The translations under genes and the position numbers were made by a program. From the NCBI GenBank assembly GCA_037916615.1, contig JBAIXM010000051.1:10228-74227 (forward strand): a DNA stretch of 64,000 nucleotides, read 5' to 3'. The notes beneath the pieces are model-generated. The model had not been told where the DNA came from and did no database searches. It saw nothing but the letters and a program-made list of their open reading frames with translations. Below, piece after piece: positions 1 to 64,000 of this stretch. The DNA comes from Bryobacterales bacterium (GTDB taxonomy: Bacteria; Acidobacteriota; Terriglobia; Bryobacterales; Bryobacteraceae). Numbering within the stretch: the stretch's first letter is position 1; every line of letters begins with the position of its first letter.

Positions 1-331
1 CGATCAGTTTGCGGGCGGCCTTCGGGACGGAATGACGCAGGCTTTTCGCCGATACCGTCCCGGCGGGCGATGGCGGCCCTAGGGGAGCAGACGGCTGCCG
101 GAACCACTCGATAGGGGCGCGCCCCTTCGCGTCGGTTGACGGGTCGACCAGCGCGTTCCACTGGGCCGCCGGATCCGAAGCGTACAGTTCTGTATCGGGC
201 CCATGAAGACCGGCTTCGACTTCGGCCTTGATCTGGGCAACGGTTTTGTCGTGATCCTGCGGGCGGGCGGTGGCCGTCAAAGCGGCAAAACCAAAAACAT
301 GTGCAGCGAGCGCAAGCGACTTATTTCCCAT
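1..331 (-). CDS. hypothetical secreted protein (partial, C-terminus runs off window start)
   Basis: ATG at 331-329 (minus) preceded by GGAGGTG Shine-Dalgarno (revcomp of 336-342). Translation MGNKSLALAAHVFGFAALTATARPQDHDKT... has a signal-peptide-like N-terminus. The frame stays open to the window edge. Absent from the ORF track because it has no stop in the window. Confidence 0.45.
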   Translation of the reverse strand, partial: MGNKSLALAAHVFGFAALTATARPQDHDKTVAQIKAEVEAGLHGPDTELYASDPAAQWNALVDPSTDAKGRAPIEWFRQPSAPLGPPSPAGTVSAKSLRHSVPKAARKLI

Positions 332-473
332 GGACTCACCTCCACCCTAAAGCTGCGCACGCGGGTTTCCGCCGGATCGCGGAGGTATGTCGTTGATAGG
401 AAGCAGCGCGAATCGCTGTTCACAAGCGGACAGCGTTCAAGCGGGGGAAGTCTTGTTCACGGACGGACAGCGG

Positions 474-1352
474 TCAGCTCAGAAAAATGTCCGTGGCCCA
501 GAAGACAAAGAAAATCACGCTGACGTAGCCGTTCATGGTGAAGAAGGCTGCGTCGATACGGGAAAGATCGTGGGCGCGGACCAGCCGGTGCTCCCAGGCG
601 AGCAGTCCGGCCACGGCCAGGATGCCTGCATCCGCGACCGCTCCGAGCGCGAACGAGCGGACCAGTGCAATCAGGCACGCCAGCATCCCCAAATGCAGCG
701 CTCGGGCGAACCAGAGAGCGCCCGCGATGCCCATCCGGCTCGGGATGCTGTAGAGTCCCGATTGCACATCGAAGGCGTAATCCTGGCAGGCGTAGATGAT
801 ATCGAATCCGGCGGTCCACAGGGTCACGGCGGCGGTGAGCCAAAGGATTCTGGGATCGAGCGATCCTCGCATCGCGATCCAGGCGGCCGCCGGAGCGATG
901 CCGAGAGAGAACCCCAGCACCAGGTGCGCCAGCGAAGTAAAGCGCTTGGTGAAGGAGTAGAACATCACGATCGCCAGCGCGAGCGGCGCCAGCCGCAGGC
1001 ACAAAACATTCAGGAATCCGGATGCCAGGAAGAACACGGCCGCCCAGAAGACGATGAACCCCCAGGCGAATTTCCGCGAGAGAAGCCCGGCCGGCAGATG
1101 CCGGGCTTTCGTGCGGGGATTGCGGCTGTCGATATCGGCGTCCAGGACGCGGTTAAACGCCATCGCCACGGACCGGGCCGCGACCATGGCCACCACGATC
1201 CCGCCCAGTTTGGTCCAAAGGCCCGCGCGCGAAAATCCGGCATCTCGCCAGGCCAGCAAGGCTCCCGTCAGGGCAAAAGGCAGAGCGAAGACCGAGTGCT
1301 CGAACTTGATCATTTCGAGCGTGAGCCGGACTCGCTTGAGGAATTTTGGCAA
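474..1352 (-). CDS. UbiA-family aromatic polyprenyltransferase (4-hydroxybenzoate polyprenyltransferase-like / MqnP-like)
   Basis: 292 aa polytopic membrane protein. Asp-rich motifs NRVLDADIDSRNPRT and DIIYACQDYAFD are typical of UbiA prenyltransferases. Confidence 0.85.
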   Translation of the reverse strand: MPKFLKRVRLTLEMIKFEHSVFALPFALTGALLAWRDAGFSRAGLWTKLGGIVVAMVAARSVAMAFNRVLDADIDSRNPRTKARHLPAGLLSRKFAWGFIVFWAAVFFLASGFLNVLCLRLAPLALAIVMFYSFTKRFTSLAHLVLGFSLGIAPAAAWIAMRGSLDPRILWLTAAVTLWTAGFDIIYACQDYAFDVQSGLYSIPSRMGIAGALWFARALHLGMLACLIALVRSFALGAVADAGILAVAGLLAWEHRLVRAHDLSRIDAAFFTMNGYVSVIFFVFWATDIFLS

Positions 1353-1368
1353 TCAGTTACCATTCTAG

Positions 1369-1824
1369 TTGGTGATGCGGGTTCTGATACTTTCGCTGTC
1401 CGCTGTGGCGCTCTGCGGCTGCGGGTCCAGGCAGAGCGAGATCGGCGGTCTGAACCTGACGGAAGTGACGTTTCCGAACGGTCAGAAGGTGACCGCCGAG
1501 ACCATGCTCCAGCAGATCGACCAGATGCGCGGCATGATGTTCCGCGATTCCTTGGCGAAGGATCGCGGGATGCTGTTCGTGCACACCTCAGAGGGCAATT
1601 ATCCGTATTGGATGTATCAATGCCGGATTCCGCTGGACATTCTCTGGATGAACCAGGACCGTCGGATCGTCGAGATTTCGCCCAACACGCCCCCGTGTCC
1701 TTCCAAGCTCGCGCACGAGTGCCCGAGCTTCGGCGGCCATGAGAAGGCTCGCTATGTTCTGGAACTTGCGGGCGGCGGAGCCGCGATGTACGGGCTGAAG
1801 GTCGGCGACAGTCTTAATTTTTGA
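1369..1824 (+). CDS. DUF192 domain-containing protein (secreted/lipoprotein-like)
   Basis: 151 aa with N-terminal signal/lipobox-like LSAVALCGC. The core MLFVH...YPYWMYQCRIPLDILWMN...RIVEI resembles the DUF192 family. Confidence 0.7.
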   Translation: MVMRVLILSLSAVALCGCGSRQSEIGGLNLTEVTFPNGQKVTAETMLQQIDQMRGMMFRDSLAKDRGMLFVHTSEGNYPYWMYQCRIPLDILWMNQDRRIVEISPNTPPCPSKLAHECPSFGGHEKARYVLELAGGGAAMYGLKVGDSLNF

Positions 1825-1877
1825 GTTGACAATTTGTGACTTTTCCCGCGGACAGGGTGTGATAATCTGCCCTGCGG

Positions 1878-3524
1878 ATGAAGTTCCGCCGCGCGATTCT
1901 GATTTACGCCGCGACGATGGTCGCGCCCTTGTGCGGCCTGATGTGGCTCGGTGTGCGATCCTTTGAAACCCAACGCAAGGCGCTAGCCGCTCTGCAAGCG
2001 GAAAAGCTCACAGAGGAGACCGAGAAGGCGATGCGCGGCGCGGCCGAAACAGCGCTGGCGCGCCACAACCATCCGATCGCGCAGTACTTCTTCACGATCG
2101 AACATGGCGCGGTAACTAGCCCCGCCCTGCACGCACTTCCTCCTCAGCCCGAACCCGCCGAATTCCTCGAAGCTGAGCGCCAGGAGGCGTCGCAACCCGA
2201 GGCCGCGCTGAAATCCTACCAGCGATTTCTCGCCGCGCACGATCACGAAAGCCTGGCGTTGAGCCGTATCGCGCGAGTCTTAGCGGCATTGGGACGCGCC
2301 GAGGAATCGCAAGCGGCATGGCGGAAGCTGGCCGCAGCCTATCCTGACGATCGCGATCCGTTCCACCGGCCCTACGGAATCGTGGCCGCGATCTATGCCG
2401 GCGACAGACAGGGCCTTTACGACAAGATTGCTTCGGGCCGCTGGGAACTATCCGCCGATCAGGCCGAATACTTCTTGTCGCAGCTCGATGCTGAACGGAA
2501 AACTCCGTACCTGCATCGATTTCAGTTCGCTCGCGAGTTGGACGAGCAGTTCCAGCCCCCGGGCACCCTGCGCGAGGGCGAGATCTACAGTTATTCCTTT
2601 GGCGGGCGCAGAATCTTCTACACCGGCCAGAGCGACGGCCGGATCTCAGGGTTCGCCGTGAACGTCGATTGGATTGAGCACACACTGCGCCCGCAGCTTG
2701 CCCGTGCCCTGGATCTTACGGACGCGACACAGCGCGATCTCCGCGTCTACGGAGGAGCGATCGCGGCGGTTCTCTTAATTCTGTCCGCCGGCGTGGCACT
2801 GCTGTGGCGCGATCTCTCCCGCGAGACGCGCATGAACCGGCTGCGAGCGGAGTTCGTCAGCAGCGTATCGCACGAATTGAAGACCCCGATCACGCTGATC
2901 CGGCTGTACGGAGAGACGCTTCTGCGCGGCATTGACGAGCAGCATCGGCAAGACTTCTATCGCATCATCACGCGGGAAAGCGTCCGGCTGGGGCGCCTGG
3001 TGGAAGGTGTTCTGAGATTCTCCCGGGTAGAGAGAGGCAACGAAGTCTACAACTTCGAAGAAGGCGACCTGGCGCCCGTCATCGGCCGCGTAGTGGACGA
3101 TTACCGCGAGTTTCTCGAACGTTCCGGGTTTCGACTGGAGCGGGCGCTGGTGGAATCGGGGCCTATGGTCCGCTTCGACGCGGCGGCTCTTTCGCAGGCG
3201 GTGGTGAACCTGCTCGACAACGCTGTGAAATATTCCGGCGATTCGCGCGAGGTCGCCGTCCGGCTGGCCGCGCACAACGGAAGTGTGACGTTTGAAGTGG
3301 AGGATCACGGCATCGGCATCGAGCCCGCGGAATGCGAGAAGATTTTCGAGCGCTTCTATCGCGTGGCAAACGGCAGCGGCAAGGGCGGCTACGGCCTGGG
3401 GCTGTTTCTGGTCCGGCATATCATGGAGGCCCACGGCGGCCGCGCCGAGGTCGAAAGCGAACCGGGCCGCGGGAGCCGCTTCCGGCTGATTTTTCCGGTC
3501 GTTAACCCACGAGCCACCGCATGA
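1878..3524 (+). CDS. sensor histidine kinase (two TM segments, periplasmic helical/TPR-like sensor region)
   Basis: H-box SVSHELKTPIT, N-box LLDNAVKYS, G-boxes DHGIGI and GGYGLGLFLV. Overlaps the downstream regulator by 4 nt (ATGA). Confidence 0.9.
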   Translation: MKFRRAILIYAATMVAPLCGLMWLGVRSFETQRKALAALQAEKLTEETEKAMRGAAETALARHNHPIAQYFFTIEHGAVTSPALHALPPQPEPAEFLEAERQEASQPEAALKSYQRFLAAHDHESLALSRIARVLAALGRAEESQAAWRKLAAAYPDDRDPFHRPYGIVAAIYAGDRQGLYDKIASGRWELSADQAEYFLSQLDAERKTPYLHRFQFARELDEQFQPPGTLREGEIYSYSFGGRRIFYTGQSDGRISGFAVNVDWIEHTLRPQLARALDLTDATQRDLRVYGGAIAAVLLILSAGVALLWRDLSRETRMNRLRAEFVSSVSHELKTPITLIRLYGETLLRGIDEQHRQDFYRIITRESVRLGRLVEGVLRFSRVERGNEVYNFEEGDLAPVIGRVVDDYREFLERSGFRLERALVESGPMVRFDAAALSQAVVNLLDNAVKYSGDSREVAVRLAAHNGSVTFEVEDHGIGIEPAECEKIFERFYRVANGSGKGGYGLGLFLVRHIMEAHGGRAEVESEPGRGSRFRLIFPVVNPRATA

Positions 3525-4201
3525 GCGAGCAGCGCATCCTGGTGATCGAAGACGAGCCCGATCTGCTGCGCGGCCTAGAGTTGAACCTCAAGGCGGAAGG
3601 CTACAGCGTGCTCACCGCCGCGCGCGGCGATACGGCAGTGGAGCAAGCTCTGCGCGAGCGCCCCGAATTGGTGCTGCTGGACATCATGCTGCCGGGCATG
3701 AACGGGCTCGACGTGTGCCGCGAGCTTCGCAAGAAGGGCTTCGACGCTCCTATCATCATGCTGACCGCCAAAGCCGAAGAGGTGGACCGCGTGGTGGGCC
3801 TGGAGATCGGCGCGGACGATTACATCACCAAACCGTTCGGCGTCCGCGAACTGGTGGCCCGCATTCGCGCGCGGCTGCGTAAGCATCCTGCGGAGAGCGG
3901 CTCGAGGTTGCGATTCGGTCAGGCCGAGGTGGATTTCGCCCGGCACGAAGCCTGGCACAAGGGCAAGCGGGTTGAGTTGACCGGCAAGGAGCTCGAAGTT
4001 CTGCGCCGGCTGGCGCAGCACCGCGGCGAGATCGTCACGCGCGACCGGCTGCTCGAAGAAGTCTGGGGATACGAAACCTACCCGACGACGCGCACCGTGG
4101 ACAACCACATTTTGCGGCTGCGGCAGAAGCTGGAGGAGGATCCGTCGGACCCGCGTTTCATCCTTTCGATCTACGGGGAGGGCTACAAGTTTGTTGGATA
4201 A
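3521..4201 (+). CDS. OmpR/PhoB-family response regulator
   Basis: REC motifs ILVIEDEPDL, LLDIMLPGMNG, LTAK. Winged-helix C-terminus TRTVDNHILRLRQKL. Translationally coupled to the kinase. Confidence 0.93.
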   Translation: MSEQRILVIEDEPDLLRGLELNLKAEGYSVLTAARGDTAVEQALRERPELVLLDIMLPGMNGLDVCRELRKKGFDAPIIMLTAKAEEVDRVVGLEIGADDYITKPFGVRELVARIRARLRKHPAESGSRLRFGQAEVDFARHEAWHKGKRVELTGKELEVLRRLAQHRGEIVTRDRLLEEVWGYETYPTTRTVDNHILRLRQKLEEDPSDPRFILSIYGEGYKFVG

Positions 4202-4217
4202 GAAGGCCGTAGCACTC

Positions 4218-4400
4218 TCAGAGGCGTTTTCCGATGCAGGGCTGATCTCGGGTAAGGAAGGATTTTGGCAAAGCGCCTTCGCCCACAAGTTTGAACGCCC
4301 CGAAGTCCTTACACCACGGCCCCTCGGGCACTTCGGGGTTGCCGCTGATCCAGTTCGCGAGTTGAACCATTTCATCCTCCGTGATCTCCCGGAGTCTCAA
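4218..4400 (-). CDS. hypothetical small protein or 3' remnant of the upstream ORF
   Basis: 60 aa ORF called from a TTG start. The frame is open all the way back to the TAA at 4464-4466 that ends the upstream ORF. Confidence 0.2.
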   Translation of the reverse strand: MRLREITEDEMVQLANWISGNPEVPEGPWCKDFGAFKLVGEGALPKSFLTRDQPCIGKRL

Positions 4401-4463
4401 GCGGTCTTCAAGGTGGCCGCGAACGCCCTTCGGAGGGTTCTTCCAGGCGATGTGCGGAACGGA

Positions 4464-4874
4464 TTAATCCCGATAATCCACACCAAAGATCTCCCGCTCG
4501 ATTTCTTTCCAACGCCGGTGGGAAGCCTGTGCGTCGGGCTCATTCTGGAAGGCTCGAATCGCATTTCGCAGTTTCCGCTCGCGGGCCTCGGCAACTTTAT
4601 CGACGAGCTCCGAGCCGGAGCGCAACATCGAAGCAAATTGCTGTCCCTGGAGGGCCCCTGCGGCTTCGGCGAGCGCCTGACTGCCAATCGTTCGAGCCGC
4701 TTCGACAATGCACTCCACGGGGACCAGCAACGTGCCGTCGTCCTGGAGATGACCCATCTGAAGAACCTTGTCCCCAAAGTGTGCGATCATTTCCCGCACC
4801 TCAGCCGGGGAGAGCGCGACGTCTCTCGTCGCCAACTCGCTTACGAACTGCTTGAAGGTAAGCATCCCTTCCAA
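4464..4874 (-). CDS. hypothetical protein (helical, charged)
   Basis: 136 aa ORF with protein-like composition, unlike the overlapping plus-strand ORF 4191..4994. No motif recognised. Lies in the same frame as ORF 4218..4400, separated by one TAA. Confidence 0.4.
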   Translation of the reverse strand: MEGMLTFKQFVSELATRDVALSPAEVREMIAHFGDKVLQMGHLQDDGTLLVPVECIVEAARTIGSQALAEAAGALQGQQFASMLRSGSELVDKVAEARERKLRNAIRAFQNEPDAQASHRRWKEIEREIFGVDYRD

Positions 4875-4986
4875 TCCATGGTAGCAAGCTGCCTGATGGA
4901 ACGGACAATTTTCGACAATGTTTTACTGCCCCATGACACCCTGAAAACACAAGGAACTGCATACTGGCCTGCAAGGAGCAACCACC

Positions 4987-6990
4987 ATGACTAAGAAACT
5001 CATCGCAGGCGGGATCCTCGCTGCCGCAGCCCTGGCCGTCGCGATCTTCGCCGCGGACCCGCCGCGCGAGCAGAAACTTCAGCAGGCCATCGACCTGATC
5101 GAATCGAAAGGCGACCTCGCCAAGGCGATTCCGATGTTCAAAGACGCCGCCCGCAGCTCGGATCGGGCGCTGGCGGCGCGGGCGCTGCTGCACTTGGGAC
5201 AGGCACAGGAGCGGCAGGGCGCGGACAAGGCTCGTGCGACATACGACCGCATCGTGAAGGAGTTCAGCAATCAAACGGAAACTGTAGCCGCCGCGCAGCA
5301 GCGGCTGGCGGCGCTGGGCGGGGCTTCGGAAACACTGCACGCTCAAAAATTGTTCGCGAAAAGCGACGAAATCAACTACTCCACCCTTTCGCCGGACGGA
5401 CAGTGGATCGGAGGTACCGACTGGGCCGACGGTGACCTCGTGCAGGCCAACGTCTCCACTGGCGAGAGCCGGCGATTGGTGCATGGGGCGTATGACAAGA
5501 AGCTGCCAAGTTGGGGGGAATCGCCATTTCTTTCGCCGGATCAGAAGCAGGTTGCTTACTGGTGGTTCGACTACAATGACCCCAAAGCCAACGGCCAGTT
5601 GCGGGTGATGCCGAATGAGCCTGGTGCAAAATCGCGTGCGCTCATCGACACGTCGGAAGGGTATGGTGGCAACGGTGCCTACCCGATCGGATGGTCTCCT
5701 GACGGGAAGCGTGTGCTTGCCAAGCTCGATAAAATCTCCCCGCGTCGGCGCGATATCGGATGGGTATCTGTGGCCGACGGCTCGATTCAAGTGATTAAGA
5801 CCCTCGCTCCATGGAACTCAGGGCAAGGGGTGATGCTTCGCCTTTCCCCGGACGGCCGTTACATCGCGTACTCGGGCCAGTGCCTTCAGAACTCTCCAGA
5901 CAGCTGCATCTACCTGCTTTCCGCAGATGGGGCTTCACAAACAGAACTGATACAGGGAGACGCGACTCAGGACCCGGTTTGGACTCCGGACGGCAGCCAC
6001 ATTCTTTTCACCAGCAATCGCTCCGGCTCACTAGGGCTGTGGTCGCTGGCCGTCCGGGACGGCAAGAGAGCCGGCGTTCCTTTCTTGGTGAAGCCGGAGA
6101 CCGGCATCATTCGCGCTATCGGCATGAGCCGTTCCGGAAAGTACTTTTTCAGCTACATGGCCGGTCTCAGGCAATTCTTTGTCGCCGATGTGGACCCCGC
6201 GACAGGCAAAGCTCGAGGTTCGGCCGCTCCTGAGAGCTTTGTCGGAAGCGTGCCGTCATGGTCTCGGGACGGCAAATGGCTGGCTTTTAAGCGCCTCCGC
6301 GATAGTTCCATCAACTTCAGCTTTATCATTCATAGCATGGATAAGGGCACCGAGTGGACCATCGCTTCGAATCGTCTGGGCGACAACCGGCCCGTGTGGT
6401 ACCTCGACGGCAGCGTCATGCCTAACCCGAATTGGCGAGTGAACGTGAGTAGTGGGGAGCCCGAGCAACTCACGGTGCCGTTTCGGCTGCCCCTGGGTGC
6501 GCTTTCTCCCGACGACAAACTGCTCTATTGGCGGCCCAACAATTCCCCGGAAGTCATCGAAGTCGTCGATGTCGCGACCGGGAAACCGAAGCAGACGTTC
6601 ACGGTTCCACGCGGAGTCATTCGGTTAGCCCTGAGTCCCGATGGCAAGACTCTGGCTGTCGTCGGCGGCGAGGAGGGAGCCTGGCACTTGTCACGAATTG
6701 CCGTTGACGGCTCGGGGTATCGGGAACTGTACACGGGCGTTTCTCCCGTCGATCTTGACTGGACTAAGGACGGACATTGGATTCTGTTCGCTCAACAGCA
6801 GAAGAACTCGGCCGTACAGCGGATTATGCGAATCCCGGCCGAGGGCGGCCAGCCCGAATTTACGGGAATCAGCGCTGAGGGTTTGAACTCATTACAGCTC
6901 AGCCCGGATGGGTCGAAGATCGCCTACGCGGTCAGGTTGACCGGTGAGGAAGTCTGGGCGATCGACAACGTTGTGGCCGCGCTCAGATGA
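4987..6990 (+). CDS. secreted TPR + TolB-like (PD40/WD40-like) beta-propeller repeat protein
   Basis: Signal peptide MTKKLIAGGILAAAALAVAIFA and an N-terminal TPR-like helical stretch. Repeated ...SPDG..IA/LSPDG..LA/WTPDGS.I.F... motifs are typical of PD40 repeats. Confidence 0.8.
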   Translation: MTKKLIAGGILAAAALAVAIFAADPPREQKLQQAIDLIESKGDLAKAIPMFKDAARSSDRALAARALLHLGQAQERQGADKARATYDRIVKEFSNQTETVAAAQQRLAALGGASETLHAQKLFAKSDEINYSTLSPDGQWIGGTDWADGDLVQANVSTGESRRLVHGAYDKKLPSWGESPFLSPDQKQVAYWWFDYNDPKANGQLRVMPNEPGAKSRALIDTSEGYGGNGAYPIGWSPDGKRVLAKLDKISPRRRDIGWVSVADGSIQVIKTLAPWNSGQGVMLRLSPDGRYIAYSGQCLQNSPDSCIYLLSADGASQTELIQGDATQDPVWTPDGSHILFTSNRSGSLGLWSLAVRDGKRAGVPFLVKPETGIIRAIGMSRSGKYFFSYMAGLRQFFVADVDPATGKARGSAAPESFVGSVPSWSRDGKWLAFKRLRDSSINFSFIIHSMDKGTEWTIASNRLGDNRPVWYLDGSVMPNPNWRVNVSSGEPEQLTVPFRLPLGALSPDDKLLYWRPNNSPEVIEVVDVATGKPKQTFTVPRGVIRLALSPDGKTLAVVGGEEGAWHLSRIAVDGSGYRELYTGVSPVDLDWTKDGHWILFAQQQKNSAVQRIMRIPAEGGQPEFTGISAEGLNSLQLSPDGSKIAYAVRLTGEEVWAIDNVVAALR

Positions 6991-7017
6991 AGCCGCTCCG
7001 TTTGCTGGCGAAGATGC

Positions 7018-7884
7018 CTAGGTGTGCATCCGCCTGTTGAAATAATCCCGAAGCGCGGTGTCCAGTGACGGCATCGGGGCGACGCCCAGCGATTCCATCT
7101 TCGCGTTCGAAAGCGCCGAGTACTTGGGCCGCCGCGCGGCGGTGCGGAATTCGCGTTCGTTGGTGGGCTTGAGCGGCGGATTCAGGCCGGCGGCGGCGAA
7201 AATCATCGCCGCCCAGTCGAACCAGGAAATCGGCGTTCCGCCGCCGATATGGAAAATCCCTTCTACGCCGCGCTCGACCAGATCGGCGGTGCGCGCGGCC
7301 AGCGCGGGTGCATACGTCGGCGACGCCACGTGATCCTCCACCACGCGGATCGGATCGTTCTTGGCCGCCAGCCGCAGCATCAGCTCCACGAAATTGCCGC
7401 GCGCGGTAGTCAGGCCCGCCGGGCCGAACACTCCCGAGGTCCGGATAATCAGCGGATTGTCCAGGTACGCCCGCGCATAGAGTTCGCCGGCCAGCTTCGA
7501 TACCGCATAGGCGCTGAGGGGCCGCGTCGCATCGTCTTCGCCATACGCGCGCCCGGCCCTTCCGTCGAATACGTAGTCCGTCGAGAAGTGCACCAGCCGC
7601 GCATCGGAGTTCCGGCAAGCCACGGCTAGGTTTCGCACCGCCAACGCGTTCACCTGGAAGGCAGCGAGCGGCTCCTTTTCGGCCACATCCACCTGGTTGT
7701 ACGCGGCCGCGTTCACGACCACGGCTGGATCGATCTGCGCTATCGAGTGCTCGACAGCGGCCCCGTCAGCAATATCCACTGTAGACCGGTCGAAGCAGGC
7801 AACCTCGTATCCGCGCCGCGAAAATTCTGCATTGAGCTCGACGCCAAGCTGTCCCCGGCTGCCGAACAGCGCAATCTTTTTCAC
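7018..7884 (-). CDS. rfbD: dTDP-4-dehydrorhamnose reductase
   Basis: Homology-like region starts at GTG 7884 (VKKIALFGSRGQLG Rossmann motif), then STDYVFDG and the rest of an RmlD-like sequence. The 81-codon 5' extension in the track is Arg/Cys-rich and looks like junk. Confidence 0.85.
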   Translation of the reverse strand: MKKIALFGSRGQLGVELNAEFSRRGYEVACFDRSTVDIADGAAVEHSIAQIDPAVVVNAAAYNQVDVAEKEPLAAFQVNALAVRNLAVACRNSDARLVHFSTDYVFDGRAGRAYGEDDATRPLSAYAVSKLAGELYARAYLDNPLIIRTSGVFGPAGLTTARGNFVELMLRLAAKNDPIRVVEDHVASPTYAPALAARTADLVERGVEGIFHIGGGTPISWFDWAAMIFAAAGLNPPLKPTNEREFRTAARRPKYSALSNAKMESLGVAPMPSLDTALRDYFNRRMHT

Positions 7885-7906
7885 CTTGGCGCCGCCGCCT
7901 TCACAC

Positions 7907-8281
7907 TTAGCGCCAGTTGAGAGCCGCCCAGAGAAGCAGGCCGACCGCGCCAGGAAGCAGCAATTCCGGCCAGTTGCGCCGCAGGAACCGGGCCAGCGGC
8001 CGCGAAGGCTTGGGCGGAGGGGTTTCTTCCTGGCCGGGAGCAAGCGAAGCCGCCAGGCGCGTGCGGAGCGGCGAAGGCAGACCCTGCAGCGCGCGGAGGA
8101 TCTCGTTGCGTCCCCGGCGGTCTGCAATCAGAATGGTCGCCGAATTGAACCCGTTCGTCGACTCGTCCAGTTCTTTGCGCAGCCGCTGCGGAACTTCGCT
8201 GACCGAGTGGTAGACGCGCGTGCGGTTTCCCTTAGCGATGAAAATGGTGGAGGTTTTTACAGTCACGCGGTGCATCGCCAC
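7907..8281 (-). CDS. hypothetical protein with C-terminal TM anchor
   Basis: 124 aa fitting exactly between the lysR-type gene and rfbD. C-terminal hydrophobic LLLPGAVGLLLWAALNW. No recognised domain. Confidence 0.45.
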   Translation of the reverse strand: MAMHRVTVKTSTIFIAKGNRTRVYHSVSEVPQRLRKELDESTNGFNSATILIADRRGRNEILRALQGLPSPLRTRLAASLAPGQEETPPPKPSRPLARFLRRNWPELLLPGAVGLLLWAALNWR

Positions 8282-8295
8282 AATTTCCTACCCGG

Positions 8296-9255
8296 TCAAC
8301 TCTCCGCTGGAACGGCCTTGGGCACGCGATCCCCAGGACCCGCCGGTTTCGCAGGCACGCGGACCACGGAGTCCACGGCCGCGTTCTTTAGGGTCACTTC
8401 GATAAAACCGAGCGCAGCTTTTGAGAGAGCCTTATCCTTTCTATAGATTAACGCAAGCTGCCGGACCATGGGCTCGGGCCCGAGCGAGATCGCCGCAAGC
8501 TTGCCGGAAGCCACCTCGTCGCCGCAATGGGTTCCGGCCAAAAAACTGACTCCGAGCCCCGCCAGCACAAAACGCTTGATCATCTCGGTGGAATCGAGCT
8601 CCATCGAGGAATTGATGTCCTCCTCTACCGGCTCGAGCCACACGGAAAGCCGCCGCCGCGTCGTGCCCGTCTTGGGCATCAGCAGAGGAAAACCCACCAG
8701 ATCGGCCGGAAGGATCTCGCGCCTGGTTGCCAGAGGGTGGGTGGCAGGCATGATCGCCTTGATCTCGTCGGAATGGATTTTGACCACTTGTAAGCGCTTT
8801 TCGGCAACCGGAAGCTGCGTGATTCCGAAATCGGCCTGGTTGTCGAGTACCGCCTCCACGACCCGCGCGCCGTAAGAGCGATCGACCAGAATCTGAACGT
8901 TCGGGAATTGCTTCTTGAACTCGGAAAAGACCAGCGGCAGAACGTAAATGCAAGTCGCTTCGTTGGCGGCGATGAGCAATTCGCCCCTGGGAACCCGTTC
9001 GAGCTCGTTGATCGAATCCTGGGCGCGCCGGCGGAGCTCCAGGATCTGCTCGGCGTATCCGGCGAAGATGTGGCCGGCGGGCGTGATGGCGATCTTGGTT
9101 CCCAGGCGTTCGAACAGCGGAGCGTTCAGTTCCTGCTCGAGCTGGCGGACCTGCGCGCTGACCGCGGGCTGCGTCCGGAAGCATGACTGCGCTGCTTTGG
9201 AAAAACTCTTCAGCCGGACGATCTCTAGAAATGTGTGAAGCTGATCGAGGTCCAT
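8296..9255 (-). CDS. LysR-family transcriptional regulator
   Basis: N-terminal HTH LHTFLEIVRLKSFSKAAQSCFRTQPAVSAQVRQLE plus a substrate-binding domain of typical length (319 aa). Divergent from 9323..10468. Confidence 0.92.
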   Translation of the reverse strand: MDLDQLHTFLEIVRLKSFSKAAQSCFRTQPAVSAQVRQLEQELNAPLFERLGTKIAITPAGHIFAGYAEQILELRRRAQDSINELERVPRGELLIAANEATCIYVLPLVFSEFKKQFPNVQILVDRSYGARVVEAVLDNQADFGITQLPVAEKRLQVVKIHSDEIKAIMPATHPLATRREILPADLVGFPLLMPKTGTTRRRLSVWLEPVEEDINSSMELDSTEMIKRFVLAGLGVSFLAGTHCGDEVASGKLAAISLGPEPMVRQLALIYRKDKALSKAALGFIEVTLKNAAVDSVVRVPAKPAGPGDRVPKAVPAES

Positions 9256-9297
9256 GGACAGCCCACCTTCTTCCTTGCGAGATGGGCTTGGTGCTTA

Positions 9298-9320
9298 ATG
9301 TATCTAGTTATACTAGCATT
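9298..9320. promoter_or_regulatory. candidate LysR-type operator in divergent promoter
   Basis: AATGTATCTAGTTATACTAGCATT contains the perfect inverted repeat CTAGT-TAT-ACTAG (9304-9316), flanked by AATG/CATT. It is AT-rich within a GC-rich genome and sits between the LysR gene and the divergent gene. Confidence 0.3.
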
Positions 9321-9322
9321 GC

Positions 9323-10468
9323 GTGATCGGCGCGATGGCCCATAGGATGAGTGAGTACCGCCGCCCCGCAGCATGGGTGCTGGGCGTTCTCTTCGCCGGC
9401 CAGCAATTCCTTTCCGCTCAGACCGTTGCGGACGTTCTGCTGGTTGTAAACGACGCCTCGGAGTTGTCCCGGAACGTCGCCCAGTACTACGCCGGCAGAA
9501 GGGGCGTCCCGTCGACAAACATTTGCCACCTTCGCACGGGCACAACCGAAGACATTGAGCGCGCGAAGTACGATCGCGAAATCGCCGGTCCGATCGGCGC
9601 CTGTCTCAAGCGGAACGGCCTTTTCGATCGGGTTTTGTACATCGTAACCACAGCGGGGGTCCCTCTGCGCATTCCCGGCGGCGTCGAAGGGATGCAGTCG
9701 GAGGCGGCATCGGTCGATAGCGAGCTGACTCTACTGTACTCAGATCTGAAGCAGGGGAAACCGCACTCCTTGGCAGGTCCGGTGTCGAACCCGTTCTTTG
9801 GACAGCGGAATGCGAAATTCCAACATCCAGAGTTCCCGATATACCTGGTGACGCGCCTGGCAGCCTACGATTTGGAGGAAGTCAAAGCGTTGATCGACCG
9901 AAGCCTGCATGCGGCGAATCAAGGAAAATTCGTGCTCGACATGAAATCGCCTGGACCCGGGGAGGGCGACGACTGGCTCCGGCAGGCCGCCAACCTCCTG
10001 CCCAAAGACCGCGTGATTCTCGATGCTTCGAAAGAGGTGATTTACGGCCAGAATGCGGTGATCGGATACGCCGGCTGGGGCTCGAACGACCCCAACCGGC
10101 ATAAGCGGTTTCTGGGATTTCATTGGCTTCCGGGCGCGATCGCTACGGAATTCGTCTCCAGCGACGGGCGTACTTTCCAGAAGCCTCCTGAAAACTGGAA
10201 CATCAGCGACTGGAGCTCCCGAACACTCTGGTTCGCAGGCAGCCCCCAAACTCTGACCGCCGATTTCCTCCTGGAAGGCGCTACAGCCGCCACAGGGCAC
10301 GTGTACGAACCGTATCTGGCGATGACGCCGCATCCGGAATACTTGCTTCCTGCCTACTATTCGGGGCGCAATCTCGCGGAGAGCTACTACCTTTCCATTC
10401 GCGGTTTAAGCTGGCAGAACATCGTGATCGGAGACCCACTGTGCTCGCTAGGTCCGCCAGGACATTGA
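9323..10468 (+). CDS. conserved hypothetical secreted protein (possibly TIGR03790-type family)
   Basis: 381 aa with signal peptide ...VLGVLFAGQQFLSAQ. Overall similarity, from memory, to a conserved hypothetical family seen in Acidobacteria/Verrucomicrobia. Start is ambiguous (GTG 9323, ATG 9335 or 9347). Confidence 0.6.
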   Translation: MIGAMAHRMSEYRRPAAWVLGVLFAGQQFLSAQTVADVLLVVNDASELSRNVAQYYAGRRGVPSTNICHLRTGTTEDIERAKYDREIAGPIGACLKRNGLFDRVLYIVTTAGVPLRIPGGVEGMQSEAASVDSELTLLYSDLKQGKPHSLAGPVSNPFFGQRNAKFQHPEFPIYLVTRLAAYDLEEVKALIDRSLHAANQGKFVLDMKSPGPGEGDDWLRQAANLLPKDRVILDASKEVIYGQNAVIGYAGWGSNDPNRHKRFLGFHWLPGAIATEFVSSDGRTFQKPPENWNISDWSSRTLWFAGSPQTLTADFLLEGATAATGHVYEPYLAMTPHPEYLLPAYYSGRNLAESYYLSIRGLSWQNIVIGDPLCSLGPPGH

Positions 10469-11448
10469 GGAGCGCCGCACTGAACTCGTTTAAGCCTCTA
10501 TTCCGGAATCCGCACCTGGCGACGATTGCGGCCAATTTTTGGCCTCGCCCGAAAAGCGAGCGCCGGTGGACCGTGGAAGAAGTCGTCTACGAAACCGAGC
10601 CCGGCGTTCGCGTTCTGGTGCATTCGCAGCGGCCCGATCGTGAAACTCCCCAAGGCGAGCTGATCCTGGTGCACGGGCTGGAGGGCTCGAGTGCCGCGGG
10701 CTATGCGCGCAGCATGGTTGACGCGGCGCTGGAACGCGGCTGGGCTACCCATCGATTCAACATGCGCGGTTGCGGCGGTACCGACGAACTCGCCGTCACC
10801 GGCTACCACGCCGGCCAGACCAGTGATCTGCTGGCCGTGATCCGGGAGCGGAGGCGCGCAAGTTCCCTGCCGATTTTCGTCATTGGTTTCTCACTGGGCG
10901 GAAATGTGACGCTGAAGCTGGCGGGCGAGCTCGGCGAAAGCGCTAAGGATCTCCTGGCAGGCATCTGCGCCGTTTCGACGCCCATCGACCTGGCGGCATG
11001 CGTGGCCGCCCTCTCCCAGCCGCAGAATTCGATCTACCAAGGCCGGTTCCTGAGCCGCCTGAAAGACCGGATCCGGCGTAAAAACCGGCAGGCTCCCGAC
11101 GTCTATACTCTGGAGCCCTTGCCCAAAATACGCACTATCGAAGATTTTGACAATCACTACACCGCCAAGCAGTTCGGATTCGGCACGGCGGCAAACTATT
11201 TTCGTACCCAGTCCTCGAACCAGTTTCTGGAGCACATTCGCGTGCCGGCGCTGCTGGTGCAGGCCAAGGACGATCCGCTGATTCCATTCTCGGTCTACGA
11301 CCATCCGGCATTTGACCGGAACCCGTGCCTGACGCTGCTGGCTGTCGATCACGGCGGGCATCTGGGCTTTCTTGCGCAGGGATCCCCCCGGTTTTGGCTG
11401 GACGGGACGGTGCTCGATTGGATCGAATCATGCACCCAGGGAACATAA
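10441..11448 (+). CDS. alpha/beta hydrolase (YheT/ABHD1-3-like)
   Basis: N-terminus FKPLFRNPHLATIAANFWPRP, nucleophile elbow GFSLGGN, C-terminal DDPLIP...DHGGHLGF. Confidence 0.85.
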   Translation: MLARSARTLRSAALNSFKPLFRNPHLATIAANFWPRPKSERRWTVEEVVYETEPGVRVLVHSQRPDRETPQGELILVHGLEGSSAAGYARSMVDAALERGWATHRFNMRGCGGTDELAVTGYHAGQTSDLLAVIRERRRASSLPIFVIGFSLGGNVTLKLAGELGESAKDLLAGICAVSTPIDLAACVAALSQPQNSIYQGRFLSRLKDRIRRKNRQAPDVYTLEPLPKIRTIEDFDNHYTAKQFGFGTAANYFRTQSSNQFLEHIRVPALLVQAKDDPLIPFSVYDHPAFDRNPCLTLLAVDHGGHLGFLAQGSPRFWLDGTVLDWIESCTQGT

Positions 11449-11490
11449 AGGCCGGCATCCACGTATCCTAGAAGTTCAGGGTCTTTTCGC

Positions 11491-12732
11491 GTGAAATCCC
11501 AAGCATCCTTTTTTGAGGCCGCCGCGGTTGCTCTCGATTCGCTCCGCAATAGCAAGCTGCGGAGTTTTCTGACGCTGCTCGGCATCATTCTCTCGACCAC
11601 GACGCTCATCTCCGTGATGGCGGTGATCCACGGGATGGACGTGGTTGTGGCGAACAGCGCATCCACCATGGGTACGGAAGGGTTCCGCGTGCTGCGGTTT
11701 GCTTTTATCGCGAACTGGGATCCGAAAAAGTTCCTGGAATACCAGCGCAAGAACCCGGAGCTTTCCCTGGAGGAGTACGACTTCCTGAAGGACCGTCTGA
11801 CGCTGGTGAAGGAAATGAGTCCGTCCTCGCAGCGCGGCGTCAAGGTGACCTACGAGGGGGACCTTGTGGACGGCGTTGCCCTGATTTCCTTCAACTCGAC
11901 GGGTGCCTCATTGACCAGCACCGAAATCGAGACCGGTCGCATGTTCACCGAGACTGAGGACAATCGCCACATGGAGGTGGCGGTCCTGGGCGCGGATCTG
12001 AAGAACCGGTTTTTCCCGAACGTGGATCCGATCGGGAAAACGGTTCAGATCGACGGACGTCCGTTTCAAGTGGTCGGAGTGGCGAAGCCGAAGGGAAGTG
12101 TGTTCGGCCAATCGCAGGATAATTTCGTTTCGATTCCCATTCAGACCCACGTCAAGATCTACGGAGCGCGGAGTGGGCTGACTTACAATTTTTCAGCGCT
12201 GAGTAAGGATCGCATGGTGGAAGCCGAGGACGAAGTCCGGGCCTTGTTGCGCGCGCGGCGTCACCTGAAGCCTGGGCAGGACGACACGTTCATGATAATT
12301 TCCTCCGACACGCTGATTTCTGCCTGGAACAGCCTGACGGGAGCGATCGCGGCGGCGGCCATCGGCATCGTGAGCGTGTTTATGGTGGTGGGCGGTGTGG
12401 TGATCATGAACATCATGCTGGCGGTGGTCACCGAGCGCACGCGCGAAATCGGAGTGCGCAAAAGCGTGGGCGCGCGCCGGCAGGACATCCTCAACCAGTT
12501 CCTGGTGGAATCCTCGATGTTATCCGGCATCGGCGGCCTGATCGGGGTCACGCTTTCCTGGCTGATCGCGCTGATCGTGCGAAACACGACGCTGGTCCCA
12601 ATGGAAACGCCGATCAATGGCGTGATTATCGGGGTCACACTCTCAGCGGCCGTGGGATTGTTTTTCGGGATCTACCCGGCCCGGCGGGCTTCGCGCCTGG
12701 ACCCGATCGTCGCGCTGCGGGCGGAGAGCTGA
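11491..12732 (+). CDS. ABC-transporter permease, MacB-like (MacB periplasmic core + FtsX domain)
   Basis: 413 aa. TM1, large periplasmic domain, then C-terminal FtsX 3-TM bundle with ERTREIGVRKSVGA and GIYPARRASRLDPIVALRAE. Confidence 0.9.
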   Translation: MKSQASFFEAAAVALDSLRNSKLRSFLTLLGIILSTTTLISVMAVIHGMDVVVANSASTMGTEGFRVLRFAFIANWDPKKFLEYQRKNPELSLEEYDFLKDRLTLVKEMSPSSQRGVKVTYEGDLVDGVALISFNSTGASLTSTEIETGRMFTETEDNRHMEVAVLGADLKNRFFPNVDPIGKTVQIDGRPFQVVGVAKPKGSVFGQSQDNFVSIPIQTHVKIYGARSGLTYNFSALSKDRMVEAEDEVRALLRARRHLKPGQDDTFMIISSDTLISAWNSLTGAIAAAAIGIVSVFMVVGGVVIMNIMLAVVTERTREIGVRKSVGARRQDILNQFLVESSMLSGIGGLIGVTLSWLIALIVRNTTLVPMETPINGVIIGVTLSAAVGLFFGIYPARRASRLDPIVALRAES

Positions 12733-12738
12733 TCGCCC

Positions 12739-13968
12739 ATGAAACTGTTGCTGTCCGTGATCGGGCTGGCGCTGGCGACCCTGCGCGAGAACAAGGTGCG
12801 CTCGTTCCTGACGCTGCTGGGCGTGATGATCGGCACAGGAACGATCATTGGGGTGGGCTCGATCCTGACCGGGCTCGATGGTGCGGTCACCGGCGCCATC
12901 CGCAGTCTGGGTACGAACACGGCGATCGTCATGCGCATCGGGCCGAGTTTCGGCGGAGGGCGCACGCCGGAGCAGCGCATGCGCCGTCCGCTGACCTATG
13001 AGAACGCGGTTGCGATTGCCGAGCGATGCCCTTCGGTGGAGCACGTCAGCCCGATTCTTCAGCCGCCGAACGGCATCCTGCGGGCCCGCTACAAAAGCAA
13101 CGACGCGTTCCAGTTGCAGATGTTCGGCACAGTGGAATATTACGCCACCGCGGGCCAGGCCGACATGATGACGGGCCGGTTTTTCACGGAAGCTGAAGAC
13201 CGGCGGCGGCTCCCCGTGGCGGTGCTGGGGCAAGACCTTTACAAGCAGCTTTTCGGCAAGGAAGATGCTATCGGGAAAACAATCCTGGTTGCGGGGCATG
13301 AGCTTGAAGTGATCGGGGTGATGAACACGCCCGCTACCGCTCTGCCGGGGCAAAATGACAATCGTGTCGTGATTCCGTATTTCACCATGCGGAAGATATT
13401 TCCCACCGCACAGGAGCACCAGCTTATCGTGCAGGCGAAAGACGGGCAGCTCGCCGCGGCGATTGACGAGATGCGGGCCGTGCTGCGGCAGGAGCGGCGA
13501 GTGCCGCTAAACAAACCGGATAGCTTCGATATCTCGACCGCGGACCAGTTAGTCGACCAGTTCCGATCGGTCACGTCGGTGGTCGCCCTGGTGATGGTCG
13601 TGTTGAGCTCGATCGGCCTACTGGTGGGCGGGATCGGCGTGATGAACATCATGCTTGTGTCGGTGACGGAGCGAACGCGCGAAATCGGCGTGCGCAAAGC
13701 GATCGGCGCGCGGCGCGGCGACATTATCATCCAGTTCCTGACCGAAGCCGTGGTCCTGACGGGCCTTGGCGGGCTGATCGGCATGCTGTTCGGCTGGACG
13801 GTATCGCAAGTAGCGCGGATCTTTCTGCCGAACCTGCCAACGCTGGTACCGCTGTGGGCGGTCCTGCTGGGGATCGCGGTGAGCGTCGGGATCGGCGTGT
13901 TCTTCGGCATCTGGCCGGCCAGCAAGGCCGCCCGGCTGGATCCGGTCGAAGCGCTGCGGTACGAGTAG
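12739..13968 (+). CDS. ABC-transporter permease, MacB-like (paralog of the preceding gene)
   Basis: 409 aa with the same architecture: ERTREIGVRKAIGA, GIWPASKAARLDPVEALRYE. Lies 6 nt after the previous gene. Confidence 0.9.
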   Translation: MKLLLSVIGLALATLRENKVRSFLTLLGVMIGTGTIIGVGSILTGLDGAVTGAIRSLGTNTAIVMRIGPSFGGGRTPEQRMRRPLTYENAVAIAERCPSVEHVSPILQPPNGILRARYKSNDAFQLQMFGTVEYYATAGQADMMTGRFFTEAEDRRRLPVAVLGQDLYKQLFGKEDAIGKTILVAGHELEVIGVMNTPATALPGQNDNRVVIPYFTMRKIFPTAQEHQLIVQAKDGQLAAAIDEMRAVLRQERRVPLNKPDSFDISTADQLVDQFRSVTSVVALVMVVLSSIGLLVGGIGVMNIMLVSVTERTREIGVRKAIGARRGDIIIQFLTEAVVLTGLGGLIGMLFGWTVSQVARIFLPNLPTLVPLWAVLLGIAVSVGIGVFFGIWPASKAARLDPVEALRYE

Positions 13969-14007
13969 GCTCCGGCTGTTTCTACGTGCTGTGCCGCGAA
14001 ATGTAAT

Positions 14008-14062
14008 TCCTATTGCATTCCCATAGGAGGCATGGTATTGTTCCTCTGGGAATCCAATAGGA
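14008..14062. promoter_or_regulatory. candidate PadR operator (15-bp inverted repeat)
   Basis: TCCTATTGCATTCCC (14008-14022) and GGGAATCCAATAGGA (14048-14062) are reverse complements apart from the central base. They flank or overlap the padR translation start region. Confidence 0.4.
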
Positions 14063-14064
14063 GC

Positions 14065-14409
14065 ATGGAACAACGAACCGACGTCTGGCAGGGCACCCTG
14101 GCTCTGATGGTGCTCAAGACGCTGAACGCGCTCGGCCCGCTGCACGGTTACGGCATTGCGAGGCGGATCGAGCAGACCAGCGAGAATCTGCTGTCCATCA
14201 ACCACGGAACGCTATATCCGGTGCTGCTGAAGCTGGAGCAGGAAGGCTCCATCGCCTCGGAGTGGGGCGTTTCCGACAACAATCGCAAGGCTAAGTTTTA
14301 CCGCATTACTCGATCGGGCAAAAAGGAATTGGCCGCTGAGGAACGCGAGTGGCAGCGGGCCAACGACATTATTGCCCGCTTCTCAGCCCTGGGAGGAGAA
14401 TCGTCGTGA
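14065..14409 (+). CDS. PadR-family transcriptional regulator (acidobacterial type)
   Basis: Winged HTH LALMVLKTLNALGPLHGYGIARRIEQ...GTLYPVLLKLEQEG. ATG 14065 preceded by TAGGAG. An alternative ATG at 14032 is also preceded by TAGGAGG. Stop overlaps the next gene's start (GTGA). Confidence 0.9.
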   Translation: MEQRTDVWQGTLALMVLKTLNALGPLHGYGIARRIEQTSENLLSINHGTLYPVLLKLEQEGSIASEWGVSDNNRKAKFYRITRSGKKELAAEEREWQRANDIIARFSALGGESS

Positions 14410-17063
14410 AAACGCTGCGAAGAACCTGGAACCGCCTCTGGGGATCCGTTTTGATCGAAAACTCTGACTTATCCGATGAGATCCAGTCCCATATTGATAT
14501 GCAGACTGCGGACAATCTGCGCGCCGGACTGCCTCCCGAGGAAGCGCGCCGTCAGGCAAGACTGAAATTCGGCGGGCTGGATTCCACAAAGGAGAGCTAT
14601 CGCGATCAGCGAGGGTTGCCGTGGCTCGAAACCACCTGGGCCGATCTCCGCTACGCGGCGCGAGGCCTTCGCCACAGCCCGGCGTTCACGATCGTCGCCG
14701 TGCTCACACTGGCGATCGGAATCGGCGCGAACACGGCCATCTTCAGCCTGGTGAACCAGCTCCTGCTGCACCCGCCGGGGATCGATCATCCGGAGCGCGT
14801 CGTCGGTGTTCGTACGGAGTACCCGAAACTGAACCTTGCATTCAACGGTTCCTCGTCATCCGACTTGCCCGATCTGCGCTCGAGCACAAACGTCTTCGAG
14901 CGCGCGGCCATCGTGCGGCGCGGCGATTTGAACTATACCGATGGGCCAGCTCCGGAGCGCCTGCGTGGAGCGATGGTATCGGCTGAGTGGTTTGACGTGT
15001 TCGGGGCGAAGCCTCTAACCGGCCGCGTGTTCACTCCGCAGGAGGATCAGCCCAACCTGAATCGCGTGGCCGTGCTGTCCTACGCGGGATGGACGCGCAT
15101 CTTCGGAGCCGACCGGAACGTTATCGGGAAAGTGGTTCAGTTCGACCAGACCCCATATCAGATTGTGGGCGTCATGCCGGCGAATTTCGAGCAGCCGTGG
15201 AACACAGACGTGTGGACGCCGCTCGGCCTGGATCCGCAGTTGTACGCCCCTCAGAACCGCTTGAATGAGTCGTTCTTTCTCGCGGCGCGCCTGAAACCGG
15301 GAGTGTCGTTCGAGCAGGGCCAGGCGTGGATGCGAGTGCTCACCGAGCGCGTCTACAATGCCGGCATTCCCATTTCGGCGATCGCCAAGAATGGCAACTG
15401 GAGTATTTCGCTGGTGCATTACACCGACGATTCGGCGGGTGACAACAAGCCGGCGCTGCTGCTCTTGCTGGGAGCCGTGGGATTCGTCCTGCTGATCGCC
15501 TGTGCAAACATCGCCGGACTCATGGTGGCGCGAACGTCTGTCCGCGCGCGGGAGCTGGCCGTCCGTGCGGCGCTGGGTGCCAGCCGAATCCGGCTGCTAC
15601 GGCAAATGCTATCGGAAAGCCTGGTGTTGGCGATCGTCGGCGGCGTGATGGGCCTGGTCTTTGCGGCCGGCGCGGTACGGCTTATTCTGCGCCTCGCGCC
15701 CGAAAATGCCGTCGCGGGACTGAATACCAGCCTGGACGTGTACGTCATGCTGTTCTGCGCGGCGGCGACTATCTTGGCAGCCGTGTTGTTCGGGCTGATG
15801 CCTGCCTGGCAAGTCTCGCGAACCGATCTTCAGGGTTCGCTCAAGACGGAAGGGCGCACGAATACATCCGATTCCCGCCGGCAGCGCCTGCGTTCGCTCC
15901 TGGTGATCGGCGAGACCGCCCTGGCGCTCACGCTCCTCGTCGTTGCCGGTCTGTTCGTTCGCAGCTTTCTCCGAATTCAGACCGTCAACCCGGGTTTCAA
16001 TCCCAAAGGAGTCATGACCGCGATGTACCGGCTGCCACTGGCGCAGTACGCGGCAGGCCGGGATCAGGCGAACTTTCATCGCGCGCTGCTCACCAACCTT
16101 CGCGCGGCTCCGGGCGTGGTCGCCGCCGGACTGGGTTATCCCACGCCGTTCAGCGGCGACAACCAAGCGGGTTCCTTCCAAATCGAGGGCCAGACGCTCG
16201 ACCCCGGCGATCCCGGTCCCCACGGCGACCGGCGGTTCATTTCGCCGGGATATATGGAGACGCTCGGGATCCCATTAAAGCGCGGGCGATATTTCACAGA
16301 TCAGGACAGCGCCGACAGCGAGCGGGTCGCGATCATCGATGAGGATCTGGCGCGGCGGTATTGGCCCACCGAGGATCCGATCGGAAAGCGCATGCGGGTC
16401 ACCGCCAATAACGCGCCCTGGGTTACCATCGTCGGCATTGTCGGTCACGTGATGCACTGGAGGCTCGCTTCGGATTCCGGCGTCGGCGTGTACTACTTCA
16501 GCCTTCTCCAGGGGCGGTCCCTTCCAGGGGCGACCATCGCTGTCAAAACTGCGGGCGATCCGAACCTGATGGTGGGCGTGATCCGCGATGCGGTGCGGGC
16601 AGCCGATCCACATCAGGCCGTCCACACGTTCGGCACCATGGACTACTACATCTCCCGTTCGCTCGATACGCGCCGGTTCGGCATGCGCCTGCTGGGATTC
16701 TTTGGTGCGGTCGCGCTGTTCCTGGCGGCACTGGGGCTCTATGGCGTCATCAGCTACTCGGTCGCGCAGCGGACGCGCGAGATCGGGATTCGTATGGCAC
16801 TGGGCGCGAAGCGGCAATCCGTGCTGGCGCTGGTGGTCGGGCAAGGATTCCGGCTCGCAGCCGTGGGCGTCGCCATCGGCGTCGGGGGCGCGGCGCTGTT
16901 GGGGCAGTACATCCAGAGCCAGCTATTCCAAGTGAAGAGTTTCGATCCCCTGACGGTCGTGGCCACGTCGGCGGCCTTGCTCGGGGCGGGATTGCTCGCG
17001 AGTTATCTACCGGCAAGGAAAGCCACGCGGGTCGATCCGGCAGTGACCTTGCGTTGCGAATAG
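14406..17063 (+). CDS. duplicated orphan MacB/FtsX permease (ADOP family) with N-terminal cytoplasmic prefix domain
   Basis: GTG 14406 overlaps the padR stop. Two MacB-core + FtsX halves (ARTSVRARELAVRAALGA and QRTREIGIRMALGA). C-terminus ARKATRVDPAVTLRCE. About 73 aa of helical prefix precede TM1. Confidence 0.9.
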   Translation: MKTLRRTWNRLWGSVLIENSDLSDEIQSHIDMQTADNLRAGLPPEEARRQARLKFGGLDSTKESYRDQRGLPWLETTWADLRYAARGLRHSPAFTIVAVLTLAIGIGANTAIFSLVNQLLLHPPGIDHPERVVGVRTEYPKLNLAFNGSSSSDLPDLRSSTNVFERAAIVRRGDLNYTDGPAPERLRGAMVSAEWFDVFGAKPLTGRVFTPQEDQPNLNRVAVLSYAGWTRIFGADRNVIGKVVQFDQTPYQIVGVMPANFEQPWNTDVWTPLGLDPQLYAPQNRLNESFFLAARLKPGVSFEQGQAWMRVLTERVYNAGIPISAIAKNGNWSISLVHYTDDSAGDNKPALLLLLGAVGFVLLIACANIAGLMVARTSVRARELAVRAALGASRIRLLRQMLSESLVLAIVGGVMGLVFAAGAVRLILRLAPENAVAGLNTSLDVYVMLFCAAATILAAVLFGLMPAWQVSRTDLQGSLKTEGRTNTSDSRRQRLRSLLVIGETALALTLLVVAGLFVRSFLRIQTVNPGFNPKGVMTAMYRLPLAQYAAGRDQANFHRALLTNLRAAPGVVAAGLGYPTPFSGDNQAGSFQIEGQTLDPGDPGPHGDRRFISPGYMETLGIPLKRGRYFTDQDSADSERVAIIDEDLARRYWPTEDPIGKRMRVTANNAPWVTIVGIVGHVMHWRLASDSGVGVYYFSLLQGRSLPGATIAVKTAGDPNLMVGVIRDAVRAADPHQAVHTFGTMDYYISRSLDTRRFGMRLLGFFGAVALFLAALGLYGVISYSVAQRTREIGIRMALGAKRQSVLALVVGQGFRLAAVGVAIGVGGAALLGQYIQSQLFQVKSFDPLTVVATSAALLGAGLLASYLPARKATRVDPAVTLRCE

Positions 17064-17067
17064 CGGC

Positions 17068-19266
17068 TCACTGCTTGCGCGGCTCCGAAACGGCCCCTGA
17101 GAGCTCGAGAGCTCGCGCTCTGACGCCGCGCAGATCGATCTTGCCGGTTCCCAGCACGGGTAGCTCCTGCACTTGATGAATGTTTTCGAGCTTGGGCAGC
17201 CACAACTTGGGCAGATCGGTATCGGATAAGCGCCGCCAGAGATCCTCGGGTGTGAGGTCTGCGTGCGTGTAGAGGACGGCGAGTTTTTCGCCCTTGCGCT
17301 CGTCGGGAAGGCCCGTCACTGCGCAGGGGGCGTCGCCGCAGGTTTTCGCGATGAGCTCTTCGACCAGCAGATGCGGGACCATTTCGCCTCCAACCTTGCT
17401 GAATCGCGCAATGCGATCGGTGATCGAGAGAAACCCGTCTTCGTCCACTCTGGCCATGTCGCCCGTGATGTACCAGCCTTCGTGGAAAACCTGGGCAGTG
17501 CGTTCCGGATCTTTGAGGTAGCCGCGCATCCGGTTCGGGCCTTTCACCAGCAGCAGTCCTGCTTCTCCGGGCGGAAGCGGCTGCTTCGTTTCCGGGTCCA
17601 CGATGCGTACCGACACACCGGGAATCGGAAGCCCCACGGTTCCATGCTTTGCGCCGATCTGGATTTCCTTGCCCTGGCGATAATCCGGCGTGTTCACTGC
17701 CACAACCGGCGACATCTCCGTCATGCCGTAGCCTTCCAGCAGATCGATGCCGAATGTCTGCTCGAACTCCTTGCGCAGGGGTTCGCGGAGCTTTTCGGCG
17801 CCCACCACCACGAAACGCAGCGATGCGAATTGCTCGCGGGTGCACTTGCGCATGTAGGTTCCGCAAAAAGTCGGCGTCGATAGAAGGAACGTGCCTTTGT
17901 ATTTGTGGATCAGCTCGCCGATGGTTTTCGCGTCGGTCGGATTGGGGTGGTACACGACGCCGCCGCCGGTAAACAGCGGGAGCCAGATGGTCGCCATGAA
18001 TCCGAACGAATGAAAGAACGGCAGGACCCCGATGATCCGGTCGCGCTCGTCGAGCGCAAAGAGCTGCAGCACCGCATCCACGTTGGTCGCGATGTTGAAA
18101 TGCGACAACATGATGCCCTTGGGAACTCCGGTGCTGCCGCTGGTGAAGAGTACAGTAGCCAGGTCGTTGGGATCGCCGGTGGGAACAAGCCATCGCGCCG
18201 GAAGCAGTTTGGCTTTGATCAGGGCCCGCAGTTTTGCCGCTTTGCCGAGCGAAGCCAGGATGTCCTCTAAGTAAACGGAGCCCTTCGGGGCCTCAAGTTT
18301 CGCTCTTGTCAAGAAGGCCTTGGACGTGATCACCGTCCGGATTTCACACTGCTCGGCCGCGTAGGCCATCGCTTCCGCGCCGCCGGTAAAATTCAGGTTC
18401 ACCGGAACCTTGCCCGCGAGCGACACGCCCAGGTTCGCCAGCGCTCCGCCGACGGTCGCGGGAAGCAGCAGGCCAATCATCTTTTCGGAGTCCGCCCTTC
18501 GGCGGACCTCTTCCGCGAGCAGCAAAGCCGCAGTAAGTGCGCGGCCGTAGGTCAGCTCACGGCCCATGGAATCCGCCATGGCGAAGTATCCCCAATGACG
18601 GCGGGCCAGCCGAACGAACCGGGCCGGTAACGTTGCGCCGGGCTCGCGCGTAAGTCCGGCGGCATCGCTGCCCAGTTCTTCCACGACCTGGCGCGCGGCG
18701 AGCGCGGTCACGGGCGCGGGCAGGGGCGGGCCGAACGACACCGTGACCCGGTAGGGCCAGGATCGCGAATTTTTCCCGAAAAACTGTCCACCGGCGAAGC
18801 TGAAGGGGCTGCCCCAGACTCGATCCAGGTGAACCGGAATCACCGGAACGTCCAATCCTTCGATCACCTTTTCCATGCCGCGCCTGAACGGCAGCATGTT
18901 TCCGGTGCGGGTCACTGCGCCTTCCGGGAAGATGCAGACGACGTGCCCGGCCTCCAGTTCCCGGCGCGCCGACTGGATGGCGGCGGTCATCGCCCGAGGG
19001 CCCGAAAGGTCGATCGGAATCGTGCGCAGAGCGCGCAATAGCGGCCGCAGGGCCCAGTGCTCGTAATACGGCCGCCAAATCATGAACCGGACGTGCCGGT
19101 GCCGCGCGGCCCATCCGACAAGAAAGCCGTCCATGAACGAAACGTGGTTGGAGGCCAGCAGCGCGCCGCCTTTCTGTGGAACGTTTTCGGCCCCGACGAT
19201 CCGAACGCGATAGAACAGCGCGATCAGGCAGCGGACGCCGAGACGCACCAGAAACAGCGGGATCAC
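17068..19266 (-). CDS. bifunctional lysophospholipid acyltransferase / acyl-ACP (AMP-forming) synthetase, Aas-like
   Basis: N-terminal PlsC HX4D motif NHVSFMD. C-terminal adenylation motifs TSGSTGVPKG, GYGMTE, GWYITGD. Confidence 0.88.
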   Translation of the reverse strand: MIPLFLVRLGVRCLIALFYRVRIVGAENVPQKGGALLASNHVSFMDGFLVGWAARHRHVRFMIWRPYYEHWALRPLLRALRTIPIDLSGPRAMTAAIQSARRELEAGHVVCIFPEGAVTRTGNMLPFRRGMEKVIEGLDVPVIPVHLDRVWGSPFSFAGGQFFGKNSRSWPYRVTVSFGPPLPAPVTALAARQVVEELGSDAAGLTREPGATLPARFVRLARRHWGYFAMADSMGRELTYGRALTAALLLAEEVRRRADSEKMIGLLLPATVGGALANLGVSLAGKVPVNLNFTGGAEAMAYAAEQCEIRTVITSKAFLTRAKLEAPKGSVYLEDILASLGKAAKLRALIKAKLLPARWLVPTGDPNDLATVLFTSGSTGVPKGIMLSHFNIATNVDAVLQLFALDERDRIIGVLPFFHSFGFMATIWLPLFTGGGVVYHPNPTDAKTIGELIHKYKGTFLLSTPTFCGTYMRKCTREQFASLRFVVVGAEKLREPLRKEFEQTFGIDLLEGYGMTEMSPVVAVNTPDYRQGKEIQIGAKHGTVGLPIPGVSVRIVDPETKQPLPPGEAGLLLVKGPNRMRGYLKDPERTAQVFHEGWYITGDMARVDEDGFLSITDRIARFSKVGGEMVPHLLVEELIAKTCGDAPCAVTGLPDERKGEKLAVLYTHADLTPEDLWRRLSDTDLPKLWLPKLENIHQVQELPVLGTGKIDLRGVRARALELSGAVSEPRKQ

Positions 19267-19400
19267 ACGAATAGTGTAAGCCGGGAGATGGCGAGTGTTG
19301 AACCACTGAATGTTGAACGGGGCACACGCGCCAGCTTATCCTCTAGAAAGTGGACATTGCTCGCACGAGCGGTTCGCGCGCAGAGGGGAAAGAGGAAAAC

Positions 19401-20285
19401 GTGAAACTGACTGGCAGAACCTGCCCGCTGGCGGTGTGTCTGGCAATGTGTGCGGGTTGGAGTTCGAGCGTATCGGCGCAGCAGGCCCCCGCAGCGCAGC
19501 CGGCCGGCGCCCCACAGGCTCCGGCGCAACAGACTTCCGCCCAACAGGCTCCGGCACAGCCGCAGGAGCCCGAAAATCTAGACCGGATGCTTTCGATCTC
19601 GCTGTATGATTGGCTTCCGTACGGAGGGCCGTTCCTGCGCGGCGGAGCGAAAGCCGTCGTTCCCCCGTCCCATGATCTGAAGCTGCCCAAGCGACCCTCG
19701 CGCGCTTACGCGGCTCTGGTCACCATGCCCATGAAGGGAAACACGCGTCTGGAAGTGTCTTATCTGACGCTTGGCGATTCGGGCCATGGGACGGCTCCAA
19801 CCGATCTGGGCGCCTTCGGAGGGACGATTTCGCAGGGCGAACCGCTCTTTCTGAAGTACAGTCTTCGGCAATTGAAAGTCAGCTGGAATTACCTGACCTA
19901 TCCGAATCCGCCGCAGGATTCCAAGTTTCGCATCAAGACGCTTTGGGAGCTCCACTGGTTCCAGCTGAAGCCTTCGGTGACGCTGACGGTGACCGCTCCC
20001 GATCAGCCGCTGACGGAGAGCCAAAGGATCATCATGCCCGCGGTGGGCATGGGTTTTGAGTACGTGCCCTCCCATCACTTCCGCATTGAGGGGCGTGGAT
20101 CGGGGATGGGCATCCCAAGCCACCCGGCCGTGGGAGACGCTGACGTCACAATTGTCGGGCGCATTCGCAAGGTGGAAATTTTCGGCGGCGGCAAGGCATT
20201 GTACTTCCGGACCTCGCCGCAGAAAGAGACGTTCATCAAAGGCTTCCTGTGGGGACCGTACGCAGGGCTGCGGTGGGTGTTCTAG
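19401..20285 (+). CDS. hypothetical outer-membrane beta-barrel-like protein with Q/A/P-rich linker
   Basis: GTG 19401 preceded by GAAAGAGGAAAA. Signal peptide CPLAVCLAMCAGWSSSVSAQ and low-complexity region QQAPAAQPAGAPQAPAQQTSAQQAPAQPQEP. Alternating beta pattern and terminal ...GLRWVF aromatic residue typical of OMPs. Confidence 0.6.
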   Translation: MKLTGRTCPLAVCLAMCAGWSSSVSAQQAPAAQPAGAPQAPAQQTSAQQAPAQPQEPENLDRMLSISLYDWLPYGGPFLRGGAKAVVPPSHDLKLPKRPSRAYAALVTMPMKGNTRLEVSYLTLGDSGHGTAPTDLGAFGGTISQGEPLFLKYSLRQLKVSWNYLTYPNPPQDSKFRIKTLWELHWFQLKPSVTLTVTAPDQPLTESQRIIMPAVGMGFEYVPSHHFRIEGRGSGMGIPSHPAVGDADVTIVGRIRKVEIFGGGKALYFRTSPQKETFIKGFLWGPYAGLRWVF

Positions 20286-21118
20286 ATCGAGCACCGCGCG
20301 AGGATCCAGAGCTTTTCCCACGTAGGCACGCGCACCCGCGTTGCCAGCACCTGGTAGCCGGAGTTTGAGATGCGCTCCAGCAGCCGCGAATAGATTTGAA
20401 TCAGAGCCTTGAGAGACGCGCGGCTGTGCTTGTCGACCATCCGGACCAGCGGCTCGGACTGCCGGTAGAAATCGCGCGCGCGGTCGGCTTCGAAGCGCAG
20501 CAAATCCCGTAGCGGACGGGACAGGACTTCTCCGGAGAGTTCGCGTTCGCTGACGCCGAAGCGCTTCAGATCCTCGGCGGGCAGATAGACACGGCCATTC
20601 TCCGCGTCTTCGCGCACGTCCCTCAGAATGTTGGTGAGCTGAAAGGCGACGCCGCATTTCTCGGCGAGTTGCAACGCGGCGGGATCCTTGAACCCGAAGA
20701 CGTGAATGATCGTGAGGCCCACGACGCTGGCGACGTGGTAGCAGTAATCGTAAAGATCGTCAAACGTCTGGATGTGTCTCGGTTCCAGATCCGACCGCAC
20801 GCCCCGGATCATGTCGCGGAAATACTGGTGAGGGATGCGGTAGCGCGCGACGGCATCGGAAAAAGCGGGCCATAAAGGATGCGCGGGATGGCTGCCCGCC
20901 AGCGCGGTTTCCAGGTCGGCTTCCCAGCGCGCAATGGCGGCAGGACGGTCGATAACCCCCTCAGCGTCGCTCAGGTCGTCGCAATAGCGCATGAACGCGT
21001 ATATCGCGCACATGGCCTGCCTCTGGGGACGCGAGAGCAGAAGGAACGAATAGTAGAAGTTCTTGGCCTGCGTTCGCGCGACTCGTTCGCAGAAGGAGTA
21101 CGACTGCTCGAGCGTCAT
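20282..21118 (-). CDS. hpnD: presqualene diphosphate synthase (squalene/phytoene synthase family)
   Basis: Real start ATG 21118 (MTLEQSYSFCERVARTQAKNFYYSF...). Asp-rich motif YAFMRYCDDLSD and a second DxxxD region ILRDVREDAENGRVYLP. The 229-codon upstream extension is Arg/Gly/Pro junk. Confidence 0.85.
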   Translation of the reverse strand: MTLEQSYSFCERVARTQAKNFYYSFLLLSRPQRQAMCAIYAFMRYCDDLSDAEGVIDRPAAIARWEADLETALAGSHPAHPLWPAFSDAVARYRIPHQYFRDMIRGVRSDLEPRHIQTFDDLYDYCYHVASVVGLTIIHVFGFKDPAALQLAEKCGVAFQLTNILRDVREDAENGRVYLPAEDLKRFGVSERELSGEVLSRPLRDLLRFEADRARDFYRQSEPLVRMVDKHSRASLKALIQIYSRLLERISNSGYQVLATRVRVPTWEKLWILARCSI

Positions 21119-21138
21119 GTCTCCGCCGCGTTCCGCAT

Positions 21139-22068
21139 TCAGGCAGCCCTGGAAAACGCCCGCCGCCCGATCGCGCCCAAAAGCAGCCCCACTCGTTCCA
21201 ATTTGGAGATCGCCGGCCTGGAAGTCAGAACATCGCAACCCTGCTGCTCGATCTTCTCCAGAACCCGCAGGCCGCCGCGGCTGAACAGTTCGAGATCGAT
21301 GGCCAGGCGGCGGTCGACCGAGTCGGCCAGGGGCAGGCCGCGGAGAAAAAGCTCGCGCGCGACATTCACGGCCTCCTGCATGGCCGCGCGGAATCTTTGA
21401 TCGAACTGGCGGGCAAACAGGGCCTCGATCGGATACCCGTGCGCTTCCAGCAAATCCAACGGCAGGTACACCCGGTCCTTTGCCAGGTCGACCGTGACAT
21501 CCTGCCAGAAATTGGCAAGCTGGAGGGCGGTGCAGGTGGCGTCGGATAGCGCCTGTCTCTCGGCATCGCGATATCCACAAAGCCCGAGCACCAGCCGGCC
21601 CACGGGATTGGCGGAATACCGGCAGTACTCGAACAGCTCCTCGAAATTGCGGTAGCGCGTGACGGTCTGATCCTGCTCGAAAGCCCGGATTAAATCGTCG
21701 AACGGCTGAACCGGCAGCGAAAATTCGCGAACCGTCCCCTCCAGAGCCACGAAAACGGGATGCTGCGCCTGGCCCGCGCACATCGCCTGGAGCTGGTTCC
21801 GCCACCAGCCAAGCAAACGAAGGCTCTCAGCCGTGTTGCCGACTTCGTCGCCCAGGTCGTCGGCCCAGCGGCAGAATGCGTAGATGTTATAGAAGTCCTG
21901 GTGCAGCCGCTTGGGAAGCAGCACGCTCACCACATGAAAGTTCTCGTAGTGATGGGTCGCCAGCCAGCGGGTATAACCGCGGGCCTCATCCGGCGACCAG
22001 CTCCGCTCCATGGCGCTGCGCGAGGCGAGAAACTGAATCGGGTATAAAAATGTGTCGGGAAAAGACAC
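21139..22068 (-). CDS. hpnC: hydroxysqualene synthase (squalene synthase HpnC)
   Basis: HYENFHVVSVLLP, YAFCRWADDLGDE, NFWQDVTVDLAKDRVYLP. Lies directly upstream of hpnD with a 20-nt gap. Confidence 0.85.
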   Translation of the reverse strand: MSFPDTFLYPIQFLASRSAMERSWSPDEARGYTRWLATHHYENFHVVSVLLPKRLHQDFYNIYAFCRWADDLGDEVGNTAESLRLLGWWRNQLQAMCAGQAQHPVFVALEGTVREFSLPVQPFDDLIRAFEQDQTVTRYRNFEELFEYCRYSANPVGRLVLGLCGYRDAERQALSDATCTALQLANFWQDVTVDLAKDRVYLPLDLLEAHGYPIEALFARQFDQRFRAAMQEAVNVARELFLRGLPLADSVDRRLAIDLELFSRGGLRVLEKIEQQGCDVLTSRPAISKLERVGLLLGAIGRRAFSRAA

Positions 22069-22084
22069 TGAGCCGGCGGCTCCT

Positions 22085-23137
22085 CTACGGGATGATCGCG
22101 GTCTTGAGGTGGCCGTTGTGGCTCATCAGGTGCTGCATGACTTCGAGCAGATTCGATAGCGGCTCCACGCGGTTCACGAAATCGCGCGCGGTGACGCGTC
22201 CGCGGCTGATGATCTCCAGCGCCTGGCGAATCAGGGCGGGCGTGTGATGGAAGCTGGCTTTGAGCGTTAGTTCCGAGTAGTGAAGCCGTCCGGTATCGAC
22301 CGGGACTTCGGTCCCATCGGGGCAGCCGCCGAAAAAATTGACCACGCCTCCGCGGCGCAGCAAGCGCGTTGCGAGTTGCCAGACCTCAGGAAGCCCCACG
22401 GCTTCGATGACAACGTCTGCGCCCCGGCCGCCGGTCAGATTTTGTACGGGGCTGACCACGTCGGAACCTTCCTCGTTCAAAACCACCTCATCGGCGCCCA
22501 TTCCCGCGGCACGATCCAGCTGCGAGCGCCGCCGCCCGATGGCGATGACGCGCGCTTCGTACACCGCTTTGGCGAGGCGAACGAACATCATGCCGATCGG
22601 TCCGAGTCCGATGACCGCAATGGTGTCGCCGGGCCGCACGCCGGTTTCTTCCAGCCCGCGCATCACGCAAGCCAGGGGTTCCACCAGCGCCGCATCCTGG
22701 TAACTGACGTGGGGCGGAATTTCATGCATGTTCCGGGAAACGATCCGTTCCGGAATGCGAATGAATTCGGCATAGGCTCCGTTGTTAAACAGCAGATCTT
22801 CGCACAGGTTTTCCTGGTCGCGCTGGCAATAGAAACAGGCCCCGCACGGAGCGGAATTAGCGGCCACCACACGCTGGCCGACGCGGAATCGAGTGACATC
22901 GCTGCCAACGGCGGCCACATCGCCCGCCAGTTCGTGCCCGAAAAGCGCCGGCGGACGGATCATTTTGGCGTGGTAGCCGCGCCGGAACACCTTGACGTCG
23001 GTTCCGCACGTCAGCGCGGCCCGAACGCGTACCAGTACGTCCCCGCGGCCCAGTTTGGGAACTTCCACCCGCTCGATGCGCAACTGCTCCCTGCCGTAGA
23101 GCACAGCCGCGCTCATCTGTTGCGTGTCTGGAGTCAT
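22085..23137 (-). CDS. Zn-dependent medium-chain dehydrogenase/reductase (sorbitol/threonine dehydrogenase-like)
   Basis: Catalytic Zn ligands TCGTDVK and GHE. Structural Zn cluster CGACFYCQRDQENLC. Rossmann GLGPIGM. The ATG overlaps the stop of the upstream ADH (ATGA). Confidence 0.88.
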   Translation of the reverse strand: MTPDTQQMSAAVLYGREQLRIERVEVPKLGRGDVLVRVRAALTCGTDVKVFRRGYHAKMIRPPALFGHELAGDVAAVGSDVTRFRVGQRVVAANSAPCGACFYCQRDQENLCEDLLFNNGAYAEFIRIPERIVSRNMHEIPPHVSYQDAALVEPLACVMRGLEETGVRPGDTIAVIGLGPIGMMFVRLAKAVYEARVIAIGRRRSQLDRAAGMGADEVVLNEEGSDVVSPVQNLTGGRGADVVIEAVGLPEVWQLATRLLRRGGVVNFFGGCPDGTEVPVDTGRLHYSELTLKASFHHTPALIRQALEIISRGRVTARDFVNRVEPLSNLLEVMQHLMSHNGHLKTAIIP

Positions 23138-24183
23138 CTTTGTGGCTGGACCACTATCTTTAACGATACCTCATCCGGGTGCAGAGCGCGTTCAATCCCG
23201 CGATGAATGTCGTTTAATGACACGCGGTGCGTGACTAGTTCCTGGACCGGAAATTGTCCAGAAAAAACCAGATCGGCCGATTCCCTTTGAACATCCACCG
23301 ATGCGCTGTAGGAGCCGAAAATCGTGCGTTCCCCCACGCACACGTCCGCTCCGGATACTTCGATGCGTTCCTGATGCGATGTTTGCGCAAAGAGAAGAAT
23401 TCGCGCGCCCGGGCGCGAGCACGCCACGGCTTGTTGCACGATGCCGGGCGCGGAAGCGGCCACGATTACCAGGTCGGCGCCGCGCCCCGCCGTCATCCCT
23501 TTCACGCGAGCTTCGAATTTCTCATCGCGCGGATCCAATGCGTCCTGCACGCCCAGGCTCAGCGCGAGCCCCCGCCGGCTGGTCATCGTATCCGTGACAA
23601 TCACGCGAGCGCCGCTGCGCACCGCCATCATCGTGAAGATCAGGCCGATGGGACCTTGGCCGAGGATCGCAATCACGTCCTCGGGCTGCGGATCGAGTTG
23701 CTTGAATCCCTTCAGGCAGGTGTTCACAGGTTCCACGAAACAGGCCTGGTCGAAGCTGATCCCTTTTGGAATAATCTCCACGCCGCGCTCGACGATCCAG
23801 TCCATCACACGCACGTATTGCGCGAAGCCGCCGCCGGCGGGTTCGAATCCCGCGGTCACGCCCACTTTTTTGTACACCGGACACTGCGCGTACAATTTCC
23901 GCAGGCAATAAAAGCACTTGCCGCACGGAATATGGTGAAACACAACCACTCGATCGCCGGGCTGAAAGCGCTTTACGCCCGTGCCTACGGCGGCGACGAT
24001 CCCCGCCGTCTCATGCCCGTAGATGCGCGGGGGGTCGAACAAATCATAGGCGATCTTCTTCAGGTCCGTATGGCAGATCCCGCAGGACTCCACTTGTATC
24101 AGGATTTCCCCAGGTCCAATCTCGGGTACGGGAATCGTTTCCACTTCCACGCGACGTTCCCCGCGGTAGACCGCCGCTCGCAT
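23134..24183 (-). CDS. Zn-dependent medium-chain dehydrogenase/reductase (second, divergent copy)
   Basis: CGICHTD, GHE, CGKCFYCLRKLYAQC, GQGPIGL. Start chosen at ATG 24183 (MRAAVYRG...). Alternatives are ATG 24204, GTG 24258 and TTG 24267; the last two overlap the hpnG stop. Confidence 0.85.
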   Translation of the reverse strand: MRAAVYRGERRVEVETIPVPEIGPGEILIQVESCGICHTDLKKIAYDLFDPPRIYGHETAGIVAAVGTGVKRFQPGDRVVVFHHIPCGKCFYCLRKLYAQCPVYKKVGVTAGFEPAGGGFAQYVRVMDWIVERGVEIIPKGISFDQACFVEPVNTCLKGFKQLDPQPEDVIAILGQGPIGLIFTMMAVRSGARVIVTDTMTSRRGLALSLGVQDALDPRDEKFEARVKGMTAGRGADLVIVAASAPGIVQQAVACSRPGARILLFAQTSHQERIEVSGADVCVGERTIFGSYSASVDVQRESADLVFSGQFPVQELVTHRVSLNDIHRGIERALHPDEVSLKIVVQPQR

Positions 24184-24247
24184 CGTTGCCGCCGGATGCG
24201 GCATTCGAACCGGATCCGGAACTGTGGCGATCGAGCCTGCCGGACTG

Positions 24248-24907
24248 CTAGTTTTCACAGTTTGCAAAGAACTCTCCTAGTCGTTCTGAGGCCTGCCGGC
24301 ACTGCCGGTCCAGCCGCATCAGGCCCGGCAGCACAGTAAATGGACGCGCCAGAGCCGCCAAAGCGATGCGCGCCTTTTTGAAGCGTCCGTCCACGTCGCG
24401 ATATCGATTGAAATCCAACGGAAGATCCTCTCCCGCGGCATCGGACACCACGCGGACACAGCCGAACGGCAGATTCCACTCGCGCGCCTTTTGGGCGACT
24501 GCCGCCGACTCCATTTCGACCACCGCTGCCCCTGTGGCCGCTCGCAATTCACGCTTTTCCCGGGCGGTGACCGCTACCCGATCAACCGATGCCACGTCCC
24601 CCTGCACACAGCGTCCGAACGCCTTGGGAACTTCACCCGATATGACGATATCACCAATTTCAAGCGCGGGGTCAAGGGCCCCGCAGAACCCGACGCTCAG
24701 GATCCCGTCCACTTCCGGTTTCCGCCCCAAGGCGCGTTCCACAAGCCTGGGACCGGGCCCATTGGCGATCAACAACCAGCGGTTCTTTTCCCGCGCAGTC
24801 ACGCGCGAAAACGCTGCGCCGGGCCACGGCAATGCCCGGACCTCGCCTGCCTGTTTGAGGATTCCGTCGAACTCGCGGGCCTCCGCGGCCACCATCAGCC
24901 AGGTCAT
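24248..24907 (-). CDS. hpnG: hopanoid-associated phosphorylase/nucleosidase (adenosylhopane nucleosidase)
   Basis: Start ATG 24907 (MTWLMVAAEAREF...). PNP/UDP phosphorylase-like core SVGFCGALDP and VVEMESAAVA. Sits between hpnA and the ADH pair. The 120-codon upstream extension was rejected. Confidence 0.8.
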   Translation of the reverse strand: MTWLMVAAEAREFDGILKQAGEVRALPWPGAAFSRVTAREKNRWLLIANGPGPRLVERALGRKPEVDGILSVGFCGALDPALEIGDIVISGEVPKAFGRCVQGDVASVDRVAVTAREKRELRAATGAAVVEMESAAVAQKAREWNLPFGCVRVVSDAAGEDLPLDFNRYRDVDGRFKKARIALAALARPFTVLPGLMRLDRQCRQASERLGEFFANCEN

Positions 24908-24912
24908 TCGCT

Positions 24913-25893
24913 TCAGCAGTATCCGTTCTCCCGGAACCACGAGACGGCGCGCCGCAACGCCTCGCTTGCCGGACCCGGCGCATATCCCAAGTCGCGGGCG
25001 GCCTTGTCGTGCCGCACCCACATCTTCTTGCGCGACATGCGGACCGCATCCAGAGGCGCCCGGGGCTCGCGTCCCGTCACACCGGCCCAGGCCGTCGAAG
25101 CGACTCCGGCGGCGTAGGCCACGGCGTAGGGAATCTGCATGCGGGGCGGCTTGCGCTCCAGAATGCCGGCCAGCGTTTCTAGAATCTGCTGGAGCGTCAT
25201 GTTTTCCGCGCCGAGAATATAGCGCTCGCCTGGCCTGCCGCGTTCGCAGGCGGCCAGATGCGCACACGCCACGTCGCGAACATCCACCACGTTGAGACCG
25301 GTGTCGACGAAAGCGGGAATCGCCCCGCGGGCGAAATCGACCACGATTTTTCCCGTCGGCGTCGGTTTAAAGTCGTGATCTCCAACCGGCGCGGTGGGGT
25401 TCACGATGATCACCGGGAAGCCGCTTTCCGCAAATTCGCGGGCCACCTGCTCGGCCATAAATTTGGAGCGCTTGTACGGGCCCTGCATGTCACTCAGAAA
25501 CGCCTCGCTACGCTCGTCTCCAATGCCGTCCGGAGTGTTTACGCCGATGCAGCCCACGGTGCTCGTGTAGACGAAGCGTTCCACGCCCGCGCGCCGGGCG
25601 GCCTCGAGCATGGCTCGAGTTCCATCGACGTTGGAGCGATACATTTCCTGGGGTTCGCGGGTCCACAGCCGGTAATCGGCGGCGACGTGGAAAACAACGC
25701 CGCAGCCCTGAACGGCGCGCGCCAGCGAATCGGGATCGCGCAGGTCTCCTTGGACCGGCTGGGCGCCGGTTAACTCGCGCAGCTTTGCGGGATCGCGCGC
25801 CAGGGCCCGGACCGAGCGCCCGCGTTCCAGCAGCGCCCGCGCCACGTGCCAGCCTACGAATCCGGTGGCTCCGGTGACCAGCGTGGGCTTCAC
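24913..25893 (-). CDS. hpnA: hopanoid-associated sugar epimerase (NAD-dependent epimerase/dehydratase family)
   Basis: VTGATGFVGWHV Rossmann motif, FHVAADYRLW, and PYKRSKFMAE (YxxxK). Confidence 0.85.
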   Translation of the reverse strand: MKPTLVTGATGFVGWHVARALLERGRSVRALARDPAKLRELTGAQPVQGDLRDPDSLARAVQGCGVVFHVAADYRLWTREPQEMYRSNVDGTRAMLEAARRAGVERFVYTSTVGCIGVNTPDGIGDERSEAFLSDMQGPYKRSKFMAEQVAREFAESGFPVIIVNPTAPVGDHDFKPTPTGKIVVDFARGAIPAFVDTGLNVVDVRDVACAHLAACERGRPGERYILGAENMTLQQILETLAGILERKPPRMQIPYAVAYAAGVASTAWAGVTGREPRAPLDAVRMSRKKMWVRHDKAARDLGYAPGPASEALRRAVSWFRENGYC

Positions 25894-25901
25894 AGCAAGA
25901 T

Positions 25902-27017
25902 TTAGCCCAGCAGCCAGCTCAGCGTTTTGAAGGGATCGCTGAACTTCGCGTTAATCCCGTAGGCCGAGGACGGCTCATAGCCGCAGTGCACCATGCACTG
26001 GTCGCAGCGCGGATCGTTGCCGGAGCCGTAGTTTTCCCAAGGCGTCTTGGTCATGAGATCTTCGAACGTCTCATGATGCGCGTCGGTGATCAGGTAGCAC
26101 GGGCCTTTCCAGCCCTTCACGTTGTAAGTCGGGTTGCCCCAGGCGGTGCAGGGCAGTTCGCGATCGCCCTTTAAAAAATCCATGTAGACGGGCGAGGAAA
26201 CCAGCGGGAAGCGCTTGGCAATCTTGTCAATGTCCTTGAACTTCTCATGCACGTCTTCGCGCGTCATGAAAATTTCCTGGTCGTTCACCGAAGAGTAGCC
26301 GTAGGCCGGCGAAATGGTGTGCCCGTCGACCTTGAACTGTTCCAGGAACTCGTAGAGCTCCCAGATTTCACGCATGTCGGTTTCGCGATAGACGGTCGTA
26401 TTGGTGAACACGCGGAAGCCGTTTTGCTTCGCGATCCGGATGCCTTCGATGGCTGCCTTGAACACGCCCTCGCGCTCCACGGCCAGATCGTGATTCTTCT
26501 CCATGCCGTCCAGGTGGACGTTCAAAACCAGTCCGGGATCCGGAGTGAACTCTTTCAGCCGCTTGGCGATGAACATGCCGTTGGTGCAGAGCTGGATATA
26601 GCGGCCGCGTTTCAGAATTTCCGAGCAGAGCTGCGGCAGTTCCGGATAGAGGAACGGCTCGCCTCCGCAGATCGAAACCATGGGAGCTCCGCATTCGTCT
26701 ACGGCGCGCAGGCACTGTTCCAGCGTGAGCCGCGAACTGATGGAAGTTTCGTATTCCCGGATCCGGCCGCACCCGGTACAGGTGAGGTTGCAGGCGTGCA
26801 GCGGCTCGAGCATCATCACCAGCGGAAAACGCTTGTTGATCAGCGGATGCGGTTTGCGCTCGGCGCGCGCCGAGGGGATCTGCGCGTGAATGATGCGGAA
26901 CGGGTTCTTCGCGTCCTCGACGGAGCCCAGGTTTCTCTGCCACTCCGGACGCGGGCGGAGCTTGTTTTTGGCGATGTAGGTCGCCATGCTGGCCGCCTGG
27001 GAAATCGGGAATCTCAT
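25902..27017 (-). CDS. hpnH: adenosylhopane synthase (radical SAM)
   Basis: KRFPLVMMLEPLHACNLTCTGCG (Cx3Cx2C) closely resembles the HpnH N-terminus. Its ATG shares one base with the shc stop (TGATG). Confidence 0.9.
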   Translation of the reverse strand: MRFPISQAASMATYIAKNKLRPRPEWQRNLGSVEDAKNPFRIIHAQIPSARAERKPHPLINKRFPLVMMLEPLHACNLTCTGCGRIREYETSISSRLTLEQCLRAVDECGAPMVSICGGEPFLYPELPQLCSEILKRGRYIQLCTNGMFIAKRLKEFTPDPGLVLNVHLDGMEKNHDLAVEREGVFKAAIEGIRIAKQNGFRVFTNTTVYRETDMREIWELYEFLEQFKVDGHTISPAYGYSSVNDQEIFMTREDVHEKFKDIDKIAKRFPLVSSPVYMDFLKGDRELPCTAWGNPTYNVKGWKGPCYLITDAHHETFEDLMTKTPWENYGSGNDPRCDQCMVHCGYEPSSAYGINAKFSDPFKTLSWLLG

Positions 27018-28942
27018 CAGTGGGTTGCTCCTCTTGCTTTCCGGTAGGCTGCCAGCGCCAGAACCGGAAAAGAAATTCGATAGAGATGATACTGCAAGTA
27101 GAAAACGCGCGGGAATCCGGTGCCTGTGGACAGGTCCTCATCCCAGCCGCCATCGGAGCGCTGGGTTCCCGCCAGGTATTCGATGCCTTTGTGCAGGCTG
27201 TTGCTGGTGGTATCGCCGCTGGCGATCAATCCCAGCACGGCCCAGGCCGTCTGGGACGGAGTGCTGTGCGCGGCGGTGTACGTTCCATTGTCATAGCTGG
27301 CGCAGCTTTCGCCCCAGCCGCCATCGGCGTTCTGGATCGAGCGCAGCCATTCGCCCGCGCGCAGGATGTAGGCTTCCCGGTCGCTTTCGCCCGAGGCCTG
27401 CAATCCGCGCAGCGCCAGGTACGTGCCGTAGATGTAATCGACGCCCCAGCGTCCGTACCAGCTTCCGTCCTCTTCCTGGACGCGCTTGAGGAACGCCACG
27501 CCGCGCTGCACCGCTTCGTGGCTATTGGAAACGCCGCATCGGGCAAGCGCTTCCAGCACGCGGCCGGTGATATCCGGACACGTGGGATCGAGCATGGCAT
27601 TGTGATCGGCGAACGGGACGCAGCTCAGGAAATTCCAGTTATTGTCGACGTCGAATGCCGCCCAACCTCCGTCCGAGCCCTGCATCGCGAGCAGCCAGTC
27701 CACGGCACGCTTGCGGGCGGCCTGCTGCGCGTCCGAATCGGAAGCCTGGGAGTGGGCAAGAGCCAGCAGCACCTGGGCGGTATCGTCGATATCGGGATAC
27801 CATTCGTTGGCGAATTCGAAATACCAGCCGGATGGCTCGATATTGGGGCGCTTGACGCTCCAGTCACCCTTCTTGCGGACTTCCTTGGAAAGCAGCCAGT
27901 CGGCGGCAGGCATGAGCGCTCGCTCGGGCACGACTCCGGATTCGCCCAGAACATGGACGGCGATAGCCGTGTCCCAAACCGGCGAGAAACACGGTTGGAA
28001 GAAAAACCCGCGATGGTCGTCAATCATCAGGCTCATGAACTGGCGCGTGGCTTCCCGCACGTCCGGATGATCCTCGGGATACCCCAGGACGTCGAGCGCC
28101 ATGATCACGTACATCATCGAGGGATAAATCGCACCCAGGCCGTCGGAGCAATGCGTGCGGTCGAGCATCCATTGCTCGGCGCGCTGGATGGCGCGCTTCC
28201 GCAGGCCGCGGGAGCCATGTCGTTCCCAGAATTTGAGAAACCGGTCGGCGACGAAGAAGAACGTTCGCCAGCTCAGGAATCTCTCAGGCTTGGCGAAGGC
28301 CATCGAAACGCCCGGCACGAACAGCTCTTCGAGCGTGAACCCGGCAGGCACGGGACGCTGCGGGTTCATCGAGTGCAGGATCGAAAGGGGCGTCACAATC
28401 GCCCGCGTCCAGGAGGACATCTCGTAGATGAGATTCCCCGCCAGGCTCAATTCAGGCGGAATCGAGGGCGTCTGCTCGCGCGGATACAGGCCGAACAGGC
28501 TGAGATTGATCTTGACGTAGCTGTTGGCGGCTTGCAGCCCGCCGAGCGCGAGGATGCGCTCCCTCAGGCGGCTCAACTGCGACCCGGCCGGATCGACTCC
28601 CGCCAGCTTCAGCGCCGTATAAGCCTTGATGCTGGCACTGACTTCCGACGGGCCCTTTTCGTAAATGCTGAAGCCGCCGTCGGGCAACTGGCGCGCCAGG
28701 ATCGATCGCACTGCTTTGTCGATCAGAGGCCGGGTGGGCGGGTTCCATGCGCCGTTCTGGGGAGGATGCCGCCACAGCTCCAGCAGAATGAAATCGGATT
28801 CCAGCGTTGTGTCGGCGGTCAGCTCGCCGCACCAGTATCCCTGACCGGCTCGCCGGCTCAGCAGGTAGTCAGACGCCCTGCGCAGAGTGGCGGAGGATTC
28901 CGCCAACAGAGTGTCCGCAATTTGCAGACTGGGGCTGCTCAT
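27017..28942 (-). CDS. shc: squalene-hopene cyclase
   Basis: Start ATG 28942 (MSSPSLQIADTLL...). DxDDTA catalytic motif (WYPDIDDTAQ). Multiple QW repeats (QGSDGGWAAF, QEEDGSWYGRWG, QNADGGWGE, QRSDGGWDE). Overlaps the ispH stop (ATGA). Confidence 0.95.
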   Translation of the reverse strand: MSSPSLQIADTLLAESSATLRRASDYLLSRRAGQGYWCGELTADTTLESDFILLELWRHPPQNGAWNPPTRPLIDKAVRSILARQLPDGGFSIYEKGPSEVSASIKAYTALKLAGVDPAGSQLSRLRERILALGGLQAANSYVKINLSLFGLYPREQTPSIPPELSLAGNLIYEMSSWTRAIVTPLSILHSMNPQRPVPAGFTLEELFVPGVSMAFAKPERFLSWRTFFFVADRFLKFWERHGSRGLRKRAIQRAEQWMLDRTHCSDGLGAIYPSMMYVIMALDVLGYPEDHPDVREATRQFMSLMIDDHRGFFFQPCFSPVWDTAIAVHVLGESGVVPERALMPAADWLLSKEVRKKGDWSVKRPNIEPSGWYFEFANEWYPDIDDTAQVLLALAHSQASDSDAQQAARKRAVDWLLAMQGSDGGWAAFDVDNNWNFLSCVPFADHNAMLDPTCPDITGRVLEALARCGVSNSHEAVQRGVAFLKRVQEEDGSWYGRWGVDYIYGTYLALRGLQASGESDREAYILRAGEWLRSIQNADGGWGESCASYDNGTYTAAHSTPSQTAWAVLGLIASGDTTSNSLHKGIEYLAGTQRSDGGWDEDLSTGTGFPRVFYLQYHLYRISFPVLALAAYRKARGATH

Positions 28943-29919
28943 ACCCGCGCAACGGTTTGTAATTGCACCGTGCGCGTCAGCTCGGATGGCAAGTTGAAGC
29001 GCACGTCCTCTTCCTTGACTTCCATTTCTTCCAGTTGCGCGAAGCCTCGCTGCTGGAGGAACTCGACCAATTGCTGCACCAGGTTTTCCGGCGCGGATGC
29101 GCCCGCCGTCACCGCGACCGTCCGGACGTTTTCCAGCCATTGTTGCTGGACTTCCGTCAGATCGTCGACCAGATAGGCGGGGACGCCCATCTTCTCGCAA
29201 ACTTCCACCAGACGGCGCGAATTCGAGCTGTTTTGTGAACCCACAACCAGCAGCACTTCACATAGAGGGACCACGGCTTTCACCGCGACTTGCCGGTTTT
29301 CCGTGGCGTAGCAGATATCCTGCGCCGCCGGCCCCTGAATCTTGGGGAACTTATGCTTGAGCCGCTCCACGATATCCCGGGTTTCATCCAGGCTCAGCGT
29401 GGTCTGCGTGATAAAGGAAACGCGCTCCGGGTCGGCGACCTCCAGCCGATCGACATCTTCCACCGTGGAAACCAGGGCGGTCGCTTGCGGCGCTTCCCCG
29501 AGCGTTCCGATCACCTCGTCGTGATCCTTGTGGCCGATCAGGACGATGGTGAATCCCTTCTTCGCGAACTTGACGGCTTCCAGGTGGACCTTGGTCACCA
29601 GGGGGCAGGTCGCGTCGATGACCTTGAGGCTCCGCTGTCGTGCCTGCGTGCGCACTTCCGGCGAGACTCCATGAGCGCTGAAAATCACGCGAGCGCCCAC
29701 TGGAACTTCGTCCAGCTCCTCGACAAAGATCGCACCAAGAGCCCGAAGCTCCTCGACGACGTGGCGGTTATGAACGATTTCCTTGCGCACGTAGATCGGC
29801 GCTCCGTACATATCGAGCGCGATCTTCACCACGTCGATTGCGCGTACGACTCCCGCGCAGAAACCTCGTGGCCGCAACAAGATAATCTTCTTCCCCGCAG
29901 TCAAAGGGGTAGAGGACAT
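28939..29919 (-). CDS. ispH: 4-hydroxy-3-methylbut-2-enyl diphosphate reductase
   Basis: LytB-like sequence RPRGFCAGVVRAI...VHNRHVV...ATCPLVTKVH...SSNS. First gene of the hopanoid operon. Confidence 0.93.
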   Translation of the reverse strand: MSSTPLTAGKKIILLRPRGFCAGVVRAIDVVKIALDMYGAPIYVRKEIVHNRHVVEELRALGAIFVEELDEVPVGARVIFSAHGVSPEVRTQARQRSLKVIDATCPLVTKVHLEAVKFAKKGFTIVLIGHKDHDEVIGTLGEAPQATALVSTVEDVDRLEVADPERVSFITQTTLSLDETRDIVERLKHKFPKIQGPAAQDICYATENRQVAVKAVVPLCEVLLVVGSQNSSNSRRLVEVCEKMGVPAYLVDDLTEVQQQWLENVRTVAVTAGASAPENLVQQLVEFLQQRGFAQLEEMEVKEEDVRFNLPSELTRTVQLQTVARV

Positions 29920-29993
29920 AGGAACCCTATTATAGCAAGCGACCCTGCGGGGGCAGAGTTCGTTCGGTTAACGAAGCTTAATTCCGCCGATTT

Positions 29994-30911
29994 TCAGTGA
30001 GTCGTATGAGAGGCGTGCGACGACTTGCCTAACTGATCGAGCGCAGCTTTGAACCCCGCAGCGAGTTTCTCAGTCGGGCCGGTTCCCCAATAGTGCAGGA
30101 AGTAGATCGTGGGCTGGCCGCTGGTCATGTGGTTATGAATCGCAACCACGTTCAGGCCGTTGGAACGCAGCGCTTTGAGTACGGGCGTGATCTCGCCGGA
30201 TAGCATGGCGACGTCGCCTGCGACCTCGGCGTTTGCATCGCTGCCATAAAAGGCGGCCCAGGTGTTCAGTCCCATGCGCGCGTTGATAGCGGCGCCCATG
30301 TCTTTGAGCTTCAGATCGTCGCGACCCACGGTGATTTTATAGACTGCGCCGCTCTGTTCCCCTTCGTGTCCTACGAGCTTGGCGATTTTGGCCGTGTCGA
30401 TCTGCCCGGCCGAAACATTCGATTTTGCACCGCTGACCGAGTCTTGATGTTGTGGCGACCCCTTGCCGATCAAATCCACCGCGGGTTTGACCATTTTGGC
30501 GAGATCCCCTGCTTTGCCGTGACCGTGCACGTGCATATAAAAGATTCGCGGACTTTCGAAGAAGAAATGATTGTGGAGAGCCGTGATCTCCAGGCCATTA
30601 TCGAGCAGCGCGGACATGACCGGGTTAACTTCGTCTTCGGTCAGCACCAGATCCCCCATCATCACATCCATGCCGCCATCACCCTTGGTCATTGCGAGCC
30701 AGCCTCCGAATCCAAACGGCGTGGGCGTGGCGATCCCGTCGATGGTGACCTTCAGATCGTTTCGCGGAATGTTGATTTTGAGAACGTTGTCTTTGTAATC
30801 CCCTTGTTTGCCCAAGGACTTGAGGACTAGGTCGTAGTCGGCGGGAACGGATTGGCCCGACGCAAAGCCGGCAAGCAAGAGGGTCGGAATGATCAGAAAT
30901 GCGGATTTCAT
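29994..30911 (-). CDS. secreted protein with two DUF1259 (LppY/LpqO-like) repeats
   Basis: Signal peptide MKSAFLIIPTLLLAGFASGQ. Internal duplication: ITALHNHFFFESPRIFYMHVHGHG and VVAIHNHMTSGQPTIYFLHYWGTG. The family name is from memory. Confidence 0.55.
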   Translation of the reverse strand: MKSAFLIIPTLLLAGFASGQSVPADYDLVLKSLGKQGDYKDNVLKINIPRNDLKVTIDGIATPTPFGFGGWLAMTKGDGGMDVMMGDLVLTEDEVNPVMSALLDNGLEITALHNHFFFESPRIFYMHVHGHGKAGDLAKMVKPAVDLIGKGSPQHQDSVSGAKSNVSAGQIDTAKIAKLVGHEGEQSGAVYKITVGRDDLKLKDMGAAINARMGLNTWAAFYGSDANAEVAGDVAMLSGEITPVLKALRSNGLNVVAIHNHMTSGQPTIYFLHYWGTGPTEKLAAGFKAALDQLGKSSHASHTTH

Positions 30912-30959
30912 AACAGACCTCCCCTGAATTGTAGATCCCGTTGCGTGTATAGTGTTGCT

Positions 30960-32864
30960 CTAGCCTAGAACGAAACCGCGAAGTTTCGCGGCATCAAGTA
31001 AATCCACGATCGCCGGATGGTGCATTTTTTCCGCCCACGCGCGCGGTTTGGCCCACGGTTCCGCGTCGGCCTCCACGGGATCGGCGCCACGCGCCAGGAA
31101 TAGCTTCACGATTTCGACACGCCCCCACCGGCAAGCCCACCCCAGCGGCGTGCTCATGAGCAGTTTGTCCCGGACATCGAGACGAGCCCCGGCGTCTAGC
31201 AGTATGGTGGCAAGCTGAAGACCCGGGCCTCGGTCCCCGGAGACGATCTCGTGCAGGATGGTCTGGCCATGGATGGGATCGCGGTGATGCGGGTGGGTAC
31301 GGGCCAGGATTAGCCGGAACGTGTCGCAGCATTCAGGGCGATCCGCATGATTCCACGTCGGCCGGCGCAGCATTCCGAACCACCTGCGATCATCGTGCGG
31401 CCAGTCGACACGTTCCAAGGCCATCCGAACGATGTCGTCGCAAAGCGAGCTGGCGCCGCCCCACAGAAGCTGCTCCGCCACGGTGTGGCCGGAGAAATCG
31501 TTCGGCTCCAGGTGAGGATCGATTTCGCCCGCGAGCATCTTGCGCGCGATTTCGGTCTGGCGCGCGTAGCCCGCGCCACCGGGGTCGATCCAGCCGCCAT
31601 GCTTTTCGATCAACGCTAGCATTTCGGGATTGCGGCCATCGTAGGCGCGGAATGCCGCCGAGCCCGCTGTAAACACGTTTGCATTGGGGTCCGCGCCACG
31701 CTCCAGCAACAGACGCGCCATCTCCAAACGGTTCAGCACCACGGCTTGAAACACAGGACCGCCGGAAGACCAGGTCTTCTCCTCCATGTGACCGACCTGG
31801 ATGGGCTCGTCCGGATCGAGGCCCAGGTCGAGCAGGCGGCGCAGTGTATCCGGCTGGTTGCCCTTAACGGCAGCCTCCAGCACGCCCTTGCCTTCCAGTT
31901 CCGGCTTGGAAAATTTCGCCAGATAATCCCACCGGCCGAGCGCGGCCGCGGAAATCTGGCTGAGCTCCGCGCCGTATTCGAGGAGGAGTTTCGCCGTGGG
32001 TTGGAACTTCTCGTTGTTAAAGAGCCACTCGTCGCTGCCGCGGCCGGTAGCGGCGAAATCGAGCGGCGTCCAGCCTTGCGGTGCTCTATCCAGAAACGTG
32101 GCGCTTTGGTGCGGGACGACATGTGCCCTCGCGTTGACATCCTTGCCATGCTCGATCAGCCATTTGACGATCAGCCGCTGCCCGCGCCCTGCCGCCAGAT
32201 GGAGCATCGTGGTGCCGTCGGCCATCCGCCACTCGGTGATCTCGGGGTGCTGCTCGAACACCGCTTCCATCGCCTCCTCGCGGCCTGTCATGTAGGCTTC
32301 TTGGATTTTGCGCCGGACTTCAGCGGGTACTTTGGAGCCGCTCATTCCGCGCTTCTCCAGAGCTGCGTTGATTGCGTCGGAGATTTCGTTGAACCCGCGA
32401 TCGCGCGCGATCACACGCGGGCTAGTGGCGTCCCGAATGGGCCAGACGCCTTCGTCGGCATTGGCTCCAAATTCGAGGAGCAGCTTGGTCATTTCGAGAT
32501 CGCGCCGCAGGACCGCCGTGTGAAGCGCGTGGACGCCGACAATCTCCGGGCGGCGAGTGAGGAGTTCGCGCGCCGTTTCGAGATCGCCGCTCTCAACGGC
32601 CTCGTGCAACCTGGTGGCGGTGACGCCGTCGACGGCGGCTTTTAGTTTCGGCCAGCTCTCGAAACCATAGGATCGCGCGAGCACGAACTGGGCGTCGTGC
32701 AATGCGAAATTTTCGGGCGAAGCGGTGCGGTGATACGCGTTCACCTCGGCGACGGCTTCAGGGGAGGATGCCCGATAAGCTTCGAGCAGTTCTTTGGCCT
32801 GGCGTTTCAGTTGGTCCAGGTCGGGATTCTCGCGCATTCGGCGAGTGGGCGGATGCTGGCTCAT
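30960..32864 (-). CDS. ankyrin-repeat protein
   Basis: 634 aa with repeated G.T.LH.A...G....V..LL..GAD.N-type motifs (LLEFGANADE, LLERGADPNA, LLDAGARLDV, FLARGADPVE). N-terminal helical DLDQLKRQAKELLEAYR module. Confidence 0.85.
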   Translation of the reverse strand: MSQHPPTRRMRENPDLDQLKRQAKELLEAYRASSPEAVAEVNAYHRTASPENFALHDAQFVLARSYGFESWPKLKAAVDGVTATRLHEAVESGDLETARELLTRRPEIVGVHALHTAVLRRDLEMTKLLLEFGANADEGVWPIRDATSPRVIARDRGFNEISDAINAALEKRGMSGSKVPAEVRRKIQEAYMTGREEAMEAVFEQHPEITEWRMADGTTMLHLAAGRGQRLIVKWLIEHGKDVNARAHVVPHQSATFLDRAPQGWTPLDFAATGRGSDEWLFNNEKFQPTAKLLLEYGAELSQISAAALGRWDYLAKFSKPELEGKGVLEAAVKGNQPDTLRRLLDLGLDPDEPIQVGHMEEKTWSSGGPVFQAVVLNRLEMARLLLERGADPNANVFTAGSAAFRAYDGRNPEMLALIEKHGGWIDPGGAGYARQTEIARKMLAGEIDPHLEPNDFSGHTVAEQLLWGGASSLCDDIVRMALERVDWPHDDRRWFGMLRRPTWNHADRPECCDTFRLILARTHPHHRDPIHGQTILHEIVSGDRGPGLQLATILLDAGARLDVRDKLLMSTPLGWACRWGRVEIVKLFLARGADPVEADAEPWAKPRAWAEKMHHPAIVDLLDAAKLRGFVLG

Positions 32865-33028
32865 ATGAGCTCCTTTCTCTTTGACTGATTGCCCTTGCTC
32901 CGCTCTATCGGGCGAGAAAAGAGTTCATCTCACAGTCACTGACGATCTCGGGGTGGACGCTGTCCTTCCCGCGGACGTGGTGGGCGCCCCGCGCGCCGGC
33001 CACAAGCATACCAAAGTCGCGGCAGCGA

Positions 33029-34699
33029 TCAGACTTCGAGGATCACGGGCATGATCAGCGGCCGGCGCGAAGTCTGTTTATTCAGGAACCGCTTCAGATC
33101 CGTGCGGATCTTTTCCTGCATCACGCCCCAATCCCCGCGCTCTTCGGCGGTCGAGGATTCCAGCGTTTTGAGCACCACCTGCCGGGCCTCCTGGAGCACC
33201 GCGGCGCTGTCTTCGGTCGACATGAAGCCGCGGCTGACGATCTCCGGAAGCACCTCGCTGCGCCCCGTGTGCTTGTTCAGCGCGATGATCGGCAGCACAA
33301 ATCCGTCTTCCGACAGATGCTGGCGGTCGCGGATGACGATATCTTCCACTACTTCGTCCAGCGTGCCCGAATCAATGCACACGCGGCCGACGGGCACCGG
33401 TTCTCCCTTGCGCGCGCCCTCGCGATCGACCTCGAGTGATTCGCCCGATTCCAGAATGAACGTATCTTCAAGACCCGAGTGGCTCAGGTGCTGGGCCAAT
33501 CTTGCATGCCGCGCGAGCTGGCGGTATTCGCCGTGGATGGGAACGAAGTATTTCGGCCGGACCAGGTTCAGGACCAGGCGAAGCTCCTCCGCGCTTCCGT
33601 GGCCGGAGACGTGGATCGGCGGATTCATGGTTCCATAGACCACGTCGGCGCCGCGCCGGGAGATGTGGTTGATCATCCGGTAGATGGCTTTTTCGTTTCC
33701 GGGGATAATCCGCGCGCTTAGCGCCACGGTATCGCCGCGCTCGATCGAAAGGTGCTTGTGATTGTCCACGGCCACGCGGGACATGGCCGACATCGGCTCG
33801 CCTTGCGTTCCGCTGACCACGGCCGCCACTTTGTTAGGCGGCAACTGCATGGCATCCTGAGGCCGCAGGAGCACGCCATCGGGAATCGTGAGGAGGCCAA
33901 GATCGTGCGCGATTTCCGTAGTGTTGATCATGCTGCGCCCGAAAAACGCGACTTTGCGCCCGTACTCGTGGGCGAAATCGACGATCTGTTGCAGCCGGTG
34001 AATGGAGGAGCTGAAGCAGGAGATCACCAGGCGCCGTGGCGCGCGCACGAACAGGTCTTCGAGTCGCGGGCCGACCGCGCGCTCGCTCTCCGTGTAGCCC
34101 GGGCGGTCCACGTTAGTCGAATCGGACATCAGCAGCAGGACGCCGCGTTTGCCGTAGGCCGCCAGCGTGTGCAGATCGAAGAGGACGTTGTCGGTCGGCG
34201 TCGGATCCACCTTGAAGTCGCCCGTGTGAATGATCACGCCGAGCGGCGTGGTGATGGCCAGCGCGACGCAACTCACGATCGAGTGCGTCACGTGGATGAA
34301 TTCGATCGAGAACGGGCCAAGTTCGAGCAGGTCGCCCGGCTTGACCGGATGCATTTTGACCTTTTCGAGCATCTCGTGCTCTTCCAGGCGGCGCTCCACT
34401 AGCGCGAGCGTAAACGCGGTTCCGTAGACCGGTACGGGAATCTGGTTCAGCAGGAACGGAACGCCTCCGATGTGATCTTCGTGTCCGTGCGTGAGAATCA
34501 GCCCCCGCACGTGAGCGGCGTTCTGTTCCAGATATGTGAAATCGGGCGTGACGATATCGACGCCCAGCAGCTCGTCATCCGGGAACATCATCCCGGCGTC
34601 GACCACGATGATGTCGTCGCCGTAGCGGATGGCCATGGAGTTCATCCCGAACTCGCCAAGACCGCCGAGCGGGATGATTTGCAGTTTTTGATCGGACAT
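33029..34699 (-). CDS. rnj: ribonuclease J
   Basis: Metallo-beta-lactamase/beta-CASP: LQIIPLGGLGEFGMNS, LTHGHEDHIGG. 556 aa, typical RNase J length. Confidence 0.92.
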   Translation of the reverse strand: MSDQKLQIIPLGGLGEFGMNSMAIRYGDDIIVVDAGMMFPDDELLGVDIVTPDFTYLEQNAAHVRGLILTHGHEDHIGGVPFLLNQIPVPVYGTAFTLALVERRLEEHEMLEKVKMHPVKPGDLLELGPFSIEFIHVTHSIVSCVALAITTPLGVIIHTGDFKVDPTPTDNVLFDLHTLAAYGKRGVLLLMSDSTNVDRPGYTESERAVGPRLEDLFVRAPRRLVISCFSSSIHRLQQIVDFAHEYGRKVAFFGRSMINTTEIAHDLGLLTIPDGVLLRPQDAMQLPPNKVAAVVSGTQGEPMSAMSRVAVDNHKHLSIERGDTVALSARIIPGNEKAIYRMINHISRRGADVVYGTMNPPIHVSGHGSAEELRLVLNLVRPKYFVPIHGEYRQLARHARLAQHLSHSGLEDTFILESGESLEVDREGARKGEPVPVGRVCIDSGTLDEVVEDIVIRDRQHLSEDGFVLPIIALNKHTGRSEVLPEIVSRGFMSTEDSAAVLQEARQVVLKTLESSTAEERGDWGVMQEKIRTDLKRFLNKQTSRRPLIMPVILEV

Positions 34700-34733
34700 G
34701 CCCTAGAGTTTCAAGGGTATCAGGGCCAAGGTT

Positions 34734-35942
34734 TTAGCGGGAGAGTTCGCGGCCCAGGTACCGCGAAACAGTGGACCAGAGCTCGTTGGCGTCGATGGGC
34801 TTGGAAAGAAACGCCTGCATTCCGATGGCCCGGCACTGTTCCCGGATCTGGTCCGAGCAGCTTGCGGTGAGCGCGAGGATCGGGACATTGCTGTAGCCAT
34901 TCATGCGGCGGATTCTTGCGGCGGCTTCCAGACCCGTGATGTCCGGCATTTGCAGATCCATCAGGATCAGGTCGTAATGCTTCCGCGCGGCGGCTTCCAG
35001 GGCCTCGCGGCCGGAAGCTGCGCAGTCCACGTTTTTCAAGCGCCGCTTGAGAACATGGCGGAGCACCGTCATCCCGATCGGGTCGTCCTCGACGGCGAGC
35101 ACCGCCGGACCGGCCTCAGCGGAACGGACGGAATGCGTTTCCACGACCTCAGGCCGTCGAACGGGAATTTCCAACGTGAACACCGAACCTGCGCCAGGTT
35201 CACTTTCAACCAGAATGCGGCCTCGCATCACCTTGGCCAGTTTCTGCGCGAGAGCCAGGCCCAAACCTATGCCCGGATAGGCCCGGGCGAGTCCGCTTTC
35301 CCCGGCGCGGAACGATTCGAAAATCGTTTCCAGTTTGTCTCTGGGAATACCGATGCCGGTGTCCCGGACGGCTGCGACCAGCAGATCGGATCCGTGTGCT
35401 CCTGCCGGGGCCAAGTACACCCGTACTTCCACCGAACCGGCATGCGTGAACTTAATGGCGTTGTTAATCAGGTGCCCGACCAGCTCCCGCAGGCGCGCCG
35501 CGTCTCCGATCAACGTCTCCGGCAGGCCGGGTTCCATTTGCAAGCGCAGCCGGAGCTGTTTCACTTCAGCTTTGGGCCGCTGCTGCGCCAAGGCTACCTC
35601 GAGCATTTCCCGTACGCTGAATTCGGTTTCTTCCAGGCTGATCTGCCCGGCTTCGAGTGCCGCGTATTCGAGGCTGGCATTCAGAAGCTCTGACAAAGAT
35701 TCCGTGCACAAGCGCGCTGCGTTCAGGTAGTCGCGCTGGTCCTCGTCGAGGTTGGTTTCATGGAGAAGATCCAGCATTCCGATGATGCCGCTCAAGGGCG
35801 TGCGGATCTCGTGGTTCAGGCTGGCCAGGAAGACGCCCTTTACCTGATCGAGAGGCTGGCGCTCGGGATGAACCGCTGCGGGTTCGGGCGAAGTTTGCCT
35901 GTCCTGAGCCGGCTTCTCGGGTGGGGTTACGTGGACGACCAT
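34734..35942 (-). CDS. hybrid sensor histidine kinase / response regulator (no TM sensor)
   Basis: H-box LNHEIRTPLSGIIG, N-box LINNAIKFT, G-boxes DTGIGI and GIGLGLALAQ. C-terminal REC domain VLAVEDDP...LILMDLQMPDITGLE. Confidence 0.9.
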   Translation of the reverse strand: MVVHVTPPEKPAQDRQTSPEPAAVHPERQPLDQVKGVFLASLNHEIRTPLSGIIGMLDLLHETNLDEDQRDYLNAARLCTESLSELLNASLEYAALEAGQISLEETEFSVREMLEVALAQQRPKAEVKQLRLRLQMEPGLPETLIGDAARLRELVGHLINNAIKFTHAGSVEVRVYLAPAGAHGSDLLVAAVRDTGIGIPRDKLETIFESFRAGESGLARAYPGIGLGLALAQKLAKVMRGRILVESEPGAGSVFTLEIPVRRPEVVETHSVRSAEAGPAVLAVEDDPIGMTVLRHVLKRRLKNVDCAASGREALEAAARKHYDLILMDLQMPDITGLEAAARIRRMNGYSNVPILALTASCSDQIREQCRAIGMQAFLSKPIDANELWSTVSRYLGRELSR

Positions 35943-36025
35943 GCCGATGCTGGGTTCATCGGCAGGTTAGGCGCGCCAGTTTAGGGGTTTCCCGTAGAAC
36001 CCGGCGCTAAGTAGTATGAGCGGCC

Positions 36026-36829
36026 CTATTTCTTTGCGGGCGGCTGCTTAGACTGCTGCTGATCCCGTTTGGGCTGGTCTTGTTTGGGTTGCTCGACCTC
36101 GTCGCCGAAGGTGATCGTGGACTCAGCCTTGAACTGCTTATAGTCCTCATACCGAACGGTTTGCTTGATGCGCTGGTCGAATTCCGGGAAGTGCAAAGTA
36201 GCGTTGGCGATGGTGTAGGTCGGGAACCAGTACTTCCCGTCGATCTGCTCTCGATAAGTCTCGAATTTGGGGTAAGCGTTTCCCTTCTTGAATACGCCCG
36301 TACCGCGGCCGTAGGTTTTGACGATTTGCAGGTCGCGGTCGTCCACCCACACGATGCCTTCGAAATAGCGCTGCCCGGAGTCCACTTTTTTGGGTTTCAC
36401 GGCGAACGCGTAGCACGGAATTTCGTCCAACTTCTCCTTGCCAAGGTAACGGATCTGGTACTTGGGTAACTCCGATGTCGTGAGGACGAAGGGCTGGACG
36501 CTCCGTAGATCTTCGAGATCCTCGGGAGTGAGAAGGATATTGTGTAGCGACGAAACAGGGGCGCGGACCACCTTCTCCGTCCGCCTGCCAGATGGATCGA
36601 ACACGATATCGGAAACCGTCTCCCAGCGGCCGCTGACGCTTCCCGATCCGTCCAACTCTTGAATGCGCGCTGTCTGTCGATAGGTATAGTTCTCGCGAGC
36701 CTTGGCGAATTCCGTCTCCTTGGCGGCGAACTTCTGCACGATGTCGTCGATCTGAGTCTGGGAAAGCTCCTGCGAATCGGCCGCGAATAGTGCCGCGGCT
36801 CCGAAGACGATCAAGCCAATTACGCGCAT
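36026..36829 (-). CDS. hypothetical secreted protein, LolA-like / outer-membrane lipoprotein-sorting-like
   Basis: Start ATG 36829 (MRVIGLIVFGAAALFAADS signal peptide). Beta-rich body and a Lys/Gln/Pro-rich tail QPKQDQPKRDQQQSKQPPAKK. The fold assignment is a guess. Confidence 0.5.
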   Translation of the reverse strand: MRVIGLIVFGAAALFAADSQELSQTQIDDIVQKFAAKETEFAKARENYTYRQTARIQELDGSGSVSGRWETVSDIVFDPSGRRTEKVVRAPVSSLHNILLTPEDLEDLRSVQPFVLTTSELPKYQIRYLGKEKLDEIPCYAFAVKPKKVDSGQRYFEGIVWVDDRDLQIVKTYGRGTGVFKKGNAYPKFETYREQIDGKYWFPTYTIANATLHFPEFDQRIKQTVRYEDYKQFKAESTITFGDEVEQPKQDQPKRDQQQSKQPPAKK

Positions 36830-36858
36830 GGAACCTCCTCTGGGTTGGACGAACATGG

Positions 36859-38034
36859 CTATTTCTGGTTGCCGAGCAGTTGCTTCGCGATGGTCAGCCG
36901 CTGCATGTTGCTGGTGCCTTCGTAAATCCGGCCGATCTTGGCGTCGCGGTACAGCTTCTCGACCGGGTAATCCTTCGTGAACCCAACGCCGCCGAAAACT
37001 TCCACGGCCCTCGACGCTACGCGTTCGGCCACCTGCGAAGCATAGTACTTGCACATGGCCGCTTCCATGAGGTACGGGCGTCCGGCGTCTTTTAACCGGG
37101 CGGCGTTGTAAACCATCAGCCGGGCGGCCTCCACTTCCACCGCCATGTCCGCCAATTCGAATTGTACTCCCTGAAAATCGGCGATCGGTTTCCCGAACTG
37201 CTTGCGCTGGCGGGCGTGGGCGAGCGCGTGATCCAGGGCGCCTTGAGCCAGGCCGGTCATCTGGGCGCCGATCCCGATCCGGCCCTGATTCAGCGTCTCG
37301 ATGGCGATCTTGTACCCTTGGCCGATCTCGCCAATCACGTTGCCCTTGGGGACACGGCAGTCATCCAGAATCAGCTCGCAGGTGGAGGAGGCGCGAATCC
37401 CCAGCTTGTCCTCTTTCTTGCCGACCCCGAAACCGGGGAAGTCGCGCTCAATGAGGAATGCCGTGATGCCTTTGTATCCTGCTTCCGGGTTCATGGTTGC
37501 AAAAACCAGGAACAGGTTTGCTTCGGCGGCATTCGTGATCCAAAGTTTGCGCCCAGTGAGATGGTACTCATCTCCGGATTCCACGGCGCGCGTTGCGAGC
37601 GCGAAGGCGTCCGATCCGGAGCCGGCTTCCGACAGCGCATAGCTCGCGACCCAATCGGATGCCGCTCTCGGAAGCCAGCGCCGCCGTTGGTCGTCCTTTG
37701 CCCAGCGCAGCAGAGCGTTGTTGAACAACGTATTCTGCACGTCCACGATCACCGAGGCCGAAGGATCGACTTTCGCCAGCTCCTCGATGGCCAGAATCGT
37801 TTGAAAGAATGATCCGCCTTGTCCGCCGTATTCTTCGGGAACGTCAACGGCCATCAATCCCATTGCAAAAAATTCCGCGATCAGATCCTTGCGAAAAGCG
37901 CCGGATTCGTCCATCGCGCGCACGTGCGGGGCCAGGCGCTCGGCCGCGAATTTCCGGACTGAGGCCTGGAACAACTGTTCTTCTTCGCTGAGTTGGGTCA
38001 GCGGCGCGGCGACGTGCTTGTCGGCGGCCAGCAT
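36859..38034 (-). CDS. acyl-CoA dehydrogenase
   Basis: Start ATG 38034 (MLAADKH...). ACAD motifs YALSEAGSGSDA, GIRASSTCELILDDCRVP, IYEGTSNMQRLTIAK. The Ser-rich 5' extension was rejected. Confidence 0.9.
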   Translation of the reverse strand: MLAADKHVAAPLTQLSEEEQLFQASVRKFAAERLAPHVRAMDESGAFRKDLIAEFFAMGLMAVDVPEEYGGQGGSFFQTILAIEELAKVDPSASVIVDVQNTLFNNALLRWAKDDQRRRWLPRAASDWVASYALSEAGSGSDAFALATRAVESGDEYHLTGRKLWITNAAEANLFLVFATMNPEAGYKGITAFLIERDFPGFGVGKKEDKLGIRASSTCELILDDCRVPKGNVIGEIGQGYKIAIETLNQGRIGIGAQMTGLAQGALDHALAHARQRKQFGKPIADFQGVQFELADMAVEVEAARLMVYNAARLKDAGRPYLMEAAMCKYYASQVAERVASRAVEVFGGVGFTKDYPVEKLYRDAKIGRIYEGTSNMQRLTIAKQLLGNQK

Positions 38035-38074
38035 CTCTTTGATTGTATATTGGCAACCGTCTGACTCTTTCGAA

Positions 38075-38239
38075 ATGACAAATTGGACCACTCTTGCCCG
38101 GGCCGCAAATCCTCCCGTACCCGATGAACTGCTGCCGGATGTAATTCCCGCGCTCGAAAGACTGGAATCGGCGCTGAGCGCACTCGAACAGCGGCTGTCC
38201 CCCGACACCCTGCTGTGGCCGGCTGAGGACCAGGAGTGA
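38075..38239 (+). CDS. small hypothetical protein (54 aa), translationally coupled to the amidase; GatC/AtzG-like position
   Basis: ATG 38075. [54 protein letters not shown]. Its TGA overlaps the amidase GTG (GTGA at 38236-38239). Codon usage looks coding. Confidence 0.4.
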   Translation: MTNWTTLARAANPPVPDELLPDVIPALERLESALSALEQRLSPDTLLWPAEDQE

Positions 38240-39588
38240 CCATCGCCAAAATCGGCGCTCTATTGCGCCAACGGAAGCTCTCCATTCACGAATTGACGGA
38301 ACAGACCCTCCGGAAGATCGAGGAGTGGAATCCGCGCTTAAATGCGTTCATCACGGTGACGGATGCGCCGGCGCGCGCGTGCGCGGAAGCCTTGGACGCC
38401 GACCTCTCGCGCGGCATCGATCGCGGTCCTCTGCACGGAATCCCGATCGCGCACAAGGATAATATTTTCACGCGAGGGATCCGGACCACCAGCGGATCGA
38501 AAATATTCGCGGATTTCGTTCCGGAAAGCGACGCAGAGATCGTGCGCCAGTTGGAGGAAGCTGGCTCCCTGATGATCGGCAAAGCCGGTCTGCACGAGTT
38601 TGCTTACGGAATCACTTCGAACAATCCGCATTTCGGCGCTATCCGGAATCCTTGGGACTTGGATCGCATCCCCGGAGGGTCGAGCGGCGGATCGGCGGCG
38701 GCCATCGCGGCTGGAATCGTTGAGCTGGCTACCGGTACCGATACAGGAGGCTCGATTCGCACGCCCGCGTCGTTCTGCGGCGTCGTGGGATTGAAACCGA
38801 CGTATGAACGGGTGAGCCGCAAGGGCATCATGCCGCTCGGCCTGACGCTGGATCACGCCGGACTGATGGGCGGCACGGTTCGCGATGTGGCGCTGGGGTT
38901 CAGCGCAGTCGCAAAGCACCCCAGCCATTACGTGCCGCCCGCTCACGCGGAACTTCGCGGCATGCGGATCGGCGTGCCAGAGAATTTCTTCGTGGAAAGG
39001 ATCGCTCCGGACGTGATGCAGTCGTTCCGGGGCGCAGTCCAGACAGCCGCGGCTCTGGGCGCCCACGTAACTGAAGTGCGATTGCCGGACGCCGGAGATC
39101 TCAATGTGGTGGGCCGCATCGTGCAGCTCTCCGAAGTATCTGCCTTGCTAGCCCGGCATCTGGACCGGCGCGAGGAACTCGGGCGCGATATTGCCGTCTT
39201 GCTGGAGCAGGGCCGTCTGATTCCCGCCACCGAGTACGTGAGCGCGCAGCGGGTGCGGACGATATTGGCCCGGGACTTCGCCAAGATCTGGCAGAACCTG
39301 GACTGTCTGATGACGCCCGCCACGCCAATGACGGCGCCCAAAATCGGGGAGACGACTGTCGCGTTGGGGCCGGTCATCGAAGACGTTCGCATGGCGGCCA
39401 CCAGGCTGGTCCGGCCCTTCAACGTCCTGGGCTGGCCCGCGCTGGCCCTGCCTTCCGGATTTTCGGTCGCGGGATTACCGATCGGATTACAGCTTGTCGC
39501 GCCGCCCAATCAGGAAGACACACTCCTGCAAGCGGGCGCGGCGCTGGAAGATGCGTTCGGATTGACCGGCAGGCGCCCGGCGGCTTAG
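38236..39588 (+). CDS. amidase-signature family amidohydrolase (GatA/AtzE-like)
   Basis: AS signature [14 protein letters not shown]...[16 protein letters not shown]. Catalytic Lys context IAHKDNI. Confidence 0.9.
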
Positions 39589-40943
39589 TCCGGAAGCTTC
39601 TCCGGCGGTTCGGTGAGCCAGAACGTGAGAACCAGCGCGAGTAGATATACGCCTGCGCCGACCACCGCCGCCGCGTAGGCCAACTGCGCTCCCGGGAGCG
39701 CTGCGGGCATCAGCGCCGCGAGATGCGTCGTGAGGAAAGACGCTGATGTCCCCACCATCCGGCCGCCGACATTGGCCGCGAAGCCTTCGCCCGTACCGCG
39801 AAGATGCAGCGGATAAATGCGGGGCATATAGTTTCCCAGAAATGTAAGCTGCGCGACCGTGGTGAATCCGGCGATGAAGATGCCGATGCGGAACAGCTCC
39901 AGACTACGCGTGCCGGTGTAGACGAATACCAGGGGCGTGATAACTAACCCCGGAATCAAAAAGGCTCGCAATACAGTGCGGCGGCTGACGATCAGCAGCC
40001 CCAGGCTTGCGATCGCGAATCTGCCGGCGAGTCCTCCGGCTTCCTGCAAGGTCTGCACACTGGCCGCCGCTTGCCCGCGCTCCGAGGTGGGAAGCTGGCG
40101 AATTTCAGGAAGGCCCGCGGCGATCTGAGGCGATTGTTGAATCGTCCCGAACGCGGCGCCATACGCGCAGGCGAACAGCAGGGCGGTGACGATCGTATCG
40201 CGGCGGAACTCGGGCCGGAACAGTTCCGCGATGCTTGGGCGTTTCAACGTGCCTTCCAGGCGGCGTTGCTGCCATTGCGGAGACTCCGGCAGGAACGGCC
40301 GGATGAGCATGAGCGGAATCGCCGGCGCCAGGCCGGAAATCAGCGTGTATCGCCATGCGGAATGCCCGCCGTAAATCGGAGGCAGACTTGCTCCGTAGCG
40401 GTTCGCCAGGTAGAAGGCCGCCGCCACTAACGCGCCGCCGAGCGAAGAGAACAACTGCGTGTATCCGAGTACCGCTTCGCGAATCTTCGGTTCCGGGAAG
40501 AGTTCCGCAAGCCAGGCGACCGCGGCCACGAATTCCACGCAGACCCCGGCGAAACACAGAGCTCGAAACACGAGCAGGGTTTCCATGCGGGTGGACATTC
40601 CAGCGGAAAGGGCCGAGACGGTGTAGAGCAGGATGCTCCAGACCAGTACGCGCCGCCGGCCGAAGCGATCGGCCAGATAGCCGCCCCACAGCCCGCAAAA
40701 TCCTCCGGTCAGGGGCGGGATCCAGAACAGCAGGCCGGTCCAAAAGCGGTATTCGGGCGTGCCGGGAGAGAACCCCCCAAGTTCCATGACGGCCGGCTGC
40801 AGGACCAGAGGGGCGACCAGGACTTCGTAGATGTCGAAGAGAAATCCGAGCGAGGCCATCGCGCAGATCGTCCATTTGACGGGAGCAGAAATACGGGCGG
40901 GATCCGGCATGGAACACGTCAGGCTAGCACAGAGCAGTCTCAC
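39585..40943 (-). CDS. MFS transporter
   Basis: 452 aa with about 12 predicted TM segments. MFS loop motif GGYLADRFGRRRV. Start may be the internal ATG (MPDPARIS...). Confidence 0.85.
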   Translation of the reverse strand: MRLLCASLTCSMPDPARISAPVKWTICAMASLGFLFDIYEVLVAPLVLQPAVMELGGFSPGTPEYRFWTGLLFWIPPLTGGFCGLWGGYLADRFGRRRVLVWSILLYTVSALSAGMSTRMETLLVFRALCFAGVCVEFVAAVAWLAELFPEPKIREAVLGYTQLFSSLGGALVAAAFYLANRYGASLPPIYGGHSAWRYTLISGLAPAIPLMLIRPFLPESPQWQQRRLEGTLKRPSIAELFRPEFRRDTIVTALLFACAYGAAFGTIQQSPQIAAGLPEIRQLPTSERGQAAASVQTLQEAGGLAGRFAIASLGLLIVSRRTVLRAFLIPGLVITPLVFVYTGTRSLELFRIGIFIAGFTTVAQLTFLGNYMPRIYPLHLRGTGEGFAANVGGRMVGTSASFLTTHLAALMPAALPGAQLAYAAAVVGAGVYLLALVLTFWLTEPPEKLPD

Positions 40944-40978
40944 TGAGACAATCGGCGGCGATCTTTTACTAAGGTGGT

Positions 40979-41527
40979 ATGCGTGTTCAACCCAAGAAAG
41001 CCAAAACCACGGTGCTTTCCGTGCCCGTTCACGCCGTTGAACGGAGGATCTACCTGATTCGGGGCCAGAAGGTCATGCTGGATGCGGATCTTGCGGAGCT
41101 CTAAAGAGTACCTACGAAACGTGTGAACGAGCAAGTAAGACGTAATCGCGGCCGTTTCCCGAGGGATTTCATGTTCCGACTGACGGCTGCGGAGGCCGAA
41201 AACTTGAGGTCGCAAAATGCGACTTCAAGTTGGGGCGGCCGGCGAACCCTCCCCTATGCTTTCACCGAGCATGGCGTCGCGATGCTTTCCGCAGTGCTCG
41301 CCAGCGAGCGCGCGGTTAAGATGAGTGTTCTGATCATCCGCGCCTTCGTGCGCATGCGCGAGTTCCTGGCAGCGCATAAAGACCTCGCGTCGCGGGTCGA
41401 ACGGCTTGAGGATACACAGAACCGGCACGCTTCCGTCATCAACATACTTGCGGAGGAAATCAGCGACTTGAAACAACTCCCACCGCCTCCTCCGAAGCGG
41501 CGGATTGGATTTCCGCGGCCCGCATAA
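40979..41527 (+). pseudogene. ORF6N-domain (KilA-N-related, phage-associated DNA-binding) gene interrupted by one in-frame TAA
   Basis: ATG 40979 gives MRVQPKKAKTTVLSVPVHAVERRIYLIRGQKVMLDADLAEL. Then TAA (41102-41104), then the same frame continues as RVPTKRVNEQVRRNRGRFPRDFMFRLT...WGGRRTLPYAFTEHGVAMLSAVL. The stop sits where the family consensus has Tyr (LAELYGV). Confidence 0.75.
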
Positions 41528-41572
41528 CGAATCGGCAGGCTTGAAGGGCGGATGATACATTGACAGTAGGCC

Positions 41573-42394
41573 ATGCAAAGAACCAGTGACGTCGCTCAAC
41601 TGGCGGAGATCACGAAACGCATGCGGCGCACTGCGATCGAGATGATCGCTGAGGCTGGTTCGGGCCACCCGGGCGGATCCCTCTCGGCGGCCGAAATCGT
41701 GGTCACCCTTTACTTCGACGTGCTCCGCCACGATCCGGAGAATCCCGCGTGGCCGGATCGCGACCGCTTCATTTTGTCGAAGGGACACTGCTGTCCGATC
41801 CTCTACGCAGTCCTGGCCGAGTGCGGCTATTGCCCGAAGGACAAGCTGATGACGTTGCGCAAGCTCGGGTCGCCGTATCAGGGCCATCCGGACGTGCGCT
41901 TCCTGCCCGCGCTGGAGGCCTCGACGGGCTCCTTGGGATTGGGTCTTTCGCTCGGAATGGGGATGGCGTTGGCGGCGCGACTGAACAAAGGCAAGTCGAG
42001 GTCCTACGTAGTGCTGGGAGACGGCGAAATCCAAGAAGGCCAGATTTGGGAGGCGGCCATGGCGGCTGCGTTTCACCATGTGGACAATCTGGTGGCGATC
42101 GTCGATTACAACCAGATCCAGTTGGACGGATTCGTGAAGGACATCATGAGCCTGGAGCCCCTCGCGGACAAATGGCGGAGCTTCGGATGGCACGTGGTTG
42201 AGGCGTACGGGCATGACATCGCGGCGCTGCAAAGCGCGTTCGGAGAAGCCGCATCGATGCAAGGCCGACCAACCTGCATCATCGCGCACACCATCAAGGG
42301 GAAGGGCGTTTCGTTCATGGAAAACAACCCCAAGTTTCACGGCACGGCTCCTACGCGTGAGGAGTGCGCGCGAGCCCTTCAGGAGCTGGCCTGA
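41573..42394 (+). CDS. transketolase, N-terminal subunit (split form)
   Basis: GSGHPGGSLSAAEI, ILSKGHCCPILYA, GSLGLGLS, GDGEIQEGQIWEA. Confidence 0.92.
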   Translation: MQRTSDVAQLAEITKRMRRTAIEMIAEAGSGHPGGSLSAAEIVVTLYFDVLRHDPENPAWPDRDRFILSKGHCCPILYAVLAECGYCPKDKLMTLRKLGSPYQGHPDVRFLPALEASTGSLGLGLSLGMGMALAARLNKGKSRSYVVLGDGEIQEGQIWEAAMAAAFHHVDNLVAIVDYNQIQLDGFVKDIMSLEPLADKWRSFGWHVVEAYGHDIAALQSAFGEAASMQGRPTCIIAHTIKGKGVSFMENNPKFHGTAPTREECARALQELA

Positions 42395-43359
42395 TGCCCG
42401 CAAAAACAAAATTCGAACTGAAGATGGGCATGGCCACGCGTGAAGCCTTCGGAAAGGCGCTGGTCGAGCTCGGCCGCACAAATCCGAATGTGGTGGCCCT
42501 GGATGCGGACCTCTCGAAATCCACATACACTGCCGCGTTCGCCAAGGAATTTCCGGACCGGTTCTTCGAGTGCGGCATCGCCGAAGCGAACATGATTGCC
42601 ATCGGCTCCGGCCTGGCCTCCGCGGGAAAGATTCCGTTCGCTTCGAGTTTTTCGGTGTTCGCGCTAAACAAGGGATTTGAGCAGTTGCGCGTAACCGCCG
42701 CGTATCCGAACGTCAATCTCAAAGTTGTCGGCACGCACAGCGGGATCTCCATCGGCGAAGATGGCCCCTCCCAGATGAGCGTCGAGGATCTGAGCCTGGC
42801 ATGCTCCCTGCCGGGGTTCACCGTGCTGGCGCCGGCGGACGAGATCGCGATGATCGAGCTGGTCAAGCTTGCGGCGGCGCATTTCGGGCCGGTTTTCATC
42901 CGCGCCGGACGCCCGAAAGTTCCGAGAGTTTACGAACAGGGCCAGCAGTTCAAGATCGGCGAAGCGATCGAACTGGTTGAAGGCTCCGATGTGACGTTGA
43001 TCAGCACGGGTCTGCTGGTAGGCGAATCGATCCGCGCCGCCGAGACTCTCGAAGCCCAAGGGATTTCCGCGCGAGTTCTGGACTTCCACACGATCAAGCC
43101 GCTGGATCGCGAGGCGATTGCAAGGGCAGCGCGCGAAACCCGGGCGATCGTCGTCGCCGAGGAGCACCTCGTCGACGGCGGACTAGGCGTGCGCGTGGCG
43201 CAGGTGGTCGCCGAAACGCATCCGGCCGCGATGGAATTTGTCGGGATCCAGAACACCTATGCGGAATCGGGCACGCCGGAGCAGTTGCTGGACAAATACG
43301 GCCTGCTCGCGCGAGATGTCGCCGCAGCCGCCCGGCGGGCGGTTAAACGGAAACGCTAG
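42394..43359 (+). CDS. transketolase, C-terminal subunit (split form)
   Basis: ATG 42394 shares one base with the upstream TGA (TGATG). FPDRFFECGIAEANM, GEDGPSQMSVEDL, FHTIKPLD. Confidence 0.92.
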   Translation: MPAKTKFELKMGMATREAFGKALVELGRTNPNVVALDADLSKSTYTAAFAKEFPDRFFECGIAEANMIAIGSGLASAGKIPFASSFSVFALNKGFEQLRVTAAYPNVNLKVVGTHSGISIGEDGPSQMSVEDLSLACSLPGFTVLAPADEIAMIELVKLAAAHFGPVFIRAGRPKVPRVYEQGQQFKIGEAIELVEGSDVTLISTGLLVGESIRAAETLEAQGISARVLDFHTIKPLDREAIARAARETRAIVVAEEHLVDGGLGVRVAQVVAETHPAAMEFVGIQNTYAESGTPEQLLDKYGLLARDVAAAARRAVKRKR

Positions 43360-43369
43360 GCTCTCAAAA

Positions 43370-44023
43370 ATGGCCAAGCCCAGGCGGCCTGCCGGCGGGA
43401 GCGGCAATCCCGCTCAAACACAGTTGCGGGAGATGGCGGCTCGCTACATCGAAGCGCGCAATACGCTGGTACGCGCGGGCCGGAGGCTGCACGATCTTGT
43501 CGGATCGTCGCTTTCCGCCGCGGGGTTGCAGCTTCAACTGCTGCGGATGGATAACCCCGGCATTCAACCCAAAATCGATGAAGCGATTCGCACGCTCGAT
43601 GAGGCTTTGGACCGCCTTCGGGCCCTGAGCCGTGAAGTGGATTCGTCACCGGCGCACCGCGGCGGGCTGAAGCAGGCTCTGCGCCGGCTCTCGGAAGAGA
43701 TTTCGGGGCGGTGCGATGTGACCTTTGAATATTCCGCGGTTCTCACCCTGCCGCCCGAGATGGATGTGGCTCTCTACGATGCGGCGCATGGCGTCATCGA
43801 AACGGCCCTCCAGCAGGGAGCCGCGAGCGTGAAAATCGCGGTTGCCGGCGACGGGCCGGTCATCCTGCGCATCACGGATGACGGCAAGAAAACCGGGCGT
43901 GCCCGGGCGCTCTCGCTCGCTCGTTTGCTGGCCGAAGAGCAAGGCCTGACGTTTGAATGCTCGACAGGAAAGAGTACAATTGTTTCCATTGGTTATGCCG
44001 TTCGACGTCCTGCTCGTGGATGA
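43370..44023 (+). CDS. soluble HisKA_3-type histidine-kinase-like protein with degenerate ATP-binding region
   Basis: ATG 43370. H-box-like RRLHDLVGSSLSAAGLQLQLL. DDG present (RITDDGKK). I could not find the N-box Asn or the Gly-rich G2 lid. No TM or sensor domain. Confidence 0.65.
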   Translation: MAKPRRPAGGSGNPAQTQLREMAARYIEARNTLVRAGRRLHDLVGSSLSAAGLQLQLLRMDNPGIQPKIDEAIRTLDEALDRLRALSREVDSSPAHRGGLKQALRRLSEEISGRCDVTFEYSAVLTLPPEMDVALYDAAHGVIETALQQGAASVKIAVAGDGPVILRITDDGKKTGRARALSLARLLAEEQGLTFECSTGKSTIVSIGYAVRRPARG

Positions 44024-44684
44024 TCACAAGATCATGCGCGATGGTATCAAGGCCATCCTGAACCGGTCGACCGATTTTAAGGTCGCGGGGGAAGCGGAGA
44101 ACGGAACCGATGCCGTCCAGTTCGTAAAAAAATTCCGCCCGCATCTGGTGTTGATGGATATCGGCCTGCCGGGACTGAACGGCGTGGAAACGACGGCCGA
44201 GATTCTGCGCCACCAGCCCGAGTGCAAGGTCGCCATTCTGTCCATGTATGACGACGAGAACTCGGTGGTGAGCGCGGTCCGCTCCGGCGCGCGCGCGTTC
44301 ATCCTGAAAAGGGCTTCGGACAGCGATTTGCTCGAAGCCTTGCGCATGGTGGCCGCCGGGGGCATGTATTTGAGTCCCCAGGTTTCGGACCGGCTACTCA
44401 CGCGGATTCAGAAAGGCGATCTGGAATCGCGCCAGAGGGCGCCCGTGCTTGAAGCGCTTTCGCCCCGCGAAGTCCAGGTTCTGCGCCTGGTGGCGGAAGG
44501 CAAGACCAGCAAGGAAATCGCTGTCTTGCTCGATTTGCGCGAGCAGACGGTGCGCAGCTATCGCAAGACCATGATGAAAAAGCTGAAGGTCAACAACGTC
44601 GCTGGATTGACTCAGCTCGCTCTCTCCACCGGTCTTACCGGCGCGGATCGCGCCGCGGCCAAAGCCGAAGCCCGCGGTGAGTGA
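43995..44684 (+). CDS. NarL/LuxR-family response regulator
   Basis: ATG 43995 (MPFDVLLVDDHKIMRDG), LVLMDIGLPGLNG. LuxR HTH LSPREVQVLRLVAEGKTSKEIA. Overlaps the kinase-like gene by 29 nt. Confidence 0.9.
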   Translation: MPFDVLLVDDHKIMRDGIKAILNRSTDFKVAGEAENGTDAVQFVKKFRPHLVLMDIGLPGLNGVETTAEILRHQPECKVAILSMYDDENSVVSAVRSGARAFILKRASDSDLLEALRMVAAGGMYLSPQVSDRLLTRIQKGDLESRQRAPVLEALSPREVQVLRLVAEGKTSKEIAVLLDLREQTVRSYRKTMMKKLKVNNVAGLTQLALSTGLTGADRAAAKAEARGE

Positions 44685-44700
44685 GCGCCCGTCCCTTGCG

Positions 44701-45609
44701 ATGAAACGGTCCTCGCCTTGGGGCCCTTTGCCGGTTGCCGACGCCCATCTGCATTTTTTCTCACATCCGTTTTTCTCGGCACTCGTGAATCAGAAGCCCG
44801 GTCTCACACTGGAAGCTGCCGGCGCGCTTCTAGGCTGGCAACTGCCTCCGGGGGAGCCCGAGGCGCTGGCTGCCGAATGGGTTCGGGAACTGGATCGTCA
44901 CGGCGTGTTCGCTTCTGCCTTGATCGCGAGCGTTCCAGGGGATGAAAGTTCCGTGATCGCGGCCGCGCGCCGGTTCCCGGATCGATTCTTCGCCTACGCG
45001 ATGCTGAATCCGAGCGCGCTCAACTCCGGAATGCCGGCGGCGTTTTCGGATGTGCGCGTGGCGTGCCTGTTTCCAGCCATGCATGGGTATTCGGTTCAGG
45101 ACGAGTGCGCGCGTTTGGTGTTTGAATGGGCGCGCGGCCACGGGCGCGCGGTCTTCGTGCACTGCGGCGTTTTAAGCCTCGGCGTGCGGAAGAAGCTCGG
45201 GCTGGCGTCGCCGTTTGACATGCGTTTCTCAAATCCGGTGGACCTGCACGCGATGGCGTTGCGCTATCCCGAGGTCCCGATCGTCATTCCGCATTTCGGC
45301 GCGGGTTATTTTCGAGAGGTCCTGATGCTGGCCGATCAATGCGCCAACGTGTATCTGGACACATCCAGCTCAAATCATTGGATCCGCTACCAGGCGGGGC
45401 ATCTGGCTTTGCGCGACGTCTTTCGCCACGCGCTGGAGGTGGCCGGACCGCGGCGATTGCTGTTCGGAACCGACTCGTCCTATTTCCCGCGCGGCTGGAA
45501 CCACTCGATTTTCGAGGATCAGGCCCGGGCGCTCTATGAGATCGGCGCCAGCGAAGCGGATGCGCGCGCGATTTTCGGGGAAAATCTGCTGAGAATTCTT
45601 GGCGCCTGA
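44701..45609 (+). CDS. amidohydrolase-family metal-dependent hydrolase (TIM barrel)
   Basis: VADAHLHFFSH metal-binding start, HCG..., IPHFGAGY, GTDSSYFPRGW. Start ATG 44701 (GTG 44677 is possible). Confidence 0.7.
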   Translation: MKRSSPWGPLPVADAHLHFFSHPFFSALVNQKPGLTLEAAGALLGWQLPPGEPEALAAEWVRELDRHGVFASALIASVPGDESSVIAAARRFPDRFFAYAMLNPSALNSGMPAAFSDVRVACLFPAMHGYSVQDECARLVFEWARGHGRAVFVHCGVLSLGVRKKLGLASPFDMRFSNPVDLHAMALRYPEVPIVIPHFGAGYFREVLMLADQCANVYLDTSSSNHWIRYQAGHLALRDVFRHALEVAGPRRLLFGTDSSYFPRGWNHSIFEDQARALYEIGASEADARAIFGENLLRILGA

Positions 45610-45623
45610 GCGAACGTCTATGC

Positions 45624-46160
45624 ATGACGTTCCACACGTTCCTGTTTCGGAGAAAGGCGGTGTTCCGGTATCCGATGGACCCGGCTCCGCGTACGGCCGT
45701 GCTAGCGGCCTGCTTCCGTCAGCCTGGGTTCGGGCCGAACTCCGCGGTCCGCATATTTCCGCAGGGCTGGTCGGAGGCGGTTTCGGCGTTCGCCCCCCAG
45801 GCCGTGGCTGCATCGCGCGAGGAATTATTGGGGCTGGCGGCGGTCGAAACCCCACCGGTGTTCACGCGGGCGGTGGTGGCGCTGGAGAATCCGGGCGATC
45901 CCATGTTGTCGATGGAAGAGCGCCAGCGTCTGTGGGGCGTATTCAGGGTGCCCGTGTTCGAGCAGATCATTGGGCCACGGGGGGAACTGCTCGCGGCCGA
46001 ATGCGAGGCGCATGACGGAATGCACATCGAGGCCCCGGAAATCGCCTGGGAGGGTTATCGGGTGGAACTCGCTCCTTGCGGTTGCGGCCGGAAAACTCCG
46101 CGGCTGACGCATTTCGATGCCGGTGAGCGTTTGCGCACTGCGGCGGCTTACGCCAGATGA
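45624..46160 (+). CDS. hypothetical protein; weak resemblance to the central/C-terminal part of PaaK/CapK-type adenylate-forming enzymes
   Basis: 178 aa. VFRVPVFEQIIGPRGELLAAECEAHDGMHIE and CGCGRKTPRL are reminiscent of PaaK-like ligases, but I saw no P-loop/AMP motif. Confidence 0.35.
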   Translation: MTFHTFLFRRKAVFRYPMDPAPRTAVLAACFRQPGFGPNSAVRIFPQGWSEAVSAFAPQAVAASREELLGLAAVETPPVFTRAVVALENPGDPMLSMEERQRLWGVFRVPVFEQIIGPRGELLAAECEAHDGMHIEAPEIAWEGYRVELAPCGCGRKTPRLTHFDAGERLRTAAAYAR

Positions 46161-46180
46161 GCCGATATAATGGACATCGT

Positions 46181-46267
46181 GCGAACGTGGCGGAACTGGC
46201 AGACGCACTGGATTTAGGTTCCAGCGCCCGCGAGGGCATGGGAGTTCGACCCTCCCCGTTCGCACCA
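46181..46267 (+). tRNA. tRNA-Leu (anticodon UAG), CCA encoded
   Basis: Acceptor GCGAACG/CGTTCGC. D-arm GCGGAACTGGCAGACGC. Anticodon stem CTGGA/TCCAG with loop TTTAGGT (anticodon TAG). Long variable arm GCCCGCGAGGGCA. T-arm GGGAG-TTCGACC-CTCCC. Discriminator A followed by CCA. Confidence 0.9.
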
Positions 46268-46288
46268 CCGAATCCCTGCCAACCCGGG

Positions 46289-47128
46289 CTATTTGGCAAC
46301 CAGATGAGAACGGTCCCTCTCGTTTTCATTACAGAAAAACTCGAACAAGTCCGTATCCGGCTGAAGAAGCTGCATGACACGAAACTTGATCGGCCGCGTG
46401 TACATCTTCGGATCATCCAGAGTAATTTCCAACTCCAAGTGTCCGAAATCGGGGCGGCGGTAACGCTCCGTAACATGCAGCCCTTCGCTGTGGGAATGTC
46501 CCGCCAGGTCGAGCCACGATTTATCATTGAATCCCGACGTCTCCACAACCAGCGTGTCTCCTTCCCAATGTCCGGCGGAGTAGCCCAGCCACGTGGGCTC
46601 CGCATCGGCCGGCACTTTCCGCGAATCCAGATAGATCTGGCGAAACGTGTTGTCCGCCTCATACATCGCCACAATCAGCCCGGGAGTCTGCACCATCTTG
46701 AAGACCTCCGTCAGCAGGCTGGCCAGAGGGATGCCGTGCGGCAAACAGCGGGAGGAAGGATTGTCGCGGATCCCGCTTGCCAGGCGCGCCTTGCGGATCG
46801 CTGCTGCCTCGGGCCGCTCCGGCACTTCCTCCGGTTTCATATCGACGAACAGATTCGTCGCGTACTTCGAAATCGTGTCCTGCCCCATGCCGAGCGTTCC
46901 GGTAATGCCGACATCCGGGCCCGCGAGGCGCCTCCACTCCTCCATGGTTGTGGCCTGCACGTGCCACACTCCGCTGAGGTCCGGCTTCCCGTTCGACGCC
47001 CGCGGAGCTTTCGCCGAGAGGTCTACCGTGCCATCTTTGTTTCGGGGAACGCCCTCCCAGCGGTGATTCACCCACTGAGCCTGCGCAACCGTAGATACTG
47101 CGATAAACAGAAGAGCGATCCGTCGCAT
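46289..47128 (-). CDS. uncharacterised secreted two-Cys protein, paralog A
   Basis: Signal peptide MRRIALLFIAVSTVAQAQ. Shares NGKPDLSGVW, FRQIYLDSRKVPADAEPTWLGYSAGHWEGDTLVVETSGFNDKSWLD and ERYRRPDFGHLELEITLDDPKMYTRP with 47951..48766 and 49286..50101. Confidence 0.8.
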   Translation of the reverse strand: MRRIALLFIAVSTVAQAQWVNHRWEGVPRNKDGTVDLSAKAPRASNGKPDLSGVWHVQATTMEEWRRLAGPDVGITGTLGMGQDTISKYATNLFVDMKPEEVPERPEAAAIRKARLASGIRDNPSSRCLPHGIPLASLLTEVFKMVQTPGLIVAMYEADNTFRQIYLDSRKVPADAEPTWLGYSAGHWEGDTLVVETSGFNDKSWLDLAGHSHSEGLHVTERYRRPDFGHLELEITLDDPKMYTRPIKFRVMQLLQPDTDLFEFFCNENERDRSHLVAK

Positions 47129-47144
47129 TCTCAGCCTTATGTCC

Positions 47145-47918
47145 TCACTTGGCAGGCGGAGCTTGCACTCCCGCGAGCTTCGCTCGAGTAAGCGAATCCT
47201 TGAGAAACGTCGAAGCGCGGGCCTCGTCCAAAAAATCGTTTACGATTTTCAGCTTCAGGCTGTCGCCCTTCCGGACCACGATGTTTTGTTCGAGCATCGT
47301 GAAATTGTCCCGGACCACCCGCAATCCGGGATAGCGGGCGGCGGCTTCCACGAACCGCGCGCGATTCCCTGCGTACGCGTCCAATTGCCCGCCTGCGAAC
47401 ATCTTTAACAATTCCTCGTAAGCCGGCGCGGCTTGCCAGAGGATCATCCTCGCGTTTTTCAAATGCTGCTGCAAATAAATGGTCGGGGAATTTCCGGCGA
47501 CCGCGCCGATTTTAACGCCTGCGCGGTCCGCATCCGCGGCGGTTCGGATCGGAGAACCGGCGGGAACCAGGTACGTGGTCTCCATCAGCAGATACGGACC
47601 CGAAAAATCGACCATTTGGGCCCGTTCCCCCTCCCAGGCGAGAAATCCGATGTCGGCCGCGCCATTACTGAGCCGTTCGATGAGTTCCTTTGAGCCGTTC
47701 GAAGCTGTGATCGTGTAAGGCACTCCGGCGCGGCGAGCCAGTTCCTTGACGATGTCGGCGGCCGGACCGCTGATTGCGCCGGTAGTGGCATCCACGGTCG
47801 CCTGCACCGGATTGCCGGCGAGAAACGTCGCCCGCAGCGTGCCGCTGGGCGCCAGATCGGCGGCCGCGATGGGCAGGGAAACCAGAGCAAATAATAGGAG
47901 CCGGTTGGATTCCCGCAT
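47145..47918 (-). CDS. periplasmic substrate-binding protein (SBP family 3, amino-acid-type)
   Basis: Signal peptide LLLFALVSLPIAAA. ...DIVKELARRAGVPYTI...ADIGFLA...MVDFSGPYL... is typical of polar amino-acid SBPs. No cognate permease or ATPase is adjacent. Confidence 0.75.
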   Translation of the reverse strand: MRESNRLLLFALVSLPIAAADLAPSGTLRATFLAGNPVQATVDATTGAISGPAADIVKELARRAGVPYTITASNGSKELIERLSNGAADIGFLAWEGERAQMVDFSGPYLLMETTYLVPAGSPIRTAADADRAGVKIGAVAGNSPTIYLQQHLKNARMILWQAAPAYEELLKMFAGGQLDAYAGNRARFVEAAARYPGLRVVRDNFTMLEQNIVVRKGDSLKLKIVNDFLDEARASTFLKDSLTRAKLAGVQAPPAK

Positions 47919-47950
47919 GCGCCCATTATAGATGCGCCGCACCGAACGAA

Positions 47951-48766
47951 TTACGGACGGCTCGGTGGTCCGCTCAGGTGCTTGGTGTCCTTCTCGTTTT
48001 CCTGGCAGACATACTCCATCAACTCATCGTGCAGCAGCAGGCGATGCGTCCCCGACACCGTAAACGGCCGGGTGTACGCGCCAGGATCGTCGATGGTCAC
48101 CTCCTCGATCAGCGTGCCCAACCCGGGCCGGCGATATCGCTCCAGCGTGTGGAGCTGTTCGGTGTGCGGGTGGCCGAGGAAATCGAACCAGAACTTGTCG
48201 TTGAATGCGACTGTATCCACGATCAAGGTATCGCCCTCGCGCCATCCGACCGAGTGCCCGTACCAGCTCGGATCCGGATCGGCAGGGTGCTTGCGGCCAT
48301 CCATGAATATTTGGCGATAGCTGTGAATGTTCCCCTCAAAGAGAAAGAACATGTGCGTCGCGGTTTCGACGATCCTCCACGGATACGGCGCCAGGCGCGG
48401 CACTCCGGTCGGCAGGCAGTTGGCCTCCGGATCGTCTTTGGACGACCGGGCCTTCATCACCTGCGCTGCCTCCGGGCGCAAAGGCAGCGTCTCGCCGCTC
48501 TTGAGTCCGAGTGAGATGTCCTCGATCAGGAAGACGTCGGCTGGCCGCCACAATCCGGAGAAATCCACGCGCCCGTCCGCCAACCGCGGCGCAGGACCGG
48601 GAGGCGCTGCGGCCAGGGGATTCAGGTTCGCGAACGAGTTCGCGTTACCGGCTTTCGACGGAAGTTCGGCGGCCGCCGGCGCCTGGGCCGCTGCGGGCAT
48701 TCCCGCGCCAAGCCAGATCGCGCCCCAGGCCGTAACCGCCGCAATGCGACCGAGGGCGCGCTTCAT
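47951..48766 (-). CDS. uncharacterised secreted two-Cys protein, paralog B
   Basis: Signal peptide ...WLGAGMPAAAQA. DGRVDFSGLW, YRQIFMDGRKHPADPDPSWYGHSVGWREGDTLIVDTVAFNDKFWFD, ERYRRPGLGTLIEEVTIDDPGAYTRP. Confidence 0.8.
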   Translation of the reverse strand: MKRALGRIAAVTAWGAIWLGAGMPAAAQAPAAAELPSKAGNANSFANLNPLAAAPPGPAPRLADGRVDFSGLWRPADVFLIEDISLGLKSGETLPLRPEAAQVMKARSSKDDPEANCLPTGVPRLAPYPWRIVETATHMFFLFEGNIHSYRQIFMDGRKHPADPDPSWYGHSVGWREGDTLIVDTVAFNDKFWFDFLGHPHTEQLHTLERYRRPGLGTLIEEVTIDDPGAYTRPFTVSGTHRLLLHDELMEYVCQENEKDTKHLSGPPSRP

Positions 48767-48842
48767 CCTAGTCCGGCATTATAGCGGCGATCGTGTTCGA
48801 ATGCAGCCCGAGCGCCGGTCATGTTAGTTTTACGGCTAGAGG

Positions 48843-49274
48843 GTGCCTATGATCCGACGATGCTCAGCCTGCGGCGCCGGCAACCGCGTTCCGGCGAAAC
48901 ACCTGTCCGATACCGGCCGCTGCGGATCGTGCAAAGCCACGTTGCCGCCGGTATCCGAACCCATCGAAGTGGATACTGCGGCATTCACGGAAATCACCCG
49001 CGAAGCAAAGGTGCCCGTGTTAGTGGACTTCTGGGCGGATTGGTGCCAGCCCTGCCGGATGGCCGCGCCGGAAGTGCATGCGCTCGCCCGCGAGGTGGCC
49101 GGACGGGGCCTGGTCCTGAAGGTCAACACCGAGGAGTCGCCGACCTTGGCCGCGAAGTTCCGCGTTCAATCGATTCCGTATTTCGTGCTCCTGCGCGGGG
49201 GCATCATTATCGCGGAACGCGTGGGGCTTGTTCCGCGCGCCGAAATGCGCCGGTGGTTCGCCACAGCCGCGTGA
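48843..49274 (+). CDS. trxC: thioredoxin with N-terminal zinc-finger (TrxC/Trx2-like)
   Basis: CSACGAGNRV...CGSCKATL (2x CxxC) followed by a thioredoxin fold with active site WADWCQPCR. GTG 48843 or ATG 48849. Confidence 0.88.
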   Translation: MPMIRRCSACGAGNRVPAKHLSDTGRCGSCKATLPPVSEPIEVDTAAFTEITREAKVPVLVDFWADWCQPCRMAAPEVHALAREVAGRGLVLKVNTEESPTLAAKFRVQSIPYFVLLRGGIIIAERVGLVPRAEMRRWFATAA

Positions 49275-49285
49275 GCCTCTCCCAA

Positions 49286-50101
49286 ATGCATCGATCCTAC
49301 GCAGCACTTTTAACGCTCGGCTTCGCAGCCGTGTGCACGCCGTTGACCGCCCAATGGTCGAACTATCCGACTGCGGGACTGCCTCGAAAACCGGACGGCA
49401 GCGTGAATCTGTCCGCCGCCGCGCCGCGCTTGGCCGACGGCAAGCCCGACTTCTCCGGATTCTGGACCAGCGACGAAGTCGATCCGCGCCGTCCGGACGT
49501 ACCGCCAAATCCCCATGACGCGACCACCTCGCGCCGCATGATCAATCTGGGTGTCGAGCTTTCCGGAGGCTTGCCGTATCAGCCGTGGCTGGCGTCGCTG
49601 GTGAAAAAGCGCACGGCCAACCAGGCCAAAGACGATCCGCACATCCGCTGCATGTCCGACAATTTCCTGCGCGCCTACGGGATGCCGCACCTGCTGAAGT
49701 TCGTCGCCACGCCGAATCTTTTGGTGGTGCTGAACGAATGGAACGCCTCGTTCCGCCAGATATTCACGGACGGACGCCCCCTGCCCGCAGATCCGAATCC
49801 GTCCCTGCAGGGATATTCGTCGGCGAAATGGTCCGGCGATTCGCTGGTGATCGATACGATCGGATTTCGCGACGACACCTGGATCGATTGGAACGGCAGT
49901 GTCATCACCGAGGCAGCCAAAGTCCGGGAGCAGATGCGCCGTCCGGATCTCGGGCACCTGGAAGTACAGGTCACGGTTGACGATCCCAAGGCGTACACAA
50001 AGCCGTGGGCCGTCTCAATCAAGGAGCGCCTTATCGTCGATACCGAACTGATCGATGAAATCTGCCTGGAAGGCGAGCAGTCCCTGAAGCACATGAAGTG
50101 A
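49286..50101 (+). CDS. uncharacterised secreted two-Cys protein, paralog C
   Basis: Real start ATG 49286 (MHRSYAALLTLGFAAVCTPLTAQ). DGKPDFSGFW, FRQIFTDGRPLPADPNPSLQGYSSAKWSGDSLVIDTIGFRDDTWID, MRRPDLGHLEVQVTVDDPKAYTKP. The track ORF 48821..50101 is a false extension overlapping trxC. Confidence 0.8.
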   Translation: MHRSYAALLTLGFAAVCTPLTAQWSNYPTAGLPRKPDGSVNLSAAAPRLADGKPDFSGFWTSDEVDPRRPDVPPNPHDATTSRRMINLGVELSGGLPYQPWLASLVKKRTANQAKDDPHIRCMSDNFLRAYGMPHLLKFVATPNLLVVLNEWNASFRQIFTDGRPLPADPNPSLQGYSSAKWSGDSLVIDTIGFRDDTWIDWNGSVITEAAKVREQMRRPDLGHLEVQVTVDDPKAYTKPWAVSIKERLIVDTELIDEICLEGEQSLKHMK

Positions 50102-50104
50102 CCT

Positions 50105-51418
50105 GTGGCTGAGCCCGCCCTGAATCCGATTCTCGCTGCCCGATCGCAAGGCGCGCAGCCGACGCGCGTCCGCTACTGGGTTTTGGTTTTCACGGTCACT
50201 CTGGCTGTGATCACCTACATCGACCGCGTCGCGATTTCCTTCGCATTGCCCTACATCGGAACCGACCTCGGCCTCGATTCGGTGCGAAAAGGCTGGGTGC
50301 TGACGGCGTTCGCGCTGGCGTATTCCATCTTCGAAATCCCCGGAGGATTCCTGGGCGACTGGATGGGCCCGCGCCGGGTGATTTTGCGCATCGTCCTGTG
50401 GTGGTCGTTTTTCACCGCGGCCACAGGTTGGGCCTGGAATTTCGTATCGCTGGTGACCGCGCGATTCCTTTTCGGCGCGGGCGAAGCGGGCTGCTTCCCC
50501 AATCTCACCAAGATGTTCACTGTGTGGCTTCCGGGTCACGAGCGGGTGCGAGCCCAGGGTTTGATGTGGATGAGCGCGCGCTGGGGCGGGGCATTTACGC
50601 CACCGCTGGCGGCGGCCGTGATCACCTGGATTGGCTGGCGCCATGCATTCGCGGCTTTCGGGATTCTCGGGCTGATCTGGGCCCTGGCGTTCTTCCTTTG
50701 GTATCGCGACAACCCGCTCGACAATCCCAAACTGAACGAGGCCGAACGCGAATTGTTGCGCCATACTCACGCACCTTCGGGTCACTCCGATGCACCGTGG
50801 GGGAAATTAATCCGCTCGGGGCGCGTGTGGCTGCTGTGCTGGCAATATTTCTTCCTTTCCTACGGCTGGTACTTCAACATCACCTGGCTGCCGACCTATC
50901 TGCGGGAAGCCCGCGGAATGGACGTGGCGCAGGCGGCGCTGTTTGGCGTGCTTCCTCTCTTCCTGGGAGGACTCGGAAACCCGGTGAGCGTCTTTATCAG
51001 CGAGCGGCTTCTCCCCTGGACGCGCAGTGTCGATCGAACGCGCCGGATCGTCGCCAGCGTCGGGTACGCGGGAGCTTGCGGGTTCCTGCTGCTGACCACG
51101 CACATGCAGGATGCCCGCGCCGCGCTCCTTTGCATCGCGTTAGCCAGCTTTTCCAATGACTTGGCGATGCCGCCCTCGTGGGCGGCGACCATGGATATGG
51201 GCGGCCGCTATGCCGGAACGCTATCCGGCGCCATGAACAGTTGGGGCAACCTGGGCGGAGCCGTTGCGCCGGCGGTGATCGGTTATGTGCTGGCGTGGAC
51301 CCAGAACAACTGGAACATCGCCTTCTATATCTCTGCGGTTTTGTACGCGGCGGCGATTCCTTGCTGGATTTTCCTGGATTCGGTAACCCCGCTCCAGGCT
51401 GAATCGCCCTCCAGGTAA
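50105..51418 (+). CDS. MFS transporter (anion:cation symporter-like)
   Basis: 437 aa, 12 TM segments, starts 3 nt after paralog C. FEIPGGFLGDWMGPRRV loop motif. Confidence 0.88.
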   Translation: MAEPALNPILAARSQGAQPTRVRYWVLVFTVTLAVITYIDRVAISFALPYIGTDLGLDSVRKGWVLTAFALAYSIFEIPGGFLGDWMGPRRVILRIVLWWSFFTAATGWAWNFVSLVTARFLFGAGEAGCFPNLTKMFTVWLPGHERVRAQGLMWMSARWGGAFTPPLAAAVITWIGWRHAFAAFGILGLIWALAFFLWYRDNPLDNPKLNEAERELLRHTHAPSGHSDAPWGKLIRSGRVWLLCWQYFFLSYGWYFNITWLPTYLREARGMDVAQAALFGVLPLFLGGLGNPVSVFISERLLPWTRSVDRTRRIVASVGYAGACGFLLLTTHMQDARAALLCIALASFSNDLAMPPSWAATMDMGGRYAGTLSGAMNSWGNLGGAVAPAVIGYVLAWTQNNWNIAFYISAVLYAAAIPCWIFLDSVTPLQAESPSR

Positions 51419-51423
51419 GGCTC

Positions 51424-51452
51424 TTGACCCCTAACCCAACGGCGTGTATGCT
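51424..51452 (+). promoter_or_regulatory. sigma70-like promoter candidate
   Basis: TTGACC (51424-51429), 17-nt spacer, TATGCT (51447-51452), about 60 nt upstream of ATG 51512. Confidence 0.45.
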
Positions 51453-51511
51453 ACAAAGTTAGGCGGGCTCGTGCCTGCTCAAATATCCAGGTGGATGGAG
51501 GTTGTTTGCCA

Positions 51512-51931
51512 ATGAAGGCTAAATTGCTTGCGGTTATGGTTGCGGGACTCGGACTTCTTGTGTGCACTGTGCCTATGTTGGCGCACCACTCGTTTGCCGC
51601 CGAATACGATTCGGCCAAGCCGGTGACGCTTACCGGAACGGTCACGAACGTCGAGTGGATGAATCCGCATGCTCGTTTCTATATCGATGTGAAGGATGAG
51701 AAGGGCGAAGTTACCAACTGGGAGCTCGAGCTCGGAAGCCCCAATGGCCTGATGCGCCAGGGTTGGACCCGCAATTCTCTGAAGAAGGGCGATACGGTCA
51801 CGGTTGCCGGTTCGCTGGCGAAGGACGGCTCCAAGCTGGCCAATGCCCGCACGGTGAAGCTCGCCGACGGCCGTCAAGTGTTCGCTGGTTCCGCTGAGGA
51901 AACCGGTCGGGCCAAAGGTAAGGAACAGTAG
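51512..51931 (+). CDS. DUF6152-like small secreted protein
   Basis: Signal peptide MKAKLLAVMVAGLGLLVCTVPMLA, then HHSFAAEYD...LTGTVTNVEWMNPHARFYIDV...WELELGSPNGLMRQGW...LKKGDTVTV. The family name is from memory. Confidence 0.65.
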   Translation: MKAKLLAVMVAGLGLLVCTVPMLAHHSFAAEYDSAKPVTLTGTVTNVEWMNPHARFYIDVKDEKGEVTNWELELGSPNGLMRQGWTRNSLKKGDTVTVAGSLAKDGSKLANARTVKLADGRQVFAGSAEETGRAKGKEQ

Positions 51932-51960
51932 TCGTCAGGTAAGTTTTCCCAGACAACCTC

Positions 51961-52016
51961 CGCAGGATGAGCGCTGGCGAATGGATCGGCACTCATCCTG
52001 CGTTTAATTGTTTTCA
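51961..52016 (+). terminator. rho-independent terminator candidate
   Basis: Perfect 11-bp stem CGCAGGATGAG (51961-51971) / CTCATCCTGCG (51992-52002), 20-nt loop, followed by TTTAATTGTTTT. Confidence 0.65.
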
Positions 52017-52085
52017 GTTCCTTTTGCGTTGGCGGCCAAGGCTTTTACCGCGAATGGCCGCCACGACACCCCGGGAGGATGCGAC

Positions 52086-53291
52086 ATGAAGTTCTGGTCT
52101 AAAGCGACCCTTGCGGCCGCAGGAATGGCGGCGATACTGCTCGGCGGCCTCAGCTTGTCAGGGCAGGCTCCGCAAGGAAAAGCCGCTCCGAAAGGAAAGG
52201 CTGCCCCCGCGCCCGCCGACCAAGGTAAGGCAGCGGCCTCCGGGAAAATCACTGCCGCCCAGTTTTTCAAGAACGTCACCACGCCCACGCTAGGCGCGCT
52301 GACTCCGGACGATTTCATTCTGGCCATGGGAGTCCTGACCGACGATCTCGGCCTGGATTGCGCGGATTGCCATCCTGGCGCCGGATCCGACAAGGCCGAT
52401 TTCGTCATCGACACGCCGCCCAAGCGCACCGCGCGAAGGATGATCGAAATGGTCGGCCAGATCAACAAAACCAACTTCGCGGGTGTGCAGATGGTGACCT
52501 GCTGGACCTGCCATCACGGCCGCGAAACGCCGGCTACCACGATCGCTCTCGAGAATGTCTATAGCAGCCCCAATTCGGAGCGGGACGATGTTCTCAAAGC
52601 CGTTCCGGGCCAGACCGCGAACGCGATCTTCGACAAGTACATCGCCGCCGTTGGCGGCGCCCAACGCCTCAATGGTCTGACAAGCTGGGTCGCTGAGGGA
52701 ATCAGCGTCGGGTACGAGGGACTTGGCGGGAACGGGCAATTCACGATCTACGCGAAGGCTCCTAATCAGCGCACCACGCAGATCTATTTCAAGGATCATC
52801 CGGAGCGCGGGTATAGCACCTGGGCATTCAACGGAACCACAGGCTGGATCCGCACGCCGCGCGCGCTGCTGGGCGAATATGAAGTCATCGGAGAAGGCCA
52901 GGCCGGCACTCGCGTCGAAGCGCAGTTGGCATTCCCCGGAAACATCAAGACCATGTTCAACGGCAACTGGCGGGTCGGGCAATCGGAAAGCATCGGCGAT
53001 CGCGATTTCAATGTAGTGCAGGGCGGCACCGCCCGCGGCGTTCTCGCGACGCTGTACTTCGATACCAAGACGAACCTGCTCTCGCGGATGATTCTGTACA
53101 CGCCGTCTCCGATCGGGCGCGTCCCCACGCAGACCGATTACTCGGATTATCGCGACGTCAACGGGATCAAGTTCCCGTTCGAATACACCTTCCTGTGGCT
53201 CGACGGCCGCTACACCGCGAAAATCAACACCGTGCGGACAAACGTTGCCATCGACGCGTCCAGGTTCGGCAAGCCTTCGGAAGCGAAATAA
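52086..53291 (+). CDS. secreted dihaem c-type cytochrome (reaction-centre cytochrome-c-subunit-like N-domain) fused to a beta-rich C-terminal domain
   Basis: ATG 52086. Signal peptide and a Lys/Ala/Pro linker. Two CxxCH motifs (CADCH, CWTCH in VTCWTCHHGRETP). About 270 aa of C-terminal beta-rich domain of unknown function. Confidence 0.75.
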   Translation: MKFWSKATLAAAGMAAILLGGLSLSGQAPQGKAAPKGKAAPAPADQGKAAASGKITAAQFFKNVTTPTLGALTPDDFILAMGVLTDDLGLDCADCHPGAGSDKADFVIDTPPKRTARRMIEMVGQINKTNFAGVQMVTCWTCHHGRETPATTIALENVYSSPNSERDDVLKAVPGQTANAIFDKYIAAVGGAQRLNGLTSWVAEGISVGYEGLGGNGQFTIYAKAPNQRTTQIYFKDHPERGYSTWAFNGTTGWIRTPRALLGEYEVIGEGQAGTRVEAQLAFPGNIKTMFNGNWRVGQSESIGDRDFNVVQGGTARGVLATLYFDTKTNLLSRMILYTPSPIGRVPTQTDYSDYRDVNGIKFPFEYTFLWLDGRYTAKINTVRTNVAIDASRFGKPSEAK

Positions 53292-53326
53292 CAAATAACA
53301 AATCCCCGGCCCCACTGCCGGGATCA

Positions 53327-53362
53327 AGCCCCGCCTCCTCAGGGCGGGGCTTTTTCCTTTTT
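53327..53362 (+). terminator. rho-independent terminator
   Basis: AGCCCCGCC-tcctcag-GGCGGGGCT followed by TTTTTCCTTTTT. A second small hairpin, CCCGGC-cccact-GCCGGG, precedes it at 53305-53322. Confidence 0.85.
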
Positions 53363-53382
53363 GAAAAACGCGCTGTGCATTG

Positions 53383-53411
53383 TTGAGCCACCAGGCGATG
53401 CCGCGTATAAT
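53383..53411 (+). promoter_or_regulatory. sigma70-like promoter candidate
   Basis: TTGAGC (53383-53388), exactly 17 nt, TATAAT (53406-53411), 28 nt upstream of ATG 53440. Confidence 0.6.
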
Positions 53412-53439
53412 GGCCTGAGACCGAAAGGACACACGCTCT

Positions 53440-54720
53440 ATGGACGACATCACTCGACGCGGTTTTATTGCTGCCGGCGCGGCCATCGCTGCTCCGTACA
53501 TTTTGAGATCCGACGACAAGGCGGGAACCAAAAATCTGATCCTTGGCGAGGGCGAGCACAAGTACGAATGCATCCACGACTGGGGGATGGCGTCGCTGCC
53601 GTCCAGCATCAAATACGGCAATACGCACAGCGTGTGTGAGGACTCTCAGGGTCACATCTACATTCACCACACGGTGCACAAAGATAGCCCGAGCCTCGAT
53701 AGCGTCGTCGTGTTCGATGAGAAAGGCAAGTTCGTCCGTTCCTGGGGGCCGATGTTCCATGGCGGCGCCCACGGGATGCACATCCACAAAGAGGGCAATA
53801 CAGAGTATCTGTACTTCTGCGACGAGAAGCACGGCATCATCACCAAGCGAACTCTCAAGGGCGAAGAAGTGTGGACGCTCGGATATCCGCAGGATTCGCC
53901 GATCTATCAGAAGGGTCCCGGCTCTACCGGTCCGGGCGGCGCTGCCGGTTTGAACTATCGCCCCACGAATTTTGCGATCACCGCGAACGGAAGTGACTTC
54001 TGGGTGGGCGACGGATACGGGTCGTATTACATGTTCCACTACACCCAGAAGGGGAACGAATATCCGCGGCTGAAGAACGTGTTCGGCGGTCCTCCGGCGG
54101 GCGCGGCCGGCGCAGGCGGGCGTGGAGCGGGTGGTGGCGGCGGCCGGGGTCAAGGCAAAGGTGGCGATCAGGCTAAAGGCGGCGCGCCCCCGCAATTCGC
54201 GGGCGGAGATCAGGCCAAGGGCGGCGGCAGAGGCGCGGGCGGTGGTGACGGAAGAGCCGCGGTTCCACCCCCGGGACAACCCGGCGTTCCCAGGGACGTG
54301 CCCATCGAGTCCATGAACAACCCGCACGGCAATATGGTGGATCTGCGCGATCCGGCCAATCCGATTCTGCTGGTGGCCGACCGGGGCAACGCACGCATTG
54401 TGCGCTACACGCTGGATGACAAACCGATCGATGTGATCGCAGGCACGAAGTCGCCCTGCCACTTCCACGAGCAGAAAGGCATGATCGTTGTTCCGGATTT
54501 GCAGGCTCGCGTCACTTTGCTCGATAAGAACAACAAGATCGTTCAGCATCTCGGCGAACCAACGATGCCGAATCCGCCGCGCACGACCGAGAATCGCGCG
54601 GACTTTATTCCGGGCCAGTTCGTGCAGCCGCACGGAGCGTGTTTCGACCACGCCGGAAACATTTTTGTAGTGGAGTGGGTCGAGATCGGCCGCGTCACGA
54701 AACTGCGGAAGCTGGCGTAA
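53440..54720 (+). CDS. Tat-exported NHL/six-bladed beta-propeller-like protein with internal Gly/Ala/Arg-rich insert
   Basis: Twin-arginine signal MDDITRRGFIAAGAAIAAP. Propeller-like repeats (GHIYIHH..., VVFDEKGKFV, FWVGDGYGS, LLVADRGNARIVRYT, GNIFVVEW). 68-aa low-complexity insert at residues about 216-283. Confidence 0.75.
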   Translation: MDDITRRGFIAAGAAIAAPYILRSDDKAGTKNLILGEGEHKYECIHDWGMASLPSSIKYGNTHSVCEDSQGHIYIHHTVHKDSPSLDSVVVFDEKGKFVRSWGPMFHGGAHGMHIHKEGNTEYLYFCDEKHGIITKRTLKGEEVWTLGYPQDSPIYQKGPGSTGPGGAAGLNYRPTNFAITANGSDFWVGDGYGSYYMFHYTQKGNEYPRLKNVFGGPPAGAAGAGGRGAGGGGGRGQGKGGDQAKGGAPPQFAGGDQAKGGGRGAGGGDGRAAVPPPGQPGVPRDVPIESMNNPHGNMVDLRDPANPILLVADRGNARIVRYTLDDKPIDVIAGTKSPCHFHEQKGMIVVPDLQARVTLLDKNNKIVQHLGEPTMPNPPRTTENRADFIPGQFVQPHGACFDHAGNIFVVEWVEIGRVTKLRKLA

Positions 54721-54746
54721 AACCATCCACACAACACAAAACTTGT

Positions 54747-54770
54747 AGGAGGCGGATAAATCCGCCTCCT
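54747..54770 (+). terminator. perfect hairpin between the propeller gene and glpF (terminator or regulatory; no U-tract)
   Basis: AGGAGGCGGAT-aa-ATCCGCCTCCT, an 11-bp palindromic stem. Followed by GCCACAGAGG rather than a T-run. Confidence 0.35.
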
Positions 54771-54786
54771 GCCACAGAGGAACTGA

Positions 54787-55503
54787 ATGGACACACGGCT
54801 GTTCGGCGAATTCATGGGCACGCTGGTGCTCGTTCTGTTGGGCAATGGTGTTGTTGCGAACGTAGTGCTGAAAAAGACGCTGGGATCCGCGGCGGGCTGG
54901 CTGACCATCGTGTTCGGCTACGGTCTCGGCGTGGTCGCCGGCGTCTTTACCGCAGTCGCGTGCGGCAGCAGCGATGCGCACATCAACCCTGCCGTCACAC
55001 TCGGGTTCGCCATTTCTTCCGGTGACTTCAGCAAATTCATTCCCTATCTGATCGCCCAGGTACTCGGCGGGCTGGTCGGCGGCGCTCTTGTGTGGATTCA
55101 CTTCCTCCCACACTGGGCGGAAACCTCGGATCCGGGTTCAAAACTCGCCTGCTTCTCCACAGGTCCGGCGATCCGCAGGTTCGGCGCAAATCTCATCAGC
55201 GAGATCATCGGTACCTTCCTGTTGGTGATCATCATCGCCTCCATTGTGAAGACCGCGCCGGCGCCGGGATTAGTTCCCTTCCTGGTAGGCGCAACCGTGT
55301 GGGCGATCGGCTCCGGTCTGGGCGGCACTACCGGATTCGCGATCAACCCCGCCCGCGATTTGGGTCCTCGAATTGCTCACGCGATTCTCCCGATTCCCGG
55401 TAAAGGGGGCTCCGATTTCGGCTACGGACTCTCCGTTCCTGTACTCGGCGGGCTGATCGGCGGCGCACTGGCCGGCCTGTTCATCCGCGTCGCGCATTTG
55501 TAA
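54787..55503 (+). CDS. glpF: aquaglyceroporin (MIP family, GlpF-like)
   Basis: Two NPA boxes (HINPAVTLG, INPARDLGPR). 238 aa, 6 TM segments. Confidence 0.92.
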   Translation: MDTRLFGEFMGTLVLVLLGNGVVANVVLKKTLGSAAGWLTIVFGYGLGVVAGVFTAVACGSSDAHINPAVTLGFAISSGDFSKFIPYLIAQVLGGLVGGALVWIHFLPHWAETSDPGSKLACFSTGPAIRRFGANLISEIIGTFLLVIIIASIVKTAPAPGLVPFLVGATVWAIGSGLGGTTGFAINPARDLGPRIAHAILPIPGKGGSDFGYGLSVPVLGGLIGGALAGLFIRVAHL

Positions 55504-55689
55504 CGAACTCCCGCCCTATCGCGTCTCAACACTACTTCTGTGCTTGCGGAAGTTAGGGTATAATTCTTGAGCGCTCGATCTTGAGAGCACAATGCGGACA
55601 CGCGTCCGGTAGAAGTGTCCACCGTGTGCGCGAGCCGAAAGACAAAGCGGAAACGACCAACAGAGACGATCAAAGGAGAACGGGCAACT

Positions 55690-56085
55690 ATGGTGAGTCT
55701 GGCGGACGCTCGTAGAGTAATTGCTGCCGCGGAGAAGAAAGCGACGGAGATCGGGCAGCCGATGAATATCGCAGTGGCGGATGAAGGCGGGAATATCGTA
55801 GCGCACGTTCGCATGGACGGGGCGTGGATCGGAAGCATCGATATCTCCCAGAAGAAGGCGTACACGTCGCGCGCTTTCGATATTTCCACAAAGGATCTGG
55901 CGGCACATTCGCAATCGGGAGGCCAGTTTTTTGGAATCCATGCATCGAACAACGGGAAGATCATGATTTTCGCCGGAGGCATTCCGCTGAAAAAGGCTGG
56001 CAAGGTTGTGGGCGCGATCGGCGTCAGCGGCGGATCGGGAGATCAGGATCATGCGGTGGCCGAGGCGGGCGCCGCGGCGTTTTAA
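55690..56085 (+). CDS. GlcG/HbpS-like haem-binding protein (DUF336)
   Basis: ATG 55690 preceded by AAAGGAGAA. IAVADEGGNIVAHVRMDGA...SIDISQKKAYTSRAF...GGIPL...GAIGVSGGSGDQDHAVAEAG. Confidence 0.85.
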   Translation: MVSLADARRVIAAAEKKATEIGQPMNIAVADEGGNIVAHVRMDGAWIGSIDISQKKAYTSRAFDISTKDLAAHSQSGGQFFGIHASNNGKIMIFAGGIPLKKAGKVVGAIGVSGGSGDQDHAVAEAGAAAF

Positions 56086-56152
56086 GTCTTCAATCGCGCT
56101 GTGTGCTCAAAGAGCTGAAGAGTAATCGAGAGGAAAAAAGGAGAGAGGTAGT

Positions 56153-57367
56153 ATGGCAACAAATCGTGGAGTAGCTTACATCAAGCCGGGTGAGGTACAG
56201 GTCCAATCCATACCGTATCCGAAGCTGAAGATGCCCAAGAGCGAATCGGACCCGTTCGGCGGGAAAGATGCTCCTCACGGCGTCATTCTGAAAGTCGTGA
56301 CCACCAATATCTGCGGGTCGGACCAGCACATGGTGCGCGGCCGGACCACGGCGCCTCAGGGGTTGATCCTCGGTCACGAGATCACCGGCGAAATTATCGA
56401 AAAGGGCAGCGACGTCGAAATGTTGAACGTCGGCGACCTGGTCACCGTGCCATTCAACATCGCTTGCGGGCGCTGCCGTAATTGCCGCGAAGGCAAGACC
56501 GGCATCTGCCTGACCGTGAATCCGGCTCGTCCGGGCGCGGCCTACGGCTATGTGGATATGGGCGGATGGGTCGGCGGACAGGCGGAATACGTGATGGTTC
56601 CCTACGCCGATTTCAACCTGATCAAGTTCCCGAACAAGGAAAAGGCGATGGCGAAGATCAAGGACCTCACCTTGCTCTCCGACATCTTCCCGACCGGGTT
56701 CCACGGCTGCGTCCAGGCGGGCGTCGGACCGGGCACTACGGTCTACATTGCCGGCGCGGGACCCGTCGGTCTGGCGGCAGCGGCCGGAGCCCAGTTGCTC
56801 GGCGCGGCCGTTGTGATCGTCGGCGACATGATTCCGGAACGCCTGGCGCAGGCGAAGAGTTTCGGCTGCGAGACCATCGACCTCCGCAAGGATGCGACGC
56901 TGGCCCAGCAGATCGAGCAGATTGTTGGCGAACCAGTGGTGGATTGCACCGTCGATTGCGTCGGTTTCGAGGCGCACGGACAGGGTAAGGACGCGGGCGT
57001 CGAAAAGCCGGCCACGGTTCTGAACTCGCTTCAGGAAGTGGTTCGCGCGGGCGGTTCGATCGGCATTCCGGGACTTTACGTCACCGGCGACCCGGGCGGG
57101 ATCGATGAGAACGCCAAGATCGGGGCCCTCAGCATCCGCATCGGATTGGGATGGGCGAAGTCCTGCTCGTTCCACACCGGCCAGTGCCCGGTGCTCCGTT
57201 ACAATCGCCAGCTCATGATGGCGATTTTGCACGACAAGGTGCATCCCGCCAAGGCGGTGAACGCGACTCTCATTTCTCTGGACCAGGCGCCGCAGGGATA
57301 CAAGGACTTCGACAAGGGCGCGGCGAAGAAATTCGTCATCGACCCGCACAAGTCGGTGAAAGCGTAG
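56153..57367 (+). CDS. fdhA: glutathione-independent formaldehyde dehydrogenase (Zn-dependent)
   Basis: NRGVAYIKPGEVQV..., HGVILKVVTTNICGSDQHMVRGRTTA, GHEITGE, CGRCRNCREGKTGICL, YGYVDMGGWVGGQAEYVMVPYADFNL. Closely matches the remembered FdhA pattern. Confidence 0.9.
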   Translation: MATNRGVAYIKPGEVQVQSIPYPKLKMPKSESDPFGGKDAPHGVILKVVTTNICGSDQHMVRGRTTAPQGLILGHEITGEIIEKGSDVEMLNVGDLVTVPFNIACGRCRNCREGKTGICLTVNPARPGAAYGYVDMGGWVGGQAEYVMVPYADFNLIKFPNKEKAMAKIKDLTLLSDIFPTGFHGCVQAGVGPGTTVYIAGAGPVGLAAAAGAQLLGAAVVIVGDMIPERLAQAKSFGCETIDLRKDATLAQQIEQIVGEPVVDCTVDCVGFEAHGQGKDAGVEKPATVLNSLQEVVRAGGSIGIPGLYVTGDPGGIDENAKIGALSIRIGLGWAKSCSFHTGQCPVLRYNRQLMMAILHDKVHPAKAVNATLISLDQAPQGYKDFDKGAAKKFVIDPHKSVKA

Positions 57368-57407
57368 AAACTCGGAAAGATCGTAAGAAAAGATCGTAAG
57401 AAAGGCG

Positions 57408-57447
57408 GGGGGCGCCGGAGAATCATCTCTCCGGCGCCTCCTCGTTT
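57408..57447 (+). terminator. terminator-like hairpin after fdhA
   Basis: GGCGCCGGAGA (57411-57421), loop ATCATC, TCTCCGGCGCC (57428-57438), then TCCTCGTTT. A T6 run lies 20 nt further downstream. Confidence 0.5.
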
Positions 57448-57501
57448 ATGCGGAACGTTTTTTGTCCTCAGCCGTATATCTGAAAGGAGCCGACCCCTGC
57501 C

Positions 57502-59955
57502 ATGGAGTCTTTTTTTAAAGACCTGAAGCATTCCGTCAGGATGTTTCTGCACAGCCCGGCATTTACCATCACCGCCATACTGGCGCTGGCCCTCGGGGTC
57601 GGCACGAACACGGCTATCTTCACGCTGATCGACCGGGTGCTGCTGAAACCCATGCCCTATCCGGAAGCCGACCGCATCGTATTCCTGATGAACACGTTCC
57701 CGGGCGGGTCGGTGAACGGAGCGTCGCCCGCTAAGTTCGCGTTCTGGCGCGCAAATGCGCAGACGCTCCAGGAAGTTTCGGCGTGGCGTTTCGGCGTGGC
57801 GAATTATAAAACCGGCGACCAGCCGGAGCAGATTCAAGCGACGCAGGCCAGCGCGGACTTTTTTCATCTTCTGGGAGCGAACACCATTCTCGGCCGCACC
57901 TACACGCAGGAAGAAGACCTGCCGGGCGGCCGCGACGTAGTGGTGCTCTCGGAGCGATTCTGGCGGCGGCGGTTCGGCGCGGATCGACAGGTGATCGGCC
58001 GTACCATGACCCTGAACGGCGCGCCCCACGAGATCATCGGCGTGGTTTCGAACGATTTGAAGATCGAGATCGACGAACCTCCGGAGATCTATCTTCCGTT
58101 CAAGCTCGATCCCAACACCACGGAACAGGGAAACTATTTCTTTGTCGGCGCGCGGCTAAAGCCGGGCGTGACCCTGGCGGCGGCCAACGCGCAACTGAAG
58201 CCGCTGGCCGACGAATACCGTCGCCTGTATCCTGCGGGCATCGGGCCGCAGCAGGGTTTCGGCGTGGAGCGGCTGCGCGAAGTGCTGGTGCGCGGAGTGA
58301 GGACGCTGCTGTGGGTGCTGCTGGGCGCGGTGGGATTCGTACTGTTGATCGCATGCGCGAACGTCGCGAATCTGCTGCTTGCGCGCGCCACGGGACGGCA
58401 GCGTGAGATCGCGATCCGCGCGGCGGTGGGCGCGGGGCGCGGCCGCATCATCCGCCAGATGCTCACCGAGAGCGTGGTGCTGTCGCTCGCCGGCGGAGTT
58501 GTGGGGCTGGCGATCGGGTATCTGGGGATTCGGGCGATCCTGAGCATCAGTCCCGGCAATATCCCGCGCATCGGGTTGGGCACGGACCTGCCGCTCGATC
58601 CAGCGATCGTGCTGTTCACCCTCGGGCTCTCGATCCTCACCGGACTGCTGTTCGGACTCATCCCGGCGCTGCAGGCGTCGCGCGCGGACTTAAGCAGCAC
58701 GATCAAAGAATCGACCGGCCGCGGAGGCACCAGCTTTCGGCAGAACAAAGCCCGGTCGGTGCTGGTGATCGTGGAGGTAGCGCTGGCTCTGGTGCTGCTG
58801 ATCGGCGCGGGGCTGCTGCTGCGGACCTTTACGGCCCTGCGCGGCGTGAAGCCGGGTTTCGATCCGCACAATGTGCTGACGCTGCGAATGCTGTTCTCAG
58901 GCGACCGGTTCAAGAAAACGGATGACGTCCAGCGCGTGGTGCGCGAGGGTCTCGATCGCCTGAAAGCGCTGCCGGGCGTGGAGACCGCGAGCGTGACCTG
59001 TTGCGTGCCCCTGGAAGGCGGGTACGGGCTGCCGTTCATCATCGTCGGGCGGCCTCTCAACGGGACATCGCACGGCGGCGGCAAGTTCATGATGATCGGC
59101 GAGTCGTATTTCGACGTGTTCAAGATGGCCATGGTTCGAGGGCGCGCGTTTACCGATCAGGATCGCAGCGGCGCGCCGAACGCGGTGATCGTGAACGACG
59201 CCTTCGTCAAGCAGTACTGGAAAGAGGGCGGCGATCCGCTGGGCCAGCAGTTGTTCATCGGCAAGGGGTTTGGCGAGTTCGAGGACACCTCCCGCCAGAT
59301 TGTAGGCATCGTGAGCGACGTCCGCGACAACGGGCTGAACAACAATCCGGGGCCGACCATGTATGTTCCGTTAGCGCAGCTTTCCGACCATTTCACCGCG
59401 GCTGTGAACCGGCTGGGTCCTCTGGCGTGGGTGGTGCGGACCAGAGTCGAGCCGCGCACGCTGCTCACTCCCATTCAGAAAGAGCTGAGCGACGTGAGCG
59501 GCGGGCTGTCGCTCGCGCCCATCCGCACGATGGATGAGGTGGTGGCGCGCTCGACCGCCGCATCGGATTTTAATGCGCTGGTGCTGACGATTTTCGCGGG
59601 ATCTGCGCTGCTGCTGGCGGCGATCGGCATTTACGGCCTGATGGCGTATTCCGTAGGCCAGCGGACTCAGGAAATCGGAATCCGGCTGGCGCTCGGGGCG
59701 GAGCCGGGACGCGTGCGGAACATGATGGTGTTTCAGGGCATGCGTCTTGCGATCGTGGGCGTTGTGATCGGCCTGGCGTCCGCGTTCGGATTGACCAAAC
59801 TGATCGCCAGCCTGCTGTATGGCGTCAAACAGAGAGATCCATTCATCTTCAGCGGCGTGCCGCTGCTCCTCAGCGTGGTGGCGCTGATCGCGGTTTGGCT
59901 TCCGGCGCGGCGAGCGACGAGGGTCAGCCCGGTGGACGCGCTGCGCTGCGAATAG
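57502..59955 (+). CDS. duplicated orphan MacB/FtsX permease (ADOP family)
   Basis: 817 aa. MESFFKDLKHSVRMFLHSPAFT start, two FtsX halves (ATGRQREIAIRAAVGA, QRTQEIGIRLALGA), C-terminus ARRATRVSPVDALRCE. Confidence 0.9.
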   Translation: MESFFKDLKHSVRMFLHSPAFTITAILALALGVGTNTAIFTLIDRVLLKPMPYPEADRIVFLMNTFPGGSVNGASPAKFAFWRANAQTLQEVSAWRFGVANYKTGDQPEQIQATQASADFFHLLGANTILGRTYTQEEDLPGGRDVVVLSERFWRRRFGADRQVIGRTMTLNGAPHEIIGVVSNDLKIEIDEPPEIYLPFKLDPNTTEQGNYFFVGARLKPGVTLAAANAQLKPLADEYRRLYPAGIGPQQGFGVERLREVLVRGVRTLLWVLLGAVGFVLLIACANVANLLLARATGRQREIAIRAAVGAGRGRIIRQMLTESVVLSLAGGVVGLAIGYLGIRAILSISPGNIPRIGLGTDLPLDPAIVLFTLGLSILTGLLFGLIPALQASRADLSSTIKESTGRGGTSFRQNKARSVLVIVEVALALVLLIGAGLLLRTFTALRGVKPGFDPHNVLTLRMLFSGDRFKKTDDVQRVVREGLDRLKALPGVETASVTCCVPLEGGYGLPFIIVGRPLNGTSHGGGKFMMIGESYFDVFKMAMVRGRAFTDQDRSGAPNAVIVNDAFVKQYWKEGGDPLGQQLFIGKGFGEFEDTSRQIVGIVSDVRDNGLNNNPGPTMYVPLAQLSDHFTAAVNRLGPLAWVVRTRVEPRTLLTPIQKELSDVSGGLSLAPIRTMDEVVARSTAASDFNALVLTIFAGSALLLAAIGIYGLMAYSVGQRTQEIGIRLALGAEPGRVRNMMVFQGMRLAIVGVVIGLASAFGLTKLIASLLYGVKQRDPFIFSGVPLLLSVVALIAVWLPARRATRVSPVDALRCE

Positions 59956-60014
59956 AGAATTTGGGAAACCTTTCGGGATTTCGCCGGTATAAGTGAACAG
60001 GAGCTGTTCGGACC

Positions 60015-62471
60015 ATGCCGTCCTTCTTTCAGGACCTCAAACAGTCGATCCGGATATTCTTGAATTCTCCGGGATTCACTCTTACCGCGGTTCTGGCCCT
60101 GGCGCTGGGCGTGGGGGCCAACACCGCGATCTTTTCCCTGATCAATACCGTCCTCCTCAAACCCGTGAATTTTCCCGACCCCGAGCGGATCGTCATCTTC
60201 ATGAACGTCTCCCCGCAAGGATCGGGTTTCGGCGCCTCACCGGTGAAATTCAACTTCTTCCGCTCCCTGACCGGCGTATTCCAGGACGTTTCCGCCTGGA
60301 CCTTTGGCGTGGCGAGTTATAAGGCCGGGGATCTCCCGGAACAGATTCAGGAGACGCAGGCCAGCGCCAGTTTCTTCGACTTGTATGGAGCCACGTCGCT
60401 TTACGGCAGAACCTATACACAGGATGAGGATCGTCCTCGTGGACCCGATGTGGCGGTCTTGGCTTATGGATTTTGGCAGCGGCGTTTCGCTGCCGATCCC
60501 AGCGTGGTCGGAAAAACGATCACTCTCAACGGGACGCCGCACGAAATCATCGGAGTGGTTGGCCCCGGGCTAAAGATTGAGATCGATCAGCCGCCCGACG
60601 TCTACGTGCCGTTCCGGCTGGATCCCTACAGTGCGAACGAGGGGAATTATTTCCAGGTGGCCGGACGTCTGAAGCCGGGCGTGAGCCTGGCCTCGGCGAA
60701 TGAGCAACTCAAGGCCGCCACGGAAGGCTTCCGCAAAAACTATCCGAACAGCCTGGGGCCGCAGGGAACCTTCGGCGTACAACCGCTTCAGGAAGTTCTG
60801 GTGAGCGGCGTGCGCACGCTGCTTTGGGTTTTGCTGGGGGCCGTCGGTTTCGTGCTGCTGATTGCATGCGCCAACGTCGCAAATCTTCTGCTGGCGCGAG
60901 CCACAGGACGCAAACGCGAGATCGCCATTCGCGCTTCCCTGGGAGCCGGGCGCGGCCGAATCGTACGCCAGTTGCTCACCGAAAGCGTCGTTCTGTCGCT
61001 AACGGGCGGGGTGCTCGGACTCTTTCTGGGATTCGCCGGAATCCGCGGCATTCTCAGTTTGAATCCCGGCAACATCCCGCGCGTGGGGCTGCAGGGTAAC
61101 GCCGTGTCGATGGACCTGCGGGTGGTGCTATTCACGCTCGGACTATCGGTCGCGACCGGCATTCTTTTCGGGCTCTTCCCCGCGCTGCAGGTCTCAAGAA
61201 CCGATCTCAGCAGCACCATCAAGGAATCCACCGGAAAAGGCGGCACCAGTTTTCGCCAGAATAAGGCGCGTTCTCTGCTGGTGGTAACGGAGACGGCGCT
61301 GGCGCTGATTCTGCTGATCGGAGCCGCACTGTTGCTGCGAACCTTCACTGCTCTTCGTGCCGTAAATCCCGGCTTCGATTCGCACAACGTTCTGACGCTG
61401 CGCATGTCTCTCAACGAACCGCGGTTCGCGAAAACCGCGGCCGCGGATCTATTGCTGCGCCAGGGAATCGAGCGCGTCAAGGCTTTGCCAGGAGTTGAGA
61501 CCGTGGCCGTGACGTGCTGTGTGCCGCTGGAAGGCGGCCTCGGGCTTCCGTTCGTTATCGTGGGCCGGCCGCTGCAAGGAAGCTCGCATGGCGGCGCGCG
61601 CTACCTGTTCGCCACGGCGGGCTACTTCGACGTATTCAAAATTCCGCTCGTGCGAGGGCGCACCTTCACGGACCAGGACGGCGTGGGATCGTCTCCCGTC
61701 GTGGTCATTAATCAGGCCATGGCCAAACGGTTTTGGCCCAAGGGCGATCCCCTGGCGGATCGGCTCATCATCGGCCGAAGTCTCGGGCCGGATTTCAGCG
61801 ATAGTCCCCGCCAGATTATCGGGATCGTCGGCGATATTCGCGACAACGGGCTGAACAACGATCCGGGGCCAACCATGTACGTCCCCCACGCGCAGATTAC
61901 CGACAATATGAATGCGGGCGTCTCGAGTCTCGCGCCGATGGCCTGGGTGGTACGAACGCGCGTCGAACCGCGCTCACTCAGCACGGCGATCCAGAAGGAA
62001 CTGAGCGACGTGAGCGGCGGACTCGCGCTGGCGCCCGTTCGAACCATGGACGAGATCGTCTCTCGTTCCACGGCCAATACCGATTTCAACACGCTGGTGC
62101 TCACGGTCTTTGCCTGCACGGCGCTGCTGCTGGCCGCGATCGGAATCTATGGTTTGATGGCGTATTCGGCGGAACAGCGCACGCAGGAGATCGGGATCAG
62201 GCTGGCACTCGGCGCCAAGTATGGTTATGTGCGGAACATGATCATCCTCCAAGGCATGCGCCTGGCGCTCACAGGGATCGCGATCGGCGTCGCTTTGTCG
62301 TTCGCGCTGACCAAGCTGATTGCGAGCCTGCTGTTCGGCGTGCAGGCTCGTGACACCCTTGTGTTCATCGGTGCGCCAGTGCTGTTGAGCCTGGTGGCTT
62401 TGATCGCGGTGTGGGTTCCGGCCCGAAGAGCGACGCGCGTCAGTCCCCTGGACGCGCTGCGCTGCGAGTAG
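60015..62471 (+). CDS. duplicated orphan MacB/FtsX permease (ADOP family), tandem paralog
   Basis: 818 aa, colinear with 57502..59955 (by eye about 65-70% identical; e.g. both contain VRTLLWVLLGAVGFVLLIACANVANLLLARATGR). Confidence 0.9.
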   Translation: MPSFFQDLKQSIRIFLNSPGFTLTAVLALALGVGANTAIFSLINTVLLKPVNFPDPERIVIFMNVSPQGSGFGASPVKFNFFRSLTGVFQDVSAWTFGVASYKAGDLPEQIQETQASASFFDLYGATSLYGRTYTQDEDRPRGPDVAVLAYGFWQRRFAADPSVVGKTITLNGTPHEIIGVVGPGLKIEIDQPPDVYVPFRLDPYSANEGNYFQVAGRLKPGVSLASANEQLKAATEGFRKNYPNSLGPQGTFGVQPLQEVLVSGVRTLLWVLLGAVGFVLLIACANVANLLLARATGRKREIAIRASLGAGRGRIVRQLLTESVVLSLTGGVLGLFLGFAGIRGILSLNPGNIPRVGLQGNAVSMDLRVVLFTLGLSVATGILFGLFPALQVSRTDLSSTIKESTGKGGTSFRQNKARSLLVVTETALALILLIGAALLLRTFTALRAVNPGFDSHNVLTLRMSLNEPRFAKTAAADLLLRQGIERVKALPGVETVAVTCCVPLEGGLGLPFVIVGRPLQGSSHGGARYLFATAGYFDVFKIPLVRGRTFTDQDGVGSSPVVVINQAMAKRFWPKGDPLADRLIIGRSLGPDFSDSPRQIIGIVGDIRDNGLNNDPGPTMYVPHAQITDNMNAGVSSLAPMAWVVRTRVEPRSLSTAIQKELSDVSGGLALAPVRTMDEIVSRSTANTDFNTLVLTVFACTALLLAAIGIYGLMAYSAEQRTQEIGIRLALGAKYGYVRNMIILQGMRLALTGIAIGVALSFALTKLIASLLFGVQARDTLVFIGAPVLLSLVALIAVWVPARRATRVSPLDALRCE

Positions 62472-62897
62472 TCAACTCACGAGCGTCGCGCTTAACGTGA
62501 TGTTCGTGTTGTAAAGCTTCGAAACGGGGCAACCGGATTTCGCGGCCTGTGTTGCTTTGTCGAACGCCTCGCGGCTCGCTCCGGGAACTTTGGCCTTCAA
62601 CTCCAGATGGCTTTCGGTGATGCCGAACCCGCCCTCTGTCTTATCCAAGGTAATGGTGCAGGTGGTATCGAGGCTTTCGGCCTTGAATCCGGCCTGCGCG
62701 AGCTGGTTCGAAAGCGCCATGGTGAAGCAGCCTGCATGCGCGGCCGCCAGAAGTTCTTCCGGGTTGGTGCCCTGTCCCTGCTCGAAACGGCTGTGGAACG
62801 AGTAAGGGACATTCGCTAAAGTCCCGCTCGCCATCGAGATCGTTCCGGCGCCGGACTTGAGATCGCCTTGCCATTTCGCATGCGCGGTTCGCTGCAT
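62472..62897 (-). CDS. osmC: OsmC-family peroxiredoxin
   Basis: Start ATG 62897 preceded by GGAGGAAC. MQRTAHAKWQGDLKSGAGT..., two conserved Cys (HAGCFTM, SGCPVSK). Its stop abuts the ADOP stop (convergent, 0 nt gap). Confidence 0.9.
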   Translation of the reverse strand: MQRTAHAKWQGDLKSGAGTISMASGTLANVPYSFHSRFEQGQGTNPEELLAAAHAGCFTMALSNQLAQAGFKAESLDTTCTITLDKTEGGFGITESHLELKAKVPGASREAFDKATQAAKSGCPVSKLYNTNITLSATLVS

Positions 62898-62939
62898 GGT
62901 GTTCCTCCTGTATCCATTCTCACGGATATACTCATTCCC

Positions 62940-63350
62940 ATGACCCGCGACGAGCTTGTGCCGTTTCCGCAAAAACACCGGCTGGGGATCCAGTCAAGTG
63001 TGTCCCCTACAGGGGAGCCACAAGCCGCGGTCGTGGGCATTGCAATCACGCCCGAACTCGAGATTGTTTTTGACACCGTCGACAGCACACGCCAATGCCG
63101 CAATCTTCGCGCCAACCCAAAAATCGCGTTGGTGATCGGATGGGACGACGAGGTCACAGTGCAGATCGAAGGAATCGCGGACGAGCCGCAAGGTGCCGAG
63201 CGCGACCGGATTCTGGAAACGTACTTTGCCGTATATTCCGATGGGCAGGATCGCCTCAAATGGGCGGGTATCACGCACATTCGGGTTCGCCCCACCTGGA
63301 TCCGCTACAGCGATTTCCGCGTTCCCCAACAGATCGTCGAATTCGCATAG
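62940..63350 (+). CDS. pyridoxamine 5'-phosphate oxidase-family (FMN-binding split barrel) protein
   Basis: ATG 62940. ...GEPQAAVVGIAITPELEIVFDT...SRQCRNLRANPKIALVIGWDDEVTVQIEG... Typical PNPOx-like small protein. Confidence 0.75.
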   Translation: MTRDELVPFPQKHRLGIQSSVSPTGEPQAAVVGIAITPELEIVFDTVDSTRQCRNLRANPKIALVIGWDDEVTVQIEGIADEPQGAERDRILETYFAVYSDGQDRLKWAGITHIRVRPTWIRYSDFRVPQQIVEFA

Positions 63351-63361
63351 AATTGTTGGGC

Positions 63362-64000
63362 ATGTTACGGCGCGAATTTCTGGCGGGGTTTGCGTGCACG
63401 CTGGCAAGAGCGGCGGCTCCGCCGCATCGCATCGACGTCCATCATCACTTGTTTCCGCCCGCGTATCGTACGGCGATCGGAAGCCAGGCGGCGGCGCTCC
63501 CGGCCTGGTCTCCCATGCAGTCGATCGAGGAGATGGACAAGGGCGGAATCGCGACGGCGGTCTTGTCCCTGAGCTCGCCGGGAATCTGGTTTGGAGACGC
63601 CGAGCAGGCCCGCAAACTGGCCAGAATCGTCAACGATTATGGAGCCGTGACGGCCAAGGATCATCGCGGCCGGTTCGGGTTGTTCGCCGCGCTGCCCTTG
63701 CCCGACATTAAGGGCAGCTTGCGCGAAATCGAGTACGCGCTCGACACGCTCAAAGCCGACGGCATCGGGCTGTTTACCAGCTACGGCGATAAATGGCTTG
63801 GCGACGCCTCGTTTGCGCCCGTGTGGTCCGAGCTGAACCGGCGCAAAGCGGTGGTCTACACGCATCCGATCACGCCTGCCTGCTGCGGGAGTCTGCATAA
63901 CGAAGTTCCCGCGGTGATGATCGAATGGGCGACGGACACGACCCGCACGATCGCGAGCCTGTTGTACAGCGGAACAGCCGCAAAGTATCCGGATGTCCGC
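63362..64000 (+). CDS. amidohydrolase-2 (ACMSD-like decarboxylase/hydrolase) family protein, partial (runs off window end)
   Basis: ATG 63362. MLRREFLAGFACTLARAAAPPHRIDVHHHLFPPAYR...GIGLFTSYGDKWLGD...VVYTHP. The frame is open to 64000, which is why it is absent from the ORF track. Track ORF 63193..63711 is a different, Arg-rich frame. Confidence 0.75.
   Translation, partial: MLRREFLAGFACTLARAAAPPHRIDVHHHLFPPAYRTAIGSQAAALPAWSPMQSIEEMDKGGIATAVLSLSSPGIWFGDAEQARKLARIVNDYGAVTAKDHRGRFGLFAALPLPDIKGSLREIEYALDTLKADGIGLFTSYGDKWLGDASFAPVWSELNRRKAVVYTHPITPACCGSLHNEVPAVMIEWATDTTRTIASLLYSGTAAKYPDVR

Follow-up and report, generated by a model that had tools for sequence, protein, structure and literature searches.

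A conserved pair of zinc-dependent dehydrogenases in acidobacterial hopanoid gene clusters, with a role more likely other than bacteriohopanetetrol formation

The window analysed here is a 64-kb stretch of a Bryobacteraceae genome that contains, on the minus strand, a tightly packed cluster of nine genes in the order ispH-shc-hpnH-hpnA-hpnG-A-B-hpnC-hpnD, A and B being two Zn-dependent MDR dehydrogenases (MDR-A and MDR-B). The first gene, ispH (LytB; 28939..29919; Pfam LYTB, 318 bits), is followed by shc, coding for squalene-hopene cyclase (27017..28942; TIGR01507, 625 bits), whose start ATG at 28942 overlaps the stop codon of ispH. Next come hpnH, coding for the radical-SAM adenosylhopane synthase (25902..27017; TIGR03470, 417 bits against a cut-off of 225), and hpnA, coding for a hopanoid-associated SDR "sugar epimerase" (24913..25893; TIGR03466, 463 bits, cut-off 368). 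The hpnG-like phosphorylase/nucleosidase gene (24248..24907, start ATG at 24907; Pfam PNP_UDP_1) has TIGR03468 HpnG as its top NCBIfam match, at 134 bits and below the cut-off of 187, and lies 43-64 nt upstream of MDR-A. MDR-A (23134..24183) and MDR-B (22085..23137) are followed, 16-73 nt downstream of the latter, by hpnC (21139..22068; TIGR03464, 353 bits, cut-off 250). The last gene is hpnD (20282..21118, start ATG at 21118), whose top NCBIfam match, TIGR03465, scores 268 bits, slightly below the cut-off of 279. No hpnE gene was found within the whole window. The nine genes from ispH to hpnD appear to be co-transcribed as one operon; a scan of it found no promoter-like sites, and terminator-like matches were at chance level.

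The original prediction described two coupled ORFs with a full catalytic set between hpnG and hpnC, and the sequence bears this out. Both ORFs are present on the minus strand, and an ATGA at 23137-23134 is common to the stop of MDR-A and the start of MDR-B. The mechanical ORF of MDR-A (23134-24267) begins at a TTG. The start adopted here is the ATG at 24183, at which orthologues and threonine dehydrogenase structures begin to align, giving a protein of 349 aa; other possible starts lie at 24204 (ATG) and 24267 (TTG). MDR-B has 350 aa. The zinc ligands, the four-Cys lobe and the Rossmann motif can be read in both proteins: MDR-A carries SCGICHTD...GHE, FVEPVNTC and GQGPIG, with a structural zinc site CGKC-x2-C-x7-C, and MDR-B carries TCGTDVK...GHE, VEPLAC and GLGPIG, with CGAC-x2-C-x7-C. 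The catalytic ligands Cys (CxTD), His-Glu (GHE) and Glu (EP motif) are kept in the orthologues together with the four-Cys lobe, except in lineage L092, where A lacks the structural cysteines. Before the structural-zinc lobe both proteins have polar residues (His-His in A, Asn-Ser in B). Pfam ADH_N and ADH_zinc_N are found in both proteins at 73-93 bits (cut-offs 23.5 and 31.8). MDR-A and MDR-B are 31% identical and, judged by their sequences, are paralogues of the threonine-/polyol-dehydrogenase branch of the Zn-MDR enzymes. The A subfamily is narrow, with about 12 full-length 50%-cluster representatives (37-50% identity, 267-368 bits), beyond which only generic MDRs are met. One distant MDR of the A type carries a fused inositol-phosphate-cytidylyltransferase-like domain and adjoins a CDP-alcohol transferase.

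The NAD or NADP type of A and B was called by one sequence rule, via alignment to the structures 1e3j and 2dfv. The Asp that closes beta-2 in MDR-A aligns with the Glu of the NAD-dependent threonine dehydrogenase 2dfv; because an acidic residue after beta-2 is kept in A across all lineages, this protein is predicted to be of the NAD type. The G-R-R-R that follows beta-2 in MDR-B aligns with the A-R-S-P-R-R of the NADP-dependent ketose reductase 1e3j. Since Gly-Arg-Arg is present in B of Acidobacteriota and Armatimonadota, B would be of the NADP type in both groups, while Asp or Glu occupies that site in L090 and L093.

The association of this pair with the hopanoid gene cluster is already published. 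Two Zn alcohol dehydrogenases of acidobacterial hopanoid clusters, called ug1 and ug2, were listed with a function "not established" (Sinninghe Damsté et al. 2017, Front Microbiol 8:968). In that paper, ug1 is a Zn-dependent alcohol dehydrogenase of about 370 aa located after hpnA-hpnG, and ug2 is a Zn-binding alcohol dehydrogenase of about 350 aa located before hpnC-hpnD(-hpnE). MDR-A and MDR-B match ug1 and ug2 in description, position and size, the match being one of description and position and not of sequence. However, ug1 and ug2 were assigned there to two separate clusters, ug2 being missing in some SD3 environmental genomes, whereas in each of the 80 Bryobacterales species we find them as a single, translationally coupled pair, which we meet also in Vicinamibacteria and Armatimonadota. 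Our literature search found no characterisation of ug1 or ug2.

Orthologues of MDR-A in the 80 Bryobacterales species share 66-86% identity, and the order hpnA-hpnG-A-B-hpnC-hpnD is kept in all of their sufficiently long loci. Within the order, the pair has median identities of 72-75%, compared with 68% in Shc and 48% in HpnG. B directly follows A in 153 of the 172 loci with a full-length A (median gap 17 nt). Eight lineages or more contain the pair, invariably as A then B; these include three Acidobacteriota clades linked to hopanoid clusters, Vicinamibacteria, Armatimonadota and several further groups. The linkage to hopanoid genes outside its own lineage, on which the original prediction depended, does exist and is very strong: besides the 80 Bryobacterales species, it is seen in some 30 additional acidobacterial loci from metagenomes, one Armatimonadota MAG and one further lineage. 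The expected co-localisation with hpnG and hpnH was borne out in part. Hopanoid genes accompany the pair in Bryobacterales, in SD1-like loci, in a clade with the order ispH-hpnA-A-B-hpnD-shc, in Armatimonadota and in L093, but linkage to hpnG is confined to Bryobacterales and the SD1-like loci, where the start of A overlaps the hpnG stop. Elsewhere the constant neighbours are hpnC/hpnD, plus hpnA in one clade. For instance, the ispH-hpnA-A-B-hpnD-shc clade has no hpnG at the locus, L093 is a compact A-B-hpnC-hpnD operon, and the Armatimonadota locus reads aldolase-A-B-hpnC-hpnD-hpnE (HpnE 374 bits, cut-off 283). The SD1-like loci also have hpnE added to the cluster. No hpnE was found in the Bryobacterales flanks of the pair, and in SD3 genomes this gene has been reported at other sites (PMC5462960). 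A "Rhizomicrobium" homologue that would extend the pair to Alphaproteobacteria lies on a 2.8-kb contig fragment whose gene order is that of Bryobacterales and is probably mis-binned; "Bordetella" and "Verrucomicrobiia" labels among Bryobacterales-type loci look likewise mis-binned.

The pair does not appear to be restricted to hopanoid producers. It is common on Vicinamibacteria-labelled contigs, where 43 loci of this type have flanks free of hpn genes, five of the 43 offering 10 kb on each side. Published SD6 (Vicinamibacteria) genomes possess hpnCDE, lack shc, hpnH and hpnG, and belong to bacteria that make no hopanoids (PMC5462960); Vicinamibacteria have been reported as squalene makers without hopanoids. 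Judging from these published genomes of the class, the Vicinamibacteria MAGs that carry the pair presumably lack shc and hpnG. The hopanoid-linked acidobacterial clades and Vicinamibacteria share 93 conserved positions in A and 100 in B and differ at one position in A and at four, conservatively, in B; the catalytic loops are unchanged. In five lineages or more (Vicinamibacteria, the L138 group, L089, L090 and L092) the pair occurs by itself, and the genes around it are unrelated ones, for example queF and those for proline dehydrogenase and peptidases. A link to queuosine, considered after queF or queE was met near the pair in two lineages, was dropped as probable chance: a gene on the opposite strand separates queF-Pro_dh from the pair in L175, and queE lies outside the operon of the pair in L090. 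The A-B pair is an old self-contained module, found inside squalene/hopanoid clusters in some lineages and alone in others.

Most extended hopanoids, and with them the geohopane fossil record, derive from bacteriohopanetetrol (BHT). The claim that the enzyme forming it from ribosylhopane lacks an assigned gene still holds in papers up to 2025-2026, and our search of the literature found no published ribosylhopane reductase. The original prediction that MDR-A and/or MDR-B fill this gap, by reducing the open-chain aldehyde of ribosylhopane to BHT with NAD(P)H, now seems unlikely. In the window, as in every Bryobacterales and SD1-like locus, hpnG immediately precedes the pair, the polar residues before the structural-zinc lobe are such as one would expect with polar substrates, and the putative NADP type of B would suit a step that is reportedly NADPH-dependent (Bodlenner 2015). 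However, hpnC/hpnD are the neighbours across lineages, and the pair does not adjoin hpnG in Armatimonadota, in L093 or in the ispH-hpnA-A-B-hpnD-shc clade. The same catalytic loops are kept in Vicinamibacteria, a class reportedly without hpnG, hpnH and shc, and a single reduction needs no two conserved enzymes. Moreover, Chloracidobacterium thermophilum produces BHT and has no ug2 (PMC5462960), and the literature places no such gene near alphaproteobacterial hpn clusters. The pair therefore does not consistently follow BHT producers or hpnH/hpnG, as C. thermophilum, the alphaproteobacterial hpn clusters and several loci with no hpnG/hpnH near the pair illustrate, and its distribution argues against a role in BHT formation. 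Given the hpnG linkage, it may still have a side-chain role in Bryobacterales and SD1-like lineages. A wider proposal, also doubtful in our opinion, is that B would be an NADPH reductase and A an NAD dehydrogenase for 5-substituted riboses and ribitols generally, acting in Terriglobia on ribosylhopane to give BHT and possibly, beyond it, a keto or epimeric form, and in Vicinamibacteria and other lineages on a soluble or other lipid analogue. It is very unlikely that A and B oxidise and re-reduce a hydroxyl of BHT or ribosylhopane, yielding stereoisomers or keto intermediates and not BHT itself: the pairing of an NAD-type with an NADP-type enzyme fits epimerisation via a ketone, and the pair adjoins hpnA-hpnG, but it is also present in Vicinamibacteria and in hpnG-independent contexts, and the acidobacterial survey (PMC5462960) ties no unusual BHT isomer to ug1/ug2.

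Two further explanations leave the hopanoid side chain aside. The absence of hpnE from the window and from the Bryobacterales flanks, together with the position of the pair directly upstream of hpnC-hpnD, had suggested that the MDRs stand in for HpnE in converting hydroxysqualene to squalene. This is highly improbable, since the operon that holds the pair in Armatimonadota and in SD1-like loci also includes a bona fide hpnE, the two being not mutually exclusive, hpnE genes are on record elsewhere in SD3 genomes, and the polar residues near the zinc are unsuited to a hydrocarbon substrate. Reductive dehydroxylation is, to our knowledge, not Zn-MDR chemistry. A stronger contender, though we hold it to be somewhat unlikely, is that A and B serve housekeeping metabolism as dehydrogenases of polyols, cyclitols or amino alcohols, without biochemical ties to hopanoids or squalene, their place in the cluster being inherited synteny. 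This would agree with their occurrence alone among unrelated neighbours, with the scyllo-inosose and threonine dehydrogenases as closest families, and with the fused A-type MDR mentioned above. Against it, the arrangement of A-B just upstream of hpnC/hpnD, spaced by about 18 nt, is met again at 40-45% identity of A, including in another phylum, and gene adjacency without functional coupling seldom outlasts such divergence; in Bryobacterales, moreover, the pair is as conserved as the core hopanoid enzymes.

Our preferred explanation, which we hold tentatively and give a little less than an even chance, is that ug1/ug2 form a two-enzyme redox module of ancient origin, whose substrate, a polar hydroxy/carbonyl compound, is not confined to makers of C35 hopanoids, and that they are not a dedicated reductase of ribosylhopane to BHT. 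Given the NAD type predicted for A and the NADP type predicted for B, the likeliest arrangement is a redox couple that acts in two steps on a single polar hydroxy/carbonyl centre. A would oxidise a polar hydroxy centre with NAD+ and B would reduce the same centre with NADPH, so that the net result of both would be an epimerisation or an aldose-polyol-ketose conversion. The substrate is most likely not ribosylhopane but something that squalene-only bacteria also contain, because the pair is kept in Vicinamibacteria and elsewhere travels with hpnC/hpnD and not with hpnG. We know of no polar hydroxylated intermediate in the HpnC/D/E branch to which the hpnC/hpnD linkage could be traced; this redox module may have a role connected with squalene or with polyols.

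Retained in hopanoid/squalene operons throughout Acidobacteriota, and in one Armatimonadota MAG, the pair is a legitimate target for experiments. Because it tracks the squalene genes hpnC/hpnD and survives in the non-hopanoid Vicinamibacteria, it is more probably a redox module, so far uncharacterised, whose role is other than BHT formation. If so, a probable false lead is removed for those who seek the ribosylhopane reductase, and a narrow, well-defined MDR subfamily is marked out for biochemistry. If instead the enzymes act on 5-substituted riboses and ribitols, the gene for the BHT-forming step would be at hand, at least in Acidobacteriota.

With respect to known systems, a clear orthology to a characterised sugar-alcohol or threonine dehydrogenase, which would have spoken against the original prediction, was not found: among Pfam, NCBIfam and PDB sequences there is no characterised orthologue, only generic MDR similarity at about 30-35% identity. 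The L-threonine 3-dehydrogenase of Pyrococcus horikoshii (PDB 2dfv/2d8a; TIGR00692) belongs to the same Zn-MDR fold family and shares with the pair the CGTD/GHE catalytic motif and the four-Cys structural zinc lobe, and with A the His before this lobe and the acidic residue after beta-2. However, the PDB matches are weak (about 119-129 bits), and both proteins fall far below the equivalog cut-offs of TIGR00692 (153-157 bits against 458) and NF003808, the threonine 3-dehydrogenase equivalog (153 and 150 bits against 380). They also differ in a Lys in place of the His that follows the CxTD motif, and A differs in a subfamily-specific insertion, YKKVGVTAGFEPAGGGF. The NADP(H)-dependent ketose reductase/sorbitol dehydrogenase (1e3j, 1pl6) represents the polyol-dehydrogenase branch of the MDRs; B and 1e3j have in common the NADP signature of a small residue plus Arg, and the similarity is weak (about 130 bits), without sign of orthology. 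The top-scoring curated family for both A and B is scyllo-inosose 3-dehydrogenase IolM (NF041097), although at 179 and 160 bits they stay below its equivalog cut-off of 450, and no iol genes were found near the pair. HpnA, a conserved upstream neighbour of the pair, is a further NAD(P)-dependent oxidoreductase of the same operon, but it is an extended SDR and belongs to another fold family than the Zn-MDR pair. It was an earlier candidate for ribosylhopane reduction; according to published reports, Burkholderia makes BHT without it and some BHT producers lack the gene.

Two ORFs, both on the minus strand, occupy the region 22085-24267 and code for the Zn-dependent MDR dehydrogenases MDR-A (23134-24183) and MDR-B (22085-23137), hereafter A and B. 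The longest mechanical ORF of A opens at a TTG (24267); its start in the family and structure alignments and in all orthologues is the ATG at 24183, with an alternative ATG at 24204. Both proteins, which are 31% identical, match Pfam ADH_N and ADH_zinc_N. The catalytic Cys/His, four-Cys zinc site and Rossmann motif attributed to them by the original prediction can all be read in the sequences: the catalytic motifs are CGICHTD/GHE in A and TCGTDVK/GHE in B, and both carry the structural zinc lobe C-x2-C-x2-C-x7-C, an EP(V/L) glutamate and GxGxxG. The proposed ATGA coupling is found at 23137-23134, common to the stop of A and the start of B. A third, distant MDR-like ORF (56153-57367, plus strand, 404 aa) shows 24-27% identity to A and B over partial length.

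The window sequence matches Bryobacteraceae (Acidobacteriota). NCBIfam/Pfam assignments of the flanking genes place the pair between an hpnG-like gene and hpnC, as predicted. The nine genes ispH (28939-29919), shc (27017-28942), hpnH (25902-27017), hpnA (24913-25893), hpnG-like (24248-24907), A, B, hpnC (21139-22068) and hpnD (20282-21118) look like one operon, since all lie on the minus strand and either overlap or are separated by no more than 73 nt. No hpnE was found across the whole 64-kb window. Directly upstream of ispH lie genes for a DUF1259 protein and for an ankyrin-repeat protein of 634 aa (29994-32864, minus strand). Convergent on hpnD is an ORF without Pfam match (19350-20285, plus strand), whose product combines an N-terminus resembling a signal peptide, a linker rich in Gln, Ala and Pro, and a C-terminus (GLRWVF) typical of outer-membrane beta-barrels; it is kept beside hpnD in 15 related Bryobacterales loci (30-67% identity). 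An Aas-like acyltransferase and acyl-ACP synthetase fusion (17068-19266, minus strand; PRK08633-like, model positions 410-1144 only) follows the cluster both in the window and in roughly nine Bryobacterales loci.

Three recurrent acidobacterial gene clusters have been described (Sinninghe Damsté et al. 2017; PMC5462960). Cluster C contains hpnA-hpnG followed by the unknown gene ug1, a "Zn-dependent alcohol dehydrogenase, ca. 370 AA", and in cluster A ug2, a "Zn-binding alcohol dehydrogenase, ca. 350 AA", precedes hpnC-hpnD-hpnE; the function of both was entered as "not established", and the possible ribosylhopane reductase suggested there was HpnA (PMC5462960). Since A and B match ug1 and ug2, respectively, in position, size and annotation (a likeness of descriptions, not of sequences), the association with hopanoid clusters is already published and the object is a known, uncharacterised gene pair. 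The ribosylhopane role appears to originate with the original prediction. Its premise that the step from ribosylhopane to bacteriohopanetetrol (BHT) has no gene holds: papers of 2025-2026 still term the enzyme unknown, or the step even "non-enzymatic", and no later assignment was found in the literature.

Conservation was examined by a scan with A of one genome per GTDB species, which yielded 575 relatives. The best 80 of these (66-86% identity) are labelled Bryobacterales, Terriglobia or Acidobacteriota, except three contigs that are probably mis-binned. According to tblastn with the window proteins, every sufficiently long locus of the 80 has the order ispH-shc-(hpnH)-hpnA-hpnG-A-B-hpnC-hpnD. 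Median identities in Bryobacterales loci are 72% for A, 75% for B, 68% for Shc, 71% for HpnC and 48% for HpnG; within the order, the pair is conserved to the same degree as core hopanoid enzymes. In about one quarter of the Bryobacterales species shc directly adjoins hpnA, and hpnH must therefore be elsewhere in the genome or lost.

Beyond Bryobacterales the A subfamily is narrow: when 50%-identity cluster representatives were searched exhaustively, about 12 full-length members (37-50% identity, 267-368 bits) were followed by generic MDRs. An Armatimonadota MAG carries a threonine-aldolase-like gene, A, B, an 89-aa ORF, hpnC, hpnD and hpnE (HpnE 374 bits, cut-off 283), with no hpnG. In the low-GC contig L093, A, B, hpnC and hpnD form a tight operon in which stops overlap starts, and an hpnH fragment is convergent to it; L094 has hpnA-hpnG-A-B. 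Four other lineages contain the A-B pair alone, and a cyanobacterial contig A alone. Metagenomes were scanned with aligned A proteins from outside Bryobacterales, and tblastn on the loci obtained gave three groups. About 20 SD1-like loci (Acidobacteriota subdivision 1) show shc-hpnH-hpnA-hpnG-A-B-hpnC-hpnD-hpnE, the start of A overlapping the stop of hpnG. A second clade has ispH-hpnA-A-B-hpnD-shc (HpnD 288 bits, cut-off 279), with neither hpnG nor hpnC adjoining the pair; in L143, L145 and L154 adjacent hpnE and hpnH are also absent, and asd, aspartokinase, dapB and dapA of the lysine pathway, named by eye from translations, lie downstream. The third comprises 43 loci, 59-66% identical to representative P0243, with the pair present and no hpn gene in the flanks, which reach 10 kb on either side in 5 of the 43; several non-hopanoid contexts come from short contigs. 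Its members are labelled Vicinamibacteria at NCBI, labels of MAG contigs being taken as deposited. Over all loci, B immediately follows a full-length A in 153 of 172. The predicted co-localisation with hpnG recurs in SD1-like loci, there together with hpnH, and in L094; in the Armatimonadota MAG, L093 and the second clade hpnG does not adjoin the pair.

Queuosine-precursor genes occur near the pair in two unrelated lineages, queF in Vicinamibacteria (L083, L096-L132, L175), usually alongside a proline dehydrogenase gene, and queE in L090. This link is probably due to chance, as a gene on the other strand can lie in between; one Vicinamibacteria-labelled MAG contig reads queF-Pro_dh, an opposite-strand regulator, then A-B.

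Vicinamibacteria, the equivalent of subdivision 6 (SD6), bear on the proposed role. When 80%-consensus sequences of Vicinamibacteria were compared with those of the three hopanoid-linked clades (Bryobacterales, SD1-like and the ispH-hpnA-A-B-hpnD-shc clade), a single position of A and four of B, these four all conservative (V/L, Q/R, V/L, I/L), set all the hopanoid-linked clades apart from Vicinamibacteria, against 93 strongly conserved positions of A and 100 of B that are common to them. The catalytic-zinc loops are identical across clades, TD(L/V)KK...PRI(F/Y)GHE in A and TCGTD(V/L)KV(F/Y)RRGYHARM in B, and neighbour-joining places Vicinamibacteria between the hopanoid-linked clades. The pair is kept there and does not drift. 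However, a cultured SD6 genome and ten environmental ones possess hpnC/D/E and lack shc, hpnH and hpnG, and neither of two cultured SD6 species produces hopanoids (PMC5462960). Because the pair is conserved in such a class, the simplest reading would be a single orthologous function independent of C35 hopanoid synthesis. Together with the contexts devoid of hpnG, the absence of ug2 from the BHT producer C. thermophilum (PMC5462960) and the lack of reports of such a gene near alphaproteobacterial hpn clusters, this retention makes a dedicated ribosylhopane reductase quite unlikely. The other role proposed, replacement of the missing hpnE, fails since the pair and hpnE share operons in Armatimonadota and SD1-like loci. 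The original observation is confirmed, and its interpretation only partly supported.

With respect to cofactors, an Asp or Glu ends beta-2 of A in every lineage and aligns with the Glu of an archaeal threonine dehydrogenase, presumably NAD-dependent. In Acidobacteriota and Armatimonadota, B reads G-(R/K/N)-R, which aligns with A-R-S-P-R-R of 1e3j, an NADP-dependent ketose reductase; in L090 and L093, B has Asp/Glu at that site. By this sequence rule, A would be NAD-type and B NADP-type. The residues just ahead of the structural-zinc lobe are polar (His-His in A, Asn-Ser in B), a Lys follows CxTD in both where most relatives have His, and B has a conserved basic loop; such features would be a better match for a polar substrate of the polyol, sugar or hydroxy-acid type than for hydroxysqualene or another hydrocarbon. 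In the 602-aa protein P0263 (L176 841-2649), a distant A-type MDR with the subfamily motifs (37% identical) is fused to an inositol-phosphate-cytidylyltransferase-like nucleotidyltransferase. Its gene adjoins those for a CDP-alcohol phosphatidyltransferase and an asparagine-synthase-like protein, a context that again suggests polyol or polyol-phosphate chemistry for the lineage concerned; the locus may represent a polyol-phosphate head-group pathway.

Since the NAD-type/NADP-type pair stays together across phyla, we infer as working mechanism a two-step redox couple, in which oxidation would be followed by re-reduction or, alternatively, an aldose would be converted to a polyol and then a ketose. 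Such a couple may be tied to the squalene/hopanoid operon at some step: linkage to hpnC/hpnD recurs even where the A proteins of different lineages share no more than about 40-45% identity, and can hardly be put down to accident. However, we know of no polar hydroxylated intermediate in the HpnC/D/E branch. The same recurrence makes it doubtful that the pair serves housekeeping alone and owes its place to inherited synteny, and a side-chain role limited to Terriglobia is very unlikely.

A and B both stay below every NCBIfam equivalog cut-off: the top match is IolM (179 bits for A and 160 for B, cut-off 450), and threonine dehydrogenase scores about 155 bits (cut-off 458). As judged from NCBIfam and PDB comparisons, A and B appear to be without a characterised orthologue. 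The closest PDB relatives, all weak matches (119-148 bits), are the unannotated dehydrogenase 4ej6, archaeal threonine dehydrogenases, Thermus ADH and the NADP-dependent ketose reductase 1e3j; the His-His that precedes the zinc lobe of A has its counterpart in threonine dehydrogenase.
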